A DNA stretch of 64,000 nucleotides, taken from contig CAYSOG010000003.1 of assembly GCA_964432675.1 (NCBI GenBank), positions 14,368 through 78,367 of the forward strand, given 5' to 3'. Below the pieces are notes generated by a model, which saw only the letters and a list, made by a program, of their open reading frames with translations, had not been told where the DNA came from and ran no database searches. The position numbers and the translations under genes are program-made. This document shows positions 1-64,000 of this stretch, piece after piece; positions within the stretch are counted from its first letter, which is position 1, and each line of letters begins with the position of its first letter. Source of the stretch: an uncultured Gammaproteobacteria bacterium (GTDB lineage: Bacteria; Patescibacteriota; Microgenomatia; CAYSOG01).

Positions 1-559
1 TGTTTATTTTTACAGGGTTAGACTGAAAATAGCCTTTTTTAAGAGATAACTTCTTTTTTTTTGCATGCTCCAAAATTTCCTTCAATAAATCCATTTGGCC
101 TGCGAGTGAAGTTAGATAATACCAGTTTGCCTCAAGCTTGTTTACCTTAACCTCATTCTTTGCAAAATTTTGGGCATTTCCGCGATAGGCCAGTACTGTT
201 CTTTCCGCTTGTGGCCCTAATAGTACCGTGCTATAGGCAGTCTGGGCTTTTGGGCTTGCTGTTATAAAATCGGTGGCAATTCTTTCTTGTTGCAGGTGCC
301 ATAGGGCATTTCTCCCTGCCTCGTCCTGGCCGACTTTACTCACTATTCCCGTTATAAAACCTTGACGAGCAAATGTTGTTGCCGTATTGATGCCACCACC
401 ACCAACCGTGGTATACATTTCATCTACGGCTACTTTCGACCCAAAGGCAAAACTTTCAGAGTATCCCGTATCAAAACTACTGTCTTTATGCACTCTAAAT
501 TCCTTGCTTTTCAGAATTACATCGCGTGTTGCAGCACCAAAAGTGAAGACATCAAACAT
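1..559 (-). CDS. PfkB/ribokinase-family carbohydrate kinase (5' part only; C-terminus lies beyond the window start)
   Basis: Manual minus-strand translation from the ATG at 559-557 gives MFDVFTFGAATRDVILKSKEF...MYTTVGGGGINTATTFARQGF...; the N-terminal GA(A/T)xD and the GGGG(x)N glycine box are typical of pfkB kinases. Absent from the ORF track because no stop falls inside the window. Confidence 0.55.
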   Translation of the reverse strand, partial: MFDVFTFGAATRDVILKSKEFRVHKDSSFDTGYSESFAFGSKVAVDEMYTTVGGGGINTATTFARQGFITGIVSKVGQDEAGRNALWHLQQERIATDFITASPKAQTAYSTVLLGPQAERTVLAYRGNAQNFAKNEVKVNKLEANWYYLTSLAGQMDLLKEILEHAKKKKLSLKKGYFQSNPVKIN

Positions 560-696
560 ACTTTTAGTCTAGCTGTTTGGGTAAAAACACGCAACCAAGT
601 AGCTTTTATTTTGTGAAGCGACATGTTAGAATACCTTATTTGCAAGCGCAAAAGTTTATGTTTGCAGTTCTTTACCATAAGAAGGAGAGTAGAAAA

Positions 697-1248
697 GTGG
701 TGTTAACTGTCAATCAAGAGGTGGTCGAACTCGCGAGATCAAGGCTACAGGGGGTGAACTGGATTCCCTATCCAAGTATAGACGGTGGGGCCATATACAG
801 TATTGAGTGGTACGACGACGGCCTATTCGACGGATCACCCCACTATGCGCTTTACAGGTGCAATGCCAACAATATGCACTGGCGTGACTATCTCGGTCAT
901 GCTGCTGGCCGATACATGTACACTGACCCGTTTACACAGTTGCTTCTTGGTGCGCTACAGATCCGTAACCGGATCATGCATCCCGAGTTTCAACTCAGCG
1001 ACAACGAGATTGCTGAGCAGCTAAAAGGTTTCGATGACGAGTTACTTGAGTCCATACGCAGTCTTTGCTCATCACAACCCAGCAGGCCATCGCAAGACAT
1101 CTTCAAGGAGGCATTGGTTAAGGCCTACACTAGCTGGTTCGAACGTTTTCTGAATAAGGTAGTGAGTGAGGGAAATATCATGCCTACTGTATCCTCACAG
1201 CTGCCATGGGGTCCAAACTCCACAATAAATATATCGATTAGAACGTAG
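697..1248 (+). CDS. hypothetical protein with a HEPN-like Rx4H motif (IRNRIMHPE); possible Abi/HEPN-type RNase; GC-atypical
   Basis: ORF track 577..1248; the likely start is GTG at 697, 9 nt downstream of AAGGAG (683-688). The motif R-N-R-I-M-H fits the HEPN Rx4-6H signature, and AbiD/F-like proteins carry RNxxAH. The gene looks more GC-rich than its neighbours. A stem-loop terminator follows, then tRNA-Val. Confidence 0.4.
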   Translation: MVLTVNQEVVELARSRLQGVNWIPYPSIDGGAIYSIEWYDDGLFDGSPHYALYRCNANNMHWRDYLGHAAGRYMYTDPFTQLLLGALQIRNRIMHPEFQLSDNEIAEQLKGFDDELLESIRSLCSSQPSRPSQDIFKEALVKAYTSWFERFLNKVVSEGNIMPTVSSQLPWGPNSTINISIRT

Positions 1249-1285
1249 TATCTCGCATGGATACTGGCTAGTACCTTATACGTAT

Positions 1286-1333
1286 CAGCCCCATCTTCAC
1301 CTAGTGGCGAGGATGGGGTTTTCTTTATATTTT
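1286..1333 (+). terminator. rho-independent terminator (stem CCCCATC/GATGGGG plus TTTTCTTTATATTTT)
   Basis: Stem 1289-1295 / 1312-1318 followed by a T-tract 1319-1333, directly after the stop of the 697..1248 ORF. Confidence 0.45.
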
Positions 1334-1352
1334 ACGCTTCGATATAACTATC

Positions 1353-1426
1353 GGTGGACCCGGATGGAATTGGACCATCGGCCTTTCGGATGTGAACCGA
1401 ACGCTCTACCACTGAGCTACGGGTCC
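1353..1426 (-). tRNA. tRNA-Val (anticodon CAC)
   Basis: The reverse complement folds as a cloverleaf: acceptor GGACCCG/CGGGTCC, D-arm GCTC-AGTGGTA-GAGC, anticodon stem TTCGG/CCGAA with loop TTCACAT (anticodon CAC), T-arm GATGG-TCCAATT-CCATC, discriminator A followed by CC. Confidence 0.8.
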
Positions 1427-1738
1427 CCTCTTCTGCTGATGAATTACTGCCGCAAAAAAGAGATATGGTAAGTCACTAGTATACTTAAGCTACTAGCTAT
1501 TTACCAACAGGTTATAAGAAAAATATGATTGCACTTCTATACTTGCAAGTTTATGCATGATATGGTTTTATAATCATATATTGTGTAACAAACAAGCAAT
1601 TTATTGCAAGGCAAATGAGCTTTGCAATTATAGTGCGACAGCAAACTGATTTAATCAAACGCATTCATCCATTTTTCGTAAAGATGTGAAAACTGCGTTT
1701 TAAAGGAAACGACGTTTTTTTGCGTTTAAAAATAGTAT

Positions 1739-2374
1739 ATGGATGAAGATTACCCACCTAGCATTATTCCGCAAGAGCAAGTAACCCCACAACCTGAAGC
1801 TGCCCAGCCAACTGCAATACACAAACTTGGTCAGTTCTTTTGGGACATTTTAGAAACGGTTGTCTTTGCACTGGCTATATTTGTCATAATTTATTTGTTC
1901 ATTGCCCAGCCACACCAGGTTCAAGGAGATTCGATGTATCCAAATTTCTTATCTGGCGAATACATATTAACGAATAAAATAGTATATCGTTTCGAAAATC
2001 CAAAACGCGGCGATGTTGTCATATTTAACTCACCATTTGAAAAAGACTTCATTAAACGCATTATCGGTGTCCCCGGTGACCATATCAAAATCCAAGGCGG
2101 TCGTGTGTACGTTAATGGCACGCCACTGGAAGAAGCATATTTGCCCAATGGTACTGATACACCAGCAGAATCATTTATCAAAGAAGGTCAAGAAGTCGTT
2201 TTACCTCCCGGACAATATGCTACGTTCGGTGACAATAGGCCAAGGTCATATGATTCAAGGGACTGGGGATTTATACACAAAAGTGACATTATCGGTAAAG
2301 CTTGGATCATTTACTTTCCATTTTCCCACTTCGGTATCGTACCGCAACCACACTATAATGTTAGCGGCTCGTGA
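1739..2374 (+). CDS. lepB: signal peptidase I
   Basis: N-terminal TM segment, then the S26 boxes GDSMYP (catalytic Ser), KRIIGVPGD and GDNRPRSYDSRDWG. Confidence 0.85.
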   Translation: MDEDYPPSIIPQEQVTPQPEAAQPTAIHKLGQFFWDILETVVFALAIFVIIYLFIAQPHQVQGDSMYPNFLSGEYILTNKIVYRFENPKRGDVVIFNSPFEKDFIKRIIGVPGDHIKIQGGRVYVNGTPLEEAYLPNGTDTPAESFIKEGQEVVLPPGQYATFGDNRPRSYDSRDWGFIHKSDIIGKAWIIYFPFSHFGIVPQPHYNVSGS

Positions 2375-2413
2375 TGAGCAAACACAACGAACTTAAAAGA
2401 GGAAACAAGAGTA

Positions 2414-3298
2414 TTATTCTGAAGATTCGGATAAGTGTGCTGTTCGTGCAAGGATATCTAAATCACTATTACTTTTAATATGTGATAATTGTTCTTGTAG
2501 TTTTGCTAATAATGTACCGGTTTGTTCTGATGGACCGTCGATATCAAAGGTTATTTTTAGGCGCCGCCTTGACTGGGCAATTTTAACTTTTGCTTTACAC
2601 TCAAGCAGCGACAAGCTTTGTGCTAGTTCATCCTCGACCTCTTCGAGACCAGAAACATGATAATTATCCACTTCTCGCTTTGGTTCAACACCTCGTCCAG
2701 CCTTGAATTTGCGTGTCAATTCTTCAGTAGCCCTGACCGATAAATTTTTTCGCAATACTTCTTTGTAGGCTTCAATAATATCATTGTCCTCTTCCAAAGC
2801 AGCAAGCGCCCGAGCGTGGCCTTCAGTTGTTTGGCCACCCATTATACCGTCTTTTATTGCATCAGGTAATGATAATAGCCTGATAGTATTCGAAACATAT
2901 GCTGGACTTTTACCAACACGCTGGGCGATCTCTTGATTGGTCAAGCCGAATTCATCAAGCAGTTTGCGATAAGCTTGCGCCCGTTCTAAAGCATTCAAAT
3001 CAACGCGTTGGACATTTTCCACAATTGCCAGTTCGAGCATTCCTTGCAACGTTGTCTCTTTCACGACAACGGGTACATGAGTAAGACCGGCTATTTTGGA
3101 AGCCCGCCAGCGTCGTTCTCCAGCAATAATTTGAAAACCAGCCGGTGTTTTAGCAACAACCAGAGGCTCTAAGACACCATGTTCACGAACAGAATCGACC
3201 AGTTCAACTAACGATTCAGGTGTTATAAGACCGCGGGGTTGCAACGGGTTTGGTTGTAAAACGTCAATTTCAAGTTGGCGGATTTCTTGTGAATCCAT
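2414..3298 (-). CDS. parB: ParB/Spo0J chromosome-partitioning protein (no parA in the window)
   Basis: ParB box IIAGERRWRA, an HTH region (GLTNQEIAQRVGKSPAYVSN) and a C-terminal dimerisation domain. Confidence 0.85.
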   Translation of the reverse strand: MDSQEIRQLEIDVLQPNPLQPRGLITPESLVELVDSVREHGVLEPLVVAKTPAGFQIIAGERRWRASKIAGLTHVPVVVKETTLQGMLELAIVENVQRVDLNALERAQAYRKLLDEFGLTNQEIAQRVGKSPAYVSNTIRLLSLPDAIKDGIMGGQTTEGHARALAALEEDNDIIEAYKEVLRKNLSVRATEELTRKFKAGRGVEPKREVDNYHVSGLEEVEDELAQSLSLLECKAKVKIAQSRRRLKITFDIDGPSEQTGTLLAKLQEQLSHIKSNSDLDILARTAHLSESSE

Positions 3299-3346
3299 GG
3301 AGTGATATGTCCTATTGGGCTACACAACTTGCCAGCCCTACTATAC

Positions 3347-3592
3347 TTAAGAAACTGTTATGAGGCGCTTGCCATATCTGGTTATAAAAGCCACAGCGCC
3401 GGTTGTAATTGCAAAAATCGTATGGTCTTTCCCCATACTTGTACCAGTACCTGGGTAAAACTTCGTGCCACGCTGTCGAATGATTATATTCCCGGCGATA
3501 ACCTTTTGGCCAGCATAGCGTTTTACGCCTAAGCGCTTGCTTTGGGAATCTTTATTGCCTTTTACCGTACCACCGGACTTTATATGAGCCAT
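3347..3592 (-). CDS. rpmA: 50S ribosomal protein L27
   Basis: [29 protein letters not shown]...[13 protein letters not shown]...GKDHTIFA is the canonical bL27 sequence. Confidence 0.9.
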
Positions 3593-3654
3593 ATAATGAA
3601 AAATTTAAAATACCAAATTTTAAAATACAAACTTAATTTCCAGTTTTGGACTTG

Positions 3655-4872
3655 TTACTGCTTTCTGAAAAAGTGGACCATTCGACCAATTTTAGCGTCA
3701 GGTCGTGTATAAGAAAGCGGTCGTTCAAGGGGAGTATAGCCAAAATTTTCACAGCTGTCAAGGAGTATTTTGTCTACTAATAGCTGTGAAAACTTGCCTT
3801 CGCGATACATTGGCACAACGACAGTGAGTATACCATTGGCCTTTATGATTGGCGCTGCATGTATGAACAAGTTCTTGAGTAACCGAGAGTACTCCTTTGT
3901 AGTACTTTCCAATTGTTGCTTTGATAATACACCCCTAACTGGCGGTCCAAGATAAGGTTCCGTAATGAGAAGGTCAACTGATTGCTTTGCAAAATTATGA
4001 TCTAAAGCCGCTATATCCACCGCTATTAATTTGTCCAATTTTCCCTTGCATAATCCTGATTTTGCACACCAGTCAATATTCAGCTTCGTATCTGCAACAG
4101 CTTTCACATCAATATCACTGCCGCTGACTGTCATACCAAGTCGTAATCCTTCCAATAATATTGTCCCCTCACCACAAAATGGATCCAATAATACTAAATC
4201 CGATTTCTCATTGCTATAATATCCTTGAGCTATATTAATCAGCATTCTGGCTAATTTTGGCGGTAACATGCCGCGCTTTGGATTACTCTTTGGCCTGCCA
4301 TAATCGACTTTTGCCCACTGTTTATAATCTTGGTAGGTAGTAGTCTGACTAATATAAATTGATTTTTCATCCGAAATTACAAGTAATTCAAACCCACGGT
4401 TGAGAATGTTTTGGGTGTCAAGCTGGACACTTGTAAGACCTGTTTCGTTTCCCCTAACAAAACGAGAGGATATATTTTGCTTCGTAAAATATTGCTTAAG
4501 TGCCCGAGCAATAGTATTTGCTTCATCTTGATTAAGCCCTTCACCTGCAAATTGTACGGCGAAAGTAATTTTACTGTGAAGATTTTCTGTCAGTTTTGGT
4601 AGGAGTAATTCAATCTCGTTAATAAGCGATGTCACATGATCACTCTTTTGTATGACCTTAAGAACCGTACCAATCTTTACCGTTCCGCCTAACTTTTCTT
4701 GAAGGACCTTTGGCTCGGCCGTACACCCTTGAACTAAGGCAAAGCGGTAGCCTATCCTGGTAATATTGGTATCTGCATTTACGTCAACGACAGCTTTGAC
4801 CTCTGCGAAAGCCAGATCCGCTTCACGGCCAAGTGTCAGAACTAAACTATTCGAGAAATCGTGCGTATCCAT
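3655..4872 (-). CDS. THUMP-domain class-I SAM-dependent RNA (guanine-N2) methyltransferase (RlmL/Trm11/Trm14-like, UPF0020)
   Basis: An N-terminal THUMP-like region; motif I LLDPFCGEGTIL; motif IV variant ITEPYLG; KRGMLPPKLARMLINIA is typical of the m2G MTase family. Confidence 0.7.
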   Translation of the reverse strand: MDTHDFSNSLVLTLGREADLAFAEVKAVVDVNADTNITRIGYRFALVQGCTAEPKVLQEKLGGTVKIGTVLKVIQKSDHVTSLINEIELLLPKLTENLHSKITFAVQFAGEGLNQDEANTIARALKQYFTKQNISSRFVRGNETGLTSVQLDTQNILNRGFELLVISDEKSIYISQTTTYQDYKQWAKVDYGRPKSNPKRGMLPPKLARMLINIAQGYYSNEKSDLVLLDPFCGEGTILLEGLRLGMTVSGSDIDVKAVADTKLNIDWCAKSGLCKGKLDKLIAVDIAALDHNFAKQSVDLLITEPYLGPPVRGVLSKQQLESTTKEYSRLLKNLFIHAAPIIKANGILTVVVPMYREGKFSQLLVDKILLDSCENFGYTPLERPLSYTRPDAKIGRMVHFFRKQ

Positions 4873-4950
4873 ATTACAAAATTGATCAGAGAATAAGTAT
4901 AATTGTAGTCTTTTTGCGGAAAAAAGTGATAAGTTGCGGTGTTGTGCAGT

Positions 4951-5283
4951 TTACGATTTCGCAGCTACCTTGCTATTGATTTTATCGACTGAGAGTACTG
5001 AGTATTTTTGGCGATGGCCATGGGATTTATGGTAGTGTGACTTTGCCCGAAAGCGCAGCACATGGATTTTCTTAGCTTTCTTTGTGCCATTGACGGTAGC
5101 CGTAATCGTATAGCCGTCAATATACGGACTGCCAATAACCGTTTTGTCGTCATCTTGAAATAGTAATACCTTATCAAAGGTGATTGTATCGCCAATAGCG
5201 GCCTTTTGTAGGTCGACAGTGACCGGCTTACCGGTTTCAACTTTATACTGGGTATTGCCAATTGCAACAATTGCGTAAGTCAT
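4951..5283 (-). CDS. rplU: 50S ribosomal protein L21
   Basis: ORF 4951..5298; the likely start is the internal M (MTYAIVAIGNTQYKVETG...), matching the bL21 N-terminus (MYAIV..GGKQ.KV). The lysine-rich C-terminus is also typical. Confidence 0.85.
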   Translation of the reverse strand: MTYAIVAIGNTQYKVETGKPVTVDLQKAAIGDTITFDKVLLFQDDDKTVIGSPYIDGYTITATVNGTKKAKKIHVLRFRAKSHYHKSHGHRQKYSVLSVDKINSKVAAKS

Positions 5284-5393
5284 AATTTCACTCATCAATA
5301 TCGCTTTTACATTTTTCTGTAATGCAAGATTACATTTTACCGATTTTATACCAGGAATGTCAACAGTTTACAAGGAATAATAATGTAGTGGTG

Positions 5394-6479
5394 TTATTGC
5401 AGTGTAGTTAATTTTGTTTCTTGGTGGTGTGCCCGAAGCATACTTAAAATAATACCAAAGAGAATAGCTGTTGCCAGTACAGAGCTGCCACCATAGGAAA
5501 CTAAGGGCAAAGTAATACCTGTCACCGGTAAAATACCAATGTTACCTCCAATATGGATATATGCCTGACTTACGAGCATAATGGCACTCCCACTTAAAAT
5601 AAGTGCAGCAAACCTATCTTCCATTCTTTCAGATAACCGAACTAACCGCCAGAAAATAATGGTATAAAGTATGAGGAGTGCAAAAGCACCAATAAACCCA
5701 AGCTCCTCACCTAAACTGGCGAAAATAAAATCTGTTGTGTGTTCCGGTAAAAACTTTAGCTGCGTTTGCGTCCCTTGCCCTAACCCTCGACCAATAAATT
5801 GTCCGGAACCCACAGCAATAACTGATTGGTTGATATTATATGACTTGCCGAGCGGATCGCTTTTTGGGTTTAAAAACGCTGTTACCCTCGCGCGCTGGTA
5901 GGGCTGGGTAAAATGCCAACCAATAGGCAAAAGAACAAGAACAGTAATAAGTACTGCTAGAAAATAACGTAATTTAACGCCACTTAAGAACAGCATGCTT
6001 CCAAAACCACATACCAAAACAACTGCCGAGCCCAAATCCGGTTCCCGAAAGACCAAAATGAAGGGAATGAGAAAAAGTCCAATACATAAGGCTACATTTG
6101 TTAGCTTTACTGGCGGCCTATTCATTAAGATATAGGCAAAAAAAACAATCAAAAATGGTTTCATTAATTCCGATGGTTGGATTTGCCCCCCACCAAAGGC
6201 AAGCCAGCGGTATGACCCTCGCGTTTGGTCAGCAAAGAAAAAAACTAACACTAAAAGCACTAACGAAAAAATATAAGCCGGCACTGCAAGTAATTTTATG
6301 GCTTCACGGTCTAATCGGCTAACTAAAAAAACAACGACTAGCCCCAATACCATACTAATAAGTTGTCGGTAAAATAAATCGGTCGCACTAGAAAGCAACA
6401 TCAAAAGCCCAAATATTGGAATTAATATAAGCGGAATAACCAAGATCCAATCAATTTTTTCGGGAGAAAAACGCATCAT
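5394..6479 (-). CDS. rodA: SEDS-family peptidoglycan glycosyltransferase (RodA/FtsW family). It lies outside the dcw cluster, hence likely RodA-like.
   Basis: Ten predicted TM segments and the conserved SEDS motifs (GSGQFIGRGLGQG..Q..FLPE..TDFIFA..GEELGFIG; PLVSYGGSS). Confidence 0.7.
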   Translation of the reverse strand: MMRFSPEKIDWILVIPLILIPIFGLLMLLSSATDLFYRQLISMVLGLVVVFLVSRLDREAIKLLAVPAYIFSLVLLVLVFFFADQTRGSYRWLAFGGGQIQPSELMKPFLIVFFAYILMNRPPVKLTNVALCIGLFLIPFILVFREPDLGSAVVLVCGFGSMLFLSGVKLRYFLAVLITVLVLLPIGWHFTQPYQRARVTAFLNPKSDPLGKSYNINQSVIAVGSGQFIGRGLGQGTQTQLKFLPEHTTDFIFASLGEELGFIGAFALLILYTIIFWRLVRLSERMEDRFAALILSGSAIMLVSQAYIHIGGNIGILPVTGITLPLVSYGGSSVLATAILFGIILSMLRAHHQETKLTTLQ

Positions 6480-6497
6480 ATTCTGTACATATGCCTT

Positions 6498-9413
6498 CTA
6501 TATCCTTTCGATTCGTAGCGCTTTGCCAAATTTTAGGTCTTTTGCTAATGTCTGGCGTTTGATTTCCTCTTCAAATTCCTTTGGCCAACTTGGTACTTCA
6601 ACAGTAATATATTCGTCAAGATTCGTTCCTGCTTCTTTGCGGGCAATTTGGATTGCTCGGATCAATTCTCGGGCATCCCCTTCTTTTTTAAGCTCTTCTG
6701 TCATTTTCATATCGAGAATAACAGTAACTTGGTTTTCTTCACCTTTTTGATGATCAACTGACTTGACGTTTAATTCATCTGCGATAATTTGTTCTAAGTT
6801 TGCTTCTAATCGATCCTTACTATTATATGTCGCTTTGGCTAAGGGTTGCCGTAGTTTAGCACCAGCTTCCTTCCGCTTCGCGTGTCCTTTTTCAACAATA
6901 GTACGGACCAGGTCCATATCCACAGTCAACTTTTCGTCCAATAAACTTTTATCTCCTTGGGGAAAGTCAGTGAGGTGGACAGAAGTGTCTTGCGTTAAGT
7001 TAACGTATATGGTTTCAGAAATAAATGGCATAAATGGTGCAACTAGTTTGGATAATGTTACCAAGACGCCATAAAGGACAGACAAACATACTGCTTCGTC
7101 TTTTTTATCAGCTGTCGGCCCAAGGCGACCACGGGATCGGCGGATGTACCAAGTCGAAAGGTCGCTGACCACAAAATCCTCAATGCTACGGGAAGCATCC
7201 ATCGCGTTGTAATGTTGTAATGAAGCGTTAACGGTAAGAACTAACTTTGTTAATTTTGCTAAAACCCATTTATCAAGAACAGTTAGTCTCTCATTTTCGA
7301 TTGGCATATCGCATGACCAGTCGACTAAGTTTGCGTAATCAACAAAGAATTTATACGAATTCCAAAATATTAAATAAAACCGGCGTTTTACTTCGTTGAC
7401 TGTGTTGAAACCAAAACGAAGGTCATTTTCAGGGTTTTGCGTTGCAAATAACCATCGCATAGGGTCGACACCCATTTTGTTGGCAGCATCATTAAATTCA
7501 ATCGAATTACCAGTCGATTTATGCATCGGCTGGCCTTTTTCATCGACCACAGTGGCGTAACCTAGTAGATTTTTAAATGGATTTGTTTGGGCTAACGCCG
7601 CACTCATTGCAATAAGTGAATAGAACCAATTTTTAAACTGCCCAGGAAAGCTTTCGGTTACAAAATCCGCCGGGAACCATCCCTCGGGCAACGTTGAAAA
7701 TGGGACAATGCCGGCATCTAACCAGGGGTTACCAACATCAGGAATTCGCACTGCCGTCCCACCACAATCAGGACACTGGAGTTTAATTTGATCAATCCAC
7801 GGCCGATGTGGACTATTGCCTTCAAACTTATCCCATCCTTCAACGGCCTTCTCTTTCAGTTCTTCTTTACTGCCGATAACTTGGAAATGCTCACATTTTT
7901 CGCATACCCAAATTGGCAAAGCTAATCCCCAATAGCGCTTCTTCGAAATAAGCCAATCATGCATATTTTTCAGCCAATCCAATTCACGCTCTTTCCCCCA
8001 CTTCGGCATCCAATTAATCTTTCTGGCAGCTTCCTGCATTTGCTCACGATAGGTAGAACTTGAAGATTGAAGTTTGAAGCTTGAAGCATTTTTATCACTT
8101 TCCGATTCCCGCTTTCCGGTTTCCGCTTTTTTGTCCATGGCTATGTACCACTCGTCAACCACACGCCAAACAAGCTCTGTTTTACAACGCCAACAGGTCG
8201 GATAACGATGTTTGTACTTTTCAGTTTTAAAAAGAAACCGTCCGCCATTTTTTTCTTTAAGGTAATCGATGATAAGTTCTGGGTGAACTTTAGCGTTTTT
8301 GCCTGCTAAAAAGCCCATATCCTTTACATATGAAGCATCTTCTTCAATTGGTGCGATCATTGGCAGGTGAAATTCTTGGCCTAGCTTAAAATCTTCTGTA
8401 CCGGCACCTGGAGCGACATGCAATAATCCTGTTCCTTCGGTTTCAGTTACAACTTCACCGCCATCGATTACCTGATGAATATAGTCGCCAAAATTCTTTT
8501 TAACAATCGGCAAGTCATCAAACGGCGCATCGTATTCCCACCCTAACAATTCAGTACCACGTCTTTTTTCAATGATTTCAACATCTCCCAAAACTTCTGT
8601 CCGCTTTTGCATGAGCCATAACAGCTTGTCGTCATGTTTCACTGCGACATACTCTTCCTTTGGATTAACAGCAACGGCCACATTTGCAGGAATTGTCCAC
8701 GGTGTTGTCGTCCATATCAATAAAAACTCGCCATCACGACCGTGGATAGGCAGTGATGCATAAACCGTTTCATGCGTAATTTCCTGATAGCCTTCCGATT
8801 CTATTTCGTGCTGCGAAATTGCCGTGCCACATCGTGGGCACCATGGTACCGAATCTTTGCCTTTATATAACCAGCCTTTTTCTTGTACTGACTTTAGGTA
8901 ATGCCATATTGAGTAATTATTTTGTTCAGATGAGGTATGATAAGAGTTATCCCAGTCCATAAAATATCCAAGCCGCTTAGACTGCTCGGTTTGAACTTCA
9001 GCAAATTTCTTCACCCTTTCTTTGCAAAGCGTAACAAACTTTTCTAAGGATTTAAATTTGTCGCCATGGACAAGATCTTCAATTTCTTTTTTATTCTTAA
9101 TACCAAGTTCTTTTTCAACCTCTACTTCAACCCATAAGCCTTGCTCGTCAAAACCGTTTTGGAACCGTTCGGCATTACCTTGCATGTTATTGAACCGCTG
9201 CCAAAGGTCTTTATATGTCCTGCCCCACGCGTGATGCACACCCATTGGATTATTTGCCGTGATTGGCCCGTCTAAAAAAGAAAATTTCTTCTCAGAACTC
9301 TTATTTTTTGCAAGATATTTTTCGACAATCCTATTTTTATACCAATGGTCCAACAGCTCTTTCTCAAGAGCCACGAAATCAACTTGCGATTGTATTGGTT
9401 TAAATTTAGCCAT
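6498..9413 (-). CDS. ileS: class-I aminoacyl-tRNA synthetase, most consistent with isoleucine--tRNA ligase
   Basis: A HIGH-type region (FSFLDGPITANNPMGVHHAWGRTYKDLWQRF), an editing-domain zinc knuckle (WCPRCGTAISQHE), a KMSKS-like MHKSTGN motif, C-terminal Cys clusters and a size of 971 aa. It contains a Ser/Lys-rich low-complexity insert encoded by ttgaag repeats (8040-8110). Confidence 0.6.
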   Translation of the reverse strand: MAKFKPIQSQVDFVALEKELLDHWYKNRIVEKYLAKNKSSEKKFSFLDGPITANNPMGVHHAWGRTYKDLWQRFNNMQGNAERFQNGFDEQGLWVEVEVEKELGIKNKKEIEDLVHGDKFKSLEKFVTLCKERVKKFAEVQTEQSKRLGYFMDWDNSYHTSSEQNNYSIWHYLKSVQEKGWLYKGKDSVPWCPRCGTAISQHEIESEGYQEITHETVYASLPIHGRDGEFLLIWTTTPWTIPANVAVAVNPKEEYVAVKHDDKLLWLMQKRTEVLGDVEIIEKRRGTELLGWEYDAPFDDLPIVKKNFGDYIHQVIDGGEVVTETEGTGLLHVAPGAGTEDFKLGQEFHLPMIAPIEEDASYVKDMGFLAGKNAKVHPELIIDYLKEKNGGRFLFKTEKYKHRYPTCWRCKTELVWRVVDEWYIAMDKKAETGKRESESDKNASSFKLQSSSSTYREQMQEAARKINWMPKWGKERELDWLKNMHDWLISKKRYWGLALPIWVCEKCEHFQVIGSKEELKEKAVEGWDKFEGNSPHRPWIDQIKLQCPDCGGTAVRIPDVGNPWLDAGIVPFSTLPEGWFPADFVTESFPGQFKNWFYSLIAMSAALAQTNPFKNLLGYATVVDEKGQPMHKSTGNSIEFNDAANKMGVDPMRWLFATQNPENDLRFGFNTVNEVKRRFYLIFWNSYKFFVDYANLVDWSCDMPIENERLTVLDKWVLAKLTKLVLTVNASLQHYNAMDASRSIEDFVVSDLSTWYIRRSRGRLGPTADKKDEAVCLSVLYGVLVTLSKLVAPFMPFISETIYVNLTQDTSVHLTDFPQGDKSLLDEKLTVDMDLVRTIVEKGHAKRKEAGAKLRQPLAKATYNSKDRLEANLEQIIADELNVKSVDHQKGEENQVTVILDMKMTEELKKEGDARELIRAIQIARKEAGTNLDEYITVEVPSWPKEFEEEIKRQTLAKDLKFGKALRIERI

Positions 9414-9560
9414 ATTGAAAATTGCAATACAGGATAAGCCTATTTTACATGGAAAGACAGATGAATGAAAGTCTTACCCTTTATGATTGAGGCAAGACAT
9501 TCTGTCAAGGTAATGAGGGGCCGCCGGCTCAGTTCCTAATCCAGCGGCCTAATTGAAAAC

Positions 9561-10190
9561 TTACAGCAAGTGTAAACGGTCTTTTTCGCTCTCCCACCAT
9601 AATGAGAGAAGCTGTAATTGCTTTTCTATACGATCAAAAAGTAAATCCGGATGACCAGTAGAAACTATTGGCCGTTCCTCAAGCATGAGTTTTTTCCAGT
9701 CGGCGTAGGGTATCCTATGGCCATACTGATCACCAAGTGCCTCTCCCATCCAAGTAGCACCAACTATGCCCAGAAGTGGCGGATCATTCATATCCTCATT
9801 GAGAAACGAAAATTCTTCAGCAATTTCTTCAGGCAGCGGCTCGATGTTATTTCGACCAAGCAGCTCGACAACATACGGATACTGACTTTCAGGCTGTAAT
9901 TTTATTTCTGCTTGGATGTTGTACGTTTCATTGTCGCCATCAGTAATAATGCGCGATTGTTCTTCAACGAACGGCATATACCCTGCTTCTACAATGATAG
10001 AAAGTGCTAACTCTTGTTTTTCTTTCAATTCAGAGTCGAGTACAACTATCCAAACTCCTCCAGGCACTTCAATATGCGCGTATGTTACAGACATAATACG
10101 CCCAAGTAGTGTTGCAATATCAACCAATGGCGTAGCAGCCCGGATTGGGATGCGAAATGAAAAGTTTGCCGGTATGGCGCCATTACTCAT
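9561..10190 (-). CDS. hypothetical acidic protein
   Basis: A 209-aa ORF with no recognisable motif and a markedly acidic C-terminal half. Coding potential is supported by its length and by the absence of a better ORF on the other strand. Confidence 0.45.
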   Translation of the reverse strand: MSNGAIPANFSFRIPIRAATPLVDIATLLGRIMSVTYAHIEVPGGVWIVVLDSELKEKQELALSIIVEAGYMPFVEEQSRIITDGDNETYNIQAEIKLQPESQYPYVVELLGRNNIEPLPEEIAEEFSFLNEDMNDPPLLGIVGATWMGEALGDQYGHRIPYADWKKLMLEERPIVSTGHPDLLFDRIEKQLQLLSLWWESEKDRLHLL

Positions 10191-10346
10191 TTGCTTTAAT
10201 CCTTCCGTTTAGATACCGTTTGCCATGAAAAGTACAATGCAGGAAAATCCTGTAGCGTTATTATAGCGTTGTATGTATAGAAATAATAGGATCGTAGACG
10301 AGAAGTAAAAACTAAGAAGATGAAATCTCATGAGTGACACTAAACC

Positions 10347-10383
10347 CAAAGACCAACAAATGGATTAGGTTGGTCTTTGGGTA
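10347..10383 (-). terminator. perfect 13-bp stem-loop (CCCAAAGACCAAC-N11-GTTGGTCTTTGGG) downstream of the small ORF; possible terminator or antisense-RNA element
   Basis: Seen directly in the sequence. Only a weak U-tract (TTTAG) follows on the minus strand. Confidence 0.3.
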
Positions 10384-10410
10384 AATAATCTCACATCAAA
10401 ATAAGTGTTT

Positions 10411-10503
10411 GACTGGTTTTCCTTAAAACACATGCGTCAGTACCCAAAAAAGTACTAAGAGTATGACAGGTACACCTACGAACCAAGCAACTAAGTATCC
10501 CAT
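10411..10503 (-). CDS. 30-aa hydrophobic single-TM peptide (MGYLVAWFVGVPVILLVLFWVLTHVF) with a perfect SD; candidate type-I-toxin-like or small membrane peptide
   Basis: ATG at 10503-10501 is preceded by AAGGAGG (complement of 10511-10517) with a 7-nt spacer. It is below the 60-aa threshold of the ORF track. It sits 77 nt downstream of the MFS gene and 28 nt upstream of the perfect hairpin. Confidence 0.35.
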
Positions 10504-10579
10504 ATTTGCCTCCTTTCCTTTATAAGCGTAGTTTACTAAAAGAGTAGTTAAGATTGTGTTAACAAGGCAATTAAACGTA

Positions 10580-11890
10580 TTAGCGGATACGAATGCTTTC
10601 TACATTTTCGGCTTCTTCGGATTCCAAAAGGATATCTTCGGTTATTGGTTCATCTTTCTGGCGGTGCAGCGTCCACCAGCCAAACGCTGCGGCCGCGATC
10701 GCCGCAACACCCCCGATGGCCAAACCCCATCGCGGCCCAGCATTTTCACCAATAAAGCCGACAATCGGGCCGCCGATCGGGGTAGAACCTAAAAATGCCA
10801 CCGTCCACAACGACATGACCCGGCCGCGCATTTCGGGCGTCGACTCCAGTTGCAGGATGACATTGCCTAGGGTTGTAAAGGTAATCGAAAAGACACCAAC
10901 TACCACCATTGCCACAATGGCAAGCGGCAGTGTCGGCATAATTGCCGCCAGTAATATAGCAATGCCAAACACACAGGCCATAATTATTAGCATATGCGGC
11001 CCTGATTTTTTCAAATGCGCAGTCGACAACCCGCCAACTACCGCTCCTAAGCCCATCGCACCAGTTAACCAGGCGTAGGTTCCGGCTGTACCGTGGAAGG
11101 TAATACGGGCAATTATCGGCAAACTTACCTGGAATTCATACGCCAATGTTCCGACAATGGCTAACATTATTAAGGTATCCCGCAATTTTGGTGTGTGCAA
11201 TATATACTTAAACCCTTCGGTGAGCTGGCCTTTAACTTGACCGACTCGAGGTGAAGCCTGAAGCGCGGCTGAATCCATTAATTTTAAGACTATCAAAAGC
11301 GCACCGAACGAAAGTCCGTTGATGATAAAGCACGGCGCTAAACCGATGGTACTAATTAAGACACCTGCAATGGCAGGGCCGATAACACGAGCCAAATTAA
11401 TTTCTGACGAATTCAACGTTATGGCATTTGCAAGGTTTTCATGGCCGACCATTTCGAGTGCAAAGGTCTGTCGTGTCGGGTTATCGACCGAGTTAACGAG
11501 ACCAATACATATGGCAATCACAAAAACCATCCATAACTGGACAGCACCACTGGCAACTAACAATCCCAAGGTTAACGCAACAATACCCATCAATGCCTGC
11601 GTCACATATAAAATATTGCGTTTTGGCAGCCGGTCGGTTATAACCCCACCGATAGGAGCGAAAAATAGAATCGGTAAAAACTGCGCGGCAATGACTAAAC
11701 CTAATATCGTCCCAGAATGCGTTAATTCCAGTACAAGCCATGCTAACCCAACCGTCTGCATCCAATTACCACTGAGTGATATTGCCTGTCCAATAAAGTA
11801 CAAACGATAATTTTTGATGCCTAATGAAGAAAACGTCTTTTGTAAGTGGTTTAAAATGATTTGCATTGTATGCTTACAGGTTCTCGCCAA
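10580..11890 (-). CDS. MFS transporter (12-TM, EntS/macrolide-efflux-like)
   Basis: Twelve to fourteen hydrophobic segments and the MFS signature region GQAISLSGNWMQTVGLAWLVL near the N-terminus. Confidence 0.8.
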   Translation of the reverse strand: MARTCKHTMQIILNHLQKTFSSLGIKNYRLYFIGQAISLSGNWMQTVGLAWLVLELTHSGTILGLVIAAQFLPILFFAPIGGVITDRLPKRNILYVTQALMGIVALTLGLLVASGAVQLWMVFVIAICIGLVNSVDNPTRQTFALEMVGHENLANAITLNSSEINLARVIGPAIAGVLISTIGLAPCFIINGLSFGALLIVLKLMDSAALQASPRVGQVKGQLTEGFKYILHTPKLRDTLIMLAIVGTLAYEFQVSLPIIARITFHGTAGTYAWLTGAMGLGAVVGGLSTAHLKKSGPHMLIIMACVFGIAILLAAIMPTLPLAIVAMVVVGVFSITFTTLGNVILQLESTPEMRGRVMSLWTVAFLGSTPIGGPIVGFIGENAGPRWGLAIGGVAAIAAAAFGWWTLHRQKDEPITEDILLESEEAENVESIRIR

Positions 11891-11931
11891 CCTTTCAATT
11901 TTATCACAGAAAAACCAAGATGACGGCAGTA

Positions 11932-13659
11932 TTAGTGAAGATTTAAATCAAGTGATTTATTTTGTGTAAGCTGGGAATAAACGTATGATGTATCTTGATT
12001 TGGATATAAAGCATATGCATTGCCAGCCGCAATAACGGCCTCATCTTTTTTTCCTAATTGGTAATCAGCAATCGCCAATAGGAACCATAATTTACCATTA
12101 TAAGGTAATTTCTTGACTGCATTTGCGGTAAATACTTGTGCTGAAGCTGTACTGTCATGGAAAAGTAAGTCTTGGGCTAAATTCTCATAGGCTAAATAGT
12201 AATCTGAGCGCTGTAGCGTTTGGCGGTAAAGCTCTTCTGCTTCTGGATATTTGCCTTCATGATCATAAACGGCACCAAGGTTGTTATAGGCAAAATACCA
12301 CTTTGGTTGTAGCTGTATTGACCGCTCAAAATGGCCTTTTGCTTGTTCAGTTTGACCAGCCCGAAATAATTCCACCCCGAAATTATTTTCCAGGTCAAAA
12401 CTATTTTTGACAATCTTACTGTCATGGCTATACAGCGTTAACCCATTGTGCCAATTGCTATTACGGACAATGGTCCTAATTGCAAATACAGTGATAATAA
12501 GACAAGTACACATAATCATTGGGGCCAATAACCGTCGTTTCGCTAAAATCCACCAGCATAATTGGGCTAAAACAAACAGTAGACCAATGGCAGGAAAATA
12601 AAACCAACGCTCAGCGATTGTCATATCAAGTGGAAACACGTTACTGATTAAGGCAAAACCGGTGGCGAACCAAATAATGCCAAAAAAGAGAAGTTTTGAT
12701 CGCTTCATCCAGGCCAAATATAATCCTGATACAAAAAATGACAGGACAATGAGGAGAGGTATTAAAAATCCAAATAGGCTTGGCCTCGAAACAACAAAAT
12801 GCTGGGAAATTGCAAGCTTATCTGGGAATATAAATATTCGAAGATAATCCAATATTTCCATGGGAACAGTCATTAACCTTGCTACCAAAGGCGCTTCACT
12901 TATCGGCGCAAATTCGGGGTGGCGGATCGATGTTTGTACTAAAAGTAACCGTACATAAAAATAGATGACCGAAGAAGTTGTAAACCCGACCAGATAATAT
13001 TTTACCTGTTGCCTTTTATATAACCAAACGAATACGAGAAAAATGGGAAGAGCAGTAATAGACAACTCTCCATAAAGCAGTCCCACAATTAGCAGCAAAC
13101 AAACAATTACAGTCCGAATATAAGTAATTTTTGCGGCTGAAAACATAAGCCACAAAGCCAAAAGATTAAAAAACATCAACATGACATAGTGCAGCGATGC
13201 AATATAACTTACCGCCTCGACAAACGCCGGATGGACTACAAAAATAGCACTTATAATGAAACTAACGAGCCTAGATTTTACATCAGAAAGTGGTAGTAAC
13301 CTTGTGAGGATCAAATAGAGCAAAACTGCATTTGCAATGTGAAAGGAGAATTGAAATAAATGGAAACCAAAAGCGTGGTCGCTAAAAATAACATACAACA
13401 GCATGTAATTTAACGTTAATAACGGACGGAAAAACCAGCCGGAAAGTCCCGCTCCGCCAGTATTAAACGTGCCGCCAGAAAAAACCTGGCCAATATTTGC
13501 TAGGCTATGTACGATCGTGTTATTAACAATCTGCTCTTCATCGTCCCAAACAAAACCGTTAAACAAGGTATTAAAGTAGGCCAAAAGGCCAAAAGTAACA
13601 AGCAAAAGGATTGCTCTTGTTGTTGATAACCATTGGGTTACTCGCTCATACAAATCCAT
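11932..13659 (-). CDS. membrane protein: N-terminal PMT_2/TMTC-like (DUF1736) glycosyltransferase-like multi-TM domain plus C-terminal TPR repeats
   Basis: YFNTLFNGFVWDDEEQIVNN motif near the N-terminus, about 10 TM helices, and C-terminal TPR-like repeats (AKGHFERSIQLQPKWYFAYNNLGAVYDHEGKYPEAEELY...). Confidence 0.7.
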   Translation of the reverse strand: MDLYERVTQWLSTTRAILLLVTFGLLAYFNTLFNGFVWDDEEQIVNNTIVHSLANIGQVFSGGTFNTGGAGLSGWFFRPLLTLNYMLLYVIFSDHAFGFHLFQFSFHIANAVLLYLILTRLLPLSDVKSRLVSFIISAIFVVHPAFVEAVSYIASLHYVMLMFFNLLALWLMFSAAKITYIRTVIVCLLLIVGLLYGELSITALPIFLVFVWLYKRQQVKYYLVGFTTSSVIYFYVRLLLVQTSIRHPEFAPISEAPLVARLMTVPMEILDYLRIFIFPDKLAISQHFVVSRPSLFGFLIPLLIVLSFFVSGLYLAWMKRSKLLFFGIIWFATGFALISNVFPLDMTIAERWFYFPAIGLLFVLAQLCWWILAKRRLLAPMIMCTCLIITVFAIRTIVRNSNWHNGLTLYSHDSKIVKNSFDLENNFGVELFRAGQTEQAKGHFERSIQLQPKWYFAYNNLGAVYDHEGKYPEAEELYRQTLQRSDYYLAYENLAQDLLFHDSTASAQVFTANAVKKLPYNGKLWFLLAIADYQLGKKDEAVIAAGNAYALYPNQDTSYVYSQLTQNKSLDLNLH

Positions 13660-13753
13660 ACAATAACCTTAATGGTAAAGGGGACGGGAAAGAAAAACAA
13701 CTTTGTGTACTTTGGATATATTGTGGTACAGCTTGGCTAAAGCAGCCTTCTAG

Positions 13754-14965
13754 TTAGTTGCGGTTTTGGCGAAGAAAGGTCGGGATATCAAACTCATCGT
13801 CATCTATATTGCCATTACCATTACTGCCGGTATTTTGGGCACCAACGTCAGCCCCGCTATTGATATTGGCCGGTGGAAAAGGATCATTACTTGTGGGTTG
13901 TATTGTTTCTACCTGCGTTGTTTGCGAGGAAGGCGTAAACACTGGCTGGGTCGGGTTTGGTGAGATTGGTGTCGGTGTACTAGGTTCACGCCATTGGCCT
14001 AAGCGTTGCCTTGTTTCATCAAAGCCAGTTGCAACGACGGTAATTTTTACCTGATCTACCATATTTTCGTCAATTGTCGCACCAAAAATAATATTCGCAT
14101 CAGGATCGGCCGCTTGCTGGATAACCCTAGCCGCTTCATCGACTTCGGTCATCGTTAAGTCATTACCGCCAATAATATTAAAGAGTATGCCACGTGCCCC
14201 TTCAATTGAGATTTCCAAAAGCGGTGAAGCAATGGCTGTTCGGGCTGCCGTTTGCGCCCGATTTTCGCCTGTCCCAGTGCCAATACCCATTAACGCAGAT
14301 CCAGCTTCATGCATAATGGCCTTCACATCGGCAAAGTCAACGTTAATCAACCCGGGCATAACGATAAGGTCTGAAATACCTTGCACACCCTGACCTAGCA
14401 CGGAATCAGCCACTCTAAAAGCATCGATGAGAGTCATTTTACGGTCAACGACATCGAGCAATCGTTGGTTCGGTATAACAATGAGCGTATCAACTTTGTC
14501 TTTGAGGTTTTCTATACCATCTTCGGCAGCGAGCATTCTTCGAGTGCCTTCAAATCCGAACGGCTTGGTAACAACACCAACAGTTAATGCCCCGACATCT
14601 TTGGCTATTTTTGCAACGACAGGTGTGGCACCTGTTCCTGTGCCGCCACCCATACCACATGTTAGAAAAACCATGTCGGCACCAGTTAGCATACTTTGGA
14701 TTTTCTCAGCCGATTCCTCTGCTGCTTGTTTGCCGACTTCAGGATCACCACCGGAACCGAGGCCGCGGGTAAAATTTTCACCAATTTGAATTTTTTCAGG
14801 AGCCTGTGAAGTAAGTAAAGCTTGGGCATCAGTGTTTATAGCAATAAATTCAACACCTTGGATATTCTGAAGTTGGATCATGGAGTTTAACGCATTGCCA
14901 CCACCACCGCCTATACCGATAACACGGATTTTTGCAAAACGAGCAATATCTGGTTTGATCAACAT
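13754..14965 (-). CDS. ftsZ: cell division GTPase FtsZ
   Basis: Tubulin signature GGGTGTG, T7 loop NxDFAD, a Pro/Thr-rich linker and a conserved C-terminal peptide (DIPTFLRQ). Confidence 0.95.
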
Positions 14966-15020
14966 ACTGTCAAATGTCCTAAATCGAGTATTTTCTTGTT
15001 CCCCGTAAAATCTGAACTTA

Positions 15021-15062
15021 CCAGTGATTATATCGCAGATAAGCAGGCGATGTATTCACTGG
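15021..15062. repeat. imperfect 16-bp inverted repeat (CCAGTGATTATATCGC-N10-GCGATGTATTCACTGG) in the ftsZ 5' region
   Basis: 13 of 16 positions are complementary. GTGATTATA also recurs at 15064-15072. Confidence 0.5.
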
Positions 15063-15066
15063 CGTG

Positions 15067-15095
15067 ATTATAGCATGCGTGTCTAATTAGCACAA
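15067..15095 (-). promoter_or_regulatory. candidate sigma70 promoter of ftsZ (TTGTGC-N17-TATAAT)
   Basis: The -10 TATAAT is the complement of 15067-15072 and the -35 TTGTGC is the complement of 15090-15095, about 100 nt upstream of the ftsZ ATG. Confidence 0.3.
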
Positions 15096-15120
15096 ACACG
15101 AAATGTGAAGGGAAATAACA

Positions 15121-15150
15121 CCAGTTTTTGATGAGAACTGGCAAACTCAA
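15121..15150. repeat. copy 1 of a roughly 30-bp motif (CCAGTTTTTGATGAGAACTGGCAAACTCAA); copy 2 is at 15583-15612
   Basis: About 26 of 30 positions are identical between the two copies. The minus-strand reading is TTGCCAGTTCTC(A/T)T(C/G)AAAAA(C/T)TG..TTATTT. The copies flank the 15165-15467 gene. Confidence 0.6.
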
Positions 15151-15164
15151 AAAGTACAGCCAAC

Positions 15165-15467
15165 TTAGCTGAAACGTAAAACAGCATCATAGCCGCTTTC
15201 ACCCGGGATATAGGTAACTATCCAGCCGGCTTTATGGTATACCGCGGTTAAATATTTAATAACTGCGTTTTTAGGATATCCGCCCCGCCTAGTCGAATTA
15301 CGGACCACATTCCGCATTGTAGTGAGGCTTATTTCGACTGCAATATTGTCGCTGAGTTCATTGTTATAATATTCAGTCAAAATGCCATCGATATATTGTT
15401 CGACATTCTTTGCATATGCAAGTTCCGCTGCAGAGAGTTGCAGAATATCCAGCTTGTTCACCGCCAT
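15165..15467 (-). CDS. hypothetical 100-aa protein inserted between ftsA and ftsZ
   Basis: A perfect SD AGGAGG lies 6 nt upstream of ATG (cataAGGAGGctgtcATG). It has its own candidate promoter and is flanked by the repeated 30-bp motif. No known motif. Confidence 0.5.
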   Translation of the reverse strand: MAVNKLDILQLSAAELAYAKNVEQYIDGILTEYYNNELSDNIAVEISLTTMRNVVRNSTRRGGYPKNAVIKYLTAVYHKAGWIVTYIPGESGYDAVLRFS

Positions 15468-15526
15468 GACAGCCTCCTTATGCTGTTGATAGCATCAGCC
15501 TGTTACCCTTTCAATGTGCACAGCGG

Positions 15527-15555
15527 ATTGTATCAAACAACACAAAGTAGAACAA
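15527..15555 (-). promoter_or_regulatory. candidate promoter for the 15165-15467 gene (TTGTTC-N17-TACAAT)
   Basis: Read from the minus strand; located about 60 nt upstream of the start codon. Confidence 0.3.
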
Positions 15556-15582
15556 TAACTTGTGGCATTGAGAAATAAAAGC

Positions 15583-15612
15583 AATTTTTCAAGAGAACTG
15601 GCAAACCCAGAG
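15583..15612. repeat. copy 2 of the roughly 30-bp motif (GCAATTTTTCAAGAGAACTGGCAAACCCAG)
   Basis: See copy 1; it carries the shared core GAGAACTGGCAAAC. Confidence 0.6.
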
Positions 15613-15677
15613 GTAACGATAACATGATTATCAGAATTAGTCTATCTGAAAGTAGGTGTATCTTTAACTCTAAGCCG

Positions 15678-17006
15678 TCAAGGAAGAAGTGATTTGATGA
15701 GGTCGGTGATTTTTTTGATGATACCACCCGGGGAAAATGGGATGGATTTGAAGTTGACTGTGGGGAATGGCCGACCTGCGTGTTCTTCTGCTTCTTGGCG
15801 GGCGGCATAAAGTATCAGACCAATTGAAGTAGAATAAGCAGGATGCATAATTTCATCGATTAGGCCCGAGACACCTTGCGGTGTACCAAGCCTAACTGGC
15901 ATTGCCAATACAGACTTACATGATTCCACAATACCAATAGTATCTGCTCCACCACCGGTTAAAACAATGCCCGATGGCGTTAACCCTCCTAGGCCAGATC
16001 GTTTGACTTCATTCAATACTACTCGAAAAATTTCGTTTAAACGCAACTTGATAATACCGTCGACTAATGTTTTCCTTGAAACTTTCGTTAGACCTTCAGC
16101 TTGTACGCCAAGCGCCGCTAAGTCAATTTCATCTTCACGTTTTCTTTTTTCAGCCAGTGACTCTCGTGTCATTTTGGTTGTATCTTCGGCTTCCTCTTGC
16201 GGATATGTTACTAATTTGGGTTGCCGAGATAATGCAATCTTGATTTGTTCTGCCGTTTCTAAGCTCACTCGAAGCCCTATTGCCATGTCGTTGGTAACGT
16301 TCTTCGCCCCAATTGGCAAAACCACAGAATGCGCTAGGGCACTTTCAACATACATACTCAGTTCGGTAGCGCCACCGCCTAAATCAACCAGTATAACTCC
16401 AAGTTCCTTTTCCGTATCTGACAATACGGCCTGGGCACTTGCAAGACCGCTAAAGACAAGACCTTCTACGTCAACGCCAACTTCTGACATTACTTTAACT
16501 AAGTTTCTTAAGGCGGTTGTCGAACCGGTAATAATATGCGTTTCAACTTCGAGTCTAATACCGGTCATGCCGACTGGATCTTTAATGCCTTCCTGGCCAT
16601 CAACAGTAAATTGTCGTGGTAAGACATGGATGATTTCCCTTGAAGACGGTAAGGAAACTGCCCTGGCCGCCTCTAATACTCGGGCAACATCACTTTCAGT
16701 TATTTCAGCTTCAGGGTCTGCTACTGCCACAACACCGCGGGAATTTTGTGACTGGATTTGGGTCCCGGAAACTGAAACGAAAGCACGCTCAACAGAATAC
16801 CCTGCCATGCGTTCTGCAGCTTCAAGGCTTTCGGTGATGGCAAGAACTGTTTCTTCAATATCAACAACCTGGCCTTTCCTCAGCCCTCGTGAAGTAACTG
16901 ACGAAGAACCAATAATATTGATCCTACCGTCTTCCATAATACTGGCAATAAGGGTGGTAATTTTCGAGGAGCCAACGTCAATACCTGTTATATAACGATC
17001 CTTCAT
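15678..17006 (-). CDS. ftsA: cell division protein FtsA
   Basis: Actin/HSP70 fold motifs (ITGIDVGSSKIT; VDLGGGAT; GIVLTGGGA) and a C-terminal amphipathic tail. Confidence 0.9.
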   Translation of the reverse strand: MKDRYITGIDVGSSKITTLIASIMEDGRINIIGSSSVTSRGLRKGQVVDIEETVLAITESLEAAERMAGYSVERAFVSVSGTQIQSQNSRGVVAVADPEAEITESDVARVLEAARAVSLPSSREIIHVLPRQFTVDGQEGIKDPVGMTGIRLEVETHIITGSTTALRNLVKVMSEVGVDVEGLVFSGLASAQAVLSDTEKELGVILVDLGGGATELSMYVESALAHSVVLPIGAKNVTNDMAIGLRVSLETAEQIKIALSRQPKLVTYPQEEAEDTTKMTRESLAEKRKREDEIDLAALGVQAEGLTKVSRKTLVDGIIKLRLNEIFRVVLNEVKRSGLGGLTPSGIVLTGGGADTIGIVESCKSVLAMPVRLGTPQGVSGLIDEIMHPAYSTSIGLILYAARQEAEEHAGRPFPTVNFKSIPFSPGGIIKKITDLIKSLLP

Positions 17007-17112
17007 AAATATATCACTATGTAAAAATCAAGATGCAAAATTATGAATTAAAATGCAAAATGGGTATCTACCTTACAACAAAGATGTGATCATATCATTT
17101 AATATTTGCACA

Positions 17113-18120
17113 TTAATTTCTAATAATCATTATGGTCGGTTTGTTAAAGCGAACATCGATTTTGCCGATCTTCTTCTTATCTATTTTAGAGCTAGCTAAA
17201 ATGATTTGTAAAGCATCAACTTGTTGTTTGGCCGGCTTTTTTGATGAAAATACAACCAAAATACCATCATCGGTTGTGCCTTCGAAGCTCTGGCCGGGAA
17301 TATTCTGTATCGAAGGTAACTGATTATTAAAATTGTCAAATTCCCTCATTTTAAACGCTTTATGCTCACTTTCAGTAATAATGTTAAGGGCTGTCTGAAT
17401 ATAGGCATCGGTTAATTTGGTACCAAGTACTATGTTTTCTATAGAAAGGTAAAAGACCGTTGGTGCTGATAATGCCTGTAACTGTGCGCTCGTTGTGCTT
17501 GGATTAGCATTATAGAATGGATCGCCACTTTCAATACGGGCAAAGGCGACAGCATGGCTATCAATGTAATACTGATCATATTGCATCTTGGTAATTGTTG
17601 CAGAAACCGTTGCCGTTACCGTTGCATTTGGTGTCTCTTGAGCCTGGTCCGTTGTCGTTTGCTGCCTTACAATAATAAGCTGTGCTACAGCTTGCCGTTT
17701 ATCAACACTAACCTTCAGTGTAGACGGAAATTGGCGACTAATAACCAAATGGTCAGCCTGGGGATATTTTTTGGCAAGTTGTTTTGCAAGTGAATTAGTT
17801 GAGAGGAACAGCATATTCTTGCCTTTTTGCGCATTCAGGTCATTAACAAAAGCATCGGAGGTTGGAATACCCTCGATAACTACTTTCTCAACCGTAAAAA
17901 ATTGGAGATGAATAATACCAAAAAGAAGTAAAGTTAATCCGCCCAATAGAATAACTGATATTATTATTTTGCTGAATTTACCTTGTTTTGGCCGTTGGCG
18001 CGAAAATGCCGATCCGCTGCTGTCCCGGTTAGGTGTATCCTTTTTTGGCCATAGGCTTTTACTCGAACGTTTTTTAATTTTATAGCCGTAATTGGGTGCT
18101 TTCGTGTCTGAAATTGGCAT
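17113..18120 (-). CDS. ftsQ: FtsQ/DivIB-like cell division protein (basic N-terminal tail, one TM, POTRA-like domain)
   Basis: Position between murG and ftsA; a single TM segment (IISVILLGGLTLLLFGII); VEKVVIEGIPT... is POTRA-like. Confidence 0.6.
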   Translation of the reverse strand: MPISDTKAPNYGYKIKKRSSKSLWPKKDTPNRDSSGSAFSRQRPKQGKFSKIIISVILLGGLTLLLFGIIHLQFFTVEKVVIEGIPTSDAFVNDLNAQKGKNMLFLSTNSLAKQLAKKYPQADHLVISRQFPSTLKVSVDKRQAVAQLIIVRQQTTTDQAQETPNATVTATVSATITKMQYDQYYIDSHAVAFARIESGDPFYNANPSTTSAQLQALSAPTVFYLSIENIVLGTKLTDAYIQTALNIITESEHKAFKMREFDNFNNQLPSIQNIPGQSFEGTTDDGILVVFSSKKPAKQQVDALQIILASSKIDKKKIGKIDVRFNKPTIMIIRN

Positions 18121-18133
18121 GGGTAAAAGAAAC

Positions 18134-19264
18134 TTATGATGCTACAAGAGAGCGAATTTGGGTTGCAATATTTTCCGCTGCGTCAAGCTTAATAAGCTGT
18201 TTGGCCTGGCCAGCATTTTTTTGGTAATCATCATATTTTGCAACAATTGCCGTAATCGTCTGCATTAGCCGCTTGGTAAAATCATTACCCTGCAAAACAA
18301 TTTCGGCAGTACCTGCATTTTTTAATAGCGTTGCGTTTTCATATTGCTCATTTTTTTGCGCCCAAGGTAATGGAACGAGAATTGCCGTTTTTCCCAGTGC
18401 TGCAAGTTCACAAATTGTATTAGCGCCCGAGCGTGAAATAACCAGGCTCGCTTTTGCAAGTACTGCCCCAATGTCGCTAGAATGAACATACTCTATTGGC
18501 AGGTATCTTGGCTTAAGCTCACTAGATAAGGCTTGGATCGTATCATTTGCCTTTTGGTAATCATTATGTGCACTTTTTCCTGTTTGATGGAGAATTGCAA
18601 ATTTCATTAGTAAATCTGGTAATAAGCCAAAAATAGCTTGGTTGATGGCATGCGAGCCTTGATTGCCACCGGTAATATAGATGAGTGGTAATGCACAACG
18701 GTGTAAAAATTCCTTAATTTCACCATCTGCTGCGTTGCTTGCAAATATTTCCGGACGAATAGGATTTCCGGTTAAAATAGTCTTTTGGGCTGGGAAGTAC
18801 CGGCGGGAATTTTCCCATGAAATAGCCACAATAGTTGCAAACAAACTATTTATTTTGTTTGCAAGACCAGCGTGAACTGATTGCTCATGAGTCAAAATAG
18901 GAACTCGATACACCCACGCAGCAATGACCACAGGAACTGATAAATAACCACCGAAGGAAACAACAACCCGTGGCTTGATTCTGCGCAGCAAGAAAAATGC
19001 TTGGACAAAGCCGATCGGAATTTTTAAGAGGCTTGGAATTGTGTGGATCGTAAAAGCACGCTGTAATCGCCCTGTAGTTAAGAAATACACGGGTAGCCCC
19101 ATTTTCGCAAATTGGACTGATTCCTGTGATGGTGATTTATCTCCTTCCGTTGCATGTCTACGGGAAATAACAGCAAGTGATATATCAGGATCTTCCTGTA
19201 AGACATTGATCGTTGCCAAGAGCGGTGACATATGGCCGCCAATAAGTAATACCGTCTTCTTCAT
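18134..19264 (-). CDS. murG: UDP-GlcNAc:lipid I N-acetylglucosaminyltransferase MurG
   Basis: GT28 motifs LLIGGHMSPLLA, THEQSVHAGLANK and a C-terminal GGS/AxE region. Confidence 0.85.
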   Translation of the reverse strand: MKKTVLLIGGHMSPLLATINVLQEDPDISLAVISRRHATEGDKSPSQESVQFAKMGLPVYFLTTGRLQRAFTIHTIPSLLKIPIGFVQAFFLLRRIKPRVVVSFGGYLSVPVVIAAWVYRVPILTHEQSVHAGLANKINSLFATIVAISWENSRRYFPAQKTILTGNPIRPEIFASNAADGEIKEFLHRCALPLIYITGGNQGSHAINQAIFGLLPDLLMKFAILHQTGKSAHNDYQKANDTIQALSSELKPRYLPIEYVHSSDIGAVLAKASLVISRSGANTICELAALGKTAILVPLPWAQKNEQYENATLLKNAGTAEIVLQGNDFTKRLMQTITAIVAKYDDYQKNAGQAKQLIKLDAAENIATQIRSLVAS

Positions 19265-19308
19265 TACTATTATTGTACATGATGAATCACCAGAAATAGG
19301 AGAGTAGA

Positions 19309-20487
19309 TTACCGTTTGGTGTATCTTGATAGGTTAAGTAACAAACCTGCGGCGAATAAAACGGTTACTAACGATGAGCTCCCAAACGATATAAACGGCA
19401 ACGGTACACCAGTGAGTGGAAATAAAGCAACCATTGAACCCATATTAATAAGTGTCTGGAAGCCAAGCCAAACGGTTAAGCCAATAGCCAATAATTGCCC
19501 ATAATGGTCGGGGATGCGTCTGGCAATCGTAAAACTGCGCCACAGCAAGAGCACGAAGACACAAACTACGACCAAAGCGCCAACAAAGCCAAGTTCCCCG
19601 GCAATGACAGCAAATATGGAATCAGAGTTTGCTTCTGGCAAATAACCGTACTTCTGGCTTGAGTTACCTAAGCCAACACCGAACAGCCCGCCTGACCCTA
19701 AGGTTAACAGTACTTGCGAGATGTGGTAAGAACTGCCTTGCGGGTCAATCTGTGGGTTCAAAAACGTTGTTAACCGCTGAAATCTGTATGGTTCCAGTAA
19801 AACGAGGGCGATAAGGCCAAAGGCACCAATTGGCAAAAGCACTAGAAATTGATAAATTGGCGCACCTGAAATAAAGTAAAGGGCGACAATGGTCGAAACA
19901 ATGATCATGGCTGTCCCCAAATCAGGTTCGAGCATGACAAGGATTAATACCACAAGTGCTATCCCACCCACGGTTAGCAAAGAACGGGGTGATAAATTGT
20001 CTCTAGTTTTGGTAAACCACGCCGCTAGGTAAATAATAAGGGCAGGCTTCACAATTTCCGCCGGCTGCAGCGTAAAGCTGCGCATGAAAGGAATAAGATG
20101 CGACAAATTAATCCATCTTCGAGCACCCAAGGCATGGACGCCAACTCCGGGTATCAGAACGGCAATGAGTAATAGCAGTGCTCCTGCTAAAATAATTGCA
20201 GATAGTTTATAAAAAGCCTTAATGTTTAACTTATACGCAATTGTACCAGCAATGAAACCTAAAATAATCCCAATGAATTGTTGCTTTGCAAAGTAGTATT
20301 TATCACCGAACGTATGGAAGCCTTCATATGAGGATACGTCGGCTATCATTAACAGCCCAAAAAGTGTGAGACTAATAATAAGCCCAAACAACAGCATATC
20401 AGGTGCATGAAAACTTTTTTGCGTTTGCTCCTTACTAATCTGCTGGGCACTTTTGCGCGGCTTTTTCTGCAACGGCATTCGAGGCAT
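19309..20487 (-). CDS. ftsW: SEDS-family protein FtsW (dcw-cluster copy)
   Basis: SEDS motifs (GSGGLFGVGLGNSSQKYGYLPEANSDSIFAVIAGELGFVG; FISFGSSSL) and its position between murD and murG. Confidence 0.8.
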   Translation of the reverse strand: MPRMPLQKKPRKSAQQISKEQTQKSFHAPDMLLFGLIISLTLFGLLMIADVSSYEGFHTFGDKYYFAKQQFIGIILGFIAGTIAYKLNIKAFYKLSAIILAGALLLLIAVLIPGVGVHALGARRWINLSHLIPFMRSFTLQPAEIVKPALIIYLAAWFTKTRDNLSPRSLLTVGGIALVVLILVMLEPDLGTAMIIVSTIVALYFISGAPIYQFLVLLPIGAFGLIALVLLEPYRFQRLTTFLNPQIDPQGSSYHISQVLLTLGSGGLFGVGLGNSSQKYGYLPEANSDSIFAVIAGELGFVGALVVVCVFVLLLWRSFTIARRIPDHYGQLLAIGLTVWLGFQTLINMGSMVALFPLTGVPLPFISFGSSSLVTVLFAAGLLLNLSRYTKR

Positions 20488-20568
20488 GTATTTATACTAC
20501 CATGCTTGGCGAGGGTATTGAACCTTGAAGTTATCTAAAAAATGAGGAATTAAAGAGGTTCAAACTAT

Positions 20569-20847
20569 TTATTCGGATTGGTCATTATCAGTGCCAGATA
20601 TTCGACTTTTAAGAAAATCTTCCGATGCTCTTACCAATCTTTCCATCATCTTACTCCGTTCACCTTCTGTCATTTTGTCTAAGCTCCGCGGATCAACGTA
20701 CACAGGAATAGCATGGTCTACTTTTACTCCTTTAATTTGATCAGGCTGGATCAGAATAGTCGGAGGCGTATCTTTTGTGAGCATCCAAATATCAGGCCCG
20801 CTGCCATCTGGGTTTGGAATATACTTGTGACCTTTTCTTTCATCCAT
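20569..20847 (-). CDS. hypothetical protein (92 aa)
   Basis: An ORF in the ftsW-murD gap with no recognisable motif. Confidence 0.35.
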   Translation of the reverse strand: MDERKGHKYIPNPDGSGPDIWMLTKDTPPTILIQPDQIKGVKVDHAIPVYVDPRSLDKMTEGERSKMMERLVRASEDFLKSRISGTDNDQSE

Positions 20848-20984
20848 ACATTATAAGGTAGATACTGTTGTAGTTTTATTATACATCGCTTGTCTAACTC
20901 GGTAACTTACTTTATTGCCTTGAGAGAATAGAGCAAGTAAAATGCCGGGGATGGTATTATCCCCGGCTAAAGGCCTTGTGTTGC

Positions 20985-21305
20985 CTATAAATGTTCCAAT
21001 ATATATTCACGCAGCGATTGGCGAAAACGGCGCATAGCACTGAATAGACTAGCTTCCAAACTTGTGCCTTCAATTATCCAGTAGGAAAATAATACAAGTA
21101 CCCAAATCGCAAAGCCGATATATCCCAATAATGGTAATCGAAATACAGCCTCCATAAGATAAAGGCTAGCAACAAGTAAAGCTACAATACTACGGAAAAG
21201 ATATATTATCCTACGCTCTATACTTTCTGATATTGCCGCGATCCAAAGCGTCCAATAGCCGCTACAAGTGACAATTATAATCAAAAGTGCCGATACTAAA
21301 TCCAT
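20985..21305 (-). CDS. hypothetical small membrane protein (3 TM)
   Basis: Three hydrophobic helices; lies in the ftsW-murD gap. Confidence 0.4.
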   Translation of the reverse strand: MDLVSALLIIIVTCSGYWTLWIAAISESIERRIIYLFRSIVALLVASLYLMEAVFRLPLLGYIGFAIWVLVLFSYWIIEGTSLEASLFSAMRRFRQSLREYILEHL

Positions 21306-21418
21306 CCGTCACCTTCCTTTTACCAGGAACGAGGCAATGTTTTTAAAGTACAGCTGAAACCGTCCAACCACTGAGAAACTCACACAATAAGATTAGATCC
21401 TAATATCGATTACCCTTA

Positions 21419-22834
21419 TTATTTTTCATGCAGATGAGCAATAGCTTCCTTAAACTGCAATGCCCTTTCATGGTAATCTTTAAAAAGATTAAAGCTTGGC
21501 GCAGCTGGAGACAGCAAACAAATCTTTCCCTTCGATGTATGTTCACTAGCCACTTCAACCGCGCCTGCCATGGAGTCTTGGTTGAAAAATCTTATTTTTG
21601 AAGCATGAAGTTTGAAACCTGGAACTTTTTTGATTGCGTCTTCAATCTTCCGGCCAGTTGTCGGCAGTAAGATGACAGTTTTGATCTCACTTTCGACAAT
21701 GCGCTTCGCCAAACTAGTATAATCCAGTCCCCTATCGTAACCGCCAACAATGATTGTTTCAACATCTGGTGCCAGCGCATCAATTGCCGCAATTGCTGAT
21801 TCTGGTGTCGTCGAAATTGAGTCATTATAATAGGTCACACCGTTTACATCACCAACTAATTCAAGCCGATCTTCTAAGCCTTTAAACGCTGCTATCGCGC
21901 TGACAATTTTTTCAGTTGGGATTTCATAAAGTTTGCCGATGATAATTGCTGGCAAAACATTTTGGATGTTGTGGTCGCCTAATAGACTAATTTCGTCCCG
22001 GCCCATTATATTTTCCACATTATTATGGAAGCGGAACATTATATCTTTCCCTTGTATAAAACAGCAATTTGGACCAATATCGGCGTTAAAAGGAAATCGT
22101 TTTGCTTTGCTGCGTTGGGCAATCTCATATGGAATTGGATAATTTGCATTATATAAAAAGTAGTCATTTGGTGATTGGTGGCTTGCTATATTTTCCTTCG
22201 CTTTCACATAGTCTTCAAAGTCATCGTAGTAGTCTAAATGTTCGGGTGTGATATTTTGGAGCACTGCAATATGTGGACTTTTGGTAAGCGTTTGTAATTG
22301 ATGGCTTGAAAGTTCCATTACCACAAGTGTTTTATCATTAATTTTAGGGAGCTGCTCTAAGGCTGAAATACCAATATTACCGCAAAGTATTGTATTGGCG
22401 TAATCTGACTTAATGACTTCATAAATGACAGTTGTTGTTGTGCTTTTGCCTTTCGTCCCAGTAACACCGATAATTGTTCCAGGACAAGAATCGAAGAATA
22501 GTTGGGTGGGAGAAGAAACTATCGCGTTACCAATGTACGGCTTTATTACCTTTAATGGTATGCCGGCGGTTTTGATAATGACGTCATAATTTTTCAGGCT
22601 GGACAAGTAATCCTTATTAAAAAACGTATCGAGGTTTGCGTCGTTCTTTATCATAGATTGGACATCCGTACTAAGCATGTCCAAGGTAGCTTGGTCCGCG
22701 ACAGCCAGTTGCTGCGTCCCAAACTTCTGCCGCAAAAATGTATACGCTGCAAAGCCTTCCCGACCTAACCCAACAATAATAATTTTCTTGTCTTTCAATT
22801 CCATAGTAGCAACCCACCAGACCTGTCCATTCAC
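21419..22834 (-). CDS. murD: UDP-N-acetylmuramoylalanine--D-glutamate ligase MurD (possibly MurD2-type, see findings)
   Basis: Rossmann N-domain (KIIIVGLGREGFAAYTFL), Mur ligase P-loop GVTGTKGKSTTTTVI and a Mur ligase C-domain. The likely start is the internal MELKDKK. Confidence 0.85.
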   Translation of the reverse strand: MNGQVWWVATMELKDKKIIIVGLGREGFAAYTFLRQKFGTQQLAVADQATLDMLSTDVQSMIKNDANLDTFFNKDYLSSLKNYDVIIKTAGIPLKVIKPYIGNAIVSSPTQLFFDSCPGTIIGVTGTKGKSTTTTVIYEVIKSDYANTILCGNIGISALEQLPKINDKTLVVMELSSHQLQTLTKSPHIAVLQNITPEHLDYYDDFEDYVKAKENIASHQSPNDYFLYNANYPIPYEIAQRSKAKRFPFNADIGPNCCFIQGKDIMFRFHNNVENIMGRDEISLLGDHNIQNVLPAIIIGKLYEIPTEKIVSAIAAFKGLEDRLELVGDVNGVTYYNDSISTTPESAIAAIDALAPDVETIIVGGYDRGLDYTSLAKRIVESEIKTVILLPTTGRKIEDAIKKVPGFKLHASKIRFFNQDSMAGAVEVASEHTSKGKICLLSPAAPSFNLFKDYHERALQFKEAIAHLHEK

Positions 22835-22851
22835 CTAAAAGGTGAGGGGAA

Positions 22852-24237
22852 CTAGACTATAGCAATTTGCTTTTGCAACAGTTGCTTATATTCACCTGAA
22901 AGCAAATTTTCGTCGTTCCAATTTGTTAATACTTTATTAGTCTCAGTTTTGATATTTGGATATTTTGACAAAATTTCGTCTGTAAAGTACTGTAATAAGA
23001 CTTGGTCTCCCTCTGTTTTCTGGGTGGATAAATATAGTGCCGCACGCACTTCTTCATATGTCCCAACGCATTCAAATGGCTTATGCTCGGCTACACCGAC
23101 TAATTCCTTTAGCAATGGTAAAAGTGTTTCAGCTTTAAACAGGTCTTGCCCAAAAATCTCCTTAAGGTCGTTACCTTCCATAAACGGGTAAAGAATAAGA
23201 TATACAAATAAACATTTAGCACACTTACCACACCAAGTGTTACTCTTTTGCCCAACATTGCAGCTCTTAAATAATGAAAAATAATCCTTAAACTCTGAGA
23301 AAATCTGAGCAATCTGTAATTCGTATGCTGGACGCAGAAAGCTAAAATAATTGACATGTGATGCTAAATAGTTCCTTGCATAATCATGAAACCTTTTTTC
23401 AAAAACAAACGATTTAGAATATTGGTGGTTAATAGCCTGCCCTTGGTAGACAATATCAGCTTCATTAGCTGAAAATTCGTTTGAAAGCACAATATCCTGG
23501 TAATCGAAAATTACGGCACATAATACAGCGATAAACGCGAGTGAGGCTGAAAATGGCGTGTGGCCATTGAGGTAACCCTGACCATTAAGTTTTAGGAGTG
23601 CTGGGTCGATTTGCCGGTTTATGGTAACCTGTTTTTCACCAAAAAGTTTGGTTGCGATTACGTGGGCAGAAGTAATAGGTGCAAATGTATCCACAACAAG
23701 CCCGGCTACGTGCATATCAGCATTTTTCAGAAGTTTTGCCGTAACAATGGAATCTTTGCCTCCACCAATCGGCACAATAGCACGCTTGGTCAGTTCTCCG
23801 TCAAAAATTTGCTTGTCTTGGTTACCAGATTTGCTTTCAATTCTCACGTTACGAACATGGTCGATTGTAATATCATTTCGGAATATATATTCGCCCATAC
23901 CGTTGAGCAATAAATCCTTCCACCAAGCAATTTGTTCTTCATTTAAAAATCCAGCGTTTATTGTTATAGTTGGCGAAGCAGCGGCTTTCCAATAACTAAA
24001 GCTTTCAATAATACCAATATTGAAGACAAGATTATCGATGACCTTTTTTGGTAAAATCCCAAATCTAGCAGTGTCAACATCTTTTATTGTTATTTTATGC
24101 GAAAAAGTTTTGTCGGGCGGCAATGCAAAATCGTAAGCAATAACTAAATTGCCATCAACCAAATTGTAGTGATAACGATCAAAAATAAACTGCGGATATT
24201 TCTTTGTAATTTCTTGCCACGATGCTTGGTTTCCCAT
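22852..24237 (-). CDS. PP-loop (adenine-nucleotide alpha-hydrolase) ATPase with a C-terminal CxxC pair; candidate MurL-like UDP-MurNAc-L-Ala-L-Glu epimerase
   Basis: PP-loop IVPIGGGKDSIVTAKLL (SGGxDS type); Cys pair CGKCAKC; 461 aa with an extra N-terminal domain; encoded immediately upstream of murD on the same strand inside the dcw cluster. Confidence 0.45.
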   Translation of the reverse strand: MGNQASWQEITKKYPQFIFDRYHYNLVDGNLVIAYDFALPPDKTFSHKITIKDVDTARFGILPKKVIDNLVFNIGIIESFSYWKAAASPTITINAGFLNEEQIAWWKDLLLNGMGEYIFRNDITIDHVRNVRIESKSGNQDKQIFDGELTKRAIVPIGGGKDSIVTAKLLKNADMHVAGLVVDTFAPITSAHVIATKLFGEKQVTINRQIDPALLKLNGQGYLNGHTPFSASLAFIAVLCAVIFDYQDIVLSNEFSANEADIVYQGQAINHQYSKSFVFEKRFHDYARNYLASHVNYFSFLRPAYELQIAQIFSEFKDYFSLFKSCNVGQKSNTWCGKCAKCLFVYLILYPFMEGNDLKEIFGQDLFKAETLLPLLKELVGVAEHKPFECVGTYEEVRAALYLSTQKTEGDQVLLQYFTDEILSKYPNIKTETNKVLTNWNDENLLSGEYKQLLQKQIAIV

Positions 24238-24306
24238 TGTGTCTCTTATTCTACACTTTCAGGTTTACTTGGTAAATATTTTAAAGGAGAAAAAGCGGAT
24301 GTACTA

Positions 24307-25317
24307 TTACTTAGTTATTGCTATGAGCAAACCAATAATAGCCAAAAGCGCACCGGCTAACCAAAAACGCATGACAACTTTCGGTTCTTGCCAGCCGCGC
24401 AGCTGCAAATAAAGATGTAATGGGGATACCGCAAACGCCTTGCGGTGAAAAAAATATTTCGATGCCAACTGTACAAACGATGATGTAACTTCTACAACGA
24501 ACATGCCACCAATAACCGCCAATGGAACGGTTTTGCCGGTTAATAGTCCAACCACAGCAAGTGTTGCACCAAAAGCCAAAGCACCAACGTCGCCAAGCAG
24601 CACTCGGGCTGGATAGATATTAAAGTAAAGAAAAGCTAACAAAGCGCCAATCCAAGCGCCAATGAATGCTGAAAGCGTGGAATCAAGCGACGTACGGGCT
24701 AAAATTAAAAATGCCAGAAGACAAATGATTAATAAGCCTGTCGAAAGGCCATCTAAGCCATCAGTTATATTAACCGCATTCGTAAAAGCGACAATAACAA
24801 ATGCCGCAAAGGGAATAAAGAAAATACCAATATCAATATTACTGAAGTTCCATAGAATATCTATCCGATGAAAGCCTAAAACATAGTAAATATAAGAGGA
24901 AATGAGTAGTGCCAATACGATTTGAATAATGAGTTTATGGCGAAACCGTAAGCCGATAAAACCATGGGTACTTGTATTAAAAAACTTCTTGCTATCGTCA
25001 TAAAAACCTAAAATACCAAATAAAACCATCGTCATTAAGATGATAAAGATTTTTGCATTCCACTTCGCATCTGATACTAAATAACCCAACGAAGGAAGAA
25101 TGAGAAGTACAATGATTAATAAAATACCGCCGCCAACTGGCACACCAGCTTTCCAACCATGCAGCCGGTCAAATATGGGTGTCCGTTCATTGAAAGCATC
25201 CTTCGTTACCTGTTTTTGACGTTGGAATTTAATTCGATACAAAAAATTAATAAACGGCACAAGCGCCAACGATGTGGCTAAGTATGACAGTATGAGTAGC
25301 GTTAAAACTTGTTGCAT
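24307..25317 (-). CDS. mraY: phospho-N-acetylmuramoyl-pentapeptide transferase MraY
   Basis: Ten TM helices; NAVNITDGLDGLSTG and DDxxxF motifs. Confidence 0.9.
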   Translation of the reverse strand: MQQVLTLLILSYLATSLALVPFINFLYRIKFQRQKQVTKDAFNERTPIFDRLHGWKAGVPVGGGILLIIVLLILPSLGYLVSDAKWNAKIFIILMTMVLFGILGFYDDSKKFFNTSTHGFIGLRFRHKLIIQIVLALLISSYIYYVLGFHRIDILWNFSNIDIGIFFIPFAAFVIVAFTNAVNITDGLDGLSTGLLIICLLAFLILARTSLDSTLSAFIGAWIGALLAFLYFNIYPARVLLGDVGALAFGATLAVVGLLTGKTVPLAVIGGMFVVEVTSSFVQLASKYFFHRKAFAVSPLHLYLQLRGWQEPKVVMRFWLAGALLAIIGLLIAITK

Positions 25318-25343
25318 AGAAGGTTTATATGGCTAATCGCTCT

Positions 25344-26630
25344 TTAGTCGTCAATTTTTTGGATGGATGCGCCAAGGCGAGTTAGCCTTTCTTGAATACG
25401 GGCATAACCACGTTCGATCAGCTCAATATTGGAAATAACACTTGTCCCCTTTGCACACAAAGCCGCAAGTACTAAGGCCATACCGGCTCGAATGTCAGGC
25501 GAATCCAAATCACGCCCATATAATTGCGCTGGGCCAGATACCACTACTCGATGCGGATCACATAAAATAATATGCGAGCCCATGGTAATCAATTTATCAA
25601 CAAAAAACATTCGCCCTTCGAACATCCAGTCGCGCACAAGCGTCGTGCCACGAGCCTGTGTTGCAAGGACAATGACAAGGCTAATTAAATCAGTCGGAAA
25701 TCCTGGCCAAGGGTATGCATCAACCTTTTCTACTGCTAATAAATCTTTTGGAATAATTTTAAGTGAACCGTGGACGTTGCTGGTTGAAGCATTCGTTGGT
25801 GTAAAGGTATACTGCAAACCAAAACGTTCAAGGACTAACAAAATCATATCTAAGTAATCAATCCGAGCATTGCGGATTGTAATAGCACTATTTGTGACTC
25901 CTGCTAGTATTGCCCAAGTACCTACTTCGATATGGTCAGATTCTATGGTGTGGTCAAATCCCGTTAAGTGTTCCTTGCCAGTAATGGTTATCGTATTGCT
26001 ACCAATACCATGGATTAAAACTCCCATTTTTTGCAACACATGGCATAATTCTTGGACATGAGGCTCAGCTGCAGCATGCTTAATAATGATTGTTTTCGGC
26101 ATTGTTGCTGCGATGAGCAAGACATTTTCAGTCGCTGTAACCGACGAATCGTCAAGAAAAATAGTAGCAGCAGCCATTTTCTTTCTTTGGAGAGCGGTCT
26201 TACTGTCTTGTTGGGAAACTTTAACCCCAAGGTCAGAAAATGCCAAAAGATGGGTAGTAATTGGCCGCTTCCCGATAACATCGCCGCCCGGATGATGTGT
26301 TGAGACCTTCCCTGCTCTACCAACCATCGCCCCCATTAAGAGCACCGATGCACGTAACTTTCGAACAAGTTCTTTTGGCAAGTCGGTTTCAACGATTTTT
26401 GGTGTCTGTAGTTTCAGTGTTGTTTCATCGATAGACGTTACCGTTGTGCCAATATGTCCTAAAATTTCGAGCATGTAAGCGACGTCCAAAATTTTTGGTA
26501 CATTTTTAAGTACGCATGGTTCATCGGTTAACAATGTCGCAGCAAGGATAGGCAATACCGCATTCTTATTCGCTTGAGCGAAGATATCACCAGATAACCG
26601 TTTATTACCTTCAATAACGAATTTGCTCAT
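25344..26630 (-). CDS. murA: UDP-N-acetylglucosamine 1-carboxyvinyltransferase MurA
   Basis: EPSP-synthase-like fold; KNAVLPILAATLL near the N-terminus; 428 aa. Confidence 0.9.
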   Translation of the reverse strand: MSKFVIEGNKRLSGDIFAQANKNAVLPILAATLLTDEPCVLKNVPKILDVAYMLEILGHIGTTVTSIDETTLKLQTPKIVETDLPKELVRKLRASVLLMGAMVGRAGKVSTHHPGGDVIGKRPITTHLLAFSDLGVKVSQQDSKTALQRKKMAAATIFLDDSSVTATENVLLIAATMPKTIIIKHAAAEPHVQELCHVLQKMGVLIHGIGSNTITITGKEHLTGFDHTIESDHIEVGTWAILAGVTNSAITIRNARIDYLDMILLVLERFGLQYTFTPTNASTSNVHGSLKIIPKDLLAVEKVDAYPWPGFPTDLISLVIVLATQARGTTLVRDWMFEGRMFFVDKLITMGSHIILCDPHRVVVSGPAQLYGRDLDSPDIRAGMALVLAALCAKGTSVISNIELIERGYARIQERLTRLGASIQKIDD

Positions 26631-26714
26631 AAATTTTGGAGCTAATTAGCAGCTACTGAAAAACACTCACTTCATTTATGTTACAAGCTTCGAGTTTTAA
26701 GTTGCAAGCTATTC

Positions 26715-27710
26715 TCACCATTCACCGGCCAAAACAATTTCTTCTTTCAAGTCGACACTAAATTTATCTTTAATTGTCTTTTTTTCCATAGACAACAAAT
26801 CACGGACATCCTTTGCCGTAGCACCGCCTAAATTCACGATAAAATTAGCGTGTTTTTTTGAAATAATCGCTTGTCCTACTTGCTTGCCCTTCATACCGGC
26901 TTGGTCAAGTAAGTAGCCTGCGGACTGCGTAAAATTCGGTGTGCCCAGCCGAAACGCATCGGCTTTGGGGATATTTTGGAATGCACAACCGCACGAAGGT
27001 AATTCGAGCGGCTGTTCATCATGGCGTTTCTGGACCGACTCCTTTGCTGCGCGGTCCCAAAGTAGTTGTTTATCACCCGGTTTTAATTTAAAAATGACGC
27101 TCAGTACTGTTTCATGTGTTTTTTGCAAAATACTAAAATCATAGCCAAACTGGAAATAAAAACGCTCAACTTCCTTAACATTTCCCTCGTTATCAAGAAT
27201 TTTTGCACTATGGACTAAATTGCCGATGAACTCGTCATTATATTGGCGAAAATGGGAATTATTCCAAATTGCACCTCCAACTGTCCCCGGCAAACCTAAG
27301 AATACTTCCAAACCTTCAAGGCCTTCCTCAATAGTAAAACGGACTAAATAATTAACGGCAATGCCGCTATCTGTTTCAACATACATTTCATCCATGCGCC
27401 GTTCTTTACCACTAAAGGTACCCTTAAATCCTGCTATTTTAATATTTTTTGTTTTGTTCCGGATAACAACCCCACGAATCCCCTTATCAGCAACTAAAAT
27501 ATTACTGCCAGCGCCAAAGACAAAAAAAGGTAAGCTAACTTGCTTTGCCGCTTTCACAGCCCGAGCAAGATCTTCTGTAGTTTCCGCTTCAAAATACAAA
27601 TCTGCCGGTCCACCAATTTTTATTGTCGTATGTTGCGACATTGGCTCGTTTTCTTTCACCCGTTGCGAACCGACAATCTCCTTAAATTTTTCTGCTTTTT
27701 GTGTGTCCAT
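26715..27710 (-). CDS. murB: UDP-N-acetylenolpyruvoylglucosamine reductase MurB
   Basis: FAD-binding PCMH domain (IKIGGPADLYFEA...FVFGAGSNILV) and a MurB C-terminal domain. Confidence 0.85.
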   Translation of the reverse strand: MDTQKAEKFKEIVGSQRVKENEPMSQHTTIKIGGPADLYFEAETTEDLARAVKAAKQVSLPFFVFGAGSNILVADKGIRGVVIRNKTKNIKIAGFKGTFSGKERRMDEMYVETDSGIAVNYLVRFTIEEGLEGLEVFLGLPGTVGGAIWNNSHFRQYNDEFIGNLVHSAKILDNEGNVKEVERFYFQFGYDFSILQKTHETVLSVIFKLKPGDKQLLWDRAAKESVQKRHDEQPLELPSCGCAFQNIPKADAFRLGTPNFTQSAGYLLDQAGMKGKQVGQAIISKKHANFIVNLGGATAKDVRDLLSMEKKTIKDKFSVDLKEEIVLAGEW

Positions 27711-27734
27711 AATTGAGAGAAATACTTTATGCGA

Positions 27735-29024
27735 TTACTGAGCAGGCGCTTGTGAGAAATCTTTTAGTAAGTCATTTGACAGTTTGGTGATATCACCGGC
27801 CCCCATGCATACAACAACACTGTTAGATTTTACGCTTTCTGACAGTATTTTTTCAATATTTATAAGGCTGCCTCCATAGAAAACGCTTTGCTTTGCCACA
27901 GCTGCAACAATATCTGAAGCATTTACCTCACCGGTATCATGCTCACGAGAGGCAAAAATATCAGCCACGATAAGGTGATCTGCTGGAACTTCACGTAGCG
28001 CTTGGACAAAATCATTAAATAGAACCTTTGTCCGGGTGAACATATGCGGTTGGAATACAAGCCAAAATGTCTTATTGGGATATGCAGCCCGGGCCGCATT
28101 CGCGGTTGCTATAATTTCGGAAGGATGGTGGCCATAATCATCAACTATCGTAATACCATTTACTTCGCCCTTTCTTTCAAGCCGTCTTGCAAGGCCAGTA
28201 AAAGATTCTAATGCATTTTGCGCTATAGCATTATCCACGCCCACTGCCTTTACGACGGCAAATGCGAGGGATGCGTTAGCAATATTAAACTCCCCGGGTA
28301 TTGTTAAATGAAGTGGTTGGGGTGCTATTCTTTCGATCTTTGGTGCATCAAAATGTTGCGTAATGGTATTGCTCAGTAAAAGCGTTCCCTGTGGTTTTAA
28401 GTTTTGGACAAAATCGGCAAAGGCTTTTTCATATGCTTTGGGTGTTGGAAAAAATTCAGGATGATCATATTCAATATTAGTAACAGCAATGATATCAGGG
28501 TGATAATATAGAAAGTTATTATTATACTCATCAGCTTCAATAACATAGTATTTCCCCTTACCAACTCGGTAGTTTGAATGCCATTGTGGCACAACTGCAC
28601 CCAATTGCACTGTCGGATCAAGTCCTGCCGAAACTAAAATATTAGCCACCATTGCAGTCGTCGTTGACTTACCATGGCTACCACAAATGGCAATAACGAA
28701 TTTATCCTTTTGAAGATAACCAGCAGAAAACTCCTGCCATGATATGATGGGAATTCGTTCTTTGCGCGCGGTTATCAGTTCTGGGTTGCTATTATCAAAG
28801 GCTAATATTGCCGGGGAAACAACAAGAAGGTCAATACCATAAGCATGGTCTTTGTTATGCATTGGTTGAACAGTAATTCCCGATGCCGTAAGTTCATGTT
28901 GGTATTCTGATGTGTGCGCCGCATCGCAACCTGATACCAAAAAACCCTGAGCTTTCGCAATTGCCGCAGTCGCCGAACAACCGCTACCCAAGATTCCCAT
29001 AAAATGGATTTTCTTTGTTTCCAT
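27735..29024 (-). CDS. murC: UDP-N-acetylmuramate--L-alanine ligase MurC
   Basis: MurC N-terminus IHFMGILGSGCSATA; P-loop GSHGKSTTTAM; Mur ligase middle and C domains. Confidence 0.85.
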   Translation of the reverse strand: METKKIHFMGILGSGCSATAAIAKAQGFLVSGCDAAHTSEYQHELTASGITVQPMHNKDHAYGIDLLVVSPAILAFDNSNPELITARKERIPIISWQEFSAGYLQKDKFVIAICGSHGKSTTTAMVANILVSAGLDPTVQLGAVVPQWHSNYRVGKGKYYVIEADEYNNNFLYYHPDIIAVTNIEYDHPEFFPTPKAYEKAFADFVQNLKPQGTLLLSNTITQHFDAPKIERIAPQPLHLTIPGEFNIANASLAFAVVKAVGVDNAIAQNALESFTGLARRLERKGEVNGITIVDDYGHHPSEIIATANAARAAYPNKTFWLVFQPHMFTRTKVLFNDFVQALREVPADHLIVADIFASREHDTGEVNASDIVAAVAKQSVFYGGSLINIEKILSESVKSNSVVVCMGAGDITKLSNDLLKDFSQAPAQ

Positions 29025-29026
29025 AG

Positions 29027-29674
29027 TTAGAGCATCGCTTCAACTTTCAAAACGGCCTCTGCAAAACTTTTTGTCGCGATTGTTGGTTTTTCAGCAGTAA
29101 GCGAGGCCGCGTCTTCTTGTGTTTCGATTAAAACTGTTATGATAGTCGGGTCAACTGCTGAAAAGGCAGACAAAAAAGACATATGGTCGTCGAATACAAA
29201 TTTTTTGCTCATCGAAAGGTTAGCCAAAAATGAAGGAATGTTTGCTGTTTTGTCTTTATAAACGTAGAATTTATCCTTATCTAATAGCTTTTTATCTAAA
29301 AGTGGCTGCATTTTAGCAAATTGCATCTTTTCTTCACCTTGGGAATAAATATAGACTTCTCCTAGCGTTGTAAGCTTGCGTAATCCGTCTTCAACTCCAG
29401 GATAATAGTATGTTGTAAACGGCAGCCGGTAAATACCAGCTACAATTGCCTCGATTATACCAGCTTTGTTAGCACTCGCAGACAATAACACTTCCATAAC
29501 GCTTTGCCAGGTATAGAAGCCTTCCTTCTCTAATATTTCCCTTATAACCGCACGCAATTGCTCTAACGTAACAGGACTATATGCGTTGACTAGCGCAACT
29601 ATCGCGACCCGAAGCGCTGTTGTATCAATGATTGTATGGTCTATATCAATAATGAAAGCATTATTTTGTGCCAT
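29027..29674 (-). CDS. HAD-superfamily hydrolase
   Basis: ORF 29027..29755; the likely start is the internal ATG at 29674 (MAQNNAFIIDIDHTIIDT), giving the DxDxT motif I. Confidence 0.55.
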   Translation of the reverse strand: MAQNNAFIIDIDHTIIDTTALRVAIVALVNAYSPVTLEQLRAVIREILEKEGFYTWQSVMEVLLSASANKAGIIEAIVAGIYRLPFTTYYYPGVEDGLRKLTTLGEVYIYSQGEEKMQFAKMQPLLDKKLLDKDKFYVYKDKTANIPSFLANLSMSKKFVFDDHMSFLSAFSAVDPTIITVLIETQEDAASLTAEKPTIATKSFAEAVLKVEAML

Positions 29675-30422
29675 GTTGTGTTTCCTTAGTCGACTTTTCG
29701 GCGGCGGCAAGATCGTCTTGCGTTGTAACGCCAAACCATTGGTTCGTCTTGCCAAAATCGATCGCCTGTACAGTTTCTCCTTGCTGATTTGCTAACTCGA
29801 TAAGGTCGGTTAAATAATATTCTTGTGTGACTGATGAAGGCGTTATCTTGGTTATATTGGCAGCAAACCACTGTTTTTGGAAGATGTATAGCCCAGGATT
29901 AACTTCGTTAATAAGCCGTTGTTCATCATTTGCATCTTTTTCCTCGATAATTGCTTGCACATTGCCTACCTTGTTCCGAATAATTCGACCTTTTCCCAAT
30001 GGATTAGTAACTTGCATGGTCGCCATTGTAATAACTGCATTACCATTGTTGTGAACCTCGATAAGCGCTTGATAAGTCGTTTGATCTACAAACATCGCAT
30101 TATCTGCATAAAGGATAATAATATGCTCAATAGCTTTGCCTAGCTTTGGCAGTGCATCGGAAGCTGCTGCTGCAGTACCATAGTGCTCCCCCTGGATAAC
30201 AAAGTCGGTGCTTGAGAATTTTCTGACTGCCGCTTCTACAAGTTCGGCTTTGTATTTGATAACCGTAATGACTTGCCCGAGATTGAGCAATGCTAACGTG
30301 TTGAGAGAATAATAGAGCAGCGGCTTACCATTTATTTCATGCAATACTTTTGGTAGTTCCGACTGCATTCGGGTCCCTTTTCCTGCGGCAAGTACAATGG
30401 CAGCGTAGTTATTTTTACCCAT
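29661..30422 (-). CDS. sugar-1-phosphate nucleotidyltransferase (GlmU N-terminal-domain type, no acetyltransferase domain)
   Basis: LAAGKGTRM signature, a GT-A-like fold and a length of about 250 aa. Confidence 0.7.
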   Translation of the reverse strand: MGKNNYAAIVLAAGKGTRMQSELPKVLHEINGKPLLYYSLNTLALLNLGQVITVIKYKAELVEAAVRKFSSTDFVIQGEHYGTAAAASDALPKLGKAIEHIIILYADNAMFVDQTTYQALIEVHNNGNAVITMATMQVTNPLGKGRIIRNKVGNVQAIIEEKDANDEQRLINEVNPGLYIFQKQWFAANITKITPSSVTQEYYLTDLIELANQQGETVQAIDFGKTNQWFGVTTQDDLAAAEKSTKETQHGTK

Positions 30423-31650
30423 GATAACCTAATTTTTCCAGTATATCGGCAGCAATTTGTTTTTCATTCCACGGAAGTTCTTTATCACCAATTGATAATG
30501 ATTTTTGGCTGCCCTTACCAAGAAGAGCAACAATATCACCACGTTTTGCGATGCTAAGGGCTGCTTTCATCGCGTTATACCGATCGGGAATTTTGGCGAA
30601 AACATGGCCGTTTAACTTTTGGGATGACAGCTCGCTTATTCCGACCTCTTTCGCACCAGCCTCTAAACATCCAGGAACTATTTGGCTAATTATATCATTG
30701 ACATCTTCTGAGGCCGGGTCATCGGCAGTAACAATGGCAATATCGGCATTTTCGGCTACCATTTTGCCAGTAATCGGCCGCTTCGTTTTGTCACGCTCCC
30801 CGGCTGAGCCAAACATTGCAATAAGCCGGCCTTTCGTTTGTGTCCGCAAAGCCTTGAGGACCTGCTCGGTCGCATAGGGTGTATGGGCAAAATCAACGAA
30901 GACCTTAAAAGATTGTCCAGCGCTAACCTCATCTAACCTGCCTTCGACCCCTTGAAACGACGAAAGGGTTTGTTTGATATTGGCCTCTTTTACACCAAGT
31001 TCCCTCGTCATTGCTGCTGCAGCCAACGCATTTTGCATATTGTAGGCTCCGGGCAACCTGATCTGGAGTGGAAACGTTACTGGATTGGTTTCGGCGCGAT
31101 TGGTAAGGCCATAGGTGATTGTTTTGCCCGCAATTGTTTCCGCCGATAAAGCTTTATACCAAGGGCCGTCGTTGTTTATGACAGCAACTTTTGTTCCCCG
31201 GAACAATTTTGCTTTGGCTTTAACGTAACGGTCAAATGTTTTATGGTAGTCAAGATGTTCATGCGTGATGTTTGTCAAAACGCCACCGTAAAAGTTGCAG
31301 CCGGTTAATCGATTTTGGTCCAGACCATGGCTTGTTGCTTCAACGACTGCGTATGTACATCCCTGGTCAACCATTGTCCGTAGCAGTTTTTGAAGCGCGA
31401 ACGGATTTGGTGTCGTGACGTGTAATCCAAGCTGTATAACATCATCACCGACTTTAGCGCCAACTGTACTAATAAGGCCAACATTTTTGCCAGCATGAAG
31501 CAACACTTCGTAAATCATATTGGCTGTCGTGGTTTTGCCGTCTGTTCCAGTAACGCCTATAACAATAAGTTTTTTTGCAGGGTACCGGTAAAAAGCCACC
31601 GCACCAAGCGCTACTAAGTAATGGTAGATATTCTTAAGTGATTGGAACAT
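30415..31650 (-). CDS. murE: Mur ligase family protein, MurE-like (DFAHTP motif) but lacking the usual N-terminal UDP-binding domain
   Basis: P-loop GVTGTDGKTTT about 35 aa from the start; VDFAHTP (MurE DYAHTP-type, not the MurF DDSYNAN-type); 411 aa. Confidence 0.65.
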   Translation of the reverse strand: MFQSLKNIYHYLVALGAVAFYRYPAKKLIVIGVTGTDGKTTTANMIYEVLLHAGKNVGLISTVGAKVGDDVIQLGLHVTTPNPFALQKLLRTMVDQGCTYAVVEATSHGLDQNRLTGCNFYGGVLTNITHEHLDYHKTFDRYVKAKAKLFRGTKVAVINNDGPWYKALSAETIAGKTITYGLTNRAETNPVTFPLQIRLPGAYNMQNALAAAAMTRELGVKEANIKQTLSSFQGVEGRLDEVSAGQSFKVFVDFAHTPYATEQVLKALRTQTKGRLIAMFGSAGERDKTKRPITGKMVAENADIAIVTADDPASEDVNDIISQIVPGCLEAGAKEVGISELSSQKLNGHVFAKIPDRYNAMKAALSIAKRGDIVALLGKGSQKSLSIGDKELPWNEKQIAADILEKLGYHG

Positions 31651-31730
31651 TAGCTAAATTATAGCGTACATAATAAGTGATAGCGAGTAAAGCTGAAGAA
31701 AAATGTAATGAAAAAATGCGCAATTTAGTG

Positions 31731-31780
31731 CTTTAAATAAAAAGGGGCGGGCCATCGAGATAATCACGACAGCCCGCCTT
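31731..31780 (-). terminator. rho-independent terminator read on the minus strand (GGCGGGC stem, TTTTTATTT tract)
   Basis: Stem formed by 31744-31752 and 31772-31778, with a T-tract on the minus strand. It lies between the GC-rich basic-ORF segment and murE. Confidence 0.5.
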
Positions 31781-32271
31781 TGAAATAACAAATACTACAA
31801 ATAGTAATTCCGAGGGTAATCAATACCCGGCCCTTGTGGTGTTCCAGGACCGGAAGGTCCACTTGGTCGTCTGGGTACCCTTATTGGTTGTGAGGGTCCA
31901 ACAGGTGGCGATGGACCGGTTGGCTTGGGGGACGGTGGTAGGGTTACCACATTTTACTCCTCAGCCATTTTTGGTGATACTACACGACGCATTTCGCGTC
32001 GCTGTTGCCTCGCTTCTTGCCGGTTACGCTTTTTGGTTGCCGCAACATTCGCCTTCCGAAATTGTTTATGTGGCAACTTATGCGGTGTGGCTGATTTAGC
32101 CATTGGTCATAACCACCATTATTGCTGCCGTTGTGCGGCTTTAAGTGAACCCTTGCGTAGCCGTTGCTCACGACGGTTCAACTTCTTAAGCTGCTTTTCA
32201 GAAAGCTTTCGATTGTTACCATTTTGGGCGTTAACCAGGCTCTTCTGGGCTTGGACCAAGGCATTGTCTCC

Positions 32272-32460
32272 TTATCTGACTTCGAAGATGTGGCCCACAC
32301 TCATCGATAAGCGATTTTGACCCAATAAGCGAGTAGCTACCAATTCCTGAGGCGATGACGGTGGGAGCGAAAAAACGTATTGTTCCGCATAGTGATTTTG
32401 GATAACCTGCCTTCTCGCACTTTTATGCCGTTTCTTGCGGCATCGTTTATGGGTGCTCAC
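32272..32460 (-). CDS. basic mini-ORF B (VSTHKRCRKKRHKSARRQ..., 62 aa) with a perfect SD
   Basis: GTG start directly after the TAG of ORF A, with AGGAGG 9 nt upstream; see the parent feature. Confidence 0.3.
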   Translation of the reverse strand: MSTHKRCRKKRHKSARRQVIQNHYAEQYVFSLPPSSPQELVATRLLGQNRLSMSVGHIFEVR

Positions 32461-32775
32461 CTATATTTTCCTCCTTAGGAAGTTTTCTTCGGGGGTTTGG
32501 TTCGTTTTGGTCACCCATTGTCGTCGTGGTCGTTCAGGTACCACTGGAAGCGCTTTGCCCGATTGCAATGCCACATTACCATTGTTAACAATACCGCCGG
32601 TAAATGCATATGTGAGTGGATCCTGCGATATCGGCTCAGGCCGTCGCTGGCTCTTTGGTCGCTTGGGCTGCACCTTTGACTTTGACCTTTGCGGTTTCGG
32701 TCGACGCCATCGAGCCTTCTGGTTTTTCCCTGACAATGCTTTCACCTCAACGTTAAGATGCCAAATTTGAGGCAA
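32461..32775 (-). CDS. basic mini-ORF A (104 aa, KARWRRPKPQRSKSKVQPKRPKSQRRPEP...)
   Basis: TTG or GTG start with no clear SD; see the parent feature. Confidence 0.25.
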   Translation of the reverse strand: MPQIWHLNVEVKALSGKNQKARWRRPKPQRSKSKVQPKRPKSQRRPEPISQDPLTYAFTGGIVNNGNVALQSGKALPVVPERPRRQWVTKTNQTPEENFLRRKI

Positions 32776-32828
32776 GTTACATACCCGTTTTAATGCCGCC
32801 CTCCTGCTGCAGCAAGCTTAAACATGTA

Positions 32829-32875
32829 GTGCCTCAGGATAGCAGCAAAATACCTTTGCAGTCATCCTGAGGCAC
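32829..32875. repeat. perfect 12-bp inverted repeat GTGCCTCAGGAT-N23-ATCCTGAGGCAC with a nested GCAAA/TTTGC hairpin in the loop
   Basis: Seen directly; located in the divergent region between ORF A and the GNAT gene. Confidence 0.6.
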
Positions 32876-33092
32876 CCAAAATAAAAGACAGCCCACTTTA
32901 CACTACCCTTCCAGGCCTTATTTCCTCGATACTACTATCTTTTAAATGTGCAAGATCATGAGACGAGGAGCTTAAAACATACTCGTCTCTTAGCTCTAAA
33001 TTGCAAAAAAACTTCTCTCAACTAGGTGTGGAGAAGAAGTGTTTCGTTTATTATGACGTATGATACAATAGCAGTCAAGCAAATGCAACACT

Positions 33093-33581
33093 ATGGGGCT
33101 TGCCATTACAAAAAGCAATCGCCATAATATAAATGTAGATAATATGATTGTTTTAGCCAAATTAGCCGATATTTCCATTACAGACCAGATAGCATCGCAG
33201 ATATATACCCTGTTGCAGCAGCTCTCGCCTCGAGCAAAACAGCTTACTACCGACACATTAAATGGGTTAATCAAGCAACCTGGAGTACATACATTTGTGG
33301 CCCAAGACAATGCCACTATAATTGGTATTGTTTCCTGTGTTATTGCAGCCTTACCGCTTAAAAAGATTATGTATATCGAAGAGCTTGTTGTGGATGAAAC
33401 ATACCGAGGCCAGGGTATCGGCAAAAAATTACTCGAGCAGACATTAGCATTGGGTAAACAAGAAGGGGTAACGGAGGTTGATCTTACCTCAAACCCTAGC
33501 CGAACAGCAGCAAGGGCGCTCTATGAAAAATTAGGCCTGCAAAAGGCCCATACTGACTGTTTCCGATTGATTATCGAATAA
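33093..33581 (+). CDS. GNAT-family N-acetyltransferase
   Basis: Acetyl-CoA-binding motif A (VDETYRGQGIGKKLLEQ) and motif B (ARALYEKLGL). Confidence 0.8.
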   Translation: MGLAITKSNRHNINVDNMIVLAKLADISITDQIASQIYTLLQQLSPRAKQLTTDTLNGLIKQPGVHTFVAQDNATIIGIVSCVIAALPLKKIMYIEELVVDETYRGQGIGKKLLEQTLALGKQEGVTEVDLTSNPSRTAARALYEKLGLQKAHTDCFRLIIE

Positions 33582-33643
33582 TAAACTGGCGATTTCTACA
33601 GAAAGACGAGCTCACGTTCCACCTGATACAATTTGTTTTCCCG

Positions 33644-35329
33644 TTATTGCGTTGGGGTAATTCCCCAGTATGCAAAGAGCTCTTTTGCGACATCGTAAAA
33701 AACAGGTTCGGCCGTTAGCGCGCCATGTTCGCCCCCAACTGGTTGTTTCATCCTCACAAGCATCACAAACTTCGGATTATCCGCAGGTCCAAAGCCAATA
33801 TACGATGCGTCAACATTACTATCAGAGTCATAATGGCCGGCTATTGCGACCTGGGCTGTCCCTGTTTTGCCAGCAAACCAAAAACCAGCTGGCTTGTATA
33901 AGCGCTTCGCTTCGCTATTTTCAACTACATATTCCAAAAGCTGGGTCATTTTTTTGGAAGTCTCTTCTGTAATTACCTGCTGAATAACCTTGGGCTTAAT
34001 ATCTATTTCGCCAGTACTTGTAATAATTTTTTTTACAACATGAGGTTCAAGCAATTTGCCGCCGTTGGCTATCGCAGCTTCAGCCCGCACTAGTTGGATA
34101 GGCGTGACGGCAATACCCTGGCCAAATGTAGCCGTAGCATAATCTATTGGATACCATTTATCTTTTGGCCGGAGTTGAGCAACTTGCTCGTCTTCAAGGT
34201 CAATATTGGTACTTTTACCGATGCCGAAGTTATTTAAATACTCATACAACTTATCACGGCCAAGCTGCTCACCAACGTAGATCATACCGTTATTATCGGA
34301 ATTCTTGACAATATCTGACATTGTTTCGTTTTGACGGTAAGTATTGTCCCAATTGTGGATAACACTACCACTAATCTTCCTTGGTTCATCGGTACACGGA
34401 CAAACAGAATCAGGTTTGACCGCGCCGGCGTCAATCGCTGAAGCCATTACGATTGTTTTGAACGTGGATCCAGGTTCATATGTATCGGAAACAATCGGAT
34501 TTGGATAACTGCTTGCATCAGCCTTATAATAGGTTGCCGGTTCGTAGGTTGGATATGAAGCCATTGCTAAAATGCCGCCTGTATTTGGGTCCATAATCAC
34601 AATATCCCCTGATTTGGCATGGAACTTTTCAACGCCTAGCTTAAGCTTTTGCTCAGCAATAAACTGGATTGTGCGGTCAATGTTGAGCACCAGGGTATTA
34701 CCTCGGGTCGCCAAAGCTTCTTGGGCCTGCGCCGTTAGAATTGGACTACCAAACACGTCCGTTTCCTGCGTCACAAACCCTTCATTGCCGCTCAATTCAC
34801 GGTTGTAATACCCTTCGAGGCCAAAGTATCCTTTATCCTTGCCCGCATCATCTTTTCCGACAAACCCTAAAACGTTTGCCGCCATTGAAGCTTCAGGGTA
34901 GAGGCGGCGCTCCTGTCGATCAAAGCCAATGCCTGATAAGTGGAGTTGTTCAATAGTGTCCTTCGTTTGAACCGAAACTGGCGCCGCCAACGGTATCCAA
35001 TCTAAATTTTGGCTTAGTTTTGCGGATATAGAAGCCTCAGGCACTTCTAATAAGGGTGCCACAATTTTTGCGAGGCTATCCTGATTTGTTGTATTTTTCT
35101 TATCAACGAATGGCAAATAGGAAAGTTGGCTTGCTACTAATATTGAGCCATCTGAAAAGAGGATGCTGCCACGTTGTCCAATCGACTTTGTGGTTGTAGT
35201 TTTTTCACTTTCCGCTTTTGCCTGTAGTGTATCGGCCTTAACAACCTGCCAATAAAAAAGGCGTACAACAACGCCGAAAAACAACAGTAACAGAAAGCAT
35301 TTCAAAAACGATGCCCGCCAAGGTATCAT
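33644..35329 (-). CDS. ftsI: class-B penicillin-binding protein (transpeptidase), FtsI/PBP2-like
   Basis: N-terminal TM; SxxK (GSTFK), SxN (SDN) and KTG (AGKTGTA) motifs; lies downstream of ftsL in the dcw cluster. Confidence 0.8.
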   Translation of the reverse strand: MIPWRASFLKCFLLLLFFGVVVRLFYWQVVKADTLQAKAESEKTTTTKSIGQRGSILFSDGSILVASQLSYLPFVDKKNTTNQDSLAKIVAPLLEVPEASISAKLSQNLDWIPLAAPVSVQTKDTIEQLHLSGIGFDRQERRLYPEASMAANVLGFVGKDDAGKDKGYFGLEGYYNRELSGNEGFVTQETDVFGSPILTAQAQEALATRGNTLVLNIDRTIQFIAEQKLKLGVEKFHAKSGDIVIMDPNTGGILAMASYPTYEPATYYKADASSYPNPIVSDTYEPGSTFKTIVMASAIDAGAVKPDSVCPCTDEPRKISGSVIHNWDNTYRQNETMSDIVKNSDNNGMIYVGEQLGRDKLYEYLNNFGIGKSTNIDLEDEQVAQLRPKDKWYPIDYATATFGQGIAVTPIQLVRAEAAIANGGKLLEPHVVKKIITSTGEIDIKPKVIQQVITEETSKKMTQLLEYVVENSEAKRLYKPAGFWFAGKTGTAQVAIAGHYDSDSNVDASYIGFGPADNPKFVMLVRMKQPVGGEHGALTAEPVFYDVAKELFAYWGITPTQ

Positions 35330-35335
35330 ACAGTA

Positions 35336-35527
35336 TTAGCGAATGGCCTGGATTGCAGTTTGCAGTGCGACCGGTTGATCTTTTTCTGGTGAAACAAACA
35401 CAATGTTATTGGCGTTTTGAAGCCCTAATTCTTGGGCTTTTTGGATGATATAAGATAATGATGTATAAGTTGCTAGTTGGCTATTAAGCCGGTCATTTTC
35501 CTCTTGCAGTGTTTCCTTCTTTGCCAA
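35336..35527 (-). CDS. ftsL: FtsL-like periplasmic coiled-coil fragment (C-terminal part of the split ftsL)
   Basis: AKKETLQEENDRLNSQLATYTSLSYIIQKAQELGL is a leucine-zipper-like helix. It is in frame with the upstream TM fragment, separated by a TAA and 11 codons. Confidence 0.4.
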   Translation of the reverse strand: MAKKETLQEENDRLNSQLATYTSLSYIIQKAQELGLQNANNIVFVSPEKDQPVALQTAIQAIR

Positions 35528-35560
35528 TATGATTGATAAATCCTCACCTTTGGTAGCAAA

Positions 35561-35716
35561 TTAATTTGACAGGAAAAGCTGGGCTATAGAAACACCGACC
35601 GCAATGATAACCACTGCTGTCAGTATAAGGCGTATACTTCTTAAAGAATGTTTCGTTTGCGGCATCTCAGCTGCCATTGCCTTGTATTTTTTTGATTTTG
35701 TTTTGTATGATTTCAT
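35561..35716 (-). CDS. ftsL: FtsL-like N-terminal fragment (basic cytoplasmic tail plus TM; 51 aa)
   Basis: Manual translation gives MKSYKTKSKKYKAMAAEMPQTKHSLRSIRLILTAVVIIAVGVSIAQLFLSN, ending at TAA (35561-35563). Its ATG overlaps the rsmH stop (ATGA). Not in the ORF track because it is under 60 aa. Confidence 0.45.
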   Translation of the reverse strand: MKSYKTKSKKYKAMAAEMPQTKHSLRSIRLILTAVVIIAVGVSIAQLFLSN

Positions 35717-36645
35717 ACTTTTTCAAAAACTCGCAGTTTCGCACTACGTGACCTTGGATTTTGCATTACTTCAGCTTCTGTGGCTACAATCGGTTTTTTC
35801 GTTAATACTGTACCCTGCTGCTTTTCTTGCCATGTAATAAATTGTTGTTTCACTACTCGATCTTCGAGTGAGTGAAAGCTTATGACGGCCATAATGCCTT
35901 TGGCATGTAAAATTTCTAATGCCTGCGGTAGTGCATTGCGTAACGCATCGAGCTCGAAATTTACCGCAATTCGCAATGCCTGGAACGTCTTAGTTGCAGC
36001 ATTTATTTTTCCAGATCGCTCACCGACTGCATCGGCAATAATATGTGCCAGCTGCGCTGTCGTCGTAATTTTTTGTCTACTTCTTGCCCGACTAATCGCT
36101 TGCGCTATGTGTTTCGCCCTTGGTTCTTCGCCAAATTCTTTTAATAATCCTACCAATTGCTTTTCAGACAAAGTATTGACCAAATCCGCAGCAGTCAGAC
36201 CAAATTTCTTATTCATGCGCATATCGAGCGGTCCGTCGAAGCGGAAGCTAAATCCCCGGCGAGGCTCGTTTAGCTGGTATGACGAAACGCCCAAATCGAA
36301 CAAAATGCCATTCGCTTGCATAAAGTCGTTTTTTTGTGCAACCGCTAAGAGATCTTCAAATGATCCTTCAACAACCTTCACTGTTGAAAAATCGTTTAGC
36401 CATTTTTTTGCTTCAACAATAGCATCCTGATCGAAGTCTATTGCCAAAATGCTAGCCCCTTTTTCTGCCAGCGCCCTCGTATGGCCACCACCGCCAAGTG
36501 TTGCATCAATGATTTTCGATCCTTCATGCGGCTTAATTGCGGCTAGGACTTCATGTAAAAGGACTGGTGTATGGTACGCCTCATCATTCAAGTTGCTTTG
36601 CATACGTCTCCCAATTTCCTTGTTCCCAAATTTCAAAGTGGTCAC
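35713..36645 (-). CDS. rsmH: 16S rRNA (cytosine1402-N4)-methyltransferase RsmH (MraW)
   Basis: YHTPVLLHEVL...DATLGGGGHT motif of the MraW family. The likely start is the internal MQSNL. Confidence 0.9.
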   Translation of the reverse strand: MTTLKFGNKEIGRRMQSNLNDEAYHTPVLLHEVLAAIKPHEGSKIIDATLGGGGHTRALAEKGASILAIDFDQDAIVEAKKWLNDFSTVKVVEGSFEDLLAVAQKNDFMQANGILFDLGVSSYQLNEPRRGFSFRFDGPLDMRMNKKFGLTAADLVNTLSEKQLVGLLKEFGEEPRAKHIAQAISRARSRQKITTTAQLAHIIADAVGERSGKINAATKTFQALRIAVNFELDALRNALPQALEILHAKGIMAVISFHSLEDRVVKQQFITWQEKQQGTVLTKKPIVATEAEVMQNPRSRSAKLRVFEKV

Positions 36646-36982
36646 CAGCGCCGATAATCACAATTTGACCAGGCAGTTTTTCAAGCCTGGCAGCCGGTAA
36701 TAACTTTGCCGGAATTACTAGTCGGCCTTGCTCATCGATCTTAGCGACAAAGGCATTACTAAAAACATTACGACGTACTGTCCTGGCATCAGGATCGCCA
36801 AGCGGCGAAGACAACAACTTACCCGACACTTCTTCCCAATATGCGCGGTCATAGCCAAAGATAGCGTCATCAAATCCACGGCTTAAAACGACATCATCGG
36901 TCATTAAAGAATCGCGAATTGCTCGAGGCAATGACACCCTGTTTTTATTATCAATTGAGCCACTATACTGCCCGTAAAACAT
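36584..36982 (-). CDS. mraZ: transcriptional regulator MraZ
   Basis: Duplicated SpoVT/AbrB-like MraZ domains (DxxxR motifs: IDNKNRVSLP and IDEQGRLVIP). Confidence 0.9.
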   Translation of the reverse strand: MFYGQYSGSIDNKNRVSLPRAIRDSLMTDDVVLSRGFDDAIFGYDRAYWEEVSGKLLSSPLGDPDARTVRRNVFSNAFVAKIDEQGRLVIPAKLLPAARLEKLPGQIVIIGAGDHFEIWEQGNWETYAKQLE

Positions 36983-37207
36983 ATATCCTCCATTTTAAGG
37001 TATTTTATGGGCAGAATTATAATATTTAATGTTCAATAGCGATTTAATATTCTCGCCACTTCTTTCCATTTTGTACCGCAGTTAGCATGTCTGTCAACAC
37101 ACATAAAACCCGAAATTCTGTTATAATAACACAGTAGTAATTTCGCTTACTGCGAAGTAAATAGCCCGGCACGTTCAAAAGCTATACCTCTAATAAAGAA
37201 GGTAGGT

Positions 37208-37450
37208 ATGAAATCAATACACAATTTGCTCCTAAATGATATTCTTTATTTTGTTGTATTAATGCTCGTTCTGACGGTTATTGCCCTTGTTGCCTTTTTT
37301 ACCACGAAGATTGGATTAGCCTACTTCAGCTATCATTTAACAAAACCTATGGTGGCATTAGCACCGTTTGCGGCTATCATTTTTGCCGAAATAGGATTTT
37401 GTTTCCTTACTTTCTTTACTTCAGAAGTCAGCCAACCTCATGTAGGATAA
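37208..37450 (+). CDS. small two-TM membrane protein, first of the tandem paralog array
   Basis: GAAGG lies 5 nt upstream of ATG; two hydrophobic helices. Confidence 0.45.
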   Translation: MKSIHNLLLNDILYFVVLMLVLTVIALVAFFTTKIGLAYFSYHLTKPMVALAPFAAIIFAEIGFCFLTFFTSEVSQPHVG

Positions 37451-37464
37451 GGAGGGGGAGCGCC

Positions 37465-37671
37465 ATGCGCCAAGCTAGAAGGTGGATAAAGATTATTCTA
37501 TTGTCAATCGCCAATGGCCTAGCCTGTTTTCTTACGATTTATTCACTTGCGTACCTATTTCTTACAGCCCTACCAACTCTAAGGGAAGCCATTGGCATGA
37601 TCGTAGTATTTACCTTGCTGTCAGCGGTTGCGTTCTATCTTCGGTTAAGTCCAAGGTGGATTGTAACCTAA
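37465..37671 (+). CDS. small two-TM membrane protein, second of the array (MRQARRWIKIILLSIANGLACFL...)
   Basis: ORF track 37399..37671; the likely start is ATG at 37465, preceded by GGAGGGGG. It is homologous to the third paralog (W7, GL, IY.LA, L..L.E..G positions conserved). Confidence 0.45.
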   Translation: MRQARRWIKIILLSIANGLACFLTIYSLAYLFLTALPTLREAIGMIVVFTLLSAVAFYLRLSPRWIVT

Positions 37672-37719
37672 TTTATTCATATAGCCAGGTAAGCCAAGGA
37701 TCTCGAAAGGAGAAGAACT

Positions 37720-37932
37720 ATGCGGACAACCGAATGGTGGAAATTACTCATAGTGAAATCTTTTGTTCTTGGACTGATATTTAGCGCTATTTTTTATTTC
37801 TTGGCATCGATTATGCTATGGTCACTACTATCACTCAAAGAAACTGTCGGGTGTGTGGCAATTTCTATGGTCTTAGCATTTTTGATGTTGGACCCAAGAA
37901 CTAATCGGCTTTTGGGACTTACTGAGGCATAA
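37720..37932 (+). CDS. small two-TM membrane protein, third of the array (MRTTEWWKLLIVKSFVLGLIF...)
   Basis: AAAGGAG lies 8 nt upstream of ATG; paralogous to the second copy. Confidence 0.45.
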   Translation: MRTTEWWKLLIVKSFVLGLIFSAIFYFLASIMLWSLLSLKETVGCVAISMVLAFLMLDPRTNRLLGLTEA

Positions 37933-37959
37933 CTTCGTGAGGTAGTCCAAGTTAATTTG

Positions 37960-38030
37960 CACCGGAAACATTTGATCGATCCACGCTTTGGACCATCAAT
38001 AACATTCCGGTGCTTTTTTATGCAATTTTT
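37960..38030 (+). terminator. terminator after the miniprotein array (CACCGGAA...TTCCGGTG stem plus CTTTTTTATGCAATTTTTT)
   Basis: Stem arms 37960-37967 and 38005-38012, followed by a T-rich tract on the + strand. Confidence 0.45.
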
Positions 38031-39331
38031 TCGGCGAGGAATTGGGAGATTTCTTTAATTTGGACACGGTCTTGTTTGGCAGTGTCGCGGTTGCGGATGG
38101 TGACAGTATCATCGTCAAGCGTTTGGAAGTCGACAGTAATACAGTAAGGCGTGCCAGCTTCGTCTTGGGCAGCATAGCGTTTGCCAATGTTGCCGCGGTC
38201 GTCCCAAGCGGTCATGTACTTAGGCTTTAAGGTATCGTAAATAGCCTTGGCTTTCGATACTAAATCGTCTTTATTGGCTAATAGCGGAAAGACTGCAACT
38301 TTATAAGGCGCCAGTCGAGGATCCAACTTTAAGACAACGCGGTCATCTTGAACTGTGTAGGCATCTAGCAGCAAAAAGAGAATAGAACGGTCAACCCCAG
38401 CCGAGGTTTCAATATCAAAAGGAATGTACGCTTCGTTTGTAACTGGATCGTGGTAATGCATATCGACGCCCGAATATTGTTCATGACGCGTTAGATCCCA
38501 ATCCCCACGGTGGTGGATACCCATAAATTCCTGCCAACCCCACGGAGCATTGTATTCAATATCAGTAGCAGCTTTAGCATAATGGGCACGTTCCTTTTCT
38601 TCATGGTCGCGAAAACGTAAGTTTTCTTTCTTCATACCAAGTGACAAATACCAATCCATACGATTCTTTTTCCAGTACTCAAACCACTTTGCATCATCTT
38701 TTCCATCTGGTTTTATATAAAACTGGACTTCCATCTGCTCAAATTCTCTTGAACGAAATATAAAATTACCTGGTGTAATTTCATTGCGAAATGCCTTGCC
38801 GATTTGGGCAATACCAAAGGGAATTTTAACTCGTGTGGAATCTAAAACATTCTTAAAGTTAACGTGCACACCATTCGTGATTTCACCACGGAGGTAAAGT
38901 TCGGATTGTTTCCCTTCAACAACACCAAGATAGGCTTTGACAAGGAGATTAAACGTTTGCGGCTCTGTCCACTCAACTTTTTGGCCTTTATGTAATTCCT
39001 CGTGGGCCTTAATTTCTTCCAGTTTGTCCGCCCGAAAGCGCTGGTGGCAAACTTTACATTCAACGAGTGGATCAGTGAACGCTTCAACGTGTCCTGAAGC
39101 TTCCCAAGCCTTAGGGTTCATCATGATTGCCGCATCAATACCAACAATATCATCACGCAGCTGCACCGTGTTATACCACCATAAGTCTTTGAGATTTTTT
39201 TTCAGGAGCGATCCAAGCGGACCATAATCCCAAGTACCAGCCAAGCCGCCATAAATTTCAGAACCTGGAAAAATAAATCCCCGCCGTTTACAAAGGGCAA
39301 CAACATCTTCTAATTTTGCGTTTGTACTCAT
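38018..39331 (-). CDS. glyQS: glycine--tRNA ligase (alpha2 dimeric type)
   Basis: Class-II motifs; 437 aa; typical GlyQS N-terminus (RGFIFPGSEIYGGLAGTWDYGPLG). Confidence 0.9.
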   Translation of the reverse strand: MSTNAKLEDVVALCKRRGFIFPGSEIYGGLAGTWDYGPLGSLLKKNLKDLWWYNTVQLRDDIVGIDAAIMMNPKAWEASGHVEAFTDPLVECKVCHQRFRADKLEEIKAHEELHKGQKVEWTEPQTFNLLVKAYLGVVEGKQSELYLRGEITNGVHVNFKNVLDSTRVKIPFGIAQIGKAFRNEITPGNFIFRSREFEQMEVQFYIKPDGKDDAKWFEYWKKNRMDWYLSLGMKKENLRFRDHEEKERAHYAKAATDIEYNAPWGWQEFMGIHHRGDWDLTRHEQYSGVDMHYHDPVTNEAYIPFDIETSAGVDRSILFLLLDAYTVQDDRVVLKLDPRLAPYKVAVFPLLANKDDLVSKAKAIYDTLKPKYMTAWDDRGNIGKRYAAQDEAGTPYCITVDFQTLDDDTVTIRNRDTAKQDRVQIKEISQFLAEKIA

Positions 39332-39990
39332 GGTATTTGTTTTAAGTATTCTTGCATTTTCTTTCGAATGATTGGACTTTTAAATTCCCTTTCGGCGATA
39401 TATTCTAGACGTTTGCGTGTTAGTCGGCCAAGCGATAAAACTGTTTCATCATCGGGTTGGTGCAAGGCAATATCCTTAAGTGATTGTAACCTAATTTTTC
39501 TTACCAGATCAAGCAGTTTTTGGTTTTCCTTCGGCAAGGCAGTGTCGTTCCAAAAACCCAAAGCCTGCAATAACTTGACCTCAAAGGCATGAATAAGAAT
39601 TCGTTTTGGCAACAGTGCTAACTGTGTCAGGGCTTCAAGAAGTAGGTAGTAAATATCAATATGAACCTGCTCCTCAACGGTTAAATCATTAACGATTTCT
39701 AAAATATAGTACGCGTACACAACCGTAGAAAGGTTTTCTTTGATCGCTAAAAACGAATTTATGACATCAGCCTCGGTAATTAAGGTAAATGATCGCCCAG
39801 AGACGATCCGTAATCGAACATAATTCGCTAAATCAATATTACCGCTTCGTCTTGACTTAATACGCCTAACTCCTTTGGCAATTGCCGTCAATTTTCCGTA
39901 TTGTTTAGTAAAAAGCGTCACAAGACGGTCGGCCTCACCATAATTTTTCTGTGTTAATACAATGGCTTCAATAATCTGGGCTCTTGCCAT
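39328..39990 (-). CDS. recO: DNA repair protein RecO
   Basis: N-terminal OB-fold region (IVLTQKNYGEADRLVTLFTKQYGKL) and a RecO C-terminal helical domain. Confidence 0.8.
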   Translation of the reverse strand: MARAQIIEAIVLTQKNYGEADRLVTLFTKQYGKLTAIAKGVRRIKSRRSGNIDLANYVRLRIVSGRSFTLITEADVINSFLAIKENLSTVVYAYYILEIVNDLTVEEQVHIDIYYLLLEALTQLALLPKRILIHAFEVKLLQALGFWNDTALPKENQKLLDLVRKIRLQSLKDIALHQPDDETVLSLGRLTRKRLEYIAEREFKSPIIRKKMQEYLKQIP

Positions 39991-40227
39991 AGTGGTATTC
40001 TATCGCAGATCAATCTGGTATACCACTACCATAGCATCACCCTATAGCATTGACGATCATTGCGCGTTTTTGGTATACTCTTGTCACAATTTTGCCTGGG
40101 CTTATGAATAAAATCTGCCCGGCAAATGATATGTAAACGCACCTTTAAAAAGTGGAACAAGAAGAAGGTTTATGATCGATTAATGCCGCTTTTGTCCATG
40201 CAGGACCAAGAAATCCGAAGGAGAGCT

Positions 40228-40716
40228 ATGATGCCAAATAAGGCAAACCATGCAGCTTTTGCAGATTTGCGACTAATACATAGTGCCTGGAGCGCTGTTT
40301 CTCGCGTTTTCGATCGCGCACTTGAACCTACGGGTTTAAGTTTGCCGCAAGCATTAGCACTCATGGCTATTGCTGAAGCTAAGCCACCGCTTTTGATGAG
40401 CCGCTTAGGGAAGCTTCTGCACCAGCAACCACAAAGTATGACTACGCTCGTCGACAGGCTTGAGCGATCAGGTCTTGCACATCGAGTAACAGGTGTACTT
40501 CATGACCGACGGGCAATTACCATAGAGTTAACCGAAGAGGGTCATAACAAATTTCCTGAGATCCAAAAAGTATTCAGTACTACCGCTGCTGACATCGCTA
40601 ATGTGTACGGCAATACATTTTCAGCAGACATTCGTGCCATGTGTGACACTGTTTATGCTGCCTGCCAAAAAAGCTACCCTGAACTGCATCTACCAGATCA
40701 AGATCTAATGCAATAA
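40228..40716 (+). CDS. MarR-family transcriptional regulator
   Basis: ORF 40126..40716; the likely start is at 40228 (GGAGAG SD). Winged-HTH sequence LSLPQALALMAIAEAKPPLLMSRLGKLL...LVDRLERSGL. Confidence 0.75.
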   Translation: MMPNKANHAAFADLRLIHSAWSAVSRVFDRALEPTGLSLPQALALMAIAEAKPPLLMSRLGKLLHQQPQSMTTLVDRLERSGLAHRVTGVLHDRRAITIELTEEGHNKFPEIQKVFSTTAADIANVYGNTFSADIRAMCDTVYAACQKSYPELHLPDQDLMQ

Positions 40717-40857
40717 CAGTAGACGCAAGAGCGTAGTGCCAAACGTTTTTCTTTAAAAGGTCCCTCGCCCGTTGCAAATAATTATTGCAGCGGGCTTTTT
40801 TATGAGCATATTGGAAGGGAGTTATTTACTGGAAGACTTTGGGTACAATGGAGGTTA

Positions 40858-42762
40858 TCAAATTTTGGATGTCACAATTTGATCCTGTTTTAAGATAAAT
40901 GGCGCTTGTCGATTGCCAAAAAGATCTAGTTTCTGTTCCCAACCATCGGTACCAGGTTGTTTTTGTAACATCAACTGGTAAGTATCACCTTTTTTATATT
41001 TGATTGGAATTTCATATTTTAGTGTTAGCTGCGACTTGCCTTTCGTTCGTGTAAACATGAAGGCTTCGAACACCGTTTTACCAAATTCATCGTAGGTTGA
41101 TACCGTACCAACTGCTCCATTTGATGACACTAGCTTTGAGCCTTGCGGCACATAAATTCGAACAGCATCGCGATAATTCCTATCCAAAGTATCAGAATAC
41201 GATCCAGTATTTTGGTAATAAATATTCAGTGTATGCTCAACATTGCCATCCTTGGCAAAATCAACATTATCTTCGATCCGTTCGTTTATAAACATATTGG
41301 CCTTCCCGGAAGCAAAATTAGCGTCATTAATGTCACGATAATCACCATTGAAGACTTTTATCCTACCAGCCCAATTAAATGCCTCTATTGCCGACTGGGC
41401 TTGTTGATCATTTAGGGCAATCAAAATATGTTTCTCATTCAGTAAACTTATACCTGTGGTAACCAAGGGTTGCATTTTGTCTTTACCAGCACTCGTGATA
41501 AAATGCATGACCGAAGCCATAAGGTCTCCCAGAAGCGATTTCCGGTCTGGACTGCCCTTGAATACATTCTCGGCATAGCCTTCTAGTTCATTGACAACAT
41601 TATCTTGGGTGAATGTTGTGCTGTAACCAGGAACCTTAATTGGTCCGGTAACTGCCAGGAGGTTTTTAATAACGTAGGTATCAACACCAATAATGCCATC
41701 AATTTTTCGGCCACCGGCTATTGAATAAAATTTCTTAAATTCCAGTGTCGAAGCAACCCAGTCTGGATGGATGTTACTATCGCGGGAATCCCAAGCTGTT
41801 TTTCTCGCACCGGTTGCTTCGGGTAAATATTTAACTATTAAAGCTGGCGGGCGAAGTTCCGGACAAACTCTCGTTTGGCAAGCCTTATGGACCGTTTCAT
41901 CAAGATTGTAAATATCATTACTATCAGAAGCACTAATTTTCCCTTTATCAACTGTCATGTATGTATATGCAGTTAAAAAACCGCCAGAAGGCCGAAGTTC
42001 CTTATCATTTTGGAATAAGACCAAATACGTCTTGGGTGAATCTTCACCAAGAATGCTAGGCAAGACCTGGGCAATTGGCTTCGCTTGCGATAAAACACCG
42101 CTTAACGTGTCAACAAGTGATTTCGCGACTGCCAGATTATCACGAATACGAATACTCCTAATACTGGCAGGGTATCGGTTGGGGTCAACTTGATCAATAT
42201 CTTTCCGAATAGTGGTGAATTCAACTGCAATTTGATCCATCTTCGGGGTAATTTTTTGGATTGCAGCAACCGCCGTTTGGATACGTTCTTGGGCAGTTCC
42301 AGGGCCACCAACGTCTTTACCTTTCAAGCCCAGCACGTCGGCGTAGGGTGTTAATTCTGTTGCGGCAATATCAACAACGTTTAAGCCATGTATTCCAGCG
42401 TCAACAAAGTGGTTAGCATCTGAAACATATGCTCCAAAAAACGGTATTAGTCGAAACGGGGTAAATGGCAAAAGATCGCGCTTCATGTTATTTAAGTCTG
42501 ACCGTAAGGCCGTAGACGATGATTTTATTTGGTCGAGGTTTTGCGATTTTAAGGCTGCGGAAAATAATTTTGCCTGGCCCTGCGTAGCCTTGGCATCCTT
42601 TACAAGTAAGAACGTAGGAAGCACATACAGGACAAGCAAAATAATAACAATACGCTTGACCAATTTCTTGCGCTTACTTGGTGGAGACTTGGTCGATTTA
42701 TTCCTTGGCATAGCATTTTTTTGGTCAATTTCTGCCGGATGGTTTAGTCCATTGAGGTTCAT
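40858..42762 (-). CDS. DUF4012-domain envelope protein (N-terminal TM, large extracytoplasmic domain)
   Basis: ELRPSGGFLTAY motif typical of DUF4012; a single N-terminal TM after a basic tail. The likely start is the internal MNLNGL. Confidence 0.65.
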   Translation of the reverse strand: MNLNGLNHPAEIDQKNAMPRNKSTKSPPSKRKKLVKRIVIILLVLYVLPTFLLVKDAKATQGQAKLFSAALKSQNLDQIKSSSTALRSDLNNMKRDLLPFTPFRLIPFFGAYVSDANHFVDAGIHGLNVVDIAATELTPYADVLGLKGKDVGGPGTAQERIQTAVAAIQKITPKMDQIAVEFTTIRKDIDQVDPNRYPASIRSIRIRDNLAVAKSLVDTLSGVLSQAKPIAQVLPSILGEDSPKTYLVLFQNDKELRPSGGFLTAYTYMTVDKGKISASDSNDIYNLDETVHKACQTRVCPELRPPALIVKYLPEATGARKTAWDSRDSNIHPDWVASTLEFKKFYSIAGGRKIDGIIGVDTYVIKNLLAVTGPIKVPGYSTTFTQDNVVNELEGYAENVFKGSPDRKSLLGDLMASVMHFITSAGKDKMQPLVTTGISLLNEKHILIALNDQQAQSAIEAFNWAGRIKVFNGDYRDINDANFASGKANMFINERIEDNVDFAKDGNVEHTLNIYYQNTGSYSDTLDRNYRDAVRIYVPQGSKLVSSNGAVGTVSTYDEFGKTVFEAFMFTRTKGKSQLTLKYEIPIKYKKGDTYQLMLQKQPGTDGWEQKLDLFGNRQAPFILKQDQIVTSKI

Positions 42763-42971
42763 AATAGATCTGGTACTCTTTTTATCATAAACACAAAACA
42801 ATAAAAAATCCAGTCCACACACACAAGGTTTAAAAAAGGTTGCCTCACTGCTCGTGGTATACGACAAGCAAAGCGAATAACACAACACTACACGAAGCTT
42901 TTAGTATAACAGAAGATGTAAAGCCCTAACGTCAAACGATGTATTTACCAGGTATAACCCCCCAGCTGAGC

Positions 42972-43610
42972 TTAGATCGCACCTTTACCTGAAAGCAAGG
43001 CTGGAAAGGTTTTAAGAAGGATTTTGAGATCAAAGAAAAAAGAACATCTTCGGACATATTCAGCGTCTAATTCTATTCTTTTGTCAAAATTAATTTCCGA
43101 ACGTCCAGAAACCTGCCATAATCCAGTAATACCTGGTTTTACTTCCAGTAACAGCTTAACTAATGGCTGCGTCTGCGGATAAATTACTTGCTGCTCGCGT
43201 AATTCTTCTTGAAAGTAAGCGCGAGGGCCAATTAAGCTCATGTCACCCCGTAAAACGTTAAAAAATTGCGGAATTTCATCGAGGCTTGTTTTGCGCAAAA
43301 ATCTTCCCAATGGCGTTACCCTCGGATCTCGAATAATTTTATAGCTGTTTTTTTTGTATTCTTCGTATAACTGCTTAAATGCAGGATCTGTTAAGAGCAT
43401 GTAATGGGCGTTTTTTACCATGGACCGAAACTTGTACATATGGAATAACTTCCCGTTTTTGCCAACTCTGGGGGGCATTTCAGCAAAAACTGGCCCTGGC
43501 GAAAGCAACTTAATGGCAATGATAATAAGGACAAAAAACGGAGATAAAACAACTATACCGAGAGCAGCACCGCAAACATCAAAAAAACGTTTTATATATT
43601 GGTATATCAT
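42972..43610 (-). CDS. polyprenyl-phosphate sugar-1-phosphate transferase (small bacterial sugar transferase / PGT, WbaP C-domain type)
   Basis: Conserved FKFRSM-like region (MYKFRSM), DEIPQFFNVLRGDMSLIGPR and a single re-entrant TM. Confidence 0.85.
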   Translation of the reverse strand: MIYQYIKRFFDVCGAALGIVVLSPFFVLIIIAIKLLSPGPVFAEMPPRVGKNGKLFHMYKFRSMVKNAHYMLLTDPAFKQLYEEYKKNSYKIIRDPRVTPLGRFLRKTSLDEIPQFFNVLRGDMSLIGPRAYFQEELREQQVIYPQTQPLVKLLLEVKPGITGLWQVSGRSEINFDKRIELDAEYVRRCSFFFDLKILLKTFPALLSGKGAI

Positions 43611-43656
43611 CCTACTAGGCTTTTCTCTGTAAAATGTCGGTTGTAATTATCATTGG

Positions 43657-44754
43657 TTATTTTGACACATGGTACTTTTCCTCAACGTACCGTTTGATTG
43701 CTTGCTGAAACTTTTCTTTGCTAAATTGCGAGGCAAGCATGCTGCAGTCATTTGGATCGTATTTGTCCCTATCAAATTTGCGTAACATAATCGTAAGGGA
43801 ACGGGCATCTTGCGCTGGAAAAAATTCACCGGTCTTGCCCGCAATAACTATTTCCAATACTCCCCCTTTACCAAATGCTATAACCGGCCGACCGCAGGCC
43901 GCAGCTTCTAATGCCGTCATGCCGAAGTCCTCATTCTGTGTCATCAGCAAGGCATCGCAATTTCTATAATACGTAACCAATGCTTTATCAGTCAATTCTT
44001 CTATGAAGGTTGTATCTGATTGTTGGGCAATTTTCTGCAAACGAGGCTTATCAGGCCCCTTGCCGATTATTACCAACGTTTTTCCCAATTTTTTGCAGGC
44101 CTCGATTGCAATGTCTACCCGCTTCCAAGCTACCAGGCGCGATACTACTAAGTAGTAGCCTGCTGCCTTTGGCTGCTTTGCTGGTGTGAATAATTTGGTA
44201 TCAACAAATGGATAAATAACATCGGCCTGGTGGCGGTAAATTTGCCGAATTTTTTTCGCGACATTTTGAGAATTTGCAACCCAGTAGGAAACGTTTTGCG
44301 AAGCTTGTAGATCATGCTGGCGAAGTACGGAAACTATCGGACCAGTTACAATCCTTTTGGCGAAGGCATGCTGTTCATGCTGTACATATTTGTCAAACTG
44401 CCACACAAACCGAGGTGGTGCGTGCATATACGTAATATGGATTGCCGTATCAGGCTTCGTTATTGTATGGGCAAACCTCGTAGACGAGGATAAAATAATA
44501 TCATAACCGTTTAGTGGCATATTTTGGAATGCTGCCGGGTAAAATGGCAAGTATACCCGACGCATCCGGCTTACGGCAGGAAGGTAGCGCAAATACGACT
44601 GGTTAATTGGGTTCTTAATTCTGGTCTGAATAATCGCCGGATCACTAACAGAAGTATAAATGGGCGCCGTAGGCCAAATTTGGGCTATCGCCGCAACAAC
44701 CCGCTCAGCACCGCCCCACTGCAAAAAATCATCGTGGATTAAAGCTAGTTTCAT
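43657..44754 (-). CDS. glycosyltransferase family 4
   Basis: GT-B fold and the EX7E region (FGMTALEAAACGRPVIA). ORF to 44817; the likely start is ATG at 44754 (MKLALIHDD). Confidence 0.8.
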   Translation of the reverse strand: MKLALIHDDFLQWGGAERVVAAIAQIWPTAPIYTSVSDPAIIQTRIKNPINQSYLRYLPAVSRMRRVYLPFYPAAFQNMPLNGYDIILSSSTRFAHTITKPDTAIHITYMHAPPRFVWQFDKYVQHEQHAFAKRIVTGPIVSVLRQHDLQASQNVSYWVANSQNVAKKIRQIYRHQADVIYPFVDTKLFTPAKQPKAAGYYLVVSRLVAWKRVDIAIEACKKLGKTLVIIGKGPDKPRLQKIAQQSDTTFIEELTDKALVTYYRNCDALLMTQNEDFGMTALEAAACGRPVIAFGKGGVLEIVIAGKTGEFFPAQDARSLTIMLRKFDRDKYDPNDCSMLASQFSKEKFQQAIKRYVEEKYHVSK

Positions 44755-44853
44755 GTGAAGCACATTGTAGCAGAACCTACCTTGGTGTGCTATACTCTCT
44801 CCTGAAAGCTCACCCATTGTGGGTAGGATTGCACCTTAATGTAAGGAGAAAAT

Positions 44854-45915
44854 ATGCCAACGCTACCACCGCAGGTTGTGCAATTTCCGCGCATACCAAA
44901 CACCGACTTGTCGGTTTCGGAATATTTGGCAGAGCGAAAATTCAGCCTCGTTGGAAGAGGGAAAGTCCGGGATACCTACGCATTTCCATCAACTGAAGGA
45001 TTTAACAATAATGACAAACTCTTAGTTGTAGCATCGGACCGTATCAGTATCTTTGACAATGTGCTCGCAGCGCTTATACCATTAAAGGGAGAATGTCTTA
45101 CTGCCCTCACGCATTTTTGGCTTACGAGTGTCGTGGATGGATGGCCAAACCATCTTTTGCCATCAAGTATTTTTCCGCGTTATAACGCAGCATTTGACTT
45201 GTATAACCACGCCCAACCACTTTTCCCTTTAACAAGAAGTTTGGTAGTCGAACGGTGCGAAATGCAGCCGTTCGAGCTAATCTTTCGCATGCATCTTGGC
45301 GGCTCGGTGTGGTCTGACTACGAAAATTCCGGCGTCATTGCAGGCCAGCATCTACCGTCAGGCTATAAAAAATGGCAGAAGGTGGAGCGACCACTATATA
45401 CACCCTCAACTAAAGCAGCCGAGGGACATGATGTCAATATCATCCAGCAGCAATATTTTGATGCAACAGGTGAAATCGGCGTAAAAACGGTTGAGATGCT
45501 CACTGCCATTTACGAGCAGGCTTATGAGTATGCAAAGACGCGAGGTTATCTCATTCTCGATACAAAGTTTGAGGTTGGCATGTCCGCTGCCGGCATTTTG
45601 ACGATCGCAGACGAGGTACTAACACCCGATTCTTCCCGTTTTTCCCCCATTGACGGGTTTGAAAGAGCGATTGCACTGGGAAGCGAACCTCCTTCCTTTG
45701 ACAAGGAAGAAGTCAGAAAGTGGGGAAGGACAAAAGGTATCAACCAGCTTGACCCGGAAAAACCGGAAGATCTTATGAAAGTTGAAAATATACCTGTGCC
45801 TGATGATATAATTGAACAGACAACCAGGCGTTACCGGACACTTACCGAGGATCTCATGGGAATGCCGCTTGAGGTGTATCAACAGCAGTCGATGGGACTA
45901 CACCCTAATTCTTAA
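44854..45915 (+). CDS. purC: phosphoribosylaminoimidazole-succinocarboxamide (SAICAR) synthase, long type
   Basis: GKVRDTY, VASDRISIFD, LILDTKFEVG and ADEVLTPDSSRF match the PurC motifs. Confidence 0.75.
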   Translation: MPTLPPQVVQFPRIPNTDLSVSEYLAERKFSLVGRGKVRDTYAFPSTEGFNNNDKLLVVASDRISIFDNVLAALIPLKGECLTALTHFWLTSVVDGWPNHLLPSSIFPRYNAAFDLYNHAQPLFPLTRSLVVERCEMQPFELIFRMHLGGSVWSDYENSGVIAGQHLPSGYKKWQKVERPLYTPSTKAAEGHDVNIIQQQYFDATGEIGVKTVEMLTAIYEQAYEYAKTRGYLILDTKFEVGMSAAGILTIADEVLTPDSSRFSPIDGFERAIALGSEPPSFDKEEVRKWGRTKGINQLDPEKPEDLMKVENIPVPDDIIEQTTRRYRTLTEDLMGMPLEVYQQQSMGLHPNS

Positions 45916-45928
45916 GTCAGTATCGTTT

Positions 45929-45958
45929 ACCGAGGGATAATAGCTATCCCTCGGTTTT
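45929..45958 (+). terminator. rho-independent terminator after purC (ACCGAGGGATA-loop-TATCCCTCGG plus TTTTTC)
   Basis: Perfect 10-bp stem with a T-tract. Confidence 0.6.
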
Positions 45959-45983
45959 TCAAAACCTAAATTGTCTATTCTCG

Positions 45984-47129
45984 TCATATCACCTTGTTAT
46001 AGACTTTTAACGTTTCCTCAGTAAGCTTTTTCCAAGAATATTTTTTAACCTGCTCGTAACCTTTTTGGATAAGTGTTAATCGAAGCGCTTCGTCCTCTAA
46101 TACCTCCTTCAAGACATCATACATTTCTTTTTCATCTGTTGGGTTAAAATAGGCTGAGGCATCACCACAGACTTCTGGCAAAGATCCGGCATTCGAAACC
46201 ACTGTTGGTGTACCACAAGCCATGGCTTCCAAAGGCGGTATACCAAAACCCTCTGTTAGTGAAGGAAAAACAAAACAAGCGGCTCCCTTAAAAAGCGGAA
46301 TAAGGTCTTCATCAGGCACAAAACCAGTCCAAACTATCGACTTTCCATTTGCCATTACCTCATTTTCCATTTTTAAACGTTTCATGAAGTAGTCATCTTT
46401 GCCGACAAGAACAAGCTGGATATTGCCTGACAGATCAGACTGTAATTTATGAAACACACGAATGAAGCGCTCAATATTTTTGTGGGGATGGACGTTGCCT
46501 ATATATAAAAGGTATTGCTTTGAGATACCGTGAGACTTTTTCACTCTTGCAATATTTGGGTCATCGACTAAAACCCGCGCACTTTGTTTCACAAATTCTT
46601 CTGCAATCGCTTCGTGGATGACTGAAATTTTCTTTTCCTTAATCGAAGGATAATCACGCAAAATATCCTGCTTGGTAAAATTTGAGACAGCAATGATGTG
46701 TTTTGCACGCATCAGTGATAACCGTAAACTGATATGATAGCCAATTCGTTTAATTTTCCAGAGATACAGTGGCAATGTTGTTGACCTAATAGACGGGAAA
46801 TGAGTAATGGTTAGATCATGAATAGTAACAATAAACGGCCGGGTATAAAATATTGGCACATTGAAATGTGGCACGTGTAATAGGTCTAACTTCGCGTCTA
46901 AAAATATTTTGAGAAGGATAGTTTGTTCACGGAGTGTATACCAGCGGACTTCGGCAAGCACTTTTTTGAAATTGGAATTTGGCAATTGGAATTTTGTATA
47001 ATCTTTTTCCCGCAAAAATATTATATACTCATTTTCATTGTCGATTTTAGCAAGCTCAGCAATCAAATTCCGCAGATATCGTCCATGGCCTTGCTCTGAA
47101 TAAAACCGCGCATCCACCCCAATTCTCAT
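45984..47129 (-). CDS. glycosyltransferase family 4
   Basis: GT-B C-terminal domain with FVFPSLTEGFGIPPLEAMACGTPTV. Confidence 0.8.
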   Translation of the reverse strand: MRIGVDARFYSEQGHGRYLRNLIAELAKIDNENEYIIFLREKDYTKFQLPNSNFKKVLAEVRWYTLREQTILLKIFLDAKLDLLHVPHFNVPIFYTRPFIVTIHDLTITHFPSIRSTTLPLYLWKIKRIGYHISLRLSLMRAKHIIAVSNFTKQDILRDYPSIKEKKISVIHEAIAEEFVKQSARVLVDDPNIARVKKSHGISKQYLLYIGNVHPHKNIERFIRVFHKLQSDLSGNIQLVLVGKDDYFMKRLKMENEVMANGKSIVWTGFVPDEDLIPLFKGAACFVFPSLTEGFGIPPLEAMACGTPTVVSNAGSLPEVCGDASAYFNPTDEKEMYDVLKEVLEDEALRLTLIQKGYEQVKKYSWKKLTEETLKVYNKVI

Positions 47130-47141
47130 GGTTTTTATTAT

Positions 47142-47228
47142 ACGATAGTAACGAGTGTAACCGCGAGTATACGATAGTAACGAGTGTAACCGCGAGTATA
47201 CGATAGTAACGAGTGTAACCGCGAGTAT
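47142..47228. repeat. perfect tandem repeat, 3 x 29 bp (ACGATAGTAACGAGTGTAACCGCGAGTAT), no spacers
   Basis: Copies at 47142-47170, 47171-47199 and 47200-47228. Located between the GT4 start (47129) and the glmS stop (47284). Confidence 0.9.
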
Positions 47229-47283
47229 ACTGGATGTCTGGATGACAATCAGAAGACCATTATTATATTTATCGCTATCTGGG

Positions 47284-49062
47284 TTACTTTACCGTTACTG
47301 ACTTTGCGATATTGCGAGGCTTATCAACATTATTACCCAAGGCTACTGTCATGTAGTACGCTAACAATTGCAATGGGAGAACATGCATAATAGCGCTTGT
47401 TTCACCGATATCGGGAACTTTAAGCAAATAGTCAAAGCTTTCGTTGGGTTTTGAAGCGATTGCGATAACCTCTGCCCCTCTCGTTTTTACTTCAGATACT
47501 GCATTTTCAACATCTGCTTTGACATCATCTTCAGCGATCGCGACAATTACTGGCACACCTTTTTCTATAAGCGTTATAACGTAGTGTTTAAGGTCACCTG
47601 CCGGTAGCGCGTGGGCATGTTTATATGTTGCCTCAATAATTTTAACCATGCCTTCTTTGATAATTTGGAAATTTTGTGACTTGCCTAGAAGAAATATATC
47701 TTTAGCCTTGCTAAGGTGGCGCGCTACATTTTTGATAGCCTCATGATTTTCCCTATCGTGAAGATATAACTCTGTCTCATTGGCAAGGTCAAATAAATTC
47801 GCCACTGCACTTTTATATTTACCAGCGATTGCTTTAGCCAATAAATAGCCAAAGGCAATTTGGGAAGTATAAACTTTCGTTGACATGACACAAATTTCTG
47901 GGCCTGCTTGTGACAAAAATCTGAAATCAGATAACTTTGTCATCATACTGCCAGGCATATTAACGTATGAGGCAATCTTTACCCCTTTGCTCTTGATACG
48001 CTCAAGCACTTCCAAAACATCTGCAGTTTCACCACTTTGCGAAGGTGCTATAACAACGTCACCTTTTTTGAAAAGCGGCAAATATTCCCCGGCATCAGCC
48101 CCAATTAAACTAATTGCGTTAACCTTGCCATAGTGCCGTAAGTAAAAAGCAATTTGGGCGGCTGCGATACCGGCAGTTCCCGACCCAATGGTATAGACAT
48201 TGCCGGCTGACTTTATGGCATCTACAAGGCTCATAAGGGCCTTTTTGTCTACTTTACCTACCTGACGCAAGACAAATGGCGTTTCATGGATTTCTTTGAT
48301 CATAAAATGGTCAAAGTCTTTTTTCTCAACCGTATGGTCGGTAAACGATATTTCTTCGATATGTTTTGCAACTTTTTTATTGGTTGCAAGAGCGAAAATA
48401 GTAATATCTTGGTTTTGGCAAACCACCATTTGACCATTTTCTATAACGATCATTTTTTCAGCATAGGGAGCAAAAGAAAGCGTGTCTGAAGAAAAGAAAA
48501 TTTCATTTGTCTTACTATTTAGGCCAATTACCAATGGTGAGCCATTGCGTGATGCCAAAATATCACCTTCCTTTGTTAGTATGACAATGGTGTTTCGGCC
48601 AGCAAGTTGTTGTGCCGTTTGGCGGAGCGCTTCTTTCAGGTCCAAACCTTCACTAACTTTTTGTTCGATGAAGTGAACAATAACTTCTGTATCGGTTTGT
48701 GTAGAAAATTGATACCCCTTTGCTTCCAGTTTTTTCTTAAGCTCTTGATAATTTTCAACGATACCATTTTGGGCTAAGGTAAATGAGTTATCTGTAGAGG
48801 TGTGAGGATGGGCATTTGTCTGGGTAACGCCACCATGGGTTGCCCAACGAGTGTGGCCAATTGCAACTGATGCGTCTGGCAAATTTGTTAATTCAGCGAG
48901 GTCACCAATTGCACCAACTTTCTTTGTTACAGCAATATTTTTCCCGTGCGATGTTGCAATACCCCATGAATCATATCCGCGATATTCAAGACGTTTTAAA
49001 CCTTCAAAAACTACTGTCGAGGCCTTGTTCGTACTACCAACGTAACCAAATATTCCACACAT
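47284..49062 (-). CDS. glmS: glutamine--fructose-6-phosphate aminotransferase
   Basis: N-terminal MCGIFGY (Ntn Cys), a glutaminase domain and two SIS domains; 592 aa. Confidence 0.95.
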   Translation of the reverse strand: MCGIFGYVGSTNKASTVVFEGLKRLEYRGYDSWGIATSHGKNIAVTKKVGAIGDLAELTNLPDASVAIGHTRWATHGGVTQTNAHPHTSTDNSFTLAQNGIVENYQELKKKLEAKGYQFSTQTDTEVIVHFIEQKVSEGLDLKEALRQTAQQLAGRNTIVILTKEGDILASRNGSPLVIGLNSKTNEIFFSSDTLSFAPYAEKMIVIENGQMVVCQNQDITIFALATNKKVAKHIEEISFTDHTVEKKDFDHFMIKEIHETPFVLRQVGKVDKKALMSLVDAIKSAGNVYTIGSGTAGIAAAQIAFYLRHYGKVNAISLIGADAGEYLPLFKKGDVVIAPSQSGETADVLEVLERIKSKGVKIASYVNMPGSMMTKLSDFRFLSQAGPEICVMSTKVYTSQIAFGYLLAKAIAGKYKSAVANLFDLANETELYLHDRENHEAIKNVARHLSKAKDIFLLGKSQNFQIIKEGMVKIIEATYKHAHALPAGDLKHYVITLIEKGVPVIVAIAEDDVKADVENAVSEVKTRGAEVIAIASKPNESFDYLLKVPDIGETSAIMHVLPLQLLAYYMTVALGNNVDKPRNIAKSVTVK

Positions 49063-49407
49063 AGTCAGTGTTTCTCCTTTTTTAGATAGGTAAAACCAAC
49101 GCTAAACGCCTCCGGTTTTTCCTTCAAAATATAATATGGTGGGATTTGGTAGTTACTTGTAATACTTCTTTGTGGCCTGCTTATTGAAACAAGCTTTTGA
49201 AAGCATACTAAAGATTGGTAACACAACCTAAGGGTTTCCGCAGATACTCCTAGCAGGCTATCACCGGCTAGGGCCCGATTGTCTAAAGTAATTTACTTAA
49301 GACCCCTTTCCTCGTATCCACATCCAATTCCTCTGAATGTGGCCACACGCCTTTAAAAGAACCTCCTTTTCATACCGTTCCCGATTTATTATTGTAAGCA
49401 CATTAAC
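49063..49407 (-). ncRNA. long structured 5' leader of glmS; candidate glmS-ribozyme-like element (unverified)
   Basis: A 345-nt gap in a genome where most intergenic gaps are about 100 nt or less. The minus-strand leader contains ACGAGGA followed by an AAGGGG...CCCUUAGG stem enclosing CCUAGC-N12-GCUAGG, reminiscent of the GACGAGGA core of glmS ribozymes. glmS ribozymes are known upstream of glmS in Gram-positive bacteria. Confidence 0.2.
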
Positions 49408-50301
49408 CTATATTGACAAGAGCCTTTTTAGTTTTAGAGCACTGATACCCAAATAAACAAGCCAAGTCACGAAAAAAGGGTAACTTGCACGGTAATGCTT
49501 ATCATAAAATAACTTCATCGCTGCAACTGAAGCGAACATAACTCGCCTTCGGGATTGCCTTGTTGCACTGGATATCTCTTTTGTCTCTTGCCGTATACCA
49601 GATGAGTACCCTTTATAATGGACAATACTAACGTTAGGGTAGTAATAAACCTTCCAACCTTTTTCTTTAAACCTATAGCACCAGTCAATATCTTCACCGT
49701 AGAAAAAATAATCTTCATCAAGTAAACCAACTTCCTCTATCGCTTTTTGCGGCATCATCATAAAGGCACCAACCGCAGAGTCGATTTCGTGGGTCGTGTT
49801 AAGGTTAAATTGGGTTAAGTGATATTGCCCAAAAAACTTATTATGCTTAAATAATTGTTCCAGTCCACTAAAGTAGGTCAAGGATGCCCATGGTGTTGGA
49901 AAACCGCGGTGACAGTCCATATCGATATTGCCATTTGGGAAAACTACTTTACAGGTAACAACGCCACAATCGGCATGGTTCTTAAGAAATTCCAAACACG
50001 ACTGCAACGCCCCTTGCGGCACTACGGTGTCTGGATTTAATAACAACTGATATTCGCCCGTAGCCTTCCGAAGCGCCAGGTTGTTGCCTTTAGCAAAGCC
50101 GCCATTTTCAGGGCTAACAATAAGTTTTATCCACGGAAATGACTGTTGGACCATTTGGGCCGAACCATCAGATGACGCGTTATCAACAACAAATACTTCA
50201 CAATTTTTCTTTAGCCAATCACCATAAGCCTCAAGTGATTGTAGGCAATCACGAAGTACCGTCAGTGCGTTATAGTTTAAGATAATAATAGACAAGAGCA
50301 T
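49408..50301 (-). CDS. glycosyltransferase family 2
   Basis: GT-A fold with IIILNYN, VVDNASSDGS and a DxD region. Confidence 0.8.
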   Translation of the reverse strand: MLLSIIILNYNALTVLRDCLQSLEAYGDWLKKNCEVFVVDNASSDGSAQMVQQSFPWIKLIVSPENGGFAKGNNLALRKATGEYQLLLNPDTVVPQGALQSCLEFLKNHADCGVVTCKVVFPNGNIDMDCHRGFPTPWASLTYFSGLEQLFKHNKFFGQYHLTQFNLNTTHEIDSAVGAFMMMPQKAIEEVGLLDEDYFFYGEDIDWCYRFKEKGWKVYYYPNVSIVHYKGYSSGIRQETKEISSATRQSRRRVMFASVAAMKLFYDKHYRASYPFFVTWLVYLGISALKLKRLLSI

Positions 50302-50316
50302 AAGTTTATAAATGGG

Positions 50317-52470
50317 CTAGGGATTAACAATTTCGCTTATTTCTACTGCAGAAAGGGGGCCTGTTCTTTCAATCGGGTAAATAGCAGGAATTTTTGGCAG
50401 TGAAAGTGGTAGGTTAGAAAGTTCTTGAAAATAGAAAATAATATTTGAATAAGAATTCGGTTGTGGGTCAAACTGAAGTGGTAAGACTTGTTTTGATAAC
50501 TCCTGATCCAAAACCGATACAAAAACATATGGGCTTGTCTTAAAATGACTTTCTCCAAAATTAATGACATCTGCAGTTTCCTTTTCATTTAACCCAAGAC
50601 CAAGGCTATAGAACGACAAGACTTGCGCGATAGTATTTTTACTTGCCACAATACCGTCTTTTGGTGGATTGAACGGCTTCGCAGAAAGATAATCATAGGA
50701 AATAGCCGTTGTTGTCACCTTGCCAACTGTCATGGTCTTATTCTCATGGACTAACACTGTATATCCGTCGCCACTTTGGGGAACGTTTGACGAGAAAAAT
50801 GGCGTTTGAATATGGACGTTTACAATAGTACCTTCTGGACCGTACAAATAAAGCGGGCTGTCAAGGCAGGCGCCACCGGCATGGGCTGGATCATCGGCAT
50901 GGATCATACATGCTGCTTGTGCAGGTGTTGCGATATTATTAAAAAAGCCCTGGCCAATAATTGCTTCCCATGGATCAACACCAGGGGGGATCGTAACACC
51001 GCATTGCTTGGCAGCGAGGTTGCGGCATGGTTGGTCACCATTTTGGTTAGGCACTGTTGTTGATGGTTGTGGCGTCGTTTGGGGATTTGTCTGCTGTTTA
51101 GTTCGTGTATCGGTTAGTGTTTTCTTAGAAGGCGCTACAGTAAAAGTATCTAATTGTAAATTTTTGCCCGCACTATTATTCGGTTTTGCGGCCTGTGACG
51201 GCACTGATGCAAAAGTTGTTGTAATAATTTGGACAGGTGACGACAATTGTGACACCGGCTGTATTTTACTCGTCGCACTGTCAAAAATTGCCAATGAGCC
51301 AAACGGAGTGCTGTAAGAACTACCTAAATTTCCCATCGCCGAAGATAAGGCTTGTCGCTGGCCTATTAAAGCGTTTCCATTACTTAAACCGGCAATATAA
51401 GTATAATCCTGTGGCAAAGTAACTGACTTTAAAGTTTTTGAACCTACATTGTAAGTATACGTCTTGTTAGTATAAGTATTGCGGTCAATAGCATCAATAA
51501 TAAGCGTTTGCGGCTGCTGTTTGTCCCACGAAACGCGAGTATAGGTGTTCGAATTTGGCAAGTTGGCCAGTTTTATTCGATTATTTTTTGCGGTGTCAAG
51601 CAGTTCAACAGTATCTGGTGTAACAAGTGCCTGCCGAAACCCATCATTAATTGCCGTGCCATTCCCCATATTGCCATCGTACCCGGCAAATGCTAAATAT
51701 GCGCCGTTTGGTGAAAGGTCGGGCTGCGTACCGTAGGAACCATTTTGCATCGCGGTAAGATCTTGTTTTTGCGTTCCACTAAAATTTGTTTCACTCATAC
51801 CATAAGCCCATCCAGCACCGGTATTCGGCAAAAAGAGGTCAACATAAATATTGCCGTTATTTGTTATCGCCCGAGGGTAATGAACTGGCTGTGTTTTGGA
51901 AGATACTTCATCATAAATGGCATTTTTGGGTTGTTTACTTGTAATGTCTGTTGAAAAAACGCGGGACGCCCCACCTTGTAAGATAGTGGTATTTGGCGCA
52001 AATTTTACTTCCCAGTCTGCTAAGTAACGACCATTTGGTGAAACCACAAAATCGTCAATTCCAAATCCGCTAGAAGCTTGTAATACGACATTTGCAGTTT
52101 TTGTTTGACTATCATAAAGCACTATCTCACTACCATGGTCATAACTATCTGTGTTATTTATAAACAGAAATTTTGAAGCCGAAATTGGTGTAATTTTTTT
52201 AACCGATAATGGAAGAGTTGCCAAAGGGGTATTATTTTTTGTTACGAGGTTAAAACTAGCAACAACTGCATTCTTATCGGTCCAGTAACCATACGTGACG
52301 GCTGCGCTGGCTTGGGTTGTTGTAGTGTTTTGTGATCCATTTTCAGTCTCGGTTTGTGGTGTCAATAAATTCCCAGCTGTATCTCTTTTCGCGCTGCTTA
52401 CATGGTAGTACGCTAACGCCGCCACTATGATAAGGACTATACCACTACCAATCAAAAGAAATTTTGCCAT
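50317..52470 (-). CDS. secreted or membrane-anchored protein with PD40/beta-propeller-like repeats and a Thr/Pro/Gln-rich linker
   Basis: N-terminal signal/TM; SPNGRYLADW and LSPNGAYLAFAGYDGN resemble PD40 repeats; a low-complexity TQQTNPQTTPQPSTT linker. Confidence 0.5.
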   Translation of the reverse strand: MAKFLLIGSGIVLIIVAALAYYHVSSAKRDTAGNLLTPQTETENGSQNTTTTQASAAVTYGYWTDKNAVVASFNLVTKNNTPLATLPLSVKKITPISASKFLFINNTDSYDHGSEIVLYDSQTKTANVVLQASSGFGIDDFVVSPNGRYLADWEVKFAPNTTILQGGASRVFSTDITSKQPKNAIYDEVSSKTQPVHYPRAITNNGNIYVDLFLPNTGAGWAYGMSETNFSGTQKQDLTAMQNGSYGTQPDLSPNGAYLAFAGYDGNMGNGTAINDGFRQALVTPDTVELLDTAKNNRIKLANLPNSNTYTRVSWDKQQPQTLIIDAIDRNTYTNKTYTYNVGSKTLKSVTLPQDYTYIAGLSNGNALIGQRQALSSAMGNLGSSYSTPFGSLAIFDSATSKIQPVSQLSSPVQIITTTFASVPSQAAKPNNSAGKNLQLDTFTVAPSKKTLTDTRTKQQTNPQTTPQPSTTVPNQNGDQPCRNLAAKQCGVTIPPGVDPWEAIIGQGFFNNIATPAQAACMIHADDPAHAGGACLDSPLYLYGPEGTIVNVHIQTPFFSSNVPQSGDGYTVLVHENKTMTVGKVTTTAISYDYLSAKPFNPPKDGIVASKNTIAQVLSFYSLGLGLNEKETADVINFGESHFKTSPYVFVSVLDQELSKQVLPLQFDPQPNSYSNIIFYFQELSNLPLSLPKIPAIYPIERTGPLSAVEISEIVNP

Positions 52471-52577
52471 AAAGACCTTCTGGTTTATGCCCCCTGTTTT
52501 ATCATAACTAACTTACAGGGACTTGGCAAATGAATAGAGGTTCATCTTATATAACAGACTAGTGGCGTTTTGAAAAA

Positions 52578-53825
52578 TTATTCTCGGCGCTTTTTTATAT
52601 CTTCATATATTTTCGCCAAATTATCTGTAATAATGCGCCAATCATATTTCGAAACGACCAAGGCTCGTGCCGCTTTACCTACTGTTTTTCGGTATTGCTC
52701 ATCTTCCAAAAGCTTAACAACACTTTCTGCGAAGACCAAAGGTGTATCTGCAAGCAAGAACTCTTTTCCACTTATAGCGTCAATGCCTTCAATACCAACA
52801 CTTGTCGTAACCACAGGCAACTCCATTGACATTGCCTCTAAAATTTTTAGCTTTGTGCCACTGCCGACACGAAGTGGTGCAACGAAGACCCACGCCCGAG
52901 AAAGGTATGCCAATTTTTCCTGTTCAGAAACAGAACCCGTAATAACAATACCGTTCCCTTTTATCTTGCCAACATCATTTGAAAAAAACATTTGTAATCC
53001 AGGCGATAGTTTTCTGCCAACAACGTACCAAGTGGCATTTTTGACGCGCGATTTAACTTGTTCCCATACTTTACCGTAAAAATAAAATGCAGCGTCAATA
53101 TTAGCAAAGTAACGAAAATTTGTTATGCCAAATATTAATGAAGGTACGTCATCTTTTTCACCTTGTCGTAAAAAGTATTGGGTGTCGACGCCGTTTGGCA
53201 CTAAATAGGTCGGCTTTGCAACACCATCTTTCTTTAAACGCTTTGTGAGCCAATCACGGTCAACTTCTGAAACATAGCCCAAAACATCAACCCGCTTGGC
53301 AACTTCAATTTCATACTTATACATTTTCCATGCATCGTAAAATCCAATGAGCTTTATAAATGGATTAATACGGGTTTTCGCGTTTCTAACATAAACCCGT
53401 GATTCAATATTGTTTTTGACTAAAAACAATGGGACCTTAATGATATCTTTGACTGCCAACACCGATTGCGCCATGAAAAAGGTCTCTAAATGGATAAGGT
53501 CAGGATTTTCTTCCTTGATAACTGTTCGTATTGCCTGTTCAGTTTCATGGTTAAAGTTATTCACTACAGTCAAGAACGGATACCGAGAAAAGCCGGCGAG
53601 TAATAAATTACGAATAGTCCAAGCCGGTCGCCGTAATACAGGAATAACGCGATAGGTAAACTTTTCCACTTCCTTAATGTACTGGCGCTCTTCATCTGAA
53701 CGTATAAAACATAGCAAAATCACATCATGCTTACCATGAAGATTTTTAAGGAAGTTTAAGACACGAACATTGAGTCCGCCAACTGGTGGGATAGGAAGGT
53801 AAGGAGATATAAGGAGAATTTTCAT
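52578..53825 (-). CDS. glycosyltransferase family 4
   Basis: GT-B fold; C-terminal E..E region (VFVAPLRVGSGTKLKILEAMSMELPVVTT). Confidence 0.8.
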   Translation of the reverse strand: MKILLISPYLPIPPVGGLNVRVLNFLKNLHGKHDVILLCFIRSDEERQYIKEVEKFTYRVIPVLRRPAWTIRNLLLAGFSRYPFLTVVNNFNHETEQAIRTVIKEENPDLIHLETFFMAQSVLAVKDIIKVPLFLVKNNIESRVYVRNAKTRINPFIKLIGFYDAWKMYKYEIEVAKRVDVLGYVSEVDRDWLTKRLKKDGVAKPTYLVPNGVDTQYFLRQGEKDDVPSLIFGITNFRYFANIDAAFYFYGKVWEQVKSRVKNATWYVVGRKLSPGLQMFFSNDVGKIKGNGIVITGSVSEQEKLAYLSRAWVFVAPLRVGSGTKLKILEAMSMELPVVTTSVGIEGIDAISGKEFLLADTPLVFAESVVKLLEDEQYRKTVGKAARALVVSKYDWRIITDNLAKIYEDIKKRRE

Positions 53826-53921
53826 AAAAAAGTATCCGGTACTTAGTATCTCGTATTAGATATTAGGCAATCGCCTGTCTTATCTGCCTCTATCTATGTT
53901 GGGTAAAGTATGGTGTATCCA

Positions 53922-55445
53922 TTATGTTTCATGTTCCATAACACCAACGACAATACCACAAACAAGCCAAAAGATAATTGCTAATTTTGATGACTCAAAA
54001 ACATCGATAAAGACAGCATTCGCTAGCAAACCGACGATTGCCGCTAGAAAGCCAATAACAACATCTTTTGCCAAAGCATTTTGGCTTACCAACAGAAAGC
54101 GCCTAATCTTACGAAATAAGACAAAAAATATAATCGAAAACGACAAAAAACCAAGAATGCCTGTTTCGCCTAAAAGCCGTAAATAGTCATTGTCAGTCGC
54201 AAAACCGTACTGGTCTGCAAACAGGGTACCGAATGAAGCAAAACCAGACCCTAATAATGGTTCTCGGTAAAAGGCACGCAGAGCGGTAGGCCATTCTTCA
54301 TGGAACCGAATAGTATTAGATAAGTCTGCTTCCAATGCTGGGTTTGCGACAGATGAAACTTGTTGCGGATGTGCTTTGCGGTAGTGTCCCTCATCGAGCA
54401 GGTCTTCCTGGCCCGGAATAGCTGAATTGGTTAACGTCTTACGATTACCATTTGTTGTTACTTCGTATATTAATTGGTCTATCGGCAGCATCTGAACTTT
54501 TTGTTTTGGTTGCGCAACATTTTGTAGTTCATGAAATGTCGTTACATATCGGGTAATGAGGTTACGACCAAATAGAGTTACAAAAATTAAGGCTAATGCT
54601 AAAAATCCGACAATCCAGATCTTTTTGCCATAAAACCATAAAAAGGCAGCAATGGTCAGAAATGCTGCGATCACAGCCGTTCGGGATTGTGTAAGAACAA
54701 GCATCGCTAAAATAATAAGAAAAAGCCCAACCAGTAACAGACGAGTGAAGTATTTTTTCAGGCCAAAGAAGATACTTAAGACAAATGGGATAATAAAGCC
54801 TAAGAAAATTGCCAAATCATATTGGCCGCCGAACGTCGCATTTGGGCGTGTTCCTTTCGTTAAGGGAATACAAATGCCCTTAGAAAACTCCCGATTAGTC
54901 GTTGAAATAGAACACCAATGTAAGAACACCTGACCTAGTCCATAGACGCTGGCAATTGCCGTAGATGCAAAGAGAACAAATATATAGCGCACCGCTACTG
55001 CCAAACTTGGTGTTGCACTGACCCCAACAAAGAAAAATCCCATGTACTCTATTCTTCTCACCCAGCTTAAAACGAGTAAGTTATGTGGTGCAATCTGGAT
55101 AATAAAATAGCCGACAATAACCGATACTAACCCAACCAACCAATATAAAAAGATCGCCTGATGTAAACTATTGGTGAAAAATGATTTCCTCAGCCACTTA
55201 AATGATAAAAACCATACAGCCAGAACAATAACATTAATAAGATCATCGTAGCGGATTTTTATATACGTACCAGAAACATCGGAAACAGGTAATTTTGGTA
55301 GCAAAATCGTCCCGGCGATGAATAACATTACGACATATGGTAAAACTCTATCATTAAGCCACTCGAAACGCTTGAACATAAATGTTCTTTGCCTCCTTGT
55401 CCCGACCGATAATGCCGAAAATGATAATACGCAACAATGCACCAA
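53922..55445 (-). CDS. O-antigen ligase/polymerase-family (Wzy_C/WaaL-like) polytopic membrane protein
   Basis: About 12 TM helices with a large loop and a Wzy_C-like region. It overlaps the GT2 ORF, so the true start is probably the internal MFKRFEW. Confidence 0.55.
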   Translation of the reverse strand: MVHCCVLSFSALSVGTRRQRTFMFKRFEWLNDRVLPYVVMLFIAGTILLPKLPVSDVSGTYIKIRYDDLINVIVLAVWFLSFKWLRKSFFTNSLHQAIFLYWLVGLVSVIVGYFIIQIAPHNLLVLSWVRRIEYMGFFFVGVSATPSLAVAVRYIFVLFASTAIASVYGLGQVFLHWCSISTTNREFSKGICIPLTKGTRPNATFGGQYDLAIFLGFIIPFVLSIFFGLKKYFTRLLLVGLFLIILAMLVLTQSRTAVIAAFLTIAAFLWFYGKKIWIVGFLALALIFVTLFGRNLITRYVTTFHELQNVAQPKQKVQMLPIDQLIYEVTTNGNRKTLTNSAIPGQEDLLDEGHYRKAHPQQVSSVANPALEADLSNTIRFHEEWPTALRAFYREPLLGSGFASFGTLFADQYGFATDNDYLRLLGETGILGFLSFSIIFFVLFRKIRRFLLVSQNALAKDVVIGFLAAIVGLLANAVFIDVFESSKLAIIFWLVCGIVVGVMEHET

Positions 55446-56283
55446 TTTTTAGAAATATCCTAACTAAAAATGTTTGCCAACTTGGCATATGTTTTCTATA
55501 AAAATAAAGGATATTTTTGTATTCCCCTAACAAGGGTCCTTGTTTTGAGACAGCACTACCGCCACCTAAATGGATAATTTCAGCAATAGGCACATAACAA
55601 CACAAAAAACCAGCCATGTATGCACGGTAACAGTATTCTGTTTCTTCAGTATACATAAACATTTTTTCGTCAAAATAGCCAATTTTATCAATGACTTGCC
55701 GCCGAATTAAGAAAAATGCCCCTGTTACCCAATCGAGTTGTCGAGTTACATCATAAAACTGCTTAGCTTTGTCAAAACTGGAGGCAGATGGATGAAAAGA
55801 CTTCACAAGTTTCCCAACAACGGGTAAGTCATCAATAAAAAACATCCAAAAAAATACTCGCTGCAATAATGGGAAATATCCGCCTGTCGGTTGTGTACTT
55901 TTGTCCTTATTAAGTAATTTGATCGTCGCAATCCCAACATTTTTATGATCGTCCATCCAATTCAATATACTTGAAAGTGGATCTTCAATTGCAACAGTAT
56001 CAGAATTTAGTAACAGAATATAATCGCCCTTGGCTACTTTCATACCTATGTTGTTGCCACCAGCAAAGCCACTGTTTTCATTACTTTCTATTACCTTGTA
56101 TCTTGGATAGACTTTTTTCAATGCTTCATACGAACCATCGTGCGATGCATTGTCAACAATAATGATTTCACCCTGAACTAAAATCCACGGACATTGCTTA
56201 ACCAGCGTATCAACAGCCTGTTTGGTCAAATCTAAAGTTTTATAATTGACGATAACGACAGATACTCTAATTTTGTTCTCCAT
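55354..56283 (-). CDS. glycosyltransferase family 2
   Basis: VSVVIVNYKT, IIIVDNASHDGS and DxD motifs. Confidence 0.8.
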   Translation of the reverse strand: MENKIRVSVVIVNYKTLDLTKQAVDTLVKQCPWILVQGEIIIVDNASHDGSYEALKKVYPRYKVIESNENSGFAGGNNIGMKVAKGDYILLLNSDTVAIEDPLSSILNWMDDHKNVGIATIKLLNKDKSTQPTGGYFPLLQRVFFWMFFIDDLPVVGKLVKSFHPSASSFDKAKQFYDVTRQLDWVTGAFFLIRRQVIDKIGYFDEKMFMYTEETEYCYRAYMAGFLCCYVPIAEIIHLGGGSAVSKQGPLLGEYKNILYFYRKHMPSWQTFLVRIFLKIGALLRIIIFGIIGRDKEAKNIYVQAFRVA

Positions 56284-56842
56284 ATACCTGCTCCCCCAAT
56301 ATCCTTTTCAGCACGAAGTATCCGGTAACTAATAAAATTGTAACCAAGAGATAATTTGCTATACGAATAGACAACGATGTGGGAATCAATCGAATGGTCG
56401 TTTTTTGGTACCAAATATGGTGGTTTTGGTCCACAACCGGCTCATAACGAATGCCTAAAGACTCTTGGGCTAAGGCAGGTGTCCAGCCAGTAACATAAAG
56501 GGATTCTCGGAACGGATGTACTAACTCTTCAAAATACCAAGCTTGAATTTCATTGCGCACCCGTTGCTTGGCATATTCCGGTGGATGATTGAGGTCTATT
56601 GTCGGGAAAGGCAAATGAAATAATGGTGACCTCGTAAAAGCCCCTTTATAGTAGGCCATTACCTGTTCCCGTGTGAGGTCATCATAGTAACCAGCAACAT
56701 TTGCAACCTGGACAGTATCGCCTGGTAGGGTAGATTTTTCAGCATTTGGTAAATCAGGAATTGTTGGCGATGGTAAAAGAAGGTATATCCCAAAAAGGAA
56801 CCAAACAGTTAATAATATACCGATAACAATTTTTTTAATCAT
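56267..56842 (-). CDS. hypothetical membrane protein (N- and C-terminal TM helices)
   Basis: ORF with terminal hydrophobic helices and no known motif. Confidence 0.4.
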   Translation of the reverse strand: MIKKIVIGILLTVWFLFGIYLLLPSPTIPDLPNAEKSTLPGDTVQVANVAGYYDDLTREQVMAYYKGAFTRSPLFHLPFPTIDLNHPPEYAKQRVRNEIQAWYFEELVHPFRESLYVTGWTPALAQESLGIRYEPVVDQNHHIWYQKTTIRLIPTSLSIRIANYLLVTILLVTGYFVLKRILGEQVYGEQN

Positions 56843-56966
56843 TCTTATTTGTTGTCATCCTGGGTATGTAGTAAAGGATCTTCCAAGCTAAAGTCAAGGG
56901 GGAGGTCGGAAGATATCTCTCTAGCTCTGCCAGCTGGCAGACAGCAAATCGGGATGACGAAATGTG

Positions 56967-57569
56967 TCACTGGAACAATCTTGCTCTGCCAATTTTATAT
57001 TGCGGGTCTTTAATATTTCTATCACGAATATATTTAGCAGGAACACCACCCACTAGAGTAAATGGTGCCACATCGTGGGTTACAACCGCACCAGCACCGA
57101 CCACCGCACCTTCCCCCACCGTAACACCAGGTAAAATAATAACGCGTGGGCCGATAAAGACAAAGCTTTCAATAGTTACAGGGCCATTGACAGCATGAAA
57201 ATCGTCCGAGTCAATATCATGTTGCGAATTATAAATCATTACCTCCGAAGCAATATTCACGTGGTTGCCAATTTTCAGTAATTCACGTCCATCTAAAAAA
57301 GCCTTATCGCCGATTATGGTATCTTCACCAATAACAATATTTTTAGGTTCATAGAATCTGGCATACATGTGGATACGAGAACCTCGCCCAATTTTCATTC
57401 CTGCCAGCTTATAAATAAACAGTCGATACAAATGTGATGGCACCCATCCGGTAAACGTCAATAGAAAGAGGTCAAAATCTAAGAGGTAATTGTAAAAACG
57501 GTTACCGATTTTATTGCTTGCCTGCCCGATCGATAACTCATTACCCATGCGGTCTCGAAACAAAGCCAT
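56967..57569 (-). CDS. hexapeptide-repeat (LbH) acyl/acetyltransferase, WcaF/WbbJ-like
   Basis: Left-handed beta-helix hexapeptide repeats (IGDKAFLDG...IGNHVNIAS...IGPRVIILPGVTVGEGAVVGAGAVV). Confidence 0.8.
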   Translation of the reverse strand: MALFRDRMGNELSIGQASNKIGNRFYNYLLDFDLFLLTFTGWVPSHLYRLFIYKLAGMKIGRGSRIHMYARFYEPKNIVIGEDTIIGDKAFLDGRELLKIGNHVNIASEVMIYNSQHDIDSDDFHAVNGPVTIESFVFIGPRVIILPGVTVGEGAVVGAGAVVTHDVAPFTLVGGVPAKYIRDRNIKDPQYKIGRARLFQ

Positions 57570-57609
57570 AGTACTTTTATTCTAGAAGTCTCGGAAGGAA
57601 AGATCAAGC

Positions 57610-58029
57610 TTAGAACGTCAGTTCAAAATTCTCGTCTGGACTTTGTGTAAGGTTAACATACCGAAGCCATGTTGGGGTTACCTTAAAATATCGCTGCGCT
57701 GGGTTTTGGGCAAATTTCACAGCTGCTGGATTTTTCTTATGGTAGAGGCTAGCGCACCTATCTGCTTCATCTCCGCTTAACTCTGTTGCCATGCCTTCAT
57801 ATTGGATTGTTTTGTCGTCATCCCAACCGATCACAATAGCCACATGCTGATTCTTCTGTAAATTTTGATATTTCCTGGTGGAAGTGTACGTGCCAAAAAT
57901 TATTTCTAGACTGTCTGTTTCACCAAAGCCAATTGCAGCCGCTTCGGGTTTATTATCTTCAGCCATAGTCGCTAAAACAGCGATTTTATGCTGCTTGATG
58001 AAATTCAATAAAAATGTCTTCTTATCCAT
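57610..58029 (-). CDS. pyridoxamine-5'-phosphate-oxidase-like FMN-binding split-barrel protein
   Basis: ORF to 58080; the likely start is ATG at 58029 (MDKKTFLLNFIKQHKIAVLAT), which abuts the stop of the next gene. Confidence 0.6.
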   Translation of the reverse strand: MDKKTFLLNFIKQHKIAVLATMAEDNKPEAAAIGFGETDSLEIIFGTYTSTRKYQNLQKNQHVAIVIGWDDDKTIQYEGMATELSGDEADRCASLYHKKNPAAVKFAQNPAQRYFKVTPTWLRYVNLTQSPDENFELTF

Positions 58030-58030
58030 C

Positions 58031-59476
58031 TTAATTAGTATACTCCCACACAACCACTCCATTAAAGTTATGCTCACCAAAACGGTGGTAGCCGTTGGTT
58101 TCGATTGCTATTCTTTGCAGATCTTGGGGATCAAAAATATCTTGGACATAGCGCATTAACCAAATCGTCTTATATTCACCCGGATGAAACACCTTGGTTT
58201 CAGTGAATTGTGTCCGAGCACCATCATAGTAGCGAAAAGCGTCTGCCTGCTGGATATTAGGAAAAACTACTATGGATGGCCTTTGTGAATTGCTTTCGAT
58301 ATATGAAACCGCGCTTCGCCAATCTTCGCGATGAAATGACGAATGTGTATAGTAAGTAAAGAGTGAAAATGAATTAATAGCCACCACAAAGACTATTAGT
58401 AACCATCGAGCTGTCACATTCTTAAGATTACCGATTGCACAAGACAAAATGAGATAAAGGGCCGGTAAAACGAACAGGAACCGAAAGTAGTCGAATATGG
58501 ATAGTTTAACTGCAATAATACTCCCTACAACTAGTGGCACAAAAAGCCAAAAGTAAACAAGGCCTAATAAATCATGCCTTTGGTCATCGTCATTTTGTCT
58601 TAATAAGAATGACCTTGCCGTAAGTGGCCATGCGAGTAAGGCTCCAAAAATAGTAAGAGGTATTGCGACAAACAGTGCGTAAGTTATTTTATTACTAAAC
58701 GAAATTCTTCCAATGGAAAATTTTATGAACACTAAGGCAATACTTTTAACGGACAGTAAGCCCAAAGCCTTTGACCAAAGAGATAATGATGCAGTGTGCC
58801 CAAGCTGCAGTTGTCTGATAAATATCGGTACAAACGGCAGAAACGAGACTATAACAACTACTTGGCTTATAGCAAAATACGTAACAAACTGTTTTGAAAA
58901 ACTTTTTCGTCGGTAAAAAATAAAAAGCCAATAAACGATAAAAATAAACGTCGGTAAATAGTCAGTATAAAGGAGCAGTATATTTAAAAACGTAAACAGT
59001 AGCCATCGAACTACACTCTGCTGCTCAAGAACTTGAGTAAACATATAAACCGAAATTAAAACTAACAATGTTTCCAACGAGTACATTCTGGCTTCTTGAG
59101 AGTAATAAACGTGAAGCGGTGCTGTTGCTAATAATAGAGCGGTAATAAGTCCAATAGTGCGTCCAAAGAGTTTATTTCCGACAAGATATACTACCCAAAC
59201 GGATAAAACCCCACAAAGAATGGATAAATTTCTGGCACCAATTTCAGTGCTACCAAACAGTGATGTCCAGAACTTAAGGACAAGGTAATAAAGAGGCGGA
59301 TGGAAATCCGAAGCCGCAAATTGCGTAATAAGGCCGATATACGAATACGATTTTGCGGTTAATATCGAGGTTGCTTCATCAAGCCACAAACTTTGATTAA
59401 TGACAACTATTCTTAAGACGCATGCTATGAAAAGTATAAAAAGCAGAGTATTTCTTGGCGAAACAATAGTCCTCAT
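58031..59476 (-). CDS. glycosyltransferase family 39 (ArnT/PMT-like GT-C membrane glycosyltransferase)
   Basis: N-terminal LWLDEATSI-type motif (DE in loop 1) and 11-13 TM helices. Confidence 0.7.
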   Translation of the reverse strand: MRTIVSPRNTLLFILFIACVLRIVVINQSLWLDEATSILTAKSYSYIGLITQFAASDFHPPLYYLVLKFWTSLFGSTEIGARNLSILCGVLSVWVVYLVGNKLFGRTIGLITALLLATAPLHVYYSQEARMYSLETLLVLISVYMFTQVLEQQSVVRWLLFTFLNILLLYTDYLPTFIFIVYWLFIFYRRKSFSKQFVTYFAISQVVVIVSFLPFVPIFIRQLQLGHTASLSLWSKALGLLSVKSIALVFIKFSIGRISFSNKITYALFVAIPLTIFGALLAWPLTARSFLLRQNDDDQRHDLLGLVYFWLFVPLVVGSIIAVKLSIFDYFRFLFVLPALYLILSCAIGNLKNVTARWLLIVFVVAINSFSLFTYYTHSSFHREDWRSAVSYIESNSQRPSIVVFPNIQQADAFRYYDGARTQFTETKVFHPGEYKTIWLMRYVQDIFDPQDLQRIAIETNGYHRFGEHNFNGVVVWEYTN

Positions 59477-60693
59477 TAGTTTTGTCTAGCAACATTCTTT
59501 AACACGCCAAGTGTTGCGTCTGCGGCTTTTTCCCAACTGAAAGTGTTTGCAAAGGCAATACTAGCTTTTTGCCGCTTTTGGCGCTCATCTTTGGATAACG
59601 TAAGCACGTCTAAAATGGTTTTTGTCATTTCGTTAACGTTTTCAGGATCAAAGAGCCAACCTGGGCCGATTACTTCCGGAATAGAGGAAACGTTTGAACC
59701 TGCTACCAATGTACCACAAGCCATGGCTTCAACAAGCGGCATGCCAAAGCCTTCGTATAATGAAGGTAGTATATATAATAGTGCACCCGCATAAAGGTAT
59801 TGCACAACGTCGTCAGGAACGTAATCGGTAAATAAAACCCGATGCTCAATATTTAATTCTTTAACATGCTTAAAAATTTCTTCAAACAACCAGCCCTTTT
59901 TTCCAGCAATGACTAAGGTAATGTCTGGCTTGGCTTTAGACACTGGCGCAAAGGCATCGAGCAACCAAATAATATTTTTCCTTGGCTGCAAAGTTCCTAG
60001 GTAGAGAATGTAATCTTTGCTTATACCGTATGTTTGTTTCACCTGCGTAATCTTATTTTGGTCAATATTGGCCGTAAAGCGTTCTTTATTAAAACCATGG
60101 GGAATAGCGGTAACCTTGTTGGCAGGGTAGTTATAGAATGAAACAACATCGTTTTTGGCCGATTGCGATGGTGTAATAATATGTTGCGCTTTTTTCACCG
60201 AATAGGCAGTCCAATTTTTAAGTTGCTGTAAATCTTTTTTAAGAAAATATTGGGGAAATTTGAGATACGACAAGTCATGAATTGTAATAACAGTCGGACA
60301 AGGGCTAAAGCGTGGAGCATAATGCGCTGGTGAAAAGAAAACATCGAGTCGAGGTCGATCTAGAAACAGATGTACGGGCAAAGCAAACTGTGTCCAAAGA
60401 GGTTTCGGGCCGAATATACGATAGGTAATATTTTCCGTTGGCTGTTGAAAATCTAATCGCGGTTGGTTTTTTAAGAAAATTGATAATTGGTCCGCACCGA
60501 TAATTTTCGCAAGATGGACAAGTATTTCATAGGCGTACTGACCACTACCGACACGCTTTTCAACATTTGCTTCGTTTGCATCATAACCGATTAACATAAT
60601 AATTAGGTCATATAATTCTTCTGGGACTCTAAATTTTTCTCTTACACTAAACTTCTGTAAACATTTAACGTTTCTGTTGCAGCTTTTTCCCAC
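59476..60693 (-). CDS. glycosyltransferase family 4
   Basis: GT-B fold; C-terminal LYILPSLYEGFGMPLVEAMACGTLV. Confidence 0.8.
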   Translation of the reverse strand: MGKSCNRNVKCLQKFSVREKFRVPEELYDLIIMLIGYDANEANVEKRVGSGQYAYEILVHLAKIIGADQLSIFLKNQPRLDFQQPTENITYRIFGPKPLWTQFALPVHLFLDRPRLDVFFSPAHYAPRFSPCPTVITIHDLSYLKFPQYFLKKDLQQLKNWTAYSVKKAQHIITPSQSAKNDVVSFYNYPANKVTAIPHGFNKERFTANIDQNKITQVKQTYGISKDYILYLGTLQPRKNIIWLLDAFAPVSKAKPDITLVIAGKKGWLFEEIFKHVKELNIEHRVLFTDYVPDDVVQYLYAGALLYILPSLYEGFGMPLVEAMACGTLVAGSNVSSIPEVIGPGWLFDPENVNEMTKTILDVLTLSKDERQKRQKASIAFANTFSWEKAADATLGVLKNVARQN

Positions 60694-61901
60694 GAAAATT
60701 TTGCTGCTTGCTTTATACTTTTTTGCTGTGCCGTCTTGTAATCAGTTTCGGACATACTTAAAGCTTTTGACATACCTTCTGCAATACTATTCATATCTTT
60801 AGGGTCAATATAGATGGCAGCATCGCCCCCTACTTCTGGTAACGAAGAAGTGTTTGCCGTAACGACTGGAGTGCCACAAGCCATCGCTTCCAAGACCGGC
60901 AGGCCAAAGCCTTCGTATAATGCTGGGTAAATAAACATTTTAGCACCAGCATATAAATACGGTAAGTCTTGTTGCTTGATAAAGCCTGTCAAAATAACAT
61001 TCGGGGCTTGCTCTAATTTCTTTCCCCAACCAACACTGCCACCGATAATCAAGGTTGGAGGATTTTCTAGCTGTTTAAATGCCGTAACTAACCTCGACAA
61101 ATTTTTCCTTGGCTGCATTGTGCCGATACTGAGAATATACTCTTGCGGTATTGCATACTTTGTTTGGACTTGCTTAATCTTTTCTGCATCCTCTCTTACG
61201 CCTTCATTAAACATTGCATTAACACCCTCATACACAACACTTATCTTCTCAGGGTGAATACCTAAAAAGGCAAGTAAATCATCTCTTGTTGCCTGCGAAA
61301 CTGCGATAACAGCATCAGCTTCTGCTTTGACCCACCCTAGCCGTCTGCGTTGGACTTGCAATTGCTTTGGATGAAGCGTTTCGGGAAAATGGTAAGCCAC
61401 CAAATCATGAACAGTAGTAATCTTCTTGGCTTTTGATGGCGGCTGTGTCGCATCAGATGAATGAAAGATATCGACTTTACCAATGAATTTTTCAACCGAA
61501 AGAGTATGGAGGTCATTCCAAAGGATATTTAAAAGTGTGGGTGGAATTGAAACGAATTTGTGGTCGACCTTTTTAGGAAGGCTGTTTATAAACTGCTCAA
61601 GTTTTTGCTTTTGCCGTAGGCTCGCTCCAAAAAGGACAAAATCATCATTTGATTTGGCTAAAAGAGCATTTACTAACGCACTTGTATACGTTGCCGCACC
61701 CGTCCCGTCAAAAACTACCTGCGAAATATCTATGCCAACACGCATATCTTTCATTCTATTAGAGTGCATGCTAAAAAGAAAGCCGGGGGTAGTAGCCCCC
61801 GGCTGAAAAAGTTCGCGGATTAGGATTGCTAAACTATCACAATGGCTCGATTTGGCCAAATGGTTAGATTTGTATCCTAGAGTACGCCCTGATTGTCGCA
61901 A
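60642..61901 (-). CDS. glycosyltransferase family 4
   Basis: C-terminal FIYPALYEGFGLPVLEAMACGTPVV. The likely start is an internal Met (MKDMRVGID, about 61757-61769). Confidence 0.8.
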   Translation of the reverse strand: MRQSGRTLGYKSNHLAKSSHCDSLAILIRELFQPGATTPGFLFSMHSNRMKDMRVGIDISQVVFDGTGAATYTSALVNALLAKSNDDFVLFGASLRQKQKLEQFINSLPKKVDHKFVSIPPTLLNILWNDLHTLSVEKFIGKVDIFHSSDATQPPSKAKKITTVHDLVAYHFPETLHPKQLQVQRRRLGWVKAEADAVIAVSQATRDDLLAFLGIHPEKISVVYEGVNAMFNEGVREDAEKIKQVQTKYAIPQEYILSIGTMQPRKNLSRLVTAFKQLENPPTLIIGGSVGWGKKLEQAPNVILTGFIKQQDLPYLYAGAKMFIYPALYEGFGLPVLEAMACGTPVVTANTSSLPEVGGDAAIYIDPKDMNSIAEGMSKALSMSETDYKTAQQKSIKQAAKFSWEKAATETLNVYRSLV

Positions 61902-62140
61902 TGATGCAGTCGTTGTTCATTTGCTTGAATAATCTTTGAAGAAACCACAACCAACGCGCAACCAGAAATTAACAAGAGTGCTGACAAGAAAAGCCACGAT
62001 ACATGCCAGCTGTACTCCAATTTGGCGTTAATGATAGTCGCAGAGCCGATTACCATACCGAACCCAAGTGCCATCAGCAATAAAATAATCAGCTTATTTC
62101 TTCGGTTATCAAGCCGAAAACGTGCAAACATTACAGCCAA
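61877..62140 (-). CDS. small 2-3-TM membrane protein
   Basis: An 87-aa hydrophobic ORF in the glycan locus. Confidence 0.4.
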   Translation of the reverse strand: MAVMFARFRLDNRRNKLIILLLMALGFGMVIGSATIINAKLEYSWHVSWLFLSALLLISGCALVVVSSKIIQANEQRLHHCDNQGVL

Positions 62141-62150
62141 CCTCCTTTTG

Positions 62151-62444
62151 TTAAACTCTGTCTATAATTAACGCTTCACTATAAGCGTGAATGGCAATGC
62201 CTGGCATGTTTCTGACTTGCTCGAATTCGGCATGTTTAATTTCGGCAACAAACTGGGGTTTAAAGTTAGCTGATGGCCGCACATAATAATTGGCCATGAC
62301 ACAAGTAGTTAAGCCTTCAGCTTCCAATCGCTGGTTTACCATATCGGCTTTTACGGCTTCCGGCTTCCAGTCAACCTCGAGTATATAGATATGGGCCAGT
62401 ACTGCCCTTCGAACCATACGACAGGTTCGTCTACCAAGAGTCAT
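62151..62444 (-). CDS. hypothetical small protein (possible PD-(D/E)xK-like EVDWK motif)
   Basis: A 97-aa ORF with only a weak motif match. Confidence 0.35.
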   Translation of the reverse strand: MTLGRRTCRMVRRAVLAHIYILEVDWKPEAVKADMVNQRLEAEGLTTCVMANYYVRPSANFKPQFVAEIKHAEFEQVRNMPGIAIHAYSEALIIDRV

Positions 62445-62673
62445 TGCTCCACTCCTTACGTTTGGTTACGCCATTAAAAGTGTTAGTTGACTATCCGCAA
62501 ATTGTGAATGTACACGATATGAATAAGTTATTTATCTTGTTTTCACGAAAACGGCAGTATTGTCTACAAACAAAAAGACCATTCCTGCCAATTCGAGAAC
62601 ACAATACCATATTTATAGGCTAACCTCAATAGCAGAATAAAAACAGCTATATAAAGGAAGTACCGTAACAATC

Positions 62674-63501
62674 TTGCTTTTTGGTAAGCGCAAATCTACA
62701 ATGACCCATGTGGCAATCTTTACGCAATACAAAAAAAATCTTATTCCCTACCGTGACTTGCTCTGGCAATTAACCTTACGTGAGCTAAAAGGTAAATACA
62801 AACAGTCAGTTTTAGGGTATGCTTGGGTACTTTTAGTACCATTGATTAATTTAGTTGTTTTAAGTTTAGTATTTTCCCATCTCTTTAAAGTGCCTACAGG
62901 CCATGTCCCCTATCCTCTCTATTTATTTGTCGGTCTCGTACCGTGGACGTTTTTATCGAATGCGATTTCACTTGCAACAGTCAGTTTAGTTGCCAATAGC
63001 TCACTTATTACAAAGATTTATTTGCCACGGGAAATTTTTCCACTTTCCTCTGTTATTGCGAAGATTATTGATTTCTTATTGACAGCGGTCGTATTAGTAC
63101 TATTTATTATCTACTACAAAAGCGGATTTTATTGGACGTTAGCCTACGTTCCGCTTATTTTTTTCGTCCAGTTTATTTTAGTAACTGGCGTCGGACTAAT
63201 TTTGTCAGCAATGAATGTTTTTTATCGCGATGTCGAGCATTTGCTTGGTGTTTTTTTGCTCATGTGGATGTACTTAACGCCGATTATTTATTCACCTGAA
63301 CTAATACCGAAAAACCTTCGGCCTTGGTTTAGTCTTAATCCTATGACAGGTATTATTAATGCCTATCGGAACACCGTATTATATGGTGTTTCACCTGCTT
63401 GGACTTCCTTTTTGTTCTCTGCCATAATTTCAATTGCGATCTTCATAATAGGCTATGCCTTTTTTATTCGCAGGTCGAAATATTTTGCTGATAGTATATA
63501 G
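62674..63501 (+). CDS. ABC-2-type polysaccharide/teichoic-acid exporter permease (Wzm/TagG-like)
   Basis: Six TM helices and an ABC-2 signature region; directly followed by the ATPase gene. Confidence 0.8.
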   Translation: MLFGKRKSTMTHVAIFTQYKKNLIPYRDLLWQLTLRELKGKYKQSVLGYAWVLLVPLINLVVLSLVFSHLFKVPTGHVPYPLYLFVGLVPWTFLSNAISLATVSLVANSSLITKIYLPREIFPLSSVIAKIIDFLLTAVVLVLFIIYYKSGFYWTLAYVPLIFFVQFILVTGVGLILSAMNVFYRDVEHLLGVFLLMWMYLTPIIYSPELIPKNLRPWFSLNPMTGIINAYRNTVLYGVSPAWTSFLFSAIISIAIFIIGYAFFIRRSKYFADSI

Positions 63502-63542
63502 GTTTTACATGACAAATAAGTTATGCATTTCTATATCCATTT

Positions 63543-64000
63543 ATGAATAACACAGTCGTCCAATTTGAAAATGTGAGCAAGCGGTATTCATTAGGAAAGT
63601 CACTGCTCTTAAAAGAAGCGATCCTCGATGTATTTCGCCATGATCAAACCAAGGACTTTTGGGCACTTTCTAATGTTCGTTTCAGTATCCAAAAAGGTGA
63701 AACATTAGGTATCATTGGTGTCAACGGTTCAGGTAAAAGTACAATTCTCAAACTTATTGCCGGAGTAATTTTGCCAACGAAAGGCACAGTAACAGTCGAC
63801 GGAAAAATATCACCGCTCATTGAACTAGGAGCTGGATTCCACTCAGAACTTTCGGGGCGCGAAAATGTCTACCTAAATGGTACAATTCTAGGCTTAACAA
63901 AAAAACAAATTGACAGGCGGTTTGACACAATTGTTCAATTTGCCGAACTTGAGGAATTTATCGATACGCCGGTAAAACACTATTCTTCAGGCATGTTTAT
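63543..64000 (+). CDS. ABC transporter ATP-binding protein (Wzt/TagH-like), 5' part; continues beyond the window
   Basis: Manual translation gives MNNTVVQFENVSKRY...GIIGVNGSGKST (Walker A). No stop falls inside the window. Confidence 0.85.
   Translation, partial: MNNTVVQFENVSKRYSLGKSLLLKEAILDVFRHDQTKDFWALSNVRFSIQKGETLGIIGVNGSGKSTILKLIAGVILPTKGTVTVDGKISPLIELGAGFHSELSGRENVYLNGTILGLTKKQIDRRFDTIVQFAELEEFIDTPVKHYSSGMF

What the first reader, a model, noticed from the sequence alone, without database searches (positions are those of the whole stretch)
577..1426. GC-atypical HEPN-motif gene abutting tRNA-Val: possible small defence or toxin islet at a tRNA integration site
The ORF at 697-1248 is visibly more GC-rich than the flanking pfkB and lepB genes. 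It has a strong SD with a GTG start and its own hairpin terminator, and it ends 105 nt from the 3' end of tRNA-Val(CAC) on the opposite strand. Its only recognisable feature is IRNRIMHPE, which fits the HEPN Rx4-6H RNase signature (AbiD/AbiF/Abi_2-like proteins carry RN..AH). A tRNA-adjacent position, compositional atypicality and a HEPN motif are the usual marks of acquired abortive-infection or toxin genes. No partner antitoxin ORF is obvious, although the 310-nt AT-rich gap beyond the tRNA is unexplained.
Basis: partly seen in the sequence, partly recalled or inferred. Interest (0 to 1): 0.55.

Follow-up and report, generated by a model that had tools for sequence, protein, structure and literature searches.

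The report
Orphan foreign-looking gene beside tRNA-Val
A real but completely orphan 183-codon gene with foreign-looking base composition sits at a rearrangement-prone spot next to a tRNA-Val gene in a candidate-phyla-radiation bacterium; nothing beyond one six-residue motif supports calling it a HEPN RNase toxin or defence gene.

Summary
ORF 697-1248 (+) has a GTG start, an AAGGAG Shine-Dalgarno 9 nt upstream and its own hairpin/U-run terminator. It ends 104 nt from the 3' end of tRNA-Val(CAC) on the other strand. It is the strongest composition outlier among genuine genes in the window (GC 0.49 vs 0.415; GC3 0.55 vs median 0.36). The open frame is far longer than chance (P about 5e-5), so it is a gene.

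- **Acquired, variable site: supported.** tRNA-Val/lepB is an ancestral divergent pair in this Patescibacteria lineage. The DNA on the tRNA's 3' side differs in almost every relative, and none carries this gene.
- **Integration: not supported.** There is no integrase and no repeat of the tRNA 3' end.
- **HEPN: not supported.** Pfam, PADLOC, NCBIfam, PHROGs, PDB sequence search, two AlphaFold models with Foldseek, and HMMER against 1.84 billion representative proteins gave no HEPN hit and no true homologue. Rx4-6H occurs by chance 0.4 times per protein of this size, and RNx3H 0.03 times.
- **The 312-nt gap** is the divergent tRNA/lepB promoter region and holds a box conserved in relatives.

Verdict: an ordinary orphan accessory gene, probably horizontally acquired, of unknown biochemistry. 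Low interest.

The parts
2..559 (-). Left flank: 5' part of a PfkB-family sugar kinase gene (cut by the window edge); divergent from the orphan gene
   Evidence: Pfam PF00294, E 8e-18. The orthologue in relative L003 is 41% identical and also lies left of tRNA-Val.
682..689 (+). Shine-Dalgarno sequence AAGGAGAG, 9 nt before GTG697
   Evidence: Sequence and spacer count. Only 2 of 52 ORFs of 150 aa or more have an SD core of 5 nt or more at their first start. About nine distinct ORFs of 40 aa or more in the window carry AAGGAG/AGGAGG.
697..1248 (+). Orphan protein-coding gene, 183 aa (alternative in-frame starts ATG658 and TTG577); GC 0.49, GC3 0.55
   Evidence: ORF list and translation. Open frame P about 5e-5. 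Composition. No homologue in the 5.8-billion-cluster collection or in 1.84 billion representatives. The RNA fold shows no excess structure, z = +0.58.
964..981 (+). Codons for R90-N-R-I-M-H95, the only HEPN-like feature (Rx4H with N after R)
   Evidence: Translation. Chance rates. In the low-confidence AF2 models it sits at the C-terminal end of helix 78-93/94, before a loop.
1287..1334 (+). Intrinsic-terminator-like hairpin (1287-1320) plus U-rich tail, ending the orphan gene
   Evidence: RNA fold: the hairpin is in both the MFE and the centroid structure, about -24 kcal/mol.
1353..1426 (-). tRNA-Val(CAC); its 3' end faces the orphan gene
   Evidence: ARAGORN. Rfam RF00005, 71 bits. The same tRNA lies divergent from lepB in L003 and in 20 of 27 metagenome loci.
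1427..1738 (.). AT-rich (GC 0.32) divergent promoter region of tRNA-Val and lepB. It holds a box (about 1541-1571, TTGCAA-N12-TATGGTTTTAT) shared with relatives.
   Evidence: Alignment of lepB upstream regions: the box is present in the window, L002, L003, L004 and L006. It is not a general motif of the window. No Rfam hit and no ORF over 37 aa lying wholly within the gap.
1739..2374 (+). Right flank: signal peptidase I (lepB), start of the conserved lepB-parB-L27-methyltransferase-L21 block
   Evidence: Pfam PF10502, E 2e-49. Synteny in L002-L007.

Best explanation
The ORF at 697-1248 is a genuine, lineage-restricted orphan gene. It most likely entered this Patescibacteria (CPR, Microgenomates-like) genome by horizontal transfer, at a recombination-prone synteny breakpoint on the 3' side of the ancestral tRNA-Val/lepB pair.

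Shown:
- It carries its own translation signal (AAGGAG-N9-GTG) and its own intrinsic terminator, so it forms a one-gene unit. It is divergent from pfkB and convergent with the tRNA.
- Its product is a roughly 21-kDa protein with no detectable signal peptide or membrane segment.
- Low-confidence models give an aromatic/Gly/Asp-rich N-terminal half and three long C-terminal helices (78-93, 102-126, 133-157).
- It has no detectable relative anywhere.

Inferred:
- It is accessory cargo of mobile or phage origin rather than a core function.
- It arrived by illegitimate or homologous recombination next to the tRNA, not by an integrase, because no integrase or att repeat remains.

Its biochemical activity is not established. 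A HEPN-like metal-independent RNase using R90/N91/H95 is the single most concrete hypothesis. I give it only about 10-15%.
For: **Real gene.** The open frame of 226 codons has P about 5e-5. The SD is correctly spaced and a terminator hairpin follows. GC1 > GC2 < GC3 (0.52/0.40/0.55) and weak codon-position periodicity, p = 0.04. There is no excess RNA structure and no Rfam family.

**Foreign.** GC is 0.49 against 0.415. GC3 is the highest of all genuine genes in the window. The host codon-model score of -0.06 is below all 37 long host genes, whose minimum is 0.012. The GC rise starts at the start codon and falls after about 1200.

**Orphan.** It matched only itself among 5.8 billion clusters. 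Against 1.84 billion representatives read by HMMER it matched only itself plus two repeat-protein artefacts. tblastn against phages and plasmids and a scan of IMG/VR gave nothing.

**Variable site.**
- The tRNA-Val(CAC)(-)/lepB(+) pair is conserved in L003 and in 20 of 27 loci with LepB 38-58% identical.
- The gene on the tRNA 3' side varies: a lipase-like hydrolase, a polysaccharide flippase, peptidase S51, an HD protein or unknowns. In L003 it is a 3.5-kb block of other genes between pfkB and the tRNA.
- The contig of relative L002 ends inside the tRNA.
- Other spots around lepB in relatives carry small GC-rich orphan genes. The L003 99-aa and 122-aa genes have GC3 0.56 and 0.55, and the 99-aa gene (the only one searched) is itself a singleton.
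Against: - No close relative (LepB above 64% identity) was available, so absence of the gene from truly sister genomes and the direction of the change (gain here or loss elsewhere) are not shown.
- No mobility gene or att scar was found.
- Codon-level coding evidence is weak. The host model does not separate the ORF's frame from the antisense frame, as expected for a foreign gene but also for a non-gene.
- Strong SDs are a minority feature but are not absent from host genes.
- Expression is untested.
- The source is a metagenome-assembled contig, so a local assembly artefact cannot be formally excluded.
Confidence: 0.65

Rival explanations
1. Stand-alone, highly divergent HEPN-type RNase acting as a toxin or abortive-infection effector. 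R90/N91/H95 form the metal-independent active site, probably across a homodimer. The protein would cleave RNA on phage infection or stress.
For: - The motif I-R-N-R-I-M-H-P has the canonical form: Rx4H, N after R, hydrophobic residues on the helix face. The validated HepT toxin SO_3166 has RNIAVH.
- In both AF2 models the motif lies at the C-terminal end of a helix, running into a loop that precedes a long helix. [quoted passage not shown]
- RNx3H is uncommon by chance, 0.027 per 183 aa.
- The gene is foreign and lies at a variable site.
- HEPN families are notoriously divergent.
Against: - No HEPN family hit appeared at E up to 10 in Pfam, with the whole protein or with four fragments. PADLOC, NCBIfam and PHROGs also gave nothing.
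- PDB sequence search found no HEPN chain. Foldseek found no HEPN structure, though the models are of low confidence.
- Upstream of the motif helix the models show one short helix and beta/coil, not the helix-1/helix-2 hairpin.
- No Ex3[KR] acidic motif lies upstream of the Rx4H (read from the sequence; criterion).
- There is no antitoxin, MNT or other partner gene.
- The generic Rx4-6H motif occurs in 27 of 57 long ORFs of this window.
Confidence: 0.12
2. Native, fast-evolving lineage-specific gene of this organism, not horizontally acquired. Its odd composition would reflect its own amino-acid or expression constraints.
For: - Orphan genes are very common in CPR genomes (general knowledge).
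- Some host genes also use strong SDs.
- Ribosomal protein L21 reaches GC3 0.45.
- No mobility signature was found.
Against: - GC3 of 0.55 exceeds every genuine host gene in 64 kb, and the codon-model score is below all of them.
- The gene is absent from the syntenic pfkB...tRNA-Val interval of L003 and from all related loci.
- No detectable homologue exists even in the 59-64%-LepB relatives.
Confidence: 0.13
3. A non-functional open frame: a decaying remnant of a larger acquired element, or a fortuitous ORF, no longer making a useful protein.
For: - There are no homologues, so purifying selection cannot be shown.
- Periodicity is weak and there is no frame preference under the host codon model.
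- AF2 confidence is low, pLDDT 47 and 57.
- A second GC-rich stretch in the same window (31650-33000) has no long ORF and looks degraded.
Against: - The frame is intact for 226 codons, P about 5e-5.
- A start codon lies precisely behind a strong SD, and a terminator follows 38 nt after the stop.
- The sequence is protein-like, with amphipathic helices and no low complexity.
Confidence: 0.09
4. The GC-rich segment is a structured non-coding RNA, and the ORF is incidental.
For: RNA genes are typically GC-rich in AT-rich genomes, and the segment is adjacent to a tRNA.
Against: - The fold energy is no better than shuffles (z = +0.58; 72 of 100 shuffles fold as well).
- No Rfam match appeared even at E up to 1.
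- The long open frame with SD and terminator would be unexplained.
Confidence: 0.01

Closest known systems
HEPN superfamily RNase toxins (HepT/DUF86 of HEPN-MNT modules, e.g. Shewanella SO_3166; Abi_2/AbiD-AbiF)
   Same: The protein has an R-N-x3-H motif (RNRIMH, against RNIAVH in SO_3166) at the end of a predicted helix and the start of a loop. It is small and cytoplasmic, and the gene lies in an accessory, compositionally foreign position.
   Different: There is no profile or structural similarity to any HEPN family. The helix-1/helix-2 hairpin is not predicted. There is no upstream Ex3[K/R] motif and no MNT or other partner gene. The N-terminal half is aromatic and Gly-rich with predicted beta, which is atypical for HEPN.
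tRNA-linked genomic islands and islets (integrase-mediated insertion into the 3' end of a tRNA gene)
   Same: The gene lies directly downstream of the tRNA 3' end. Its composition is atypical and the site is variable among relatives. One relative's contig breaks inside the tRNA.
   Different: It is a single gene of about 650 bp. There is no integrase or recombinase, no direct repeat of the tRNA 3' end, and no other mobile-element genes.
Singleton (ORFan) genes of candidate-phyla-radiation/Patescibacteria genomes
   Same: It has no homologue in any database searched, is short, and sits at a synteny breakpoint. Similar small GC-rich genes without any Pfam family flank lepB in relatives (L003 99-aa and 122-aa genes, L006 107-aa gene); the L003 99-aa gene, the only one searched, is also a singleton.
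   Different: Nothing beyond its unusually clear expression signals and its strong compositional contrast with the host.
Tobacco mosaic virus coat protein (four-helix up-down bundle; PDB 8eaw tandem construct)
   Same: There is a local 23-residue resemblance around the motif: DPFTQLLLGALQIRNRIMHPEFQ against [23 protein letters not shown].
   Different: The per-domain E-value is 28. The reported E of 0.01 arises only because the construct holds two copies. There is no extended similarity, so I treat it as chance.

Membership tests
HEPN superfamily | Rx4-6H motif with a polar residue (N/D/H) right after R | tested here: met
   R90-N91-R-I-M-H95. Weak on its own: Rx4-6H occurs 0.40 and RNx3H 0.027 times per 183 aa in this window's ORFs. 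Criterion from PMC3710099.
HEPN superfamily | Detectable sequence-profile similarity to at least one HEPN family (Pfam HEPN clan, PADLOC defence HEPN models) | tested here: not met
   No HEPN hit at E up to 10 for the whole protein or for four fragments. PADLOC, NCBIfam and PHROGs gave nothing. PDB phmmer gave none. HHpred-type profile-profile search against HEPN families could not be run.
HEPN superfamily | Four-helix up-down bundle: helix-1/helix-2 hairpin, an insert, then helix-3 carrying the motif at its end, a loop, and helix-4 | tested here: inconclusive
   The AF2 models place the motif at the end of helix 78-93/94, followed by a loop and helix 102-126, which is compatible. Upstream there is only one short helix (7-17) plus beta/coil. 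pLDDT is 47 and 57. Foldseek found no HEPN structure.
HEPN superfamily | Second conserved acidic residue (Ex3[K/R]) in helix-2, upstream of the motif (present in many families, not all) | tested here: not met
   No E-x3-[KR] lies N-terminal of R90 in the sequence (criterion). The only such pair, E139-K143, is downstream.
HEPN superfamily | Metal-independent RNase activity dependent on R and H | not testable with these tools
   Needs expression, R90A/H95A mutants and RNA cleavage assays.
Type II toxin-antitoxin module (e.g. HEPN-MNT) | Adjacent, co-oriented partner gene forming a two-gene operon | tested here: not met
   The gene is monocistronic between the divergent pfkB and the convergent tRNA. 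Only ORFs of 55 aa or less occur, overlapping the tRNA or promoter region.
tRNA-integrated genomic island | Integrase or recombinase gene within the inserted segment | tested here: not met
   The segment between pfkB and the tRNA holds only this ORF. No integrase flanks the tRNA in any of the related loci examined.
tRNA-integrated genomic island | Direct repeat of the tRNA 3' end (att scar) at the distal boundary | tested here: not met
   The repeat finder on 1-2400 found none on the correct side. The 24-mer and 15-mer of the tRNA 3' end, with up to 3 mismatches, occur only once in the 64 kb. Only 1352 nt of left flank exist in the window.
tRNA-integrated genomic island | Atypical composition, and absence from the same site in relatives | tested here: met
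   GC/GC3 outlier. Absent from L003's pfkB...tRNA-Val interval and from all 34 loci. The relatives are distant, with LepB at most 64% identical.

The most novel reading that the evidence does not exclude
The protein is the founding, so far unique, member of an undetected HEPN-like RNase family. It would be a partner-less toxin or abortive-infection effector carried as a one-gene cassette into a CPR bacterium. It might share a distant origin with other small GC-rich orphan genes that flank lepB in relatives: its C-terminal 68 residues align weakly with the L003 99-aa orphan (26% identity; 1 of 500 shuffles score as high).
Probability: 0.1. Interest if true: 0.5.

Novelty: new member of a known kind. 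Interest (0 to 1): 0.2.

Why it matters
As it stands, it matters little. It is one more singleton accessory gene in a CPR genome, at a tRNA-flanking synteny breakpoint.

The practical point is a caution. An Rx4-6H match is expected by chance in about 40% of proteins of this size here, so motif spotting alone should not label defence genes.

If the HEPN reading were confirmed experimentally, it would add a very divergent stand-alone HEPN RNase to the superfamily and give a rare handle on phage-defence biology in Patescibacteria. That would be a modest advance.

The conserved tRNA-Val/lepB pair with an ever-changing neighbour is a usable marker locus for studying gene flux in this lineage.

Tried and rejected
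**Family and homology searches, all negative**
- Pfam, PADLOC, NCBIfam and PHROGs on the whole protein, the 223-aa extension and four fragments.
- phmmer against PDB sequences. The only curiosity was a TMV coat-protein tandem construct, with a per-domain E of 28, which I treat as chance.
- The word-indexed search of 5.8 billion clusters found only the protein itself.
- The full HMMER search of 1.84 billion representatives found only the protein itself plus P0003 and P0004. Those are giant repeat proteins in which an 18-29-residue weak match is summed 12-13 times, so they are artefacts.
- tblastn against phages gave a best E of 0.3, inside a tape-measure gene. tblastn against plasmids gave nothing, and the IMG/VR scan gave nothing.

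**Structure**
- AF2 on the single sequence, full length (pLDDT 47) and residues 71-183 (pLDDT 57).
- Foldseek against PDB and BFVD gave a best E of 0.07-0.45 and no HEPN structure.

**Attempts to find close relatives**
- The exact-protein contig look-up found nothing on record.
- The GTDB genome scan with LepB returned only a 31%-identical Clostridium match.

**A possible relative**
- The L003 99-aa gene aligns with the C-terminal part (BLASTP 26% identity, z = 5.2). tblastn E is 0.17-0.31 in the small local databases, and that gene is itself a singleton, so no profile could be built.

**Other ideas tested and dropped**
- Structured-RNA alternative: rejected.
- att-scar search: negative.
- The supplement of the HEPN paper, as a source of family alignments for my own profile-profile test: only an HTML index is held.
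- I first thought a strong SD was nearly unique to this gene (2 of 52 long ORFs). A window-wide scan found strong SDs on several small host genes, so I softened that argument.

Full report
**What is there**

The interval between a PfkB-family kinase gene (2-559, minus strand) and a signal peptidase I gene (lepB, 1739-2374, plus strand) holds two things:
- one long open frame on the plus strand, 577-1248 from the first TTG and 697-1248 from GTG;
- a tRNA-Val(CAC) gene on the minus strand, 1353-1426.

GTG697 lies 9 nt behind AAGGAG (682-687). Thirty-eight nucleotides after the stop codon there is a hairpin (1287-1320) followed by a U-rich run. It is present in both the MFE and the centroid fold. 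The simple terminator scan missed it, probably because the hairpin does not fit its stem/loop criteria. The stop codon is 104 nt from the tRNA's 3' end. The peptide IRNRIMHPE is residues 89-97.

**Is it more than chance, and is it a gene?**

- The longest open frame in the 793-nt gap is 226 codons. Only 5e-5 of 20,000 Markov simulations with the region's own dinucleotide content reach that length, and 1.4e-3 reach 183 codons.
- GC by codon position is 0.52/0.40/0.55, the pattern of coding DNA from a genome of about 50% GC. Codon-position periodicity is weakly significant, p = 0.04.
- As RNA, the segment folds no better than shuffles (z = +0.58). It matches no Rfam family even at E up to 1.

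I conclude it is a protein-coding gene. GTG697 is the likeliest start. ATG658 and TTG577 remain possible, but the 577-696 extension has intergenic-like GC of 0.35.

**Composition**

- The gene has GC 0.489 against a window mean of 0.415, the 98th percentile of 552-nt windows.
- GC3 is 0.55. The median of 37 long host genes is 0.36 and their maximum is 0.485. Among genuine genes in the 64 kb it is the top outlier, and the ORFs listed above it are antisense shadows of real genes.
- Its score under a host codon model (-0.06) is below that of every training gene (minimum 0.012).
- The GC rise begins at the start codon and decays after about 1200.
- A strong SD is a minority feature here. Only 2 of 52 ORFs of 150 aa or more have one at their first start. 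It is not unique, because several small host genes have one.

**Homology**

Nothing was found.
- Pfam, PADLOC, NCBIfam and PHROGs gave no meaningful hit at E up to 10, either for the whole protein or for fragments centred on the motif.
- The 5.8-billion-cluster search returned only the protein itself, from an NCBI contig of 91,864 nt.
- HMMER against 1.84 billion representatives returned the protein itself plus two giant repeat proteins. In those, an 18-29-residue weak match is counted 12-13 times, so they are artefacts.
- tblastn against phages and plasmids and a scan of IMG/VR were negative.
- PDB sequence searches gave only chance-level matches. One is a curious 23-residue resemblance to TMV coat protein, with a per-domain E of 28.

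**Structure**

With no alignment available, AlphaFold gave low-confidence models, pLDDT 47 for the full length and 57 for residues 71-183.
- The N-terminal half is predicted as one short helix (7-17) followed by beta/coil through an aromatic/Gly/Asp-rich segment.
- The C-terminal half is predicted as three long helices at 78-93, 102-126 and 133-157.
- Foldseek against PDB and BFVD gave no match better than E 0.07 and no HEPN structure.

**The HEPN question**

Anantharaman et al. (PMC3710099) define the domain by three features:
- a four-helix up-down bundle with an insert between helices 2 and 3;
- often an upstream Ex3[K/R].

The orphan protein has the motif in its best form. RNRIMH compares with RNIAVH in the validated toxin SO_3166 (PMC4621449). 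The models also put it at a helix end. Against that:
- the two N-terminal helices are not predicted;
- the upstream acidic motif is absent;
- no profile or fold similarity exists;
- there is no partner gene.

The motif's weight is small. In this window's own ORFs, Rx4-6H occurs 0.40 times per 183 residues (27 of 57 long ORFs have it), and RNx3H occurs 0.027 times. I put the HEPN RNase reading at about 10-15%. It cannot be excluded, because HEPN families are extremely divergent, but nothing beyond six residues supports it.

**Genomic context in relatives**

The organism is a Patescibacteria/CPR bacterium. Its LepB is closest to Logan-assembled contigs at 54-64% identity. At about 52% identity it matches proteins named Microgenomates, Gottesmanbacteria or Patescibacteria. 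No closer relative could be found.

To the right of lepB, synteny is conserved: parB, L27, a methyltransferase, L21, ftsW.

The divergent tRNA-Val(CAC)/lepB pair is ancestral.
- It is present in L003.
- L002's contig ends inside the tRNA.
- It is present in 20 of 27 JGI metagenome loci whose LepB is only 38-58% identical.

What lies on the tRNA's 3' side differs nearly everywhere:
- lipase-like hydrolases (L012, L013);
- polysaccharide flippases (L023, L032);
- peptidase S51 (L029);
- an HD protein (L030);
- unknown proteins (L008, L014, L024, L026);
- in L003, a 3.5-kb block between pfkB and the tRNA, made up of a spermine-synthase-like gene, an acetyltransferase_6/FemAB-like gene, an SLT gene and a short 75-aa ORF.

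None of these is an integrase, and none resembles the orphan protein. The tRNA's 3' flank is therefore a long-standing synteny breakpoint. The orphan gene is this genome's private occupant of it.

There is no copy of the tRNA 3' end anywhere else in the window. Integrase-mediated insertion is therefore not shown.

**The 312-nt gap**

The AT-rich stretch 1427-1738 is the shared upstream region of the tRNA and lepB.
- It contains a box, TTGCAA-N12-TATGGTTTTAT (about 1541-1571). The box recurs upstream of lepB in L002, L003, L004 and L006 and is not a general motif of the window.
- It holds no Rfam family and no ORF above 37 aa lying wholly within it.
- Gaps between the tRNA and lepB in relatives range from roughly 60 to 280 nt. 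The window's gap is the longest, but not different in kind.

**Related oddities**

- In relatives, the lepB-parB junction also carries small extra genes. L003's 99-aa and 122-aa genes have GC3 0.56 and 0.55 against host values of about 0.35-0.43. L006's 107-aa gene has GC 0.57. None of these three matches a Pfam family at its threshold.
- The L003 99-aa gene is itself a singleton. It aligns weakly with the C-terminal 68 residues of the window's orphan protein: 26% identity, z = 5.2, and 1 of 500 shuffles score as high. tblastn E is 0.17-0.31. That is suggestive, not significant.
- Inside the window, a second GC-rich stretch (31650-33000) interrupts a PBP-transpeptidase/Mur-ligase junction and remains unexplained.

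**Conclusion**

The finding is a real, well-delimited, compositionally foreign orphan gene at a tRNA-flanking synteny breakpoint.
- The 'HEPN defence/toxin' half rests on one short motif and fails every other test I could apply.

This is an ordinary kind of object, a singleton accessory gene in a CPR genome, and it merits low interest unless experiments show RNase toxicity.

Noticed in passing
window 31650-33000: This 1.3-kb stretch has GC 0.48-0.50 and is inserted between a Mur ligase gene (30415-31650, -) and a GNAT gene plus a PBP transpeptidase gene (33093-35329). It has no ORF over 131 aa, no Pfam or Rfam hit and no tandem repeat. Its minus strand carries small basic ORFs behind strong SDs and ends in a strong hairpin with a U-run. 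The RNA fold of 31660-32330(-) gives z = -4.8, from only 20 shuffles. It shows the same 'GC-rich plus strong SD' signature as the orphan gene and remains unexplained.
   Followed up: partly
window 1541-1571; L002, L003, L004, L006 upstream of lepB: A conserved box, TTGCA(A/C)-N12-TATGGTTT(T/C)AT, lies upstream of lepB in five of seven related loci. It keeps a roughly constant distance (about 115-125 nt) from the tRNA-Val 5' end in the window and L003, and a variable distance (35-160 nt) from lepB. It is probably a promoter or regulatory element of this gene pair, and it is not a general motif of the window.
   Followed up: partly
L003 5766-6592; L006 879-1533; L002 912-2120: The lepB-parB junction, which is tight in the window (39 nt), holds extra genes in relatives: two small GC-rich genes without any Pfam family in L003 (99 and 122 aa, GC3 about 0.55), a 107-aa zinc-ribbon protein (GC 0.57) plus a 109-aa protein in L006, and a 402-aa protein with weak beta-propeller hits in L002. 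The L003 99-aa protein is a database singleton and aligns weakly with the C-terminus of the window's orphan protein.
   Followed up: partly
L002 1-48; L005, L006 and L007 left ends: Four of six Logan contigs carrying the closest LepB homologues end 170-300 nt upstream of lepB, and L002 ends inside the tRNA-Val gene. This suggests strain-level heterogeneity or repeats at this point in those populations.
   Followed up: no
L004 64-432: In one relative, the position upstream of lepB is occupied by a small GIY-YIG (T5orf172-like) protein instead of tRNA-Val. This is a type of gene often associated with mobile or homing elements.
   Followed up: no
window 49151-49362 (-): A glmS ribozyme (Rfam RF00234, 53 bits) lies upstream of the 592-aa gene at 47284-49062. 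That gene also has one of the few strong SDs among long genes.
   Followed up: no
window, all long ORFs: Most long genes in this genome lack a recognisable Shine-Dalgarno sequence at the first start codon (43 of 52 have no core of 4 nt or more). Strong SDs are concentrated on small genes and on the GC-rich segments.
   Followed up: partly
window 1660-1738: Between the conserved box and the lepB start, the window has about 125 nt more than L003. This includes a small hairpin plus T-run (aaaactgcgtttt...acgacgttttttt) just before lepB, possibly a leader or attenuator. It was not analysed.
   Followed up: no

What the first reader, a model, noticed from the sequence alone, without database searches (positions are those of the whole stretch)
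21419..24237. PP-loop ATPase with CxxC pair encoded next to murD inside the dcw cluster: candidate MurL-type epimerase (MurD2/MurL D-Glu pathway)
The 461-aa ORF at 22852-24237 has an SGGxDS-type PP-loop (PIGGGKDS), which marks AMP-forming adenine-nucleotide alpha-hydrolases. It also has a C-terminal CGKCAKC pair and an extra N-terminal domain. It lies immediately upstream of murD on the same strand, between mraY and murD. A PP-loop enzyme has no role in the canonical dcw pathway. In Xanthomonas, MurD2 ligates L-Glu and the ATP-dependent, AMP-forming MurL then epimerises UDP-MurNAc-L-Ala-L-Glu to the D-Glu form, and the MurL gene sits beside murD. The gene context here fits that arrangement and would imply D-Glu incorporation without glutamate racemase.
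Basis: inference. Interest (0 to 1): 0.6.

Follow-up and report, generated by a model that had tools for sequence, protein, structure and literature searches.

The report
MurL–MurD2 D-glutamate pathway in CPR bacterium
A candidate-phyla-radiation bacterium carries, inside its cell-wall gene cluster, the known but rarely recognised two-enzyme route (MurD2 plus the ATP-dependent epimerase MurL) that builds the D-glutamate of peptidoglycan from L-glutamate, and related genomes show this route is far more widespread than the literature says.

Summary

- **MurL homology.** The 461-aa ORF (22852-24237, minus strand) matches NCBIfam's MurL model end to end (E 1.3e-84). It matches no tRNA-modifying PP-loop family.
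- **Fold.** Its AlphaFold model (pLDDT 94) has a QueC-like PP-loop ATP-pyrophosphatase core. PIGGGKDS sits at the canonical position. An invariant four-cysteine motif of QueC type follows, and the N-terminal domain has no PDB relative.
- **MurD2 signature.** The adjacent MurD (21419-22834) carries all four published MurD2 residues: Glu, Arg, Pro and Phe at E. coli Asp182, Lys348, Ala414 and Leu416. It also lacks Lys319.
- **Conservation elsewhere.** In 69 of 80 related genome loci a MurD of this type directly follows murL. In Patescibacteria the order is mraY-murL-murD-ftsW, as here. In 33 of 150 family representatives MurL is fused to MurD, MurE or MurB.
- **Source organism.** It belongs to the Microgenomates group, close to Daviesbacteria.

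This is a new member of a known kind. The reviews I could read list only a few genera and say MurL lacks known domains; the breadth of the family and its PP-loop fold go beyond that. Absence of murI could not be tested from 64 kb, and enzyme activity is inferred.

The parts
22852..24237 (-). [quoted passage not shown]
   Evidence: NF041275 E 1.3e-84, full length. More than 8000 homologous clusters. AF2 pLDDT 94.1.
23818..24237 (-). MurL N-terminal domain (aa 1-140), specific to the family. Proposed substrate-binding domain (inference).
   Evidence: Confident model (pLDDT 91.9). No convincing PDB relative, TM <= 0.39. Invariant E78, Y82, K84 and N121.
23188..23802 (-). MurL PP-loop ATP-pyrophosphatase (adenine nucleotide alpha-hydrolase) core, aa 146-350
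   Evidence: Foldseek: QueC 3bl5 prob 1.00, TM-target 0.64; Cap9 9nto TM-target 0.69; also TtuA, ThiI, MnmA. TtuA sequence hit at E 1.1e-5.
23749..23772 (-). PP-loop motif PIGGGKDS (aa 156-163)
   Evidence: Aligns with SGGKDS of TtuA and SGGQDS of QueC.
23212..23262 (-). Four-cysteine motif C326-x9-C336-x2-C339-x2-C342, a QueC-type putative Zn site
   Evidence: All four Cys invariant in 77 sequences. hhalign pairs WCGKCAKC with GCGHCAAC of E. coli QueC.
23068..23070 (-). Invariant Cys390 (KPFECVGT). Candidate general acid/base for epimerisation (inference).
   Evidence: Invariant in 77 of 77 sequences.
21419..22834 (-). [quoted passage not shown]
   Evidence: TIGR01087 321 bits. Signature residues E198, I340, R368, P446 and F448. 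Only MurD in the window.
22241..22243 (-). MurD2 Glu198 (E. coli Asp182; X. oryzae Glu197)
   Evidence: PMC8788868.
21731..21733 (-). MurD2 Arg368 (E. coli Lys348; X. oryzae Arg358)
   Evidence: PMC8788868.
24307..25317 (-). mraY, upstream neighbour in the conserved mraY-murL-murD-ftsW order
   Evidence: TIGR00445 195.6 bits. Same order in 32 Patescibacteria loci.
19309..20487 (-). ftsW, downstream member of the conserved order
   Evidence: PF01098 316 bits.

Best explanation
The two genes are a MurL/MurD2 module embedded at the murD position of the dcw cluster of a Microgenomates-group (Daviesbacteria-like) Patescibacteria genome. MurD2 ligates L-glutamate, not D-glutamate, to UDP-MurNAc-L-Ala using ATP. 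[quoted passage not shown] MurL has three parts: a family-specific N-terminal domain; a QueC-like PP-loop ATP-pyrophosphatase core followed by a four-Cys (probably zinc) motif; and a C-terminal helical region. The PP-loop fold fits the published proposal that MurL adenylates the alpha-carboxylate of the terminal L-Glu, as QueC adenylates its carboxylate substrate. Adenylation would acidify the C-alpha proton. Invariant residues (candidates Cys390, His226, His271, Lys275) would then invert the centre, and hydrolysis would release AMP and the D-product. Shown here: homology, fold, motifs, MurD2 specificity residues, conserved synteny and gene fusions. Inferred: the catalytic activity in this organism, the roles of individual residues, zinc binding, and that this is the cell's only D-Glu route.
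For: MurL homology: NF041275 at E 1.3e-84 over the full length, and no other family. This score is as high as or higher than those of homologues from phyla where the pathway is documented. PP-loop fold: AF2 pLDDT 94 and pTM 0.93. Foldseek's top hits are QueC, Cap9, TtuA, ThiI and MnmA. The profile hits the TtuA PP-loop at E 1.1e-5. hhalign to QueC pairs both the PP-loop and the Cys motif. Invariant G160, D162, C326, C336, C339, C342, C390, H226 and H271 in 77 sequences. MurD2: E, R, P and F at the four published positions, and Ile at Lys319. Among 70 MurL-linked MurDs, Glu occurs in 67, Arg in 70 of 70, and Lys319 is lost in all 70 that cover it (Ile or Leu in 69, Gln in 1), whereas PDB MurDs have Asp or Thr at 182 and keep Lys319. 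Linkage: murD follows murL in 69 of 80 loci, and 32 show mraY-murL-murD-ftsW. Fusions occur in L041, L073 and L074 and in 33 of 150 representatives, all to MurD, MurE or MurB. Biochemistry of characterised homologues (ATP to AMP, unidirectional L to D, both genes needed to complement a D-Glu auxotroph): PMC8788868, PMC5808125.
Confidence: 0.88

Rival explanations
1. The ORF is a MurL-family PP-loop enzyme that performs a different adenylation-dependent modification of the stem-peptide glutamate, for example alpha-carboxyl amidation to iso-glutamine in the manner of PP-loop amidotransferases. The neighbouring MurD would then use D-Glu supplied by a MurI encoded elsewhere.
For: PP-loop enzymes nearest in fold (QueC, NAD synthetase-like) adenylate a carboxylate and then add ammonia (together with established knowledge of these families). 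murI absence is untested. Sequence similarity to the characterised clade is moderate (284 bits).
Against: The neighbouring MurD carries the experimentally defined L-Glu specificity residues and lacks Lys319, which makes an epimerase necessary. The linkage and fusions are specifically with this MurD2 type across phyla. No glutaminase or ammonia-donor partner lies adjacent. Homologues at comparable divergence include lineages of the phyla where epimerase activity was confirmed in vitro (PMC8788868).
Confidence: 0.05
2. The ORF is a tRNA-modifying or other housekeeping PP-loop enzyme (TilS, TtcA, TtuA, MnmA, ThiI or QueC) that merely happens to lie in the dcw cluster.
For: A PP-loop motif is present, together with Cys motifs reminiscent of TtuA, TtcA and QueC.
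Against: No HMM hit to any of these families at E <= 0.01. Only the nucleotide-binding core aligns structurally, with TM-query of 0.15-0.31, and no THUMP, TilS-substrate or other RNA-binding domain matches. Synteny with murD is conserved in 69 of 80 loci, and fusions are to Mur enzymes only.
Confidence: 0.01
3. The module is functional MurD2/MurL but is an auxiliary or redundant route in this organism, alongside a MurI and canonical MurD pathway encoded outside the window.
For: Only 64 kb of the genome was visible. In non-CPR phyla the murL-murD pair lies outside the dcw cluster, which is compatible with an accessory role there.
Against: Here the MurD2-type gene occupies the canonical murD slot between mraY and ftsW and is the only MurD in an otherwise complete dcw cluster. 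The same arrangement holds in 32 Patescibacteria genomes. These are small genomes with little redundancy (PMC13293708).
Confidence: 0.06

Closest known systems
MurL, UDP-N-acetyl-alpha-D-muramoyl-L-alanyl-L-glutamate epimerase (X. oryzae XOO_1319; NCBIfam NF041275)
   Same: Full-length homology (E 1.3e-84). Similar length: 461 aa against a 447-position model. Encoded next to a MurD2-type ligase.
   Different: Divergent clade: 284 bits against the 700-bit equivalog cut-off. Located inside the dcw cluster of a CPR genome rather than in Xanthomonadales, Alphaproteobacteria or Micromonosporaceae. Activity not assayed.
[quoted passage not shown]
   Same: MurD-family ligase carrying Glu, Arg, Pro and Phe at E. 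coli Asp182, Lys348, Ala414 and Leu416, identical to the published MurD2 residues. Adjacent to murL.
   Different: Occupies the canonical murD slot between mraY and ftsW. Also has Ile in place of Lys319; the state of this position in X. oryzae MurD2 was not available to me.
QueC, 7-cyano-7-deazaguanine synthase (PDB 3bl5; E. coli b0444)
   Same: Best structural match to the MurL core. Both have a PP-loop followed by a C-x8/9-C-x2-C-x2-C motif. QueC also adenylates a carboxylate (from established knowledge).
   Different: No QueC HMM match. MurL has additional N- and C-terminal domains of about 140 and 110 residues. The substrate and outcome differ: epimerisation and hydrolysis rather than amide or nitrile formation.
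TtuA/TtcA, TilS, MnmA and ThiI tRNA-modifying PP-loop enzymes
   Same: Shared PP-loop nucleotide-binding core. The TtuA PP-loop segment matches at E 1.1e-5.
   Different: No family-level HMM hits. No RNA-binding domains. Different genomic context.
MurI glutamate racemase with canonical MurD
   Same: Same net physiological outcome: D-Glu at position 2 of the stem peptide.
   Different: MurI is not homologous. It is cofactor-independent, reversible and acts on the free amino acid. No MurI was found in the window.

Membership tests
[quoted passage not shown] | Significant full-length sequence similarity to characterised (Xanthomonadales) MurL | tested here: met
   NF041275 E 1.3e-84, 284 bits, residues 16-440 against profile positions 9-430 of 447; sole hit.
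[quoted passage not shown] | Score above NCBIfam's curated equivalog cut-off (700 bits) | tested here: not met
   284 bits. Homologues from Alphaproteobacteria, Actinomycetota, Bacteroidota, Acidobacteriota, Clostridia and other CPR score 239-274 bits. The cut-off therefore delimits Xanthomonadales, not the function.
[quoted passage not shown] | Encoded beside, and functionally coupled to, a MurD2-type ligase | tested here: met
   An intergenic gap of 17-47 nt to murD on the same strand. Conserved in 69 of 80 loci. Fusions to MurD are frequent.
[quoted passage not shown] | [quoted passage not shown] | not testable with these tools
   Requires an enzyme assay. The PP-loop fold is consistent with AMP and PPi formation.
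MurD2 (L-Glu-adding MurD) | MurD-family Mur ligase | tested here: met
   TIGR01087 321.3 bits against a cut-off of 211.95; Mur_ligase_M and Mur_ligase_C domains.
MurD2 (L-Glu-adding MurD) | Glu at E. coli Asp182 and Arg at E. coli Lys348, the residues whose double swap reverses stereospecificity | tested here: met
   Glu198 and Arg368; PMC8788868.
MurD2 (L-Glu-adding MurD) | Pro and Phe at E. coli Ala414 and Leu416 | tested here: met
   Pro446 and Phe448.
MurD2 (L-Glu-adding MurD) | Genome lacks glutamate racemase and D-amino-acid aminotransferase | tested here: inconclusive
   None in the 64-kb window by Pfam on all ORFs of 120 aa or more or by phmmer with E. coli MurI on six-frame ORFs. The rest of the genome is not available.
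MurD2 (L-Glu-adding MurD) | Ligates L-Glu, not D-Glu, in vitro | not testable with these tools
   Requires an enzyme assay.
tRNA-modifying PP-loop enzymes (TilS, TtcA/TtuA, MnmA, ThiI) | Match to the family HMM and presence of tRNA-binding domains | tested here: not met
   No NCBIfam or Pfam hit at E <= 0.01. Structural alignment is limited to the PP-loop core.
QueC | Match to QueC family HMMs | tested here: not met
   No hit. The resemblance is limited to the fold and the Cys motif.
PP-loop ATP pyrophosphatase superfamily (adenine nucleotide alpha-hydrolases) | SGGxDS-type loop after the first strand of a Rossmann-like fold | tested here: met
   GGGKDS at 158-163, between strand 150-156 and helix 161-172. 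Foldseek and profile hits to PP-loop enzymes. G160 and D162 invariant.

The most novel reading that the evidence does not exclude
MurD2/MurL, rather than glutamate racemase, is the standard D-glutamate route of much of the Patescibacteria/CPR radiation, hard-wired into the dcw operon as mraY-murL-murD2-ftsW. It also occurs as a mobile two-gene or fused module in Bacteroidota, Acidobacteriota, Clostridia, Rokubacteria and other groups. MurL, the only known ATP-consuming epimerase, is a QueC-like PP-loop/zinc enzyme, which would settle its adenylation mechanism. Both points contradict the published view that the pathway is confined to a few genera and that MurL has no recognisable domains.
Probability: 0.5. 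Interest if true: 0.6.

Novelty: new member of a known kind. Interest (0 to 1): 0.45.

Why it matters
For this locus the result is a confident functional annotation. NCBI calls the close homologues it has named 'hypothetical protein', and the adjacent ligase would be annotated as a D-glutamate ligase, although its specificity residues indicate L-glutamate.

More broadly, three points follow:

- **Physiology of CPR bacteria.** These bacteria cannot make most amino acids and depend on hosts. The module lets them build D-Glu-containing peptidoglycan directly from scavenged L-Glu, without a free D-Glu pool or a racemase.
- **Antibiotic targeting.** MurD2/MurL has been promoted as a narrow-spectrum target for Xanthomonas and Stenotrophomonas because it is found in few genera. 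The module occurs in at least 595 species-representative genomes from many phyla, which weakens that premise.
- **Mechanism.** Recognising a PP-loop/QueC-like core with an invariant four-Cys motif and invariant Cys and His residues gives directly testable mutants for an enzyme whose mechanism the reviews call unclear.

Tried and rejected
**Searches that found nothing or could not run**
- PDB sequence search with the single protein found no relative.
- The local Pfam copy gave only a sub-threshold DUF6395 hit. The precomputed PF26298 and PF26299 domains seen on all homologues are not in the local library, so I could not read their definitions.
I inferred the taxon from IleRS instead.
- Fold search of the isolated N-terminal domain gave only weak RNase-H-like topological similarities (TM <= 0.39, rmsd 8-9 A). 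I rejected these as uninformative.
- Literature searches for MurL or MurD2 together with CPR, Patescibacteria or D-glutamate found no prior report.
- The promoter and terminator scan around the pair was not above shuffle expectation for promoters, so I drew no operon-boundary claim from it.

**Considered and rejected**
- A tRNA-modifying PP-loop enzyme.
- QueC membership.
- The long stop-free frames in L027 and L029 as fusions. They are high-GC upstream extensions, not fusions.

**Not attempted**
- Retrieval of an experimentally characterised MurL or MurD2 sequence. I judged that it would not change the conclusion enough to justify the last large protein search.
Full report
**Observation.** The window's minus strand carries an almost complete division and cell-wall (dcw) cluster. 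In order it reads:

- mraZ (36584-36982)
- rsmH (35713-36645)
- a class-B PBP (33644-35329)
- murE (30415-31650)
- a GlmU-N-like uridyltransferase (29661-30422)
- an unknown ORF (29027-29755)
- murC (27735-29024)
- murB (26715-27710)
- murA (25344-26630)
- mraY (24307-25317)
- the 461-aa ORF (22852-24237)
- murD (21419-22834)
- two small unknown ORFs
- ftsW (19309-20487)
- murG (18134-19264)
- an FtsQ-like gene (17113-18120)
- ftsA (15678-17006)
- ftsZ (13754-14965)

- PIGGGKDS lies at residues 156-163.
- CGKCAKC lies at residues 336-342.
- There is an extra N-terminal domain.
- The ORF sits between mraY and murD on the same strand.

**What the 461-aa ORF is.**

[quoted passage not shown] The match has E 1.3e-84 and 284 bits and covers residues 16-440 against profile positions 9-430 of 447.
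- No TilS, TtcA, MnmA, ThiI or QueC model matches at E <= 0.01, and the local Pfam has nothing significant.
- The 700-bit equivalog cut-off is not reached. As a control, I scored MurL homologues from an alphaproteobacterium (Vitreimonas), an actinomycete MAG, Bacteroidota, Acidobacteriota, Clostridia, the cultured Minisyncoccus archaeiphilus and a Beckwithbacteria genome. They gave 239-274 bits, all below the window's protein. The cut-off therefore delimits Xanthomonadales, not the family.
All carry precomputed Pfam domains PF26298 and PF26299, and a few are already named as the epimerase by JGI, while NCBI calls them hypothetical.
- In the exhaustive library of 1.84 billion representatives, the family has 2675 members at E <= 1e-3 and 1202 at E <= 1e-30.

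**Fold and motifs.**

- An AlphaFold2 model built on 41 homologues is highly confident (pLDDT 94.1, pTM 0.93).
- Foldseek against the PDB returns only PP-loop ATP pyrophosphatases at the top: QueC (3bl5, probability 1.00, TM-target 0.64), the QueC-like Cap9 (9nto, 0.69), TtuA, ThiI, MnmA and NAD-synthetase-like proteins. These align to the central part of about 200 residues.
- GGGKDS lies between strand 150-156 and helix 161-172, the canonical PP-loop position.
- At sequence level, the family profile hits the PP-loop segment of TtuA PH0300 (E 1.1e-5).
- A profile alignment to E. coli QueC pairs GGGKDS with SGGQDS and WCGKCAKC with GCGHCAAC. The support is weak (E 0.0014, probability 18%) because the template is a single sequence.
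- MurL has C326-x9-C336-x2-C339-x2-C342, and E. coli QueC has C-x8-C-x2-C-x2-C. From established knowledge of QueC, this motif binds zinc.
- In 77 MurL sequences from many phyla, these residues are invariant: G160, D162, the four motif cysteines, a fifth Cys390 (KPFECVGT), His226 (LNGHTPF), His271 and Lys275 (INHQYSK), and N-domain residues E78, Y82, K84 and N121.
- The N-terminal domain, modelled alone (pLDDT 91.9), has no convincing PDB relative.
- No solved structure is a sequence relative of the whole protein.

**The neighbouring MurD is of MurD2 type.**

- The 2021 review (PMC8788868) reports that X. oryzae MurD2 has Glu197, Arg358, Pro433 and Phe435 where E. coli MurD has Asp182, Lys348, Ala414 and Leu416. 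It also reports that E197D/R358K switches MurD2 to D-Glu, and that K319T lets E. coli MurD accept L-Glu.
- I aligned the window MurD with E. coli MurD. Literature numbering equals UniProt numbering minus 1, which I checked on Lys115, His183 and Thr321.
- The window MurD has Glu198, Arg368, Pro446 and Phe448, and Ile340 at the Lys319 position.
- Solved canonical MurDs behave differently. Those from E. coli and from entries 7sir and 7sy9 have Asp and Lys at the first two positions. The streptococcal enzyme (3lk7) has Thr and Arg. All of them keep Lys319.
- The window contains only one MurD, plus MurC and MurE.

**Comparative evidence.** Findings in the 80 best loci:

- A MurD-like gene follows murL on the same strand in 69 loci. 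Most of the rest are cut by contig ends.
- Of 70 such MurDs, 67 have Glu at position 182, all 70 have Arg at 348, all 70 that cover the position lack Lys319 (Ile or Leu in 69, Gln in 1), and 67 have Phe or Tyr at 416.
- Two arrangements exist. Patescibacteria show mraY-murL-murD-ftsW(-murG), exactly as in the window (32 loci). Bacteroidota, Acidobacteriota, Rokubacteria, Binatia, Clostridia and others show an isolated murL-murD pair.
- MurL and MurD form one reading frame in L041, L073 and L074.
- Among the 150 best family representatives, 33 are fusions: 29 MurL-MurD, 2 MurD-MurL, 1 MurE-MurL and 1 MurB-MurL. Every fusion partner is a cytoplasmic peptidoglycan-precursor enzyme.

**Organism.** The window's IleRS is 61-65% identical to proteins of Candidatus Daviesbacteria and other Microgenomates-group Patescibacteria. 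The source is an unnamed NCBI contig of 91,864 bp.

**Mechanism.**

- Shown: homology to MurL, a PP-loop fold, a QueC-type Cys motif, MurD2 specificity residues, conserved linkage and fusions.
- Taken from the literature: characterised MurL consumes one ATP, forms AMP, acts only in the L-to-D direction, and needs MurD2 to complement a D-Glu auxotroph (PMC8788868, PMC5808125). [quoted passage not shown]
- Inferred here: the PP-loop core supplies that adenylation chemistry (ATP to acyl-AMP plus PPi, as in QueC). The four Cys bind structural zinc. The N-domain helps bind the UDP-MurNAc-dipeptide. Invariant Cys390, His226, His271 and Lys275 are candidates for proton abstraction and delivery before hydrolysis of the D-adenylate.

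**Limits.**

- No murI (Asp/Glu racemase) or class-IV aminotransferase is present in the window. However, 64 kb cannot show that the genome lacks them, and murF, ddl and alr are also outside the window.
- I could not obtain a characterised MurL or MurD2 sequence for direct alignment.

**Novelty.**

- The module is a known kind, MurL/MurD2 (Feng et al. 2017, as reviewed in PMC8788868), and databases already model the family. The locus is therefore a new member, not a new system.
- The distribution listed in the reviews is Xanthomonadales, three alphaproteobacterial genera and Micromonosporaceae, with low-similarity orthologues in cyanobacteria, a fungus and an amoeba. The distribution seen here is much broader.
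- Searches of the accessible literature found no report of MurL in CPR, nor of its PP-loop fold.

**Verdict.** Confidence is 0.88 that this is a functional MurD2/MurL pair, and interest is 0.45.

Noticed in passing
window 49151-49362 (-), upstream of 47284-49062 (-): A glmS ribozyme (Rfam RF00234, 53.3 bits against a gathering score of 37) precedes a bona fide glmS gene (TIGR01135, 518 bits) in this Microgenomates-like genome.
   Followed up: partly
L041:5944-8265; L073:5932-8718; L074:410-3211; proteins P0241, P0248, P0249, P0251, P0295, P0324 and others: MurL is recurrently fused to peptidoglycan-precursor enzymes: 29 MurL-MurD, 2 MurD-MurL, 1 MurE-MurL (P0249) and 1 MurB-MurL (P0295) among 150 family representatives.
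   Followed up: yes
Loci L016, L027, L030-L034, L038, L047, L050, L052-L081 (non-CPR phyla): Outside Patescibacteria the murL-murD2 pair stands alone, away from mraY and ftsW. Those genomes may therefore carry a second, canonical MurD in their dcw cluster and use the module as an accessory or horizontally acquired route.
   Followed up: partly
window 29661-30422 (-) and 29027-29755 (-): The dcw cluster contains a GlmU-like protein with only the N-terminal uridyltransferase half (253 aa; 217 bits against the TIGR01173 cut-off of 367). By up to 95 nt it overlaps a 242-aa ORF that has no family match. No acetyltransferase half lies adjacent.
   Followed up: no
window 31651-32995: A stretch of about 1.3 kb between murE and the PBP/GNAT genes has no ORF longer than 131 aa. 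It holds a series of short, very basic minus-strand ORFs in different frames, has slightly raised GC (0.45) and gives no Rfam hit. It may be a degraded or frameshifted gene, or non-coding.
   Followed up: no
window 20569-21305 (-): Two small ORFs lie between murD and ftsW: a hydrophobic 106-aa ORF at 20985-21305 and a 92-aa ORF at 20569-20847. Neither has a family match or a counterpart in the 80 related loci. A strong terminator-like hairpin (9 pairs, 7 of them G-C) lies at 20967-20944.
   Followed up: partly
window 22804-22834 (-): The mechanical murD ORF starts at the GTG at 22834, but alignment with other MurDs and a GGTGGG about 10 nt upstream favour the ATG at 22804 (MELKDKK...). The 471-aa version is not in the protein collection.
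   Followed up: partly
window, whole: murF, ddl and alr are absent from the otherwise complete dcw cluster and from the 64-kb window. A second FtsW/RodA-family gene (5394-6479) lies next to ileS.
   Followed up: no
window 42972-61901 (-): A large surface-polysaccharide cluster is present. It includes a sugar transferase, several GT1, GT2 and GT4 glycosyltransferases, a Wzy-like polymerase or ligase, a WcaF-like acetyltransferase, a PMT_2-family glycosyltransferase, and a 717-aa ORF (50317-52470) with no family match.
   Followed up: no
MurD alignment of 70 MurL-linked ligases: None of the 70 MurL-linked MurDs that cover the position keeps Lys319 of E. coli MurD; it is Ile or Leu in 69 and Gln in 1. 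The single K319T mutation was reported to let E. coli MurD accept L-Glu, so loss of this Lys may be a third natural determinant of L-Glu specificity.
   Followed up: partly

What the first reader, a model, noticed from the sequence alone, without database searches (positions are those of the whole stretch)
31731..32875. GC-rich 1-kb insert inside the dcw cluster: five same-frame basic/Pro-rich mini-ORFs between a terminator and a perfect inverted repeat
A segment visibly richer in GC than its surroundings sits between murE and ftsI. On the minus strand a single reading frame runs about 980 nt. It encodes extremely Arg/Lys-rich sequence (KARWRRPKPQRSKSKVQPKRPKSQRRPEP; THKRCRKKRHKSARRQ; KLSEKQLKKLNRREQRLRK; KKRNRQEARQQRREMRR) and ends in a Gly/Pro collagen-like tail (PPSPKPTGPSPPVGPSQP...GPSGPGTPQGPG). 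The frame is broken by TAG, TAA, TAA, TGA, TAA and TAG. Each break is followed within 0-5 codons by GTG, TTG or ATG, and two of these restarts have perfect SDs (AGGAGG, AAGGAG). Either this is an operon of 46-104-aa nucleic-acid-binding-like proteins, or it is a recently decayed gene for a roughly 320-aa basic, disordered protein. The placement inside an otherwise conserved cluster, the atypical composition, the downstream minus-strand terminator and the upstream 12-bp perfect palindrome with a nested hairpin all suggest an acquired or regulatory module.
Basis: partly seen in the sequence, partly recalled or inferred. Interest (0 to 1): 0.7.

Follow-up and report, generated by a model that had tools for sequence, protein, structure and literature searches.

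The report
Orphan small-protein operon upstream of murE
A 1.35-kb GC-rich unit with its own promoter and terminator sits inside the cell-division gene cluster of a Microgenomates (CPR) bacterium and appears to encode a chain of tiny, very basic or proline-rich proteins; relatives keep the same control regions and slot but carry unrecognisably different coding sequence.

Summary
Minus-strand frame 32775-31795 has six stops (TAG, TAA, TAA, TGA, TAA, TAG). It sits in the most GC-rich 1 kb of the window, between a strong leader hairpin and an intrinsic terminator.

It is neither a known RNA nor a known protein family, and probably not one decayed gene. All three strong Shine-Dalgarno motifs in the core lie 6-9 nt before a restart codon just after an in-frame stop (0/2000 shuffles reach three). 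Host genes almost never have SD. The ORFs show strong 3-base periodicity (0/500 shuffles).

A more distant relative (MurE 52-54%) has ftsI and murE 28 nt apart. The closest relatives (MurE 59-64%) all carry a GC-rich segment of about 0.9 kb before murE. Where upstream sequence is available, it has the same promoter, 5' hairpins and SD-uORF. All three, like the window, end in a strong GC-rich hairpin after the last ORF. Their cores cannot be aligned. They hold three SD-led ORFs in different frames, with foreign-like GC3 of 0.67-0.78 against a host value of 0.39.

Best reading: a clade-specific, separately transcribed micro-operon of orphan basic or Pro-rich peptides, with a conserved expression shell and a hypervariable core. 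Function is unknown and expression is untested.

The parts
33050..33088 (-). Two overlapping sigma-70-like promoters. P1 is TTGCAT(33088-33083)-17-TATCAT(33065-33060). P2 is TTGACT(33078-33073)-17-CATAAT(33055-33050).
   Evidence: P2 scores 10/12. In alignment A1 TTGACT and CATAAT are invariant in the window, L010 and L014. P1 was read from the sequence.
33004..33045 (-). 5'-proximal hairpin followed by a U7 tract, right after the predicted transcription start. It could be an attenuator or a 5' stabiliser.
   Evidence: A hairpin plus U-run occurs at the same place in the window (z -2.0), L010 (z -3.6) and L014 (z -4.9), with different stem sequences.
32829..32875 (-). Long leader hairpin with base GUGCC...GGCAC.
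   Evidence: -30.7 kcal/mol, z -6.1. The homologous position in L010 (117 nt, z -6.4) and L014 (130 nt, z -8.6) has the same base but unrelated, longer inner stems.
32777..32806 (-). AGGAGG (32806-32801) followed by a possible mini-uORF: ATT 32794 or ATG 32782, ending at TAA 32779-32777, 1 nt before the ORF1 TTG.
   Evidence: Read from the sequence. It is the analogue of the conserved AAGGAG-ATGGTT uORF of L010 (7 codons) and L014 (18 codons). The start codon in the window is uncertain.
32461..32775 (-). ORF1, 104 aa, pI 11.7, 22% R+K, 12% P. Its start is uncertain (TTG, no SD at proper spacing).
   Evidence: Single-sequence AF2 shows no fold (pTM 0.14).
32272..32476 (-). SD AAGGAGG (32476-32470) plus ORF2 (GTG 32460, 62 aa, pI 11.3). 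The GTG directly abuts the ORF1 stop TAG.
   Evidence: AF2 predicts two helices at pLDDT 69.
32119..32273 (-). SD AAGGAG (32273-32268) plus ORF3 (TTG 32259, 46 aa, pI 12.0, 28% R+K, 17% Q).
31954..32117 (-). Weak SD GGTGG (32117-32113) plus ORF4 (ATG 32103, 49 aa, pI 11.8, 31% R+K).
31795..31962 (-). SD GAGGAG (31962-31957) plus ORF5 (GTG 31950, 51 aa, 31% Pro, 14% Gly).
   Evidence: Each relative also has a Pro-rich SD-led ORF.
31733..31778 (-). Intrinsic terminator: a 12-bp GC-rich stem followed by CCUUUUUAUUU.
   Evidence: -26.4 kcal/mol, z -4.6. A strong GC hairpin follows the last ORF in L010, L013 and L014 too.
31648..31663 (-). murE's own -10 box TATAAT (31663-31658), 7 nt before the ATG (31650). 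This predicts a leaderless murE mRNA. It marks the downstream boundary of the unit.
   Evidence: The TATAAT-6/7 nt-ATG arrangement is kept in L010, L011, L012 and L014 (alignment A2).

Best explanation
Window 31733-33088 (minus strand) is a self-contained transcription unit that was inserted between ftsI and murE in one Microgenomates (CPR) clade.

Layout, 5' to 3': a conserved promoter pair; a structured leader (a 5' hairpin with a U-tract, then a long GUGCC...GGCAC hairpin); a strong SD, possibly with a tiny uORF; five translationally coupled small ORFs (104, 62, 46, 49 and 51 aa); and a Rho-independent terminator just before murE's own leaderless promoter.

The products would be strongly basic (pI 10.4-12) or proline-rich, low-complexity, probably disordered peptides. 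The inferred mechanism is that ribosomes load at the leader SD and are passed from ORF to ORF by termination-reinitiation at stop/SD/start junctions.

What is conserved across the clade is the expression shell and the composition of the core (GC-rich, Arg/Lys/Pro-rich), not its sequence. The core therefore either evolves without constraint on its sequence or is repeatedly replaced.

Shown: the anatomy, the non-random SD-start coupling, the codon periodicity, the clade-specific synteny, and the conserved shell around a non-alignable core. Inferred: that the unit is transcribed and translated, the reinitiation mechanism, and any activity of the peptides. Nucleic-acid or ribosome binding is a guess from charge alone.
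For: 1. SD-start coupling. The sense core has only three strong SD clusters. Each lies 6-9 nt before a start codon that follows an in-frame stop by 0-4 codons and opens an ORF of at least 46 codons. Shuffles give a mean of 0.05 such events, with 0/2000 reaching 3. There are none on the antisense strand.
2. Host contrast. Host genes almost never carry SD: 3-4 of 45 in the window, 1 of 15 in L010 and 1 of 6 in L011.
3. Relatives. SD-led ORFs of at least 30 codons number 3, 2, 3 and 2 on the sense strand of the four loci, against 0.3-0.9 expected each, and 0 on every antisense strand.
4. Periodicity. Three-base periodicity of the SD-led ORFs is 33-72 chi2/kb against 7-11 in the longest open segments of shuffles (0/500 in all four loci). 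The window frame scores -0.028 bits/nt on a host-trained coding model, against -0.115 and -0.121 in the shifted frames.
5. Synteny. ftsI and murE are 28 nt apart in a relative with 52-54% MurE identity (L016-L021). The closest relatives (59-64%) all have a GC-rich segment of about 0.9 kb directly before murE.
6. Conserved shell. The promoter hexamers are invariant, and the 5' hairpin with U-run, the long GUGCC...GGCAC hairpin and the SD-uORF are shared with L010 and L014. A 3' GC hairpin is present in all four loci.
7. Variable core. L010 and L014 have MurE 72% identical and murE DNA 69% identical, with flanks at 68-85%, yet their cores align no better than shuffled sequence. The boundaries are sharp, at the first long ORF's start and the last ORF's final codons.
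8. Not RNA. No Rfam family matches, and folding z-scores in the core are weak.
Against: - No expression data exist.
- None of the five ORFs was ever called as a gene: they are absent from the 15-billion-protein collection that does hold this contig's MurE.
- No homologue was found in any library, so purifying selection cannot be shown.
- The host-trained coding score is below every real gene (-0.028 against 0.066 +/- 0.017, minimum 0.006).
- ORF2 alone shows no periodicity (p = 0.92).
- ORF1 lacks a convincing SD and start.
- Five ORFs sharing one frame (about 1/81 by chance) fits a split longer gene better than independent genes.
- GC3 in the window (0.46) is much lower than in the relatives (0.67-0.78), which could mean this copy is decaying.
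- Only four or five loci support the comparative picture.
Confidence: 0.55

Rival explanations
1. Recently decayed single gene. A basic, disordered protein of about 320 aa, acquired or lineage-specific, was broken by five nonsense mutations. The mini-ORFs are remnants with no function.
For: - All five ORFs share one frame across 981 nt.
- There is frame-specific periodicity and a better coding score than in the shifted frames.
- GC3 and overall GC are lower than in the relatives, as expected for a copy drifting towards host composition.
- The ORFs were never called as genes.
Against: - Three of the four internal restarts have a strong SD at correct spacing plus a start codon; this was never seen in 2000 shuffles.
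- There are no frameshifts.
- Relatives have three separate SD-led ORFs in three different frames and no long ORF.
- No homologue of the stop-removed frame was found.
- The promoter, leader hairpins and terminator are kept intact, which is unusual around a dead gene in a streamlined, densely coding genome.
Confidence: 0.15
2. The unit acts as RNA. It could be a long structured or regulatory transcript, for example a cis-acting leader or insulator controlling murE or separating it from the mraZ-ftsI operon. On this reading the ORFs and SD-like purine runs are incidental.
For: - The conserved parts are all non-coding: the promoter, two leader hairpins with unrelated stem sequences in different genomes, and a terminal hairpin.
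- The unit stays directly upstream of and co-oriented with murE even where the GNAT gene has moved.
- A GC-rich island in an AT-rich genome is a classic sign of a structured RNA.
- Mean folding z over the whole unit is -1.2 to -1.7, against -0.3 for ftsI.
Against: - The strongly negative z-scores are confined to the flanks. Core windows average roughly -0.6 to -0.9 (my mean of the per-window values).
- No Rfam family matches, even at E <= 1-10.
- The cores share no alignable motif.
- Strong 3-base periodicity, and GC3 well above GC2 in the relatives, are coding signatures that an RNA-only element would not have.
- SD-start coupling is found on the sense strand only.
Confidence: 0.12
3. A replaceable cassette slot. 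The conserved shell is a fixed expression platform, and the GC-rich coding core is repeatedly swapped by recombination through the conserved flanks, or kept GC-rich by biased gene conversion at a recombination hot spot. Each lineage would then carry a different, recently arrived set of small genes. This concerns origin and dynamics and is compatible with the best explanation.
For: - The boundaries between conserved flanks and the non-alignable core are sharp, falling at the first start codon and the last codons.
- GC3 is 0.67-0.78 in the relatives' ORFs against 0.39 in their hosts. That should not survive the time needed for murE DNA to fall to 69% identity unless the DNA is young or GC is actively maintained.
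- The ORFs are SD-led in genomes that otherwise lack SD.
- Short-read contigs L011, L012 and L013 all break at or inside the segment, as expected for strain heterogeneity.
Against: - No recombinase, attC-like RYYYAAC/GTTRRRY ends or convincing flanking direct repeats were seen (sequence reading).
- The element is single-copy in every locus held.
- No donor homologues were found in phages, plasmids or viral contigs.
- At this divergence, neutral sequence would be randomised anyway, so non-alignability alone does not require replacement.
- Contig breaks may simply reflect GC coverage bias.
Confidence: 0.18

Closest known systems
Translationally coupled polycistronic small-gene operons (for example ribosomal-protein operons and phage late or lysis cassettes)
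   Same: Short ORFs packed head to tail. Stop and start codons abut or lie 1-5 codons apart. An SD is embedded in the end of the preceding ORF. There is one promoter and one terminator.
   Different: No homology to any ribosomal, phage or other family. The proteins are orphans and are not conserved even between relatives with 72% MurE identity. The surrounding genome hardly uses SD at all.
Integron gene cassettes and replacement-type flexible genomic islets
   Same: A fixed promoter-bearing platform sits in a conserved chromosomal slot. The short coding content differs completely between relatives and has foreign composition. A hairpin lies at the cassette end.
   Different: No integrase, no attI or attC consensus, a single slot rather than an array, and several ORFs per unit. 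The terminal hairpin belongs to the conserved shell in L010 and L014, not to the variable part.
Lineage-specific orphan or intrinsically disordered small proteins
   Same: Composition is conserved (basic, Pro/Gln/Gly-rich, hydrophilic) while sequence is not. There are no database relatives. AF2 gives no fold for ORF1.
   Different: Here there is an elaborate, conserved regulatory shell and a fixed position in the dcw cluster. In the relatives GC3 is strongly non-host, which amino-acid composition cannot explain.
Structured 5' leaders that gate small ORFs (type I toxin mRNAs, attenuators, dual-function RNAs)
   Same: A long stable hairpin sits immediately before the first SD. There is a tiny uORF and a 5'-proximal hairpin with a U-tract.
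   Different: The peptides are hydrophilic and basic rather than hydrophobic toxins. No antisense RNA gene is evident. No amino-acid-specific leader-peptide logic was recognised. The unit is about ten times longer than a typical attenuator.

Membership tests
Known structured RNA (any Rfam 15 family) | Covariance-model match at or near the gathering score | tested here: not met
   Window gathering scan. Region scan at E <= 10: best hit L20_leader at 20.5 bits against a gathering score of 58.7. Relatives: no credible hit.
Rho-independent terminator | GC-rich stem, short loop, and a 3' U-tract on the transcribed strand | tested here: met
   31778-31746 forms a 12-bp GC-rich stem followed by CCUUUUUAUUU, -26.4 kcal/mol, z -4.6. 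The simple pattern scan missed it because of the inner bulge.
SD-led, translationally coupled operon | SD core 4-10 nt upstream of an ATG/GTG/TTG that lies within a few codons of the preceding stop, more often than chance | tested here: met
   Three of three strong SD clusters qualify; 0/2000 shuffles reach 3. The relatives show the same on the sense strand only.
SD-led, translationally coupled operon | Evidence of transcription and translation | not testable with these tools
   No RNA-seq, Ribo-seq or proteomics was available.
Unitary pseudogene of a ~320-aa protein | An intact colinear orthologue or homologue exists elsewhere | tested here: not met
   No hit for the stop-removed frame or for ORF1 alone, apart from a spurious repeat match. 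Relatives carry three ORFs in three frames.
Unitary pseudogene of a ~320-aa protein | Disabling mutations of mixed type (frameshifts and stops) with no restoration of initiation signals | tested here: not met
   Only in-frame stops occur, and each internal one is followed by a start codon — three with a strong SD, ORF4 with only a weak GGTGG.
Integron cassette / attC | Tyrosine-recombinase intI nearby; attC with RYYYAAC...GTTRRRY ends; arrays of cassettes | tested here: not met
   About 20 neighbouring genes at 15.7-40 kb that matched a Pfam family are dcw, aminoacyl-tRNA synthetase or RecO genes (three ORFs there had no Pfam hit). The hairpin ends are GUGCC/GGCAC and GGCGGGC/GCCCGCC. There is a single slot. 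The rest of the window was not domain-scanned.
Diversity-generating retroelement target | A template repeat elsewhere that differs mainly at A positions, and a reverse transcriptase | tested here: not met
   No second copy of any part of the region in the 64 kb by blastn or tblastx. No RT among the scanned neighbours.
IS, MITE or IS200/IS605-derived element | Multiple copies, terminal repeats, and variable insertion sites | tested here: not met
   Single copy in the window and in all held loci. The same chromosomal slot is used in four genomes.
Collagen-like repeat protein | A long uninterrupted (G-X-Y)n run | tested here: not met
   ORF5 has only a few consecutive G-X-Y triplets. No Pfam Collagen hit. 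No tandem repeat by TRF.
Ribosomal, histone-like or phage DNA-binding protein families | A profile-HMM match | tested here: not met
   Pfam, PHROGs, NCBIfam and PADLOC gave nothing below E = 0.01.

The most novel reading that the evidence does not exclude
In one Microgenomates clade, a conserved single-slot expression platform (promoter, 5' hairpins, SD-uORF, terminal hairpin) hosts a coding core that is recurrently replaced or hyper-diversified. The core always consists of GC-rich, SD-led, basic or Pro-rich micro-proteins. This would be an integrase-less cassette or diversification locus embedded in the cell-division cluster of an organism that otherwise translates without SD. It could supply fast-evolving peptides for host or phage interaction.
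Probability: 0.2. Interest if true: 0.8.

Novelty: new variant of a known kind. Interest (0 to 1): 0.55.

Why it matters
CPR/Patescibacteria genomes are tiny and densely packed, and the dcw cluster is among the most conserved gene orders in bacteria. A retained non-host-like unit of 1.3-1.9 kb in exactly that place argues for function. So does its conserved promoter and leader structure.

If the small ORFs are translated, they add a set of orphan, highly basic micro-proteins that standard annotation missed entirely. They would also give a natural example of SD-dependent, reinitiation-coupled translation inside a genome that is otherwise largely SD-free and, in places such as murE, apparently leaderless.

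The unit also splits the dcw operon. It places a terminator in front of murE, and murE carries its own leaderless promoter in every lineage that has the insert.

If the core really is exchanged or diversified between lineages, the locus would be a compact model for how streamlined symbionts keep a small pocket of rapid innovation.

Tried and rejected
- Rfam, at gathering and at permissive E-values, on the window and on relatives: nothing.
- Pfam, PHROGs, NCBIfam, PADLOC and PDB sequence searches of each ORF, of the stop-removed frame and of the relatives' ORFs: nothing credible.
- 5.8-billion-protein search with the stop-removed frame: no hit.
- The same search with the relatives' ORFs concatenated: no hit, but unreliable.
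- Full HMMER search of ORF1 against 1.84 billion representatives: one hit. It is a 1598-aa Ig-like repeat protein matched nine times weakly to the same 47 residues. I judge it to be an artefact of summing over repeats.
- blastn and tblastn against phages and plasmids, and pattern or protein scans of viral contigs: nothing.
- Plus-strand ORFs of 131 and 111 aa, and the 142-aa ORF antisense to the GNAT gene: rejected on coding score (-0.085 to -0.091). The two plus-strand ORFs also had no family hit, and no SD-led ORF occurs on the antisense strand of the core.
- Internal repeats, DGR, IS or MITE: no second copy anywhere.
- Pairwise Smith-Waterman with shuffles between all ORFs of the four loci: nothing survives multiple testing.
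- Flanking direct repeats as att sites or target duplications: only short or AT-rich two-copy matches.
- L009, with 59% MurE identity over a fragment: it has a sigma-factor gene upstream and is unrelated.
- Single-sequence AF2: ORF1 unstructured, ORF2 two helices at moderate confidence. This carries little weight.
- Literature searches: no description of such an element.
Full report
**1. What is there**

Pfam places the window in a long minus-strand dcw cluster. The genes are mraZ 36584-36982, rsmH 35713-36645, ftsI 33644-35329, murE 30415-31650, then a nucleotidyltransferase, murC/F-like, murB, murA, mraY, murD, ftsW, murG, ftsQ and ftsA. A plus-strand GNAT gene (33093-33581) lies after ftsI. 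Between that gene and murE is a 1.44-kb stretch (31651-33092) with no called gene.

The five ORFs (104, 62, 46, 49 and 51 aa) share one frame. The core is the most GC-rich 1-kb window of the 64 kb (49.8% against 41.5 +/- 2.4%) and has the most extreme AT skew.

A 12-bp GC stem plus U-run at 31778-31733 is a good intrinsic terminator (z -4.6). The inverted repeat at 32875-32829 folds at -30.7 kcal/mol (z -6.1).

**2. Is it more than chance?**

The open frame by itself is only marginal. It has 6 stops, against 10 and 20 in the other sense frames, and P = 0.049 in dinucleotide shuffles.

The strong signal is the junction architecture. The sense core contains only three strong SD clusters. Each lies 6-9 nt before a GTG or TTG that follows an in-frame stop by 0-4 codons: AAGGAGG-9-GTG, AAGGAG-8-TTG and GAGGAG-6-GTG. 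A fourth restart has a weak GGTGG. Shuffles give 0.05 such events on average, and none of 2000 reaches three. The antisense strand has none.

This stands out because the genome's own genes almost never have SD. The count is 3-4 of 45 in the window, and several genes have a -10-like box a few nucleotides before the ATG.

The ORFs also show 3-base periodicity well beyond that of the longest open segments in shuffles (33.5 against 6.8 +/- 3.5 chi2/kb, 0/500). On a host-trained periodic Markov model the frame scores -0.028 bits/nt. That is better than its shifted frames (-0.115 and -0.121) but below every real gene (0.066 +/- 0.017). Codon-position composition is atypical: C-rich at position 1 and T-poor at position 3.

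**3. Not a known RNA or protein**

Rfam gives nothing at gathering or permissive thresholds. Pfam, PHROGs, NCBIfam, PADLOC and PDB give nothing credible.

The stop-removed frame finds nothing among 5.8 billion proteins. ORF1 against 1.84 billion representatives returns one hit, a repeat protein, which I regard as spurious. The five ORFs are not in the 15-billion-protein collection, although this contig's MurE is. Annotation therefore never called them.

RNA-folding z-scores are strongly negative only at the flanking hairpins. The core windows average roughly -0.6, my mean of the per-window values.

**4. Relatives**

MurE hits place the organism among Microgenomates-like CPR bacteria.

A relative with 52-54% MurE identity (21 contigs) has mraZ-rsmH-ftsL-ftsI-murE with only 28 nt between ftsI and murE. 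The segment is therefore an insertion relative to that arrangement.

The closest relatives (59-64% MurE identity: L010, L013, L014) all carry a GC-rich segment of about 0.9 kb directly upstream of murE and co-oriented with it. Its GC is 55-68% against 30-40% in the flanks. Contigs L011 and L012 break 86-99 nt before murE, and L011 starts inside the shared 3' block.

Alignment of the window with L010 and L014 shows a shared shell:
- Invariant TTGACT and CATAAT hexamers, plus a second overlapping promoter.
- A 5'-proximal hairpin followed by a U-run, with different stem sequences in each genome.
- A long hairpin with the same GUGCC...GGCAC base but unrelated inner stems of 47, 117 and 130 nt (z -6.1, -6.4 and -8.6).
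- A strong SD. In L010 and L014 it is followed by a conserved ATGGTT uORF.

After the last ORF every locus has a strong GC hairpin. Then comes murE's own TATAAT, 6-7 nt before the ATG, which predicts a leaderless murE.

**5. The cores are not alignable**

blastn and tblastx find nothing between any pair of cores. L010 and L014 have MurE 72% identical, murE DNA 69% identical and flanks 68-85% identical. Even so, the global alignment score of their cores equals that of shuffled sequence.

The conserved-to-variable transitions are sharp. They fall at the start of the first long ORF and at the last three codons plus stop of the last ORF. No ORF pair is significantly similar.

Each relative has two or three SD-led ORFs on the sense strand (10 in total over the four loci against about 2 expected) and none on the antisense strand. 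These ORFs are in different frames, so the single frame is peculiar to the window.

Each locus has a Pro-rich ORF and one or more very basic ORFs with pI 10-12.

In the relatives the ORFs have a classic high-GC coding signature: GC1/GC2/GC3 of about 0.6/0.45/0.67-0.78 against host values of 0.55/0.37/0.39, with GC3-GC2 of +0.19 to +0.25 (0/500 shuffles). The window copy is milder at 0.57/0.46/0.46 against a host 0.51/0.37/0.38 +/- 0.04.

**6. Interpretation**

The evidence favours real, or recently real, protein-coding micro-ORFs organised as a translationally coupled operon with its own promoter, structured leader and terminator. The unit was inserted in the ancestor of one clade and stayed tied to murE. 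I give this 0.55.

The single-decayed-gene reading is weakened by the SDs at every break, the absence of frameshifts and the multi-frame ORFs in relatives. The shared frame and the lower GC3 keep it alive at 0.15.

An RNA-only function fits the conserved non-coding shell but not the periodicity or the GC3 signature (0.12).

The contrast between a conserved shell and a non-alignable core that stays GC-rich needs an explanation. One possibility is a sequence-unconstrained but composition-constrained core, as in disordered proteins, with some force holding GC3 high. The other is recurrent replacement or gene conversion through the flanks (0.18). That second option concerns origin and dynamics and is compatible with the main reading.

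No recombinase, att-like ends, extra copies or donor homologues were found. The homology search for the relatives' ORFs was technically unreliable.

**7. Limits**

Only four or five loci inform the comparison. There are no expression data. The peptide function is a guess from charge. ORF1's start is uncertain. The AF2 models were made without alignments: ORF1 is unstructured with pTM 0.14, and ORF2 has two helices at pLDDT 69.

Noticed in passing
window 31648-31663 (minus); L010 7986-8003; L011, L012 and L014 equivalents: murE has a TATAAT box 6-7 nt before its ATG and no SD, which predicts a leaderless mRNA. The arrangement is kept in four relatives that carry the insert (L013 has TTTAAT ~25 nt before its ATG). 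The insert therefore separates murE transcriptionally from mraZ-ftsI.
   Followed up: partly
whole window; L010, L011: Shine-Dalgarno motifs are nearly absent upstream of host genes: 3-4 of 45 in the window, 1 of 15 in L010 and 1 of 6 in L011. About 8 of 45 window genes have a -10-like box ending 4-12 nt before the start. This suggests widespread non-SD or leaderless initiation in the clade.
   Followed up: partly
window 49151-49362 (minus): A glmS ribozyme (Rfam RF00234, 53 bits) lies directly upstream of the 592-aa ORF 47284-49062. That ORF is one of the few genes with a clear SD (AAAGGAGAAAC).
   Followed up: no
window 30415-31650 (minus): MurE is only 411 aa. Pfam finds the Mur ligase middle and C-terminal domains but not the N-terminal domain. 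The relatives are similarly short (395-413 aa).
   Followed up: no
L011 1-86; L012 1-99; L013 1: Three independent short-read contigs end at or inside the GC-rich segment just upstream of murE. This could reflect strain-level heterogeneity of the core or a GC-related coverage drop.
   Followed up: no
window 33093-33581 (+); L010 9400-9843 (-); L012 1331-1798 (-): The GNAT acetyltransferase gene sits between ftsI and the unit in the window. In L010 and L012 it lies downstream of murE on the opposite strand. This is a local rearrangement around the insert.
   Followed up: no
L010 7568-7688; L014 1304-1421: L010 and L014 share a second conserved block (79% identity) after the GC hairpin, containing a nested hairpin (UUGCAGAAGCAAG...). 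L010 has a further ~310 nt, and L014 ~190 nt, before murE. The window lacks all of this, with only 85 nt between the terminator and murE.
   Followed up: partly
L010 6553-6575: A short tandem repeat (AGTAGCT x3) sits inside the long leader hairpin of L010.
   Followed up: no
window ORF1 residues 28-74 (about 32692-32552, minus): There is a weak resemblance (TYxxTGGxxxNGxV) to the repeat unit of a 1598-aa Ig-like repeat protein (P0121). It is significant only through summing nine repeats. Pfam sees no domain in ORF1.
   Followed up: partly
window 20488-21418 and 14966-15677 (minus): Two other gaps in the dcw cluster hold small unannotated ORFs of host-like composition: 92 aa and a 106-aa hydrophobic ORF between murD and ftsW, and 100 aa between ftsA and the next large ORF (13754-14965, FtsZ-like by eye, not scanned). 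They are not GC-rich and not SD-led, so they appear unrelated to the finding.
   Followed up: partly
window 29027-29755 (minus); L010 10827-11333: A 242-aa ORF with a normal host coding score (0.063 bits/nt) but no Pfam match lies between the nucleotidyltransferase gene and the Mur ligase gene. L010 has a 168-aa gene with no Pfam hit in the same position.
   Followed up: no
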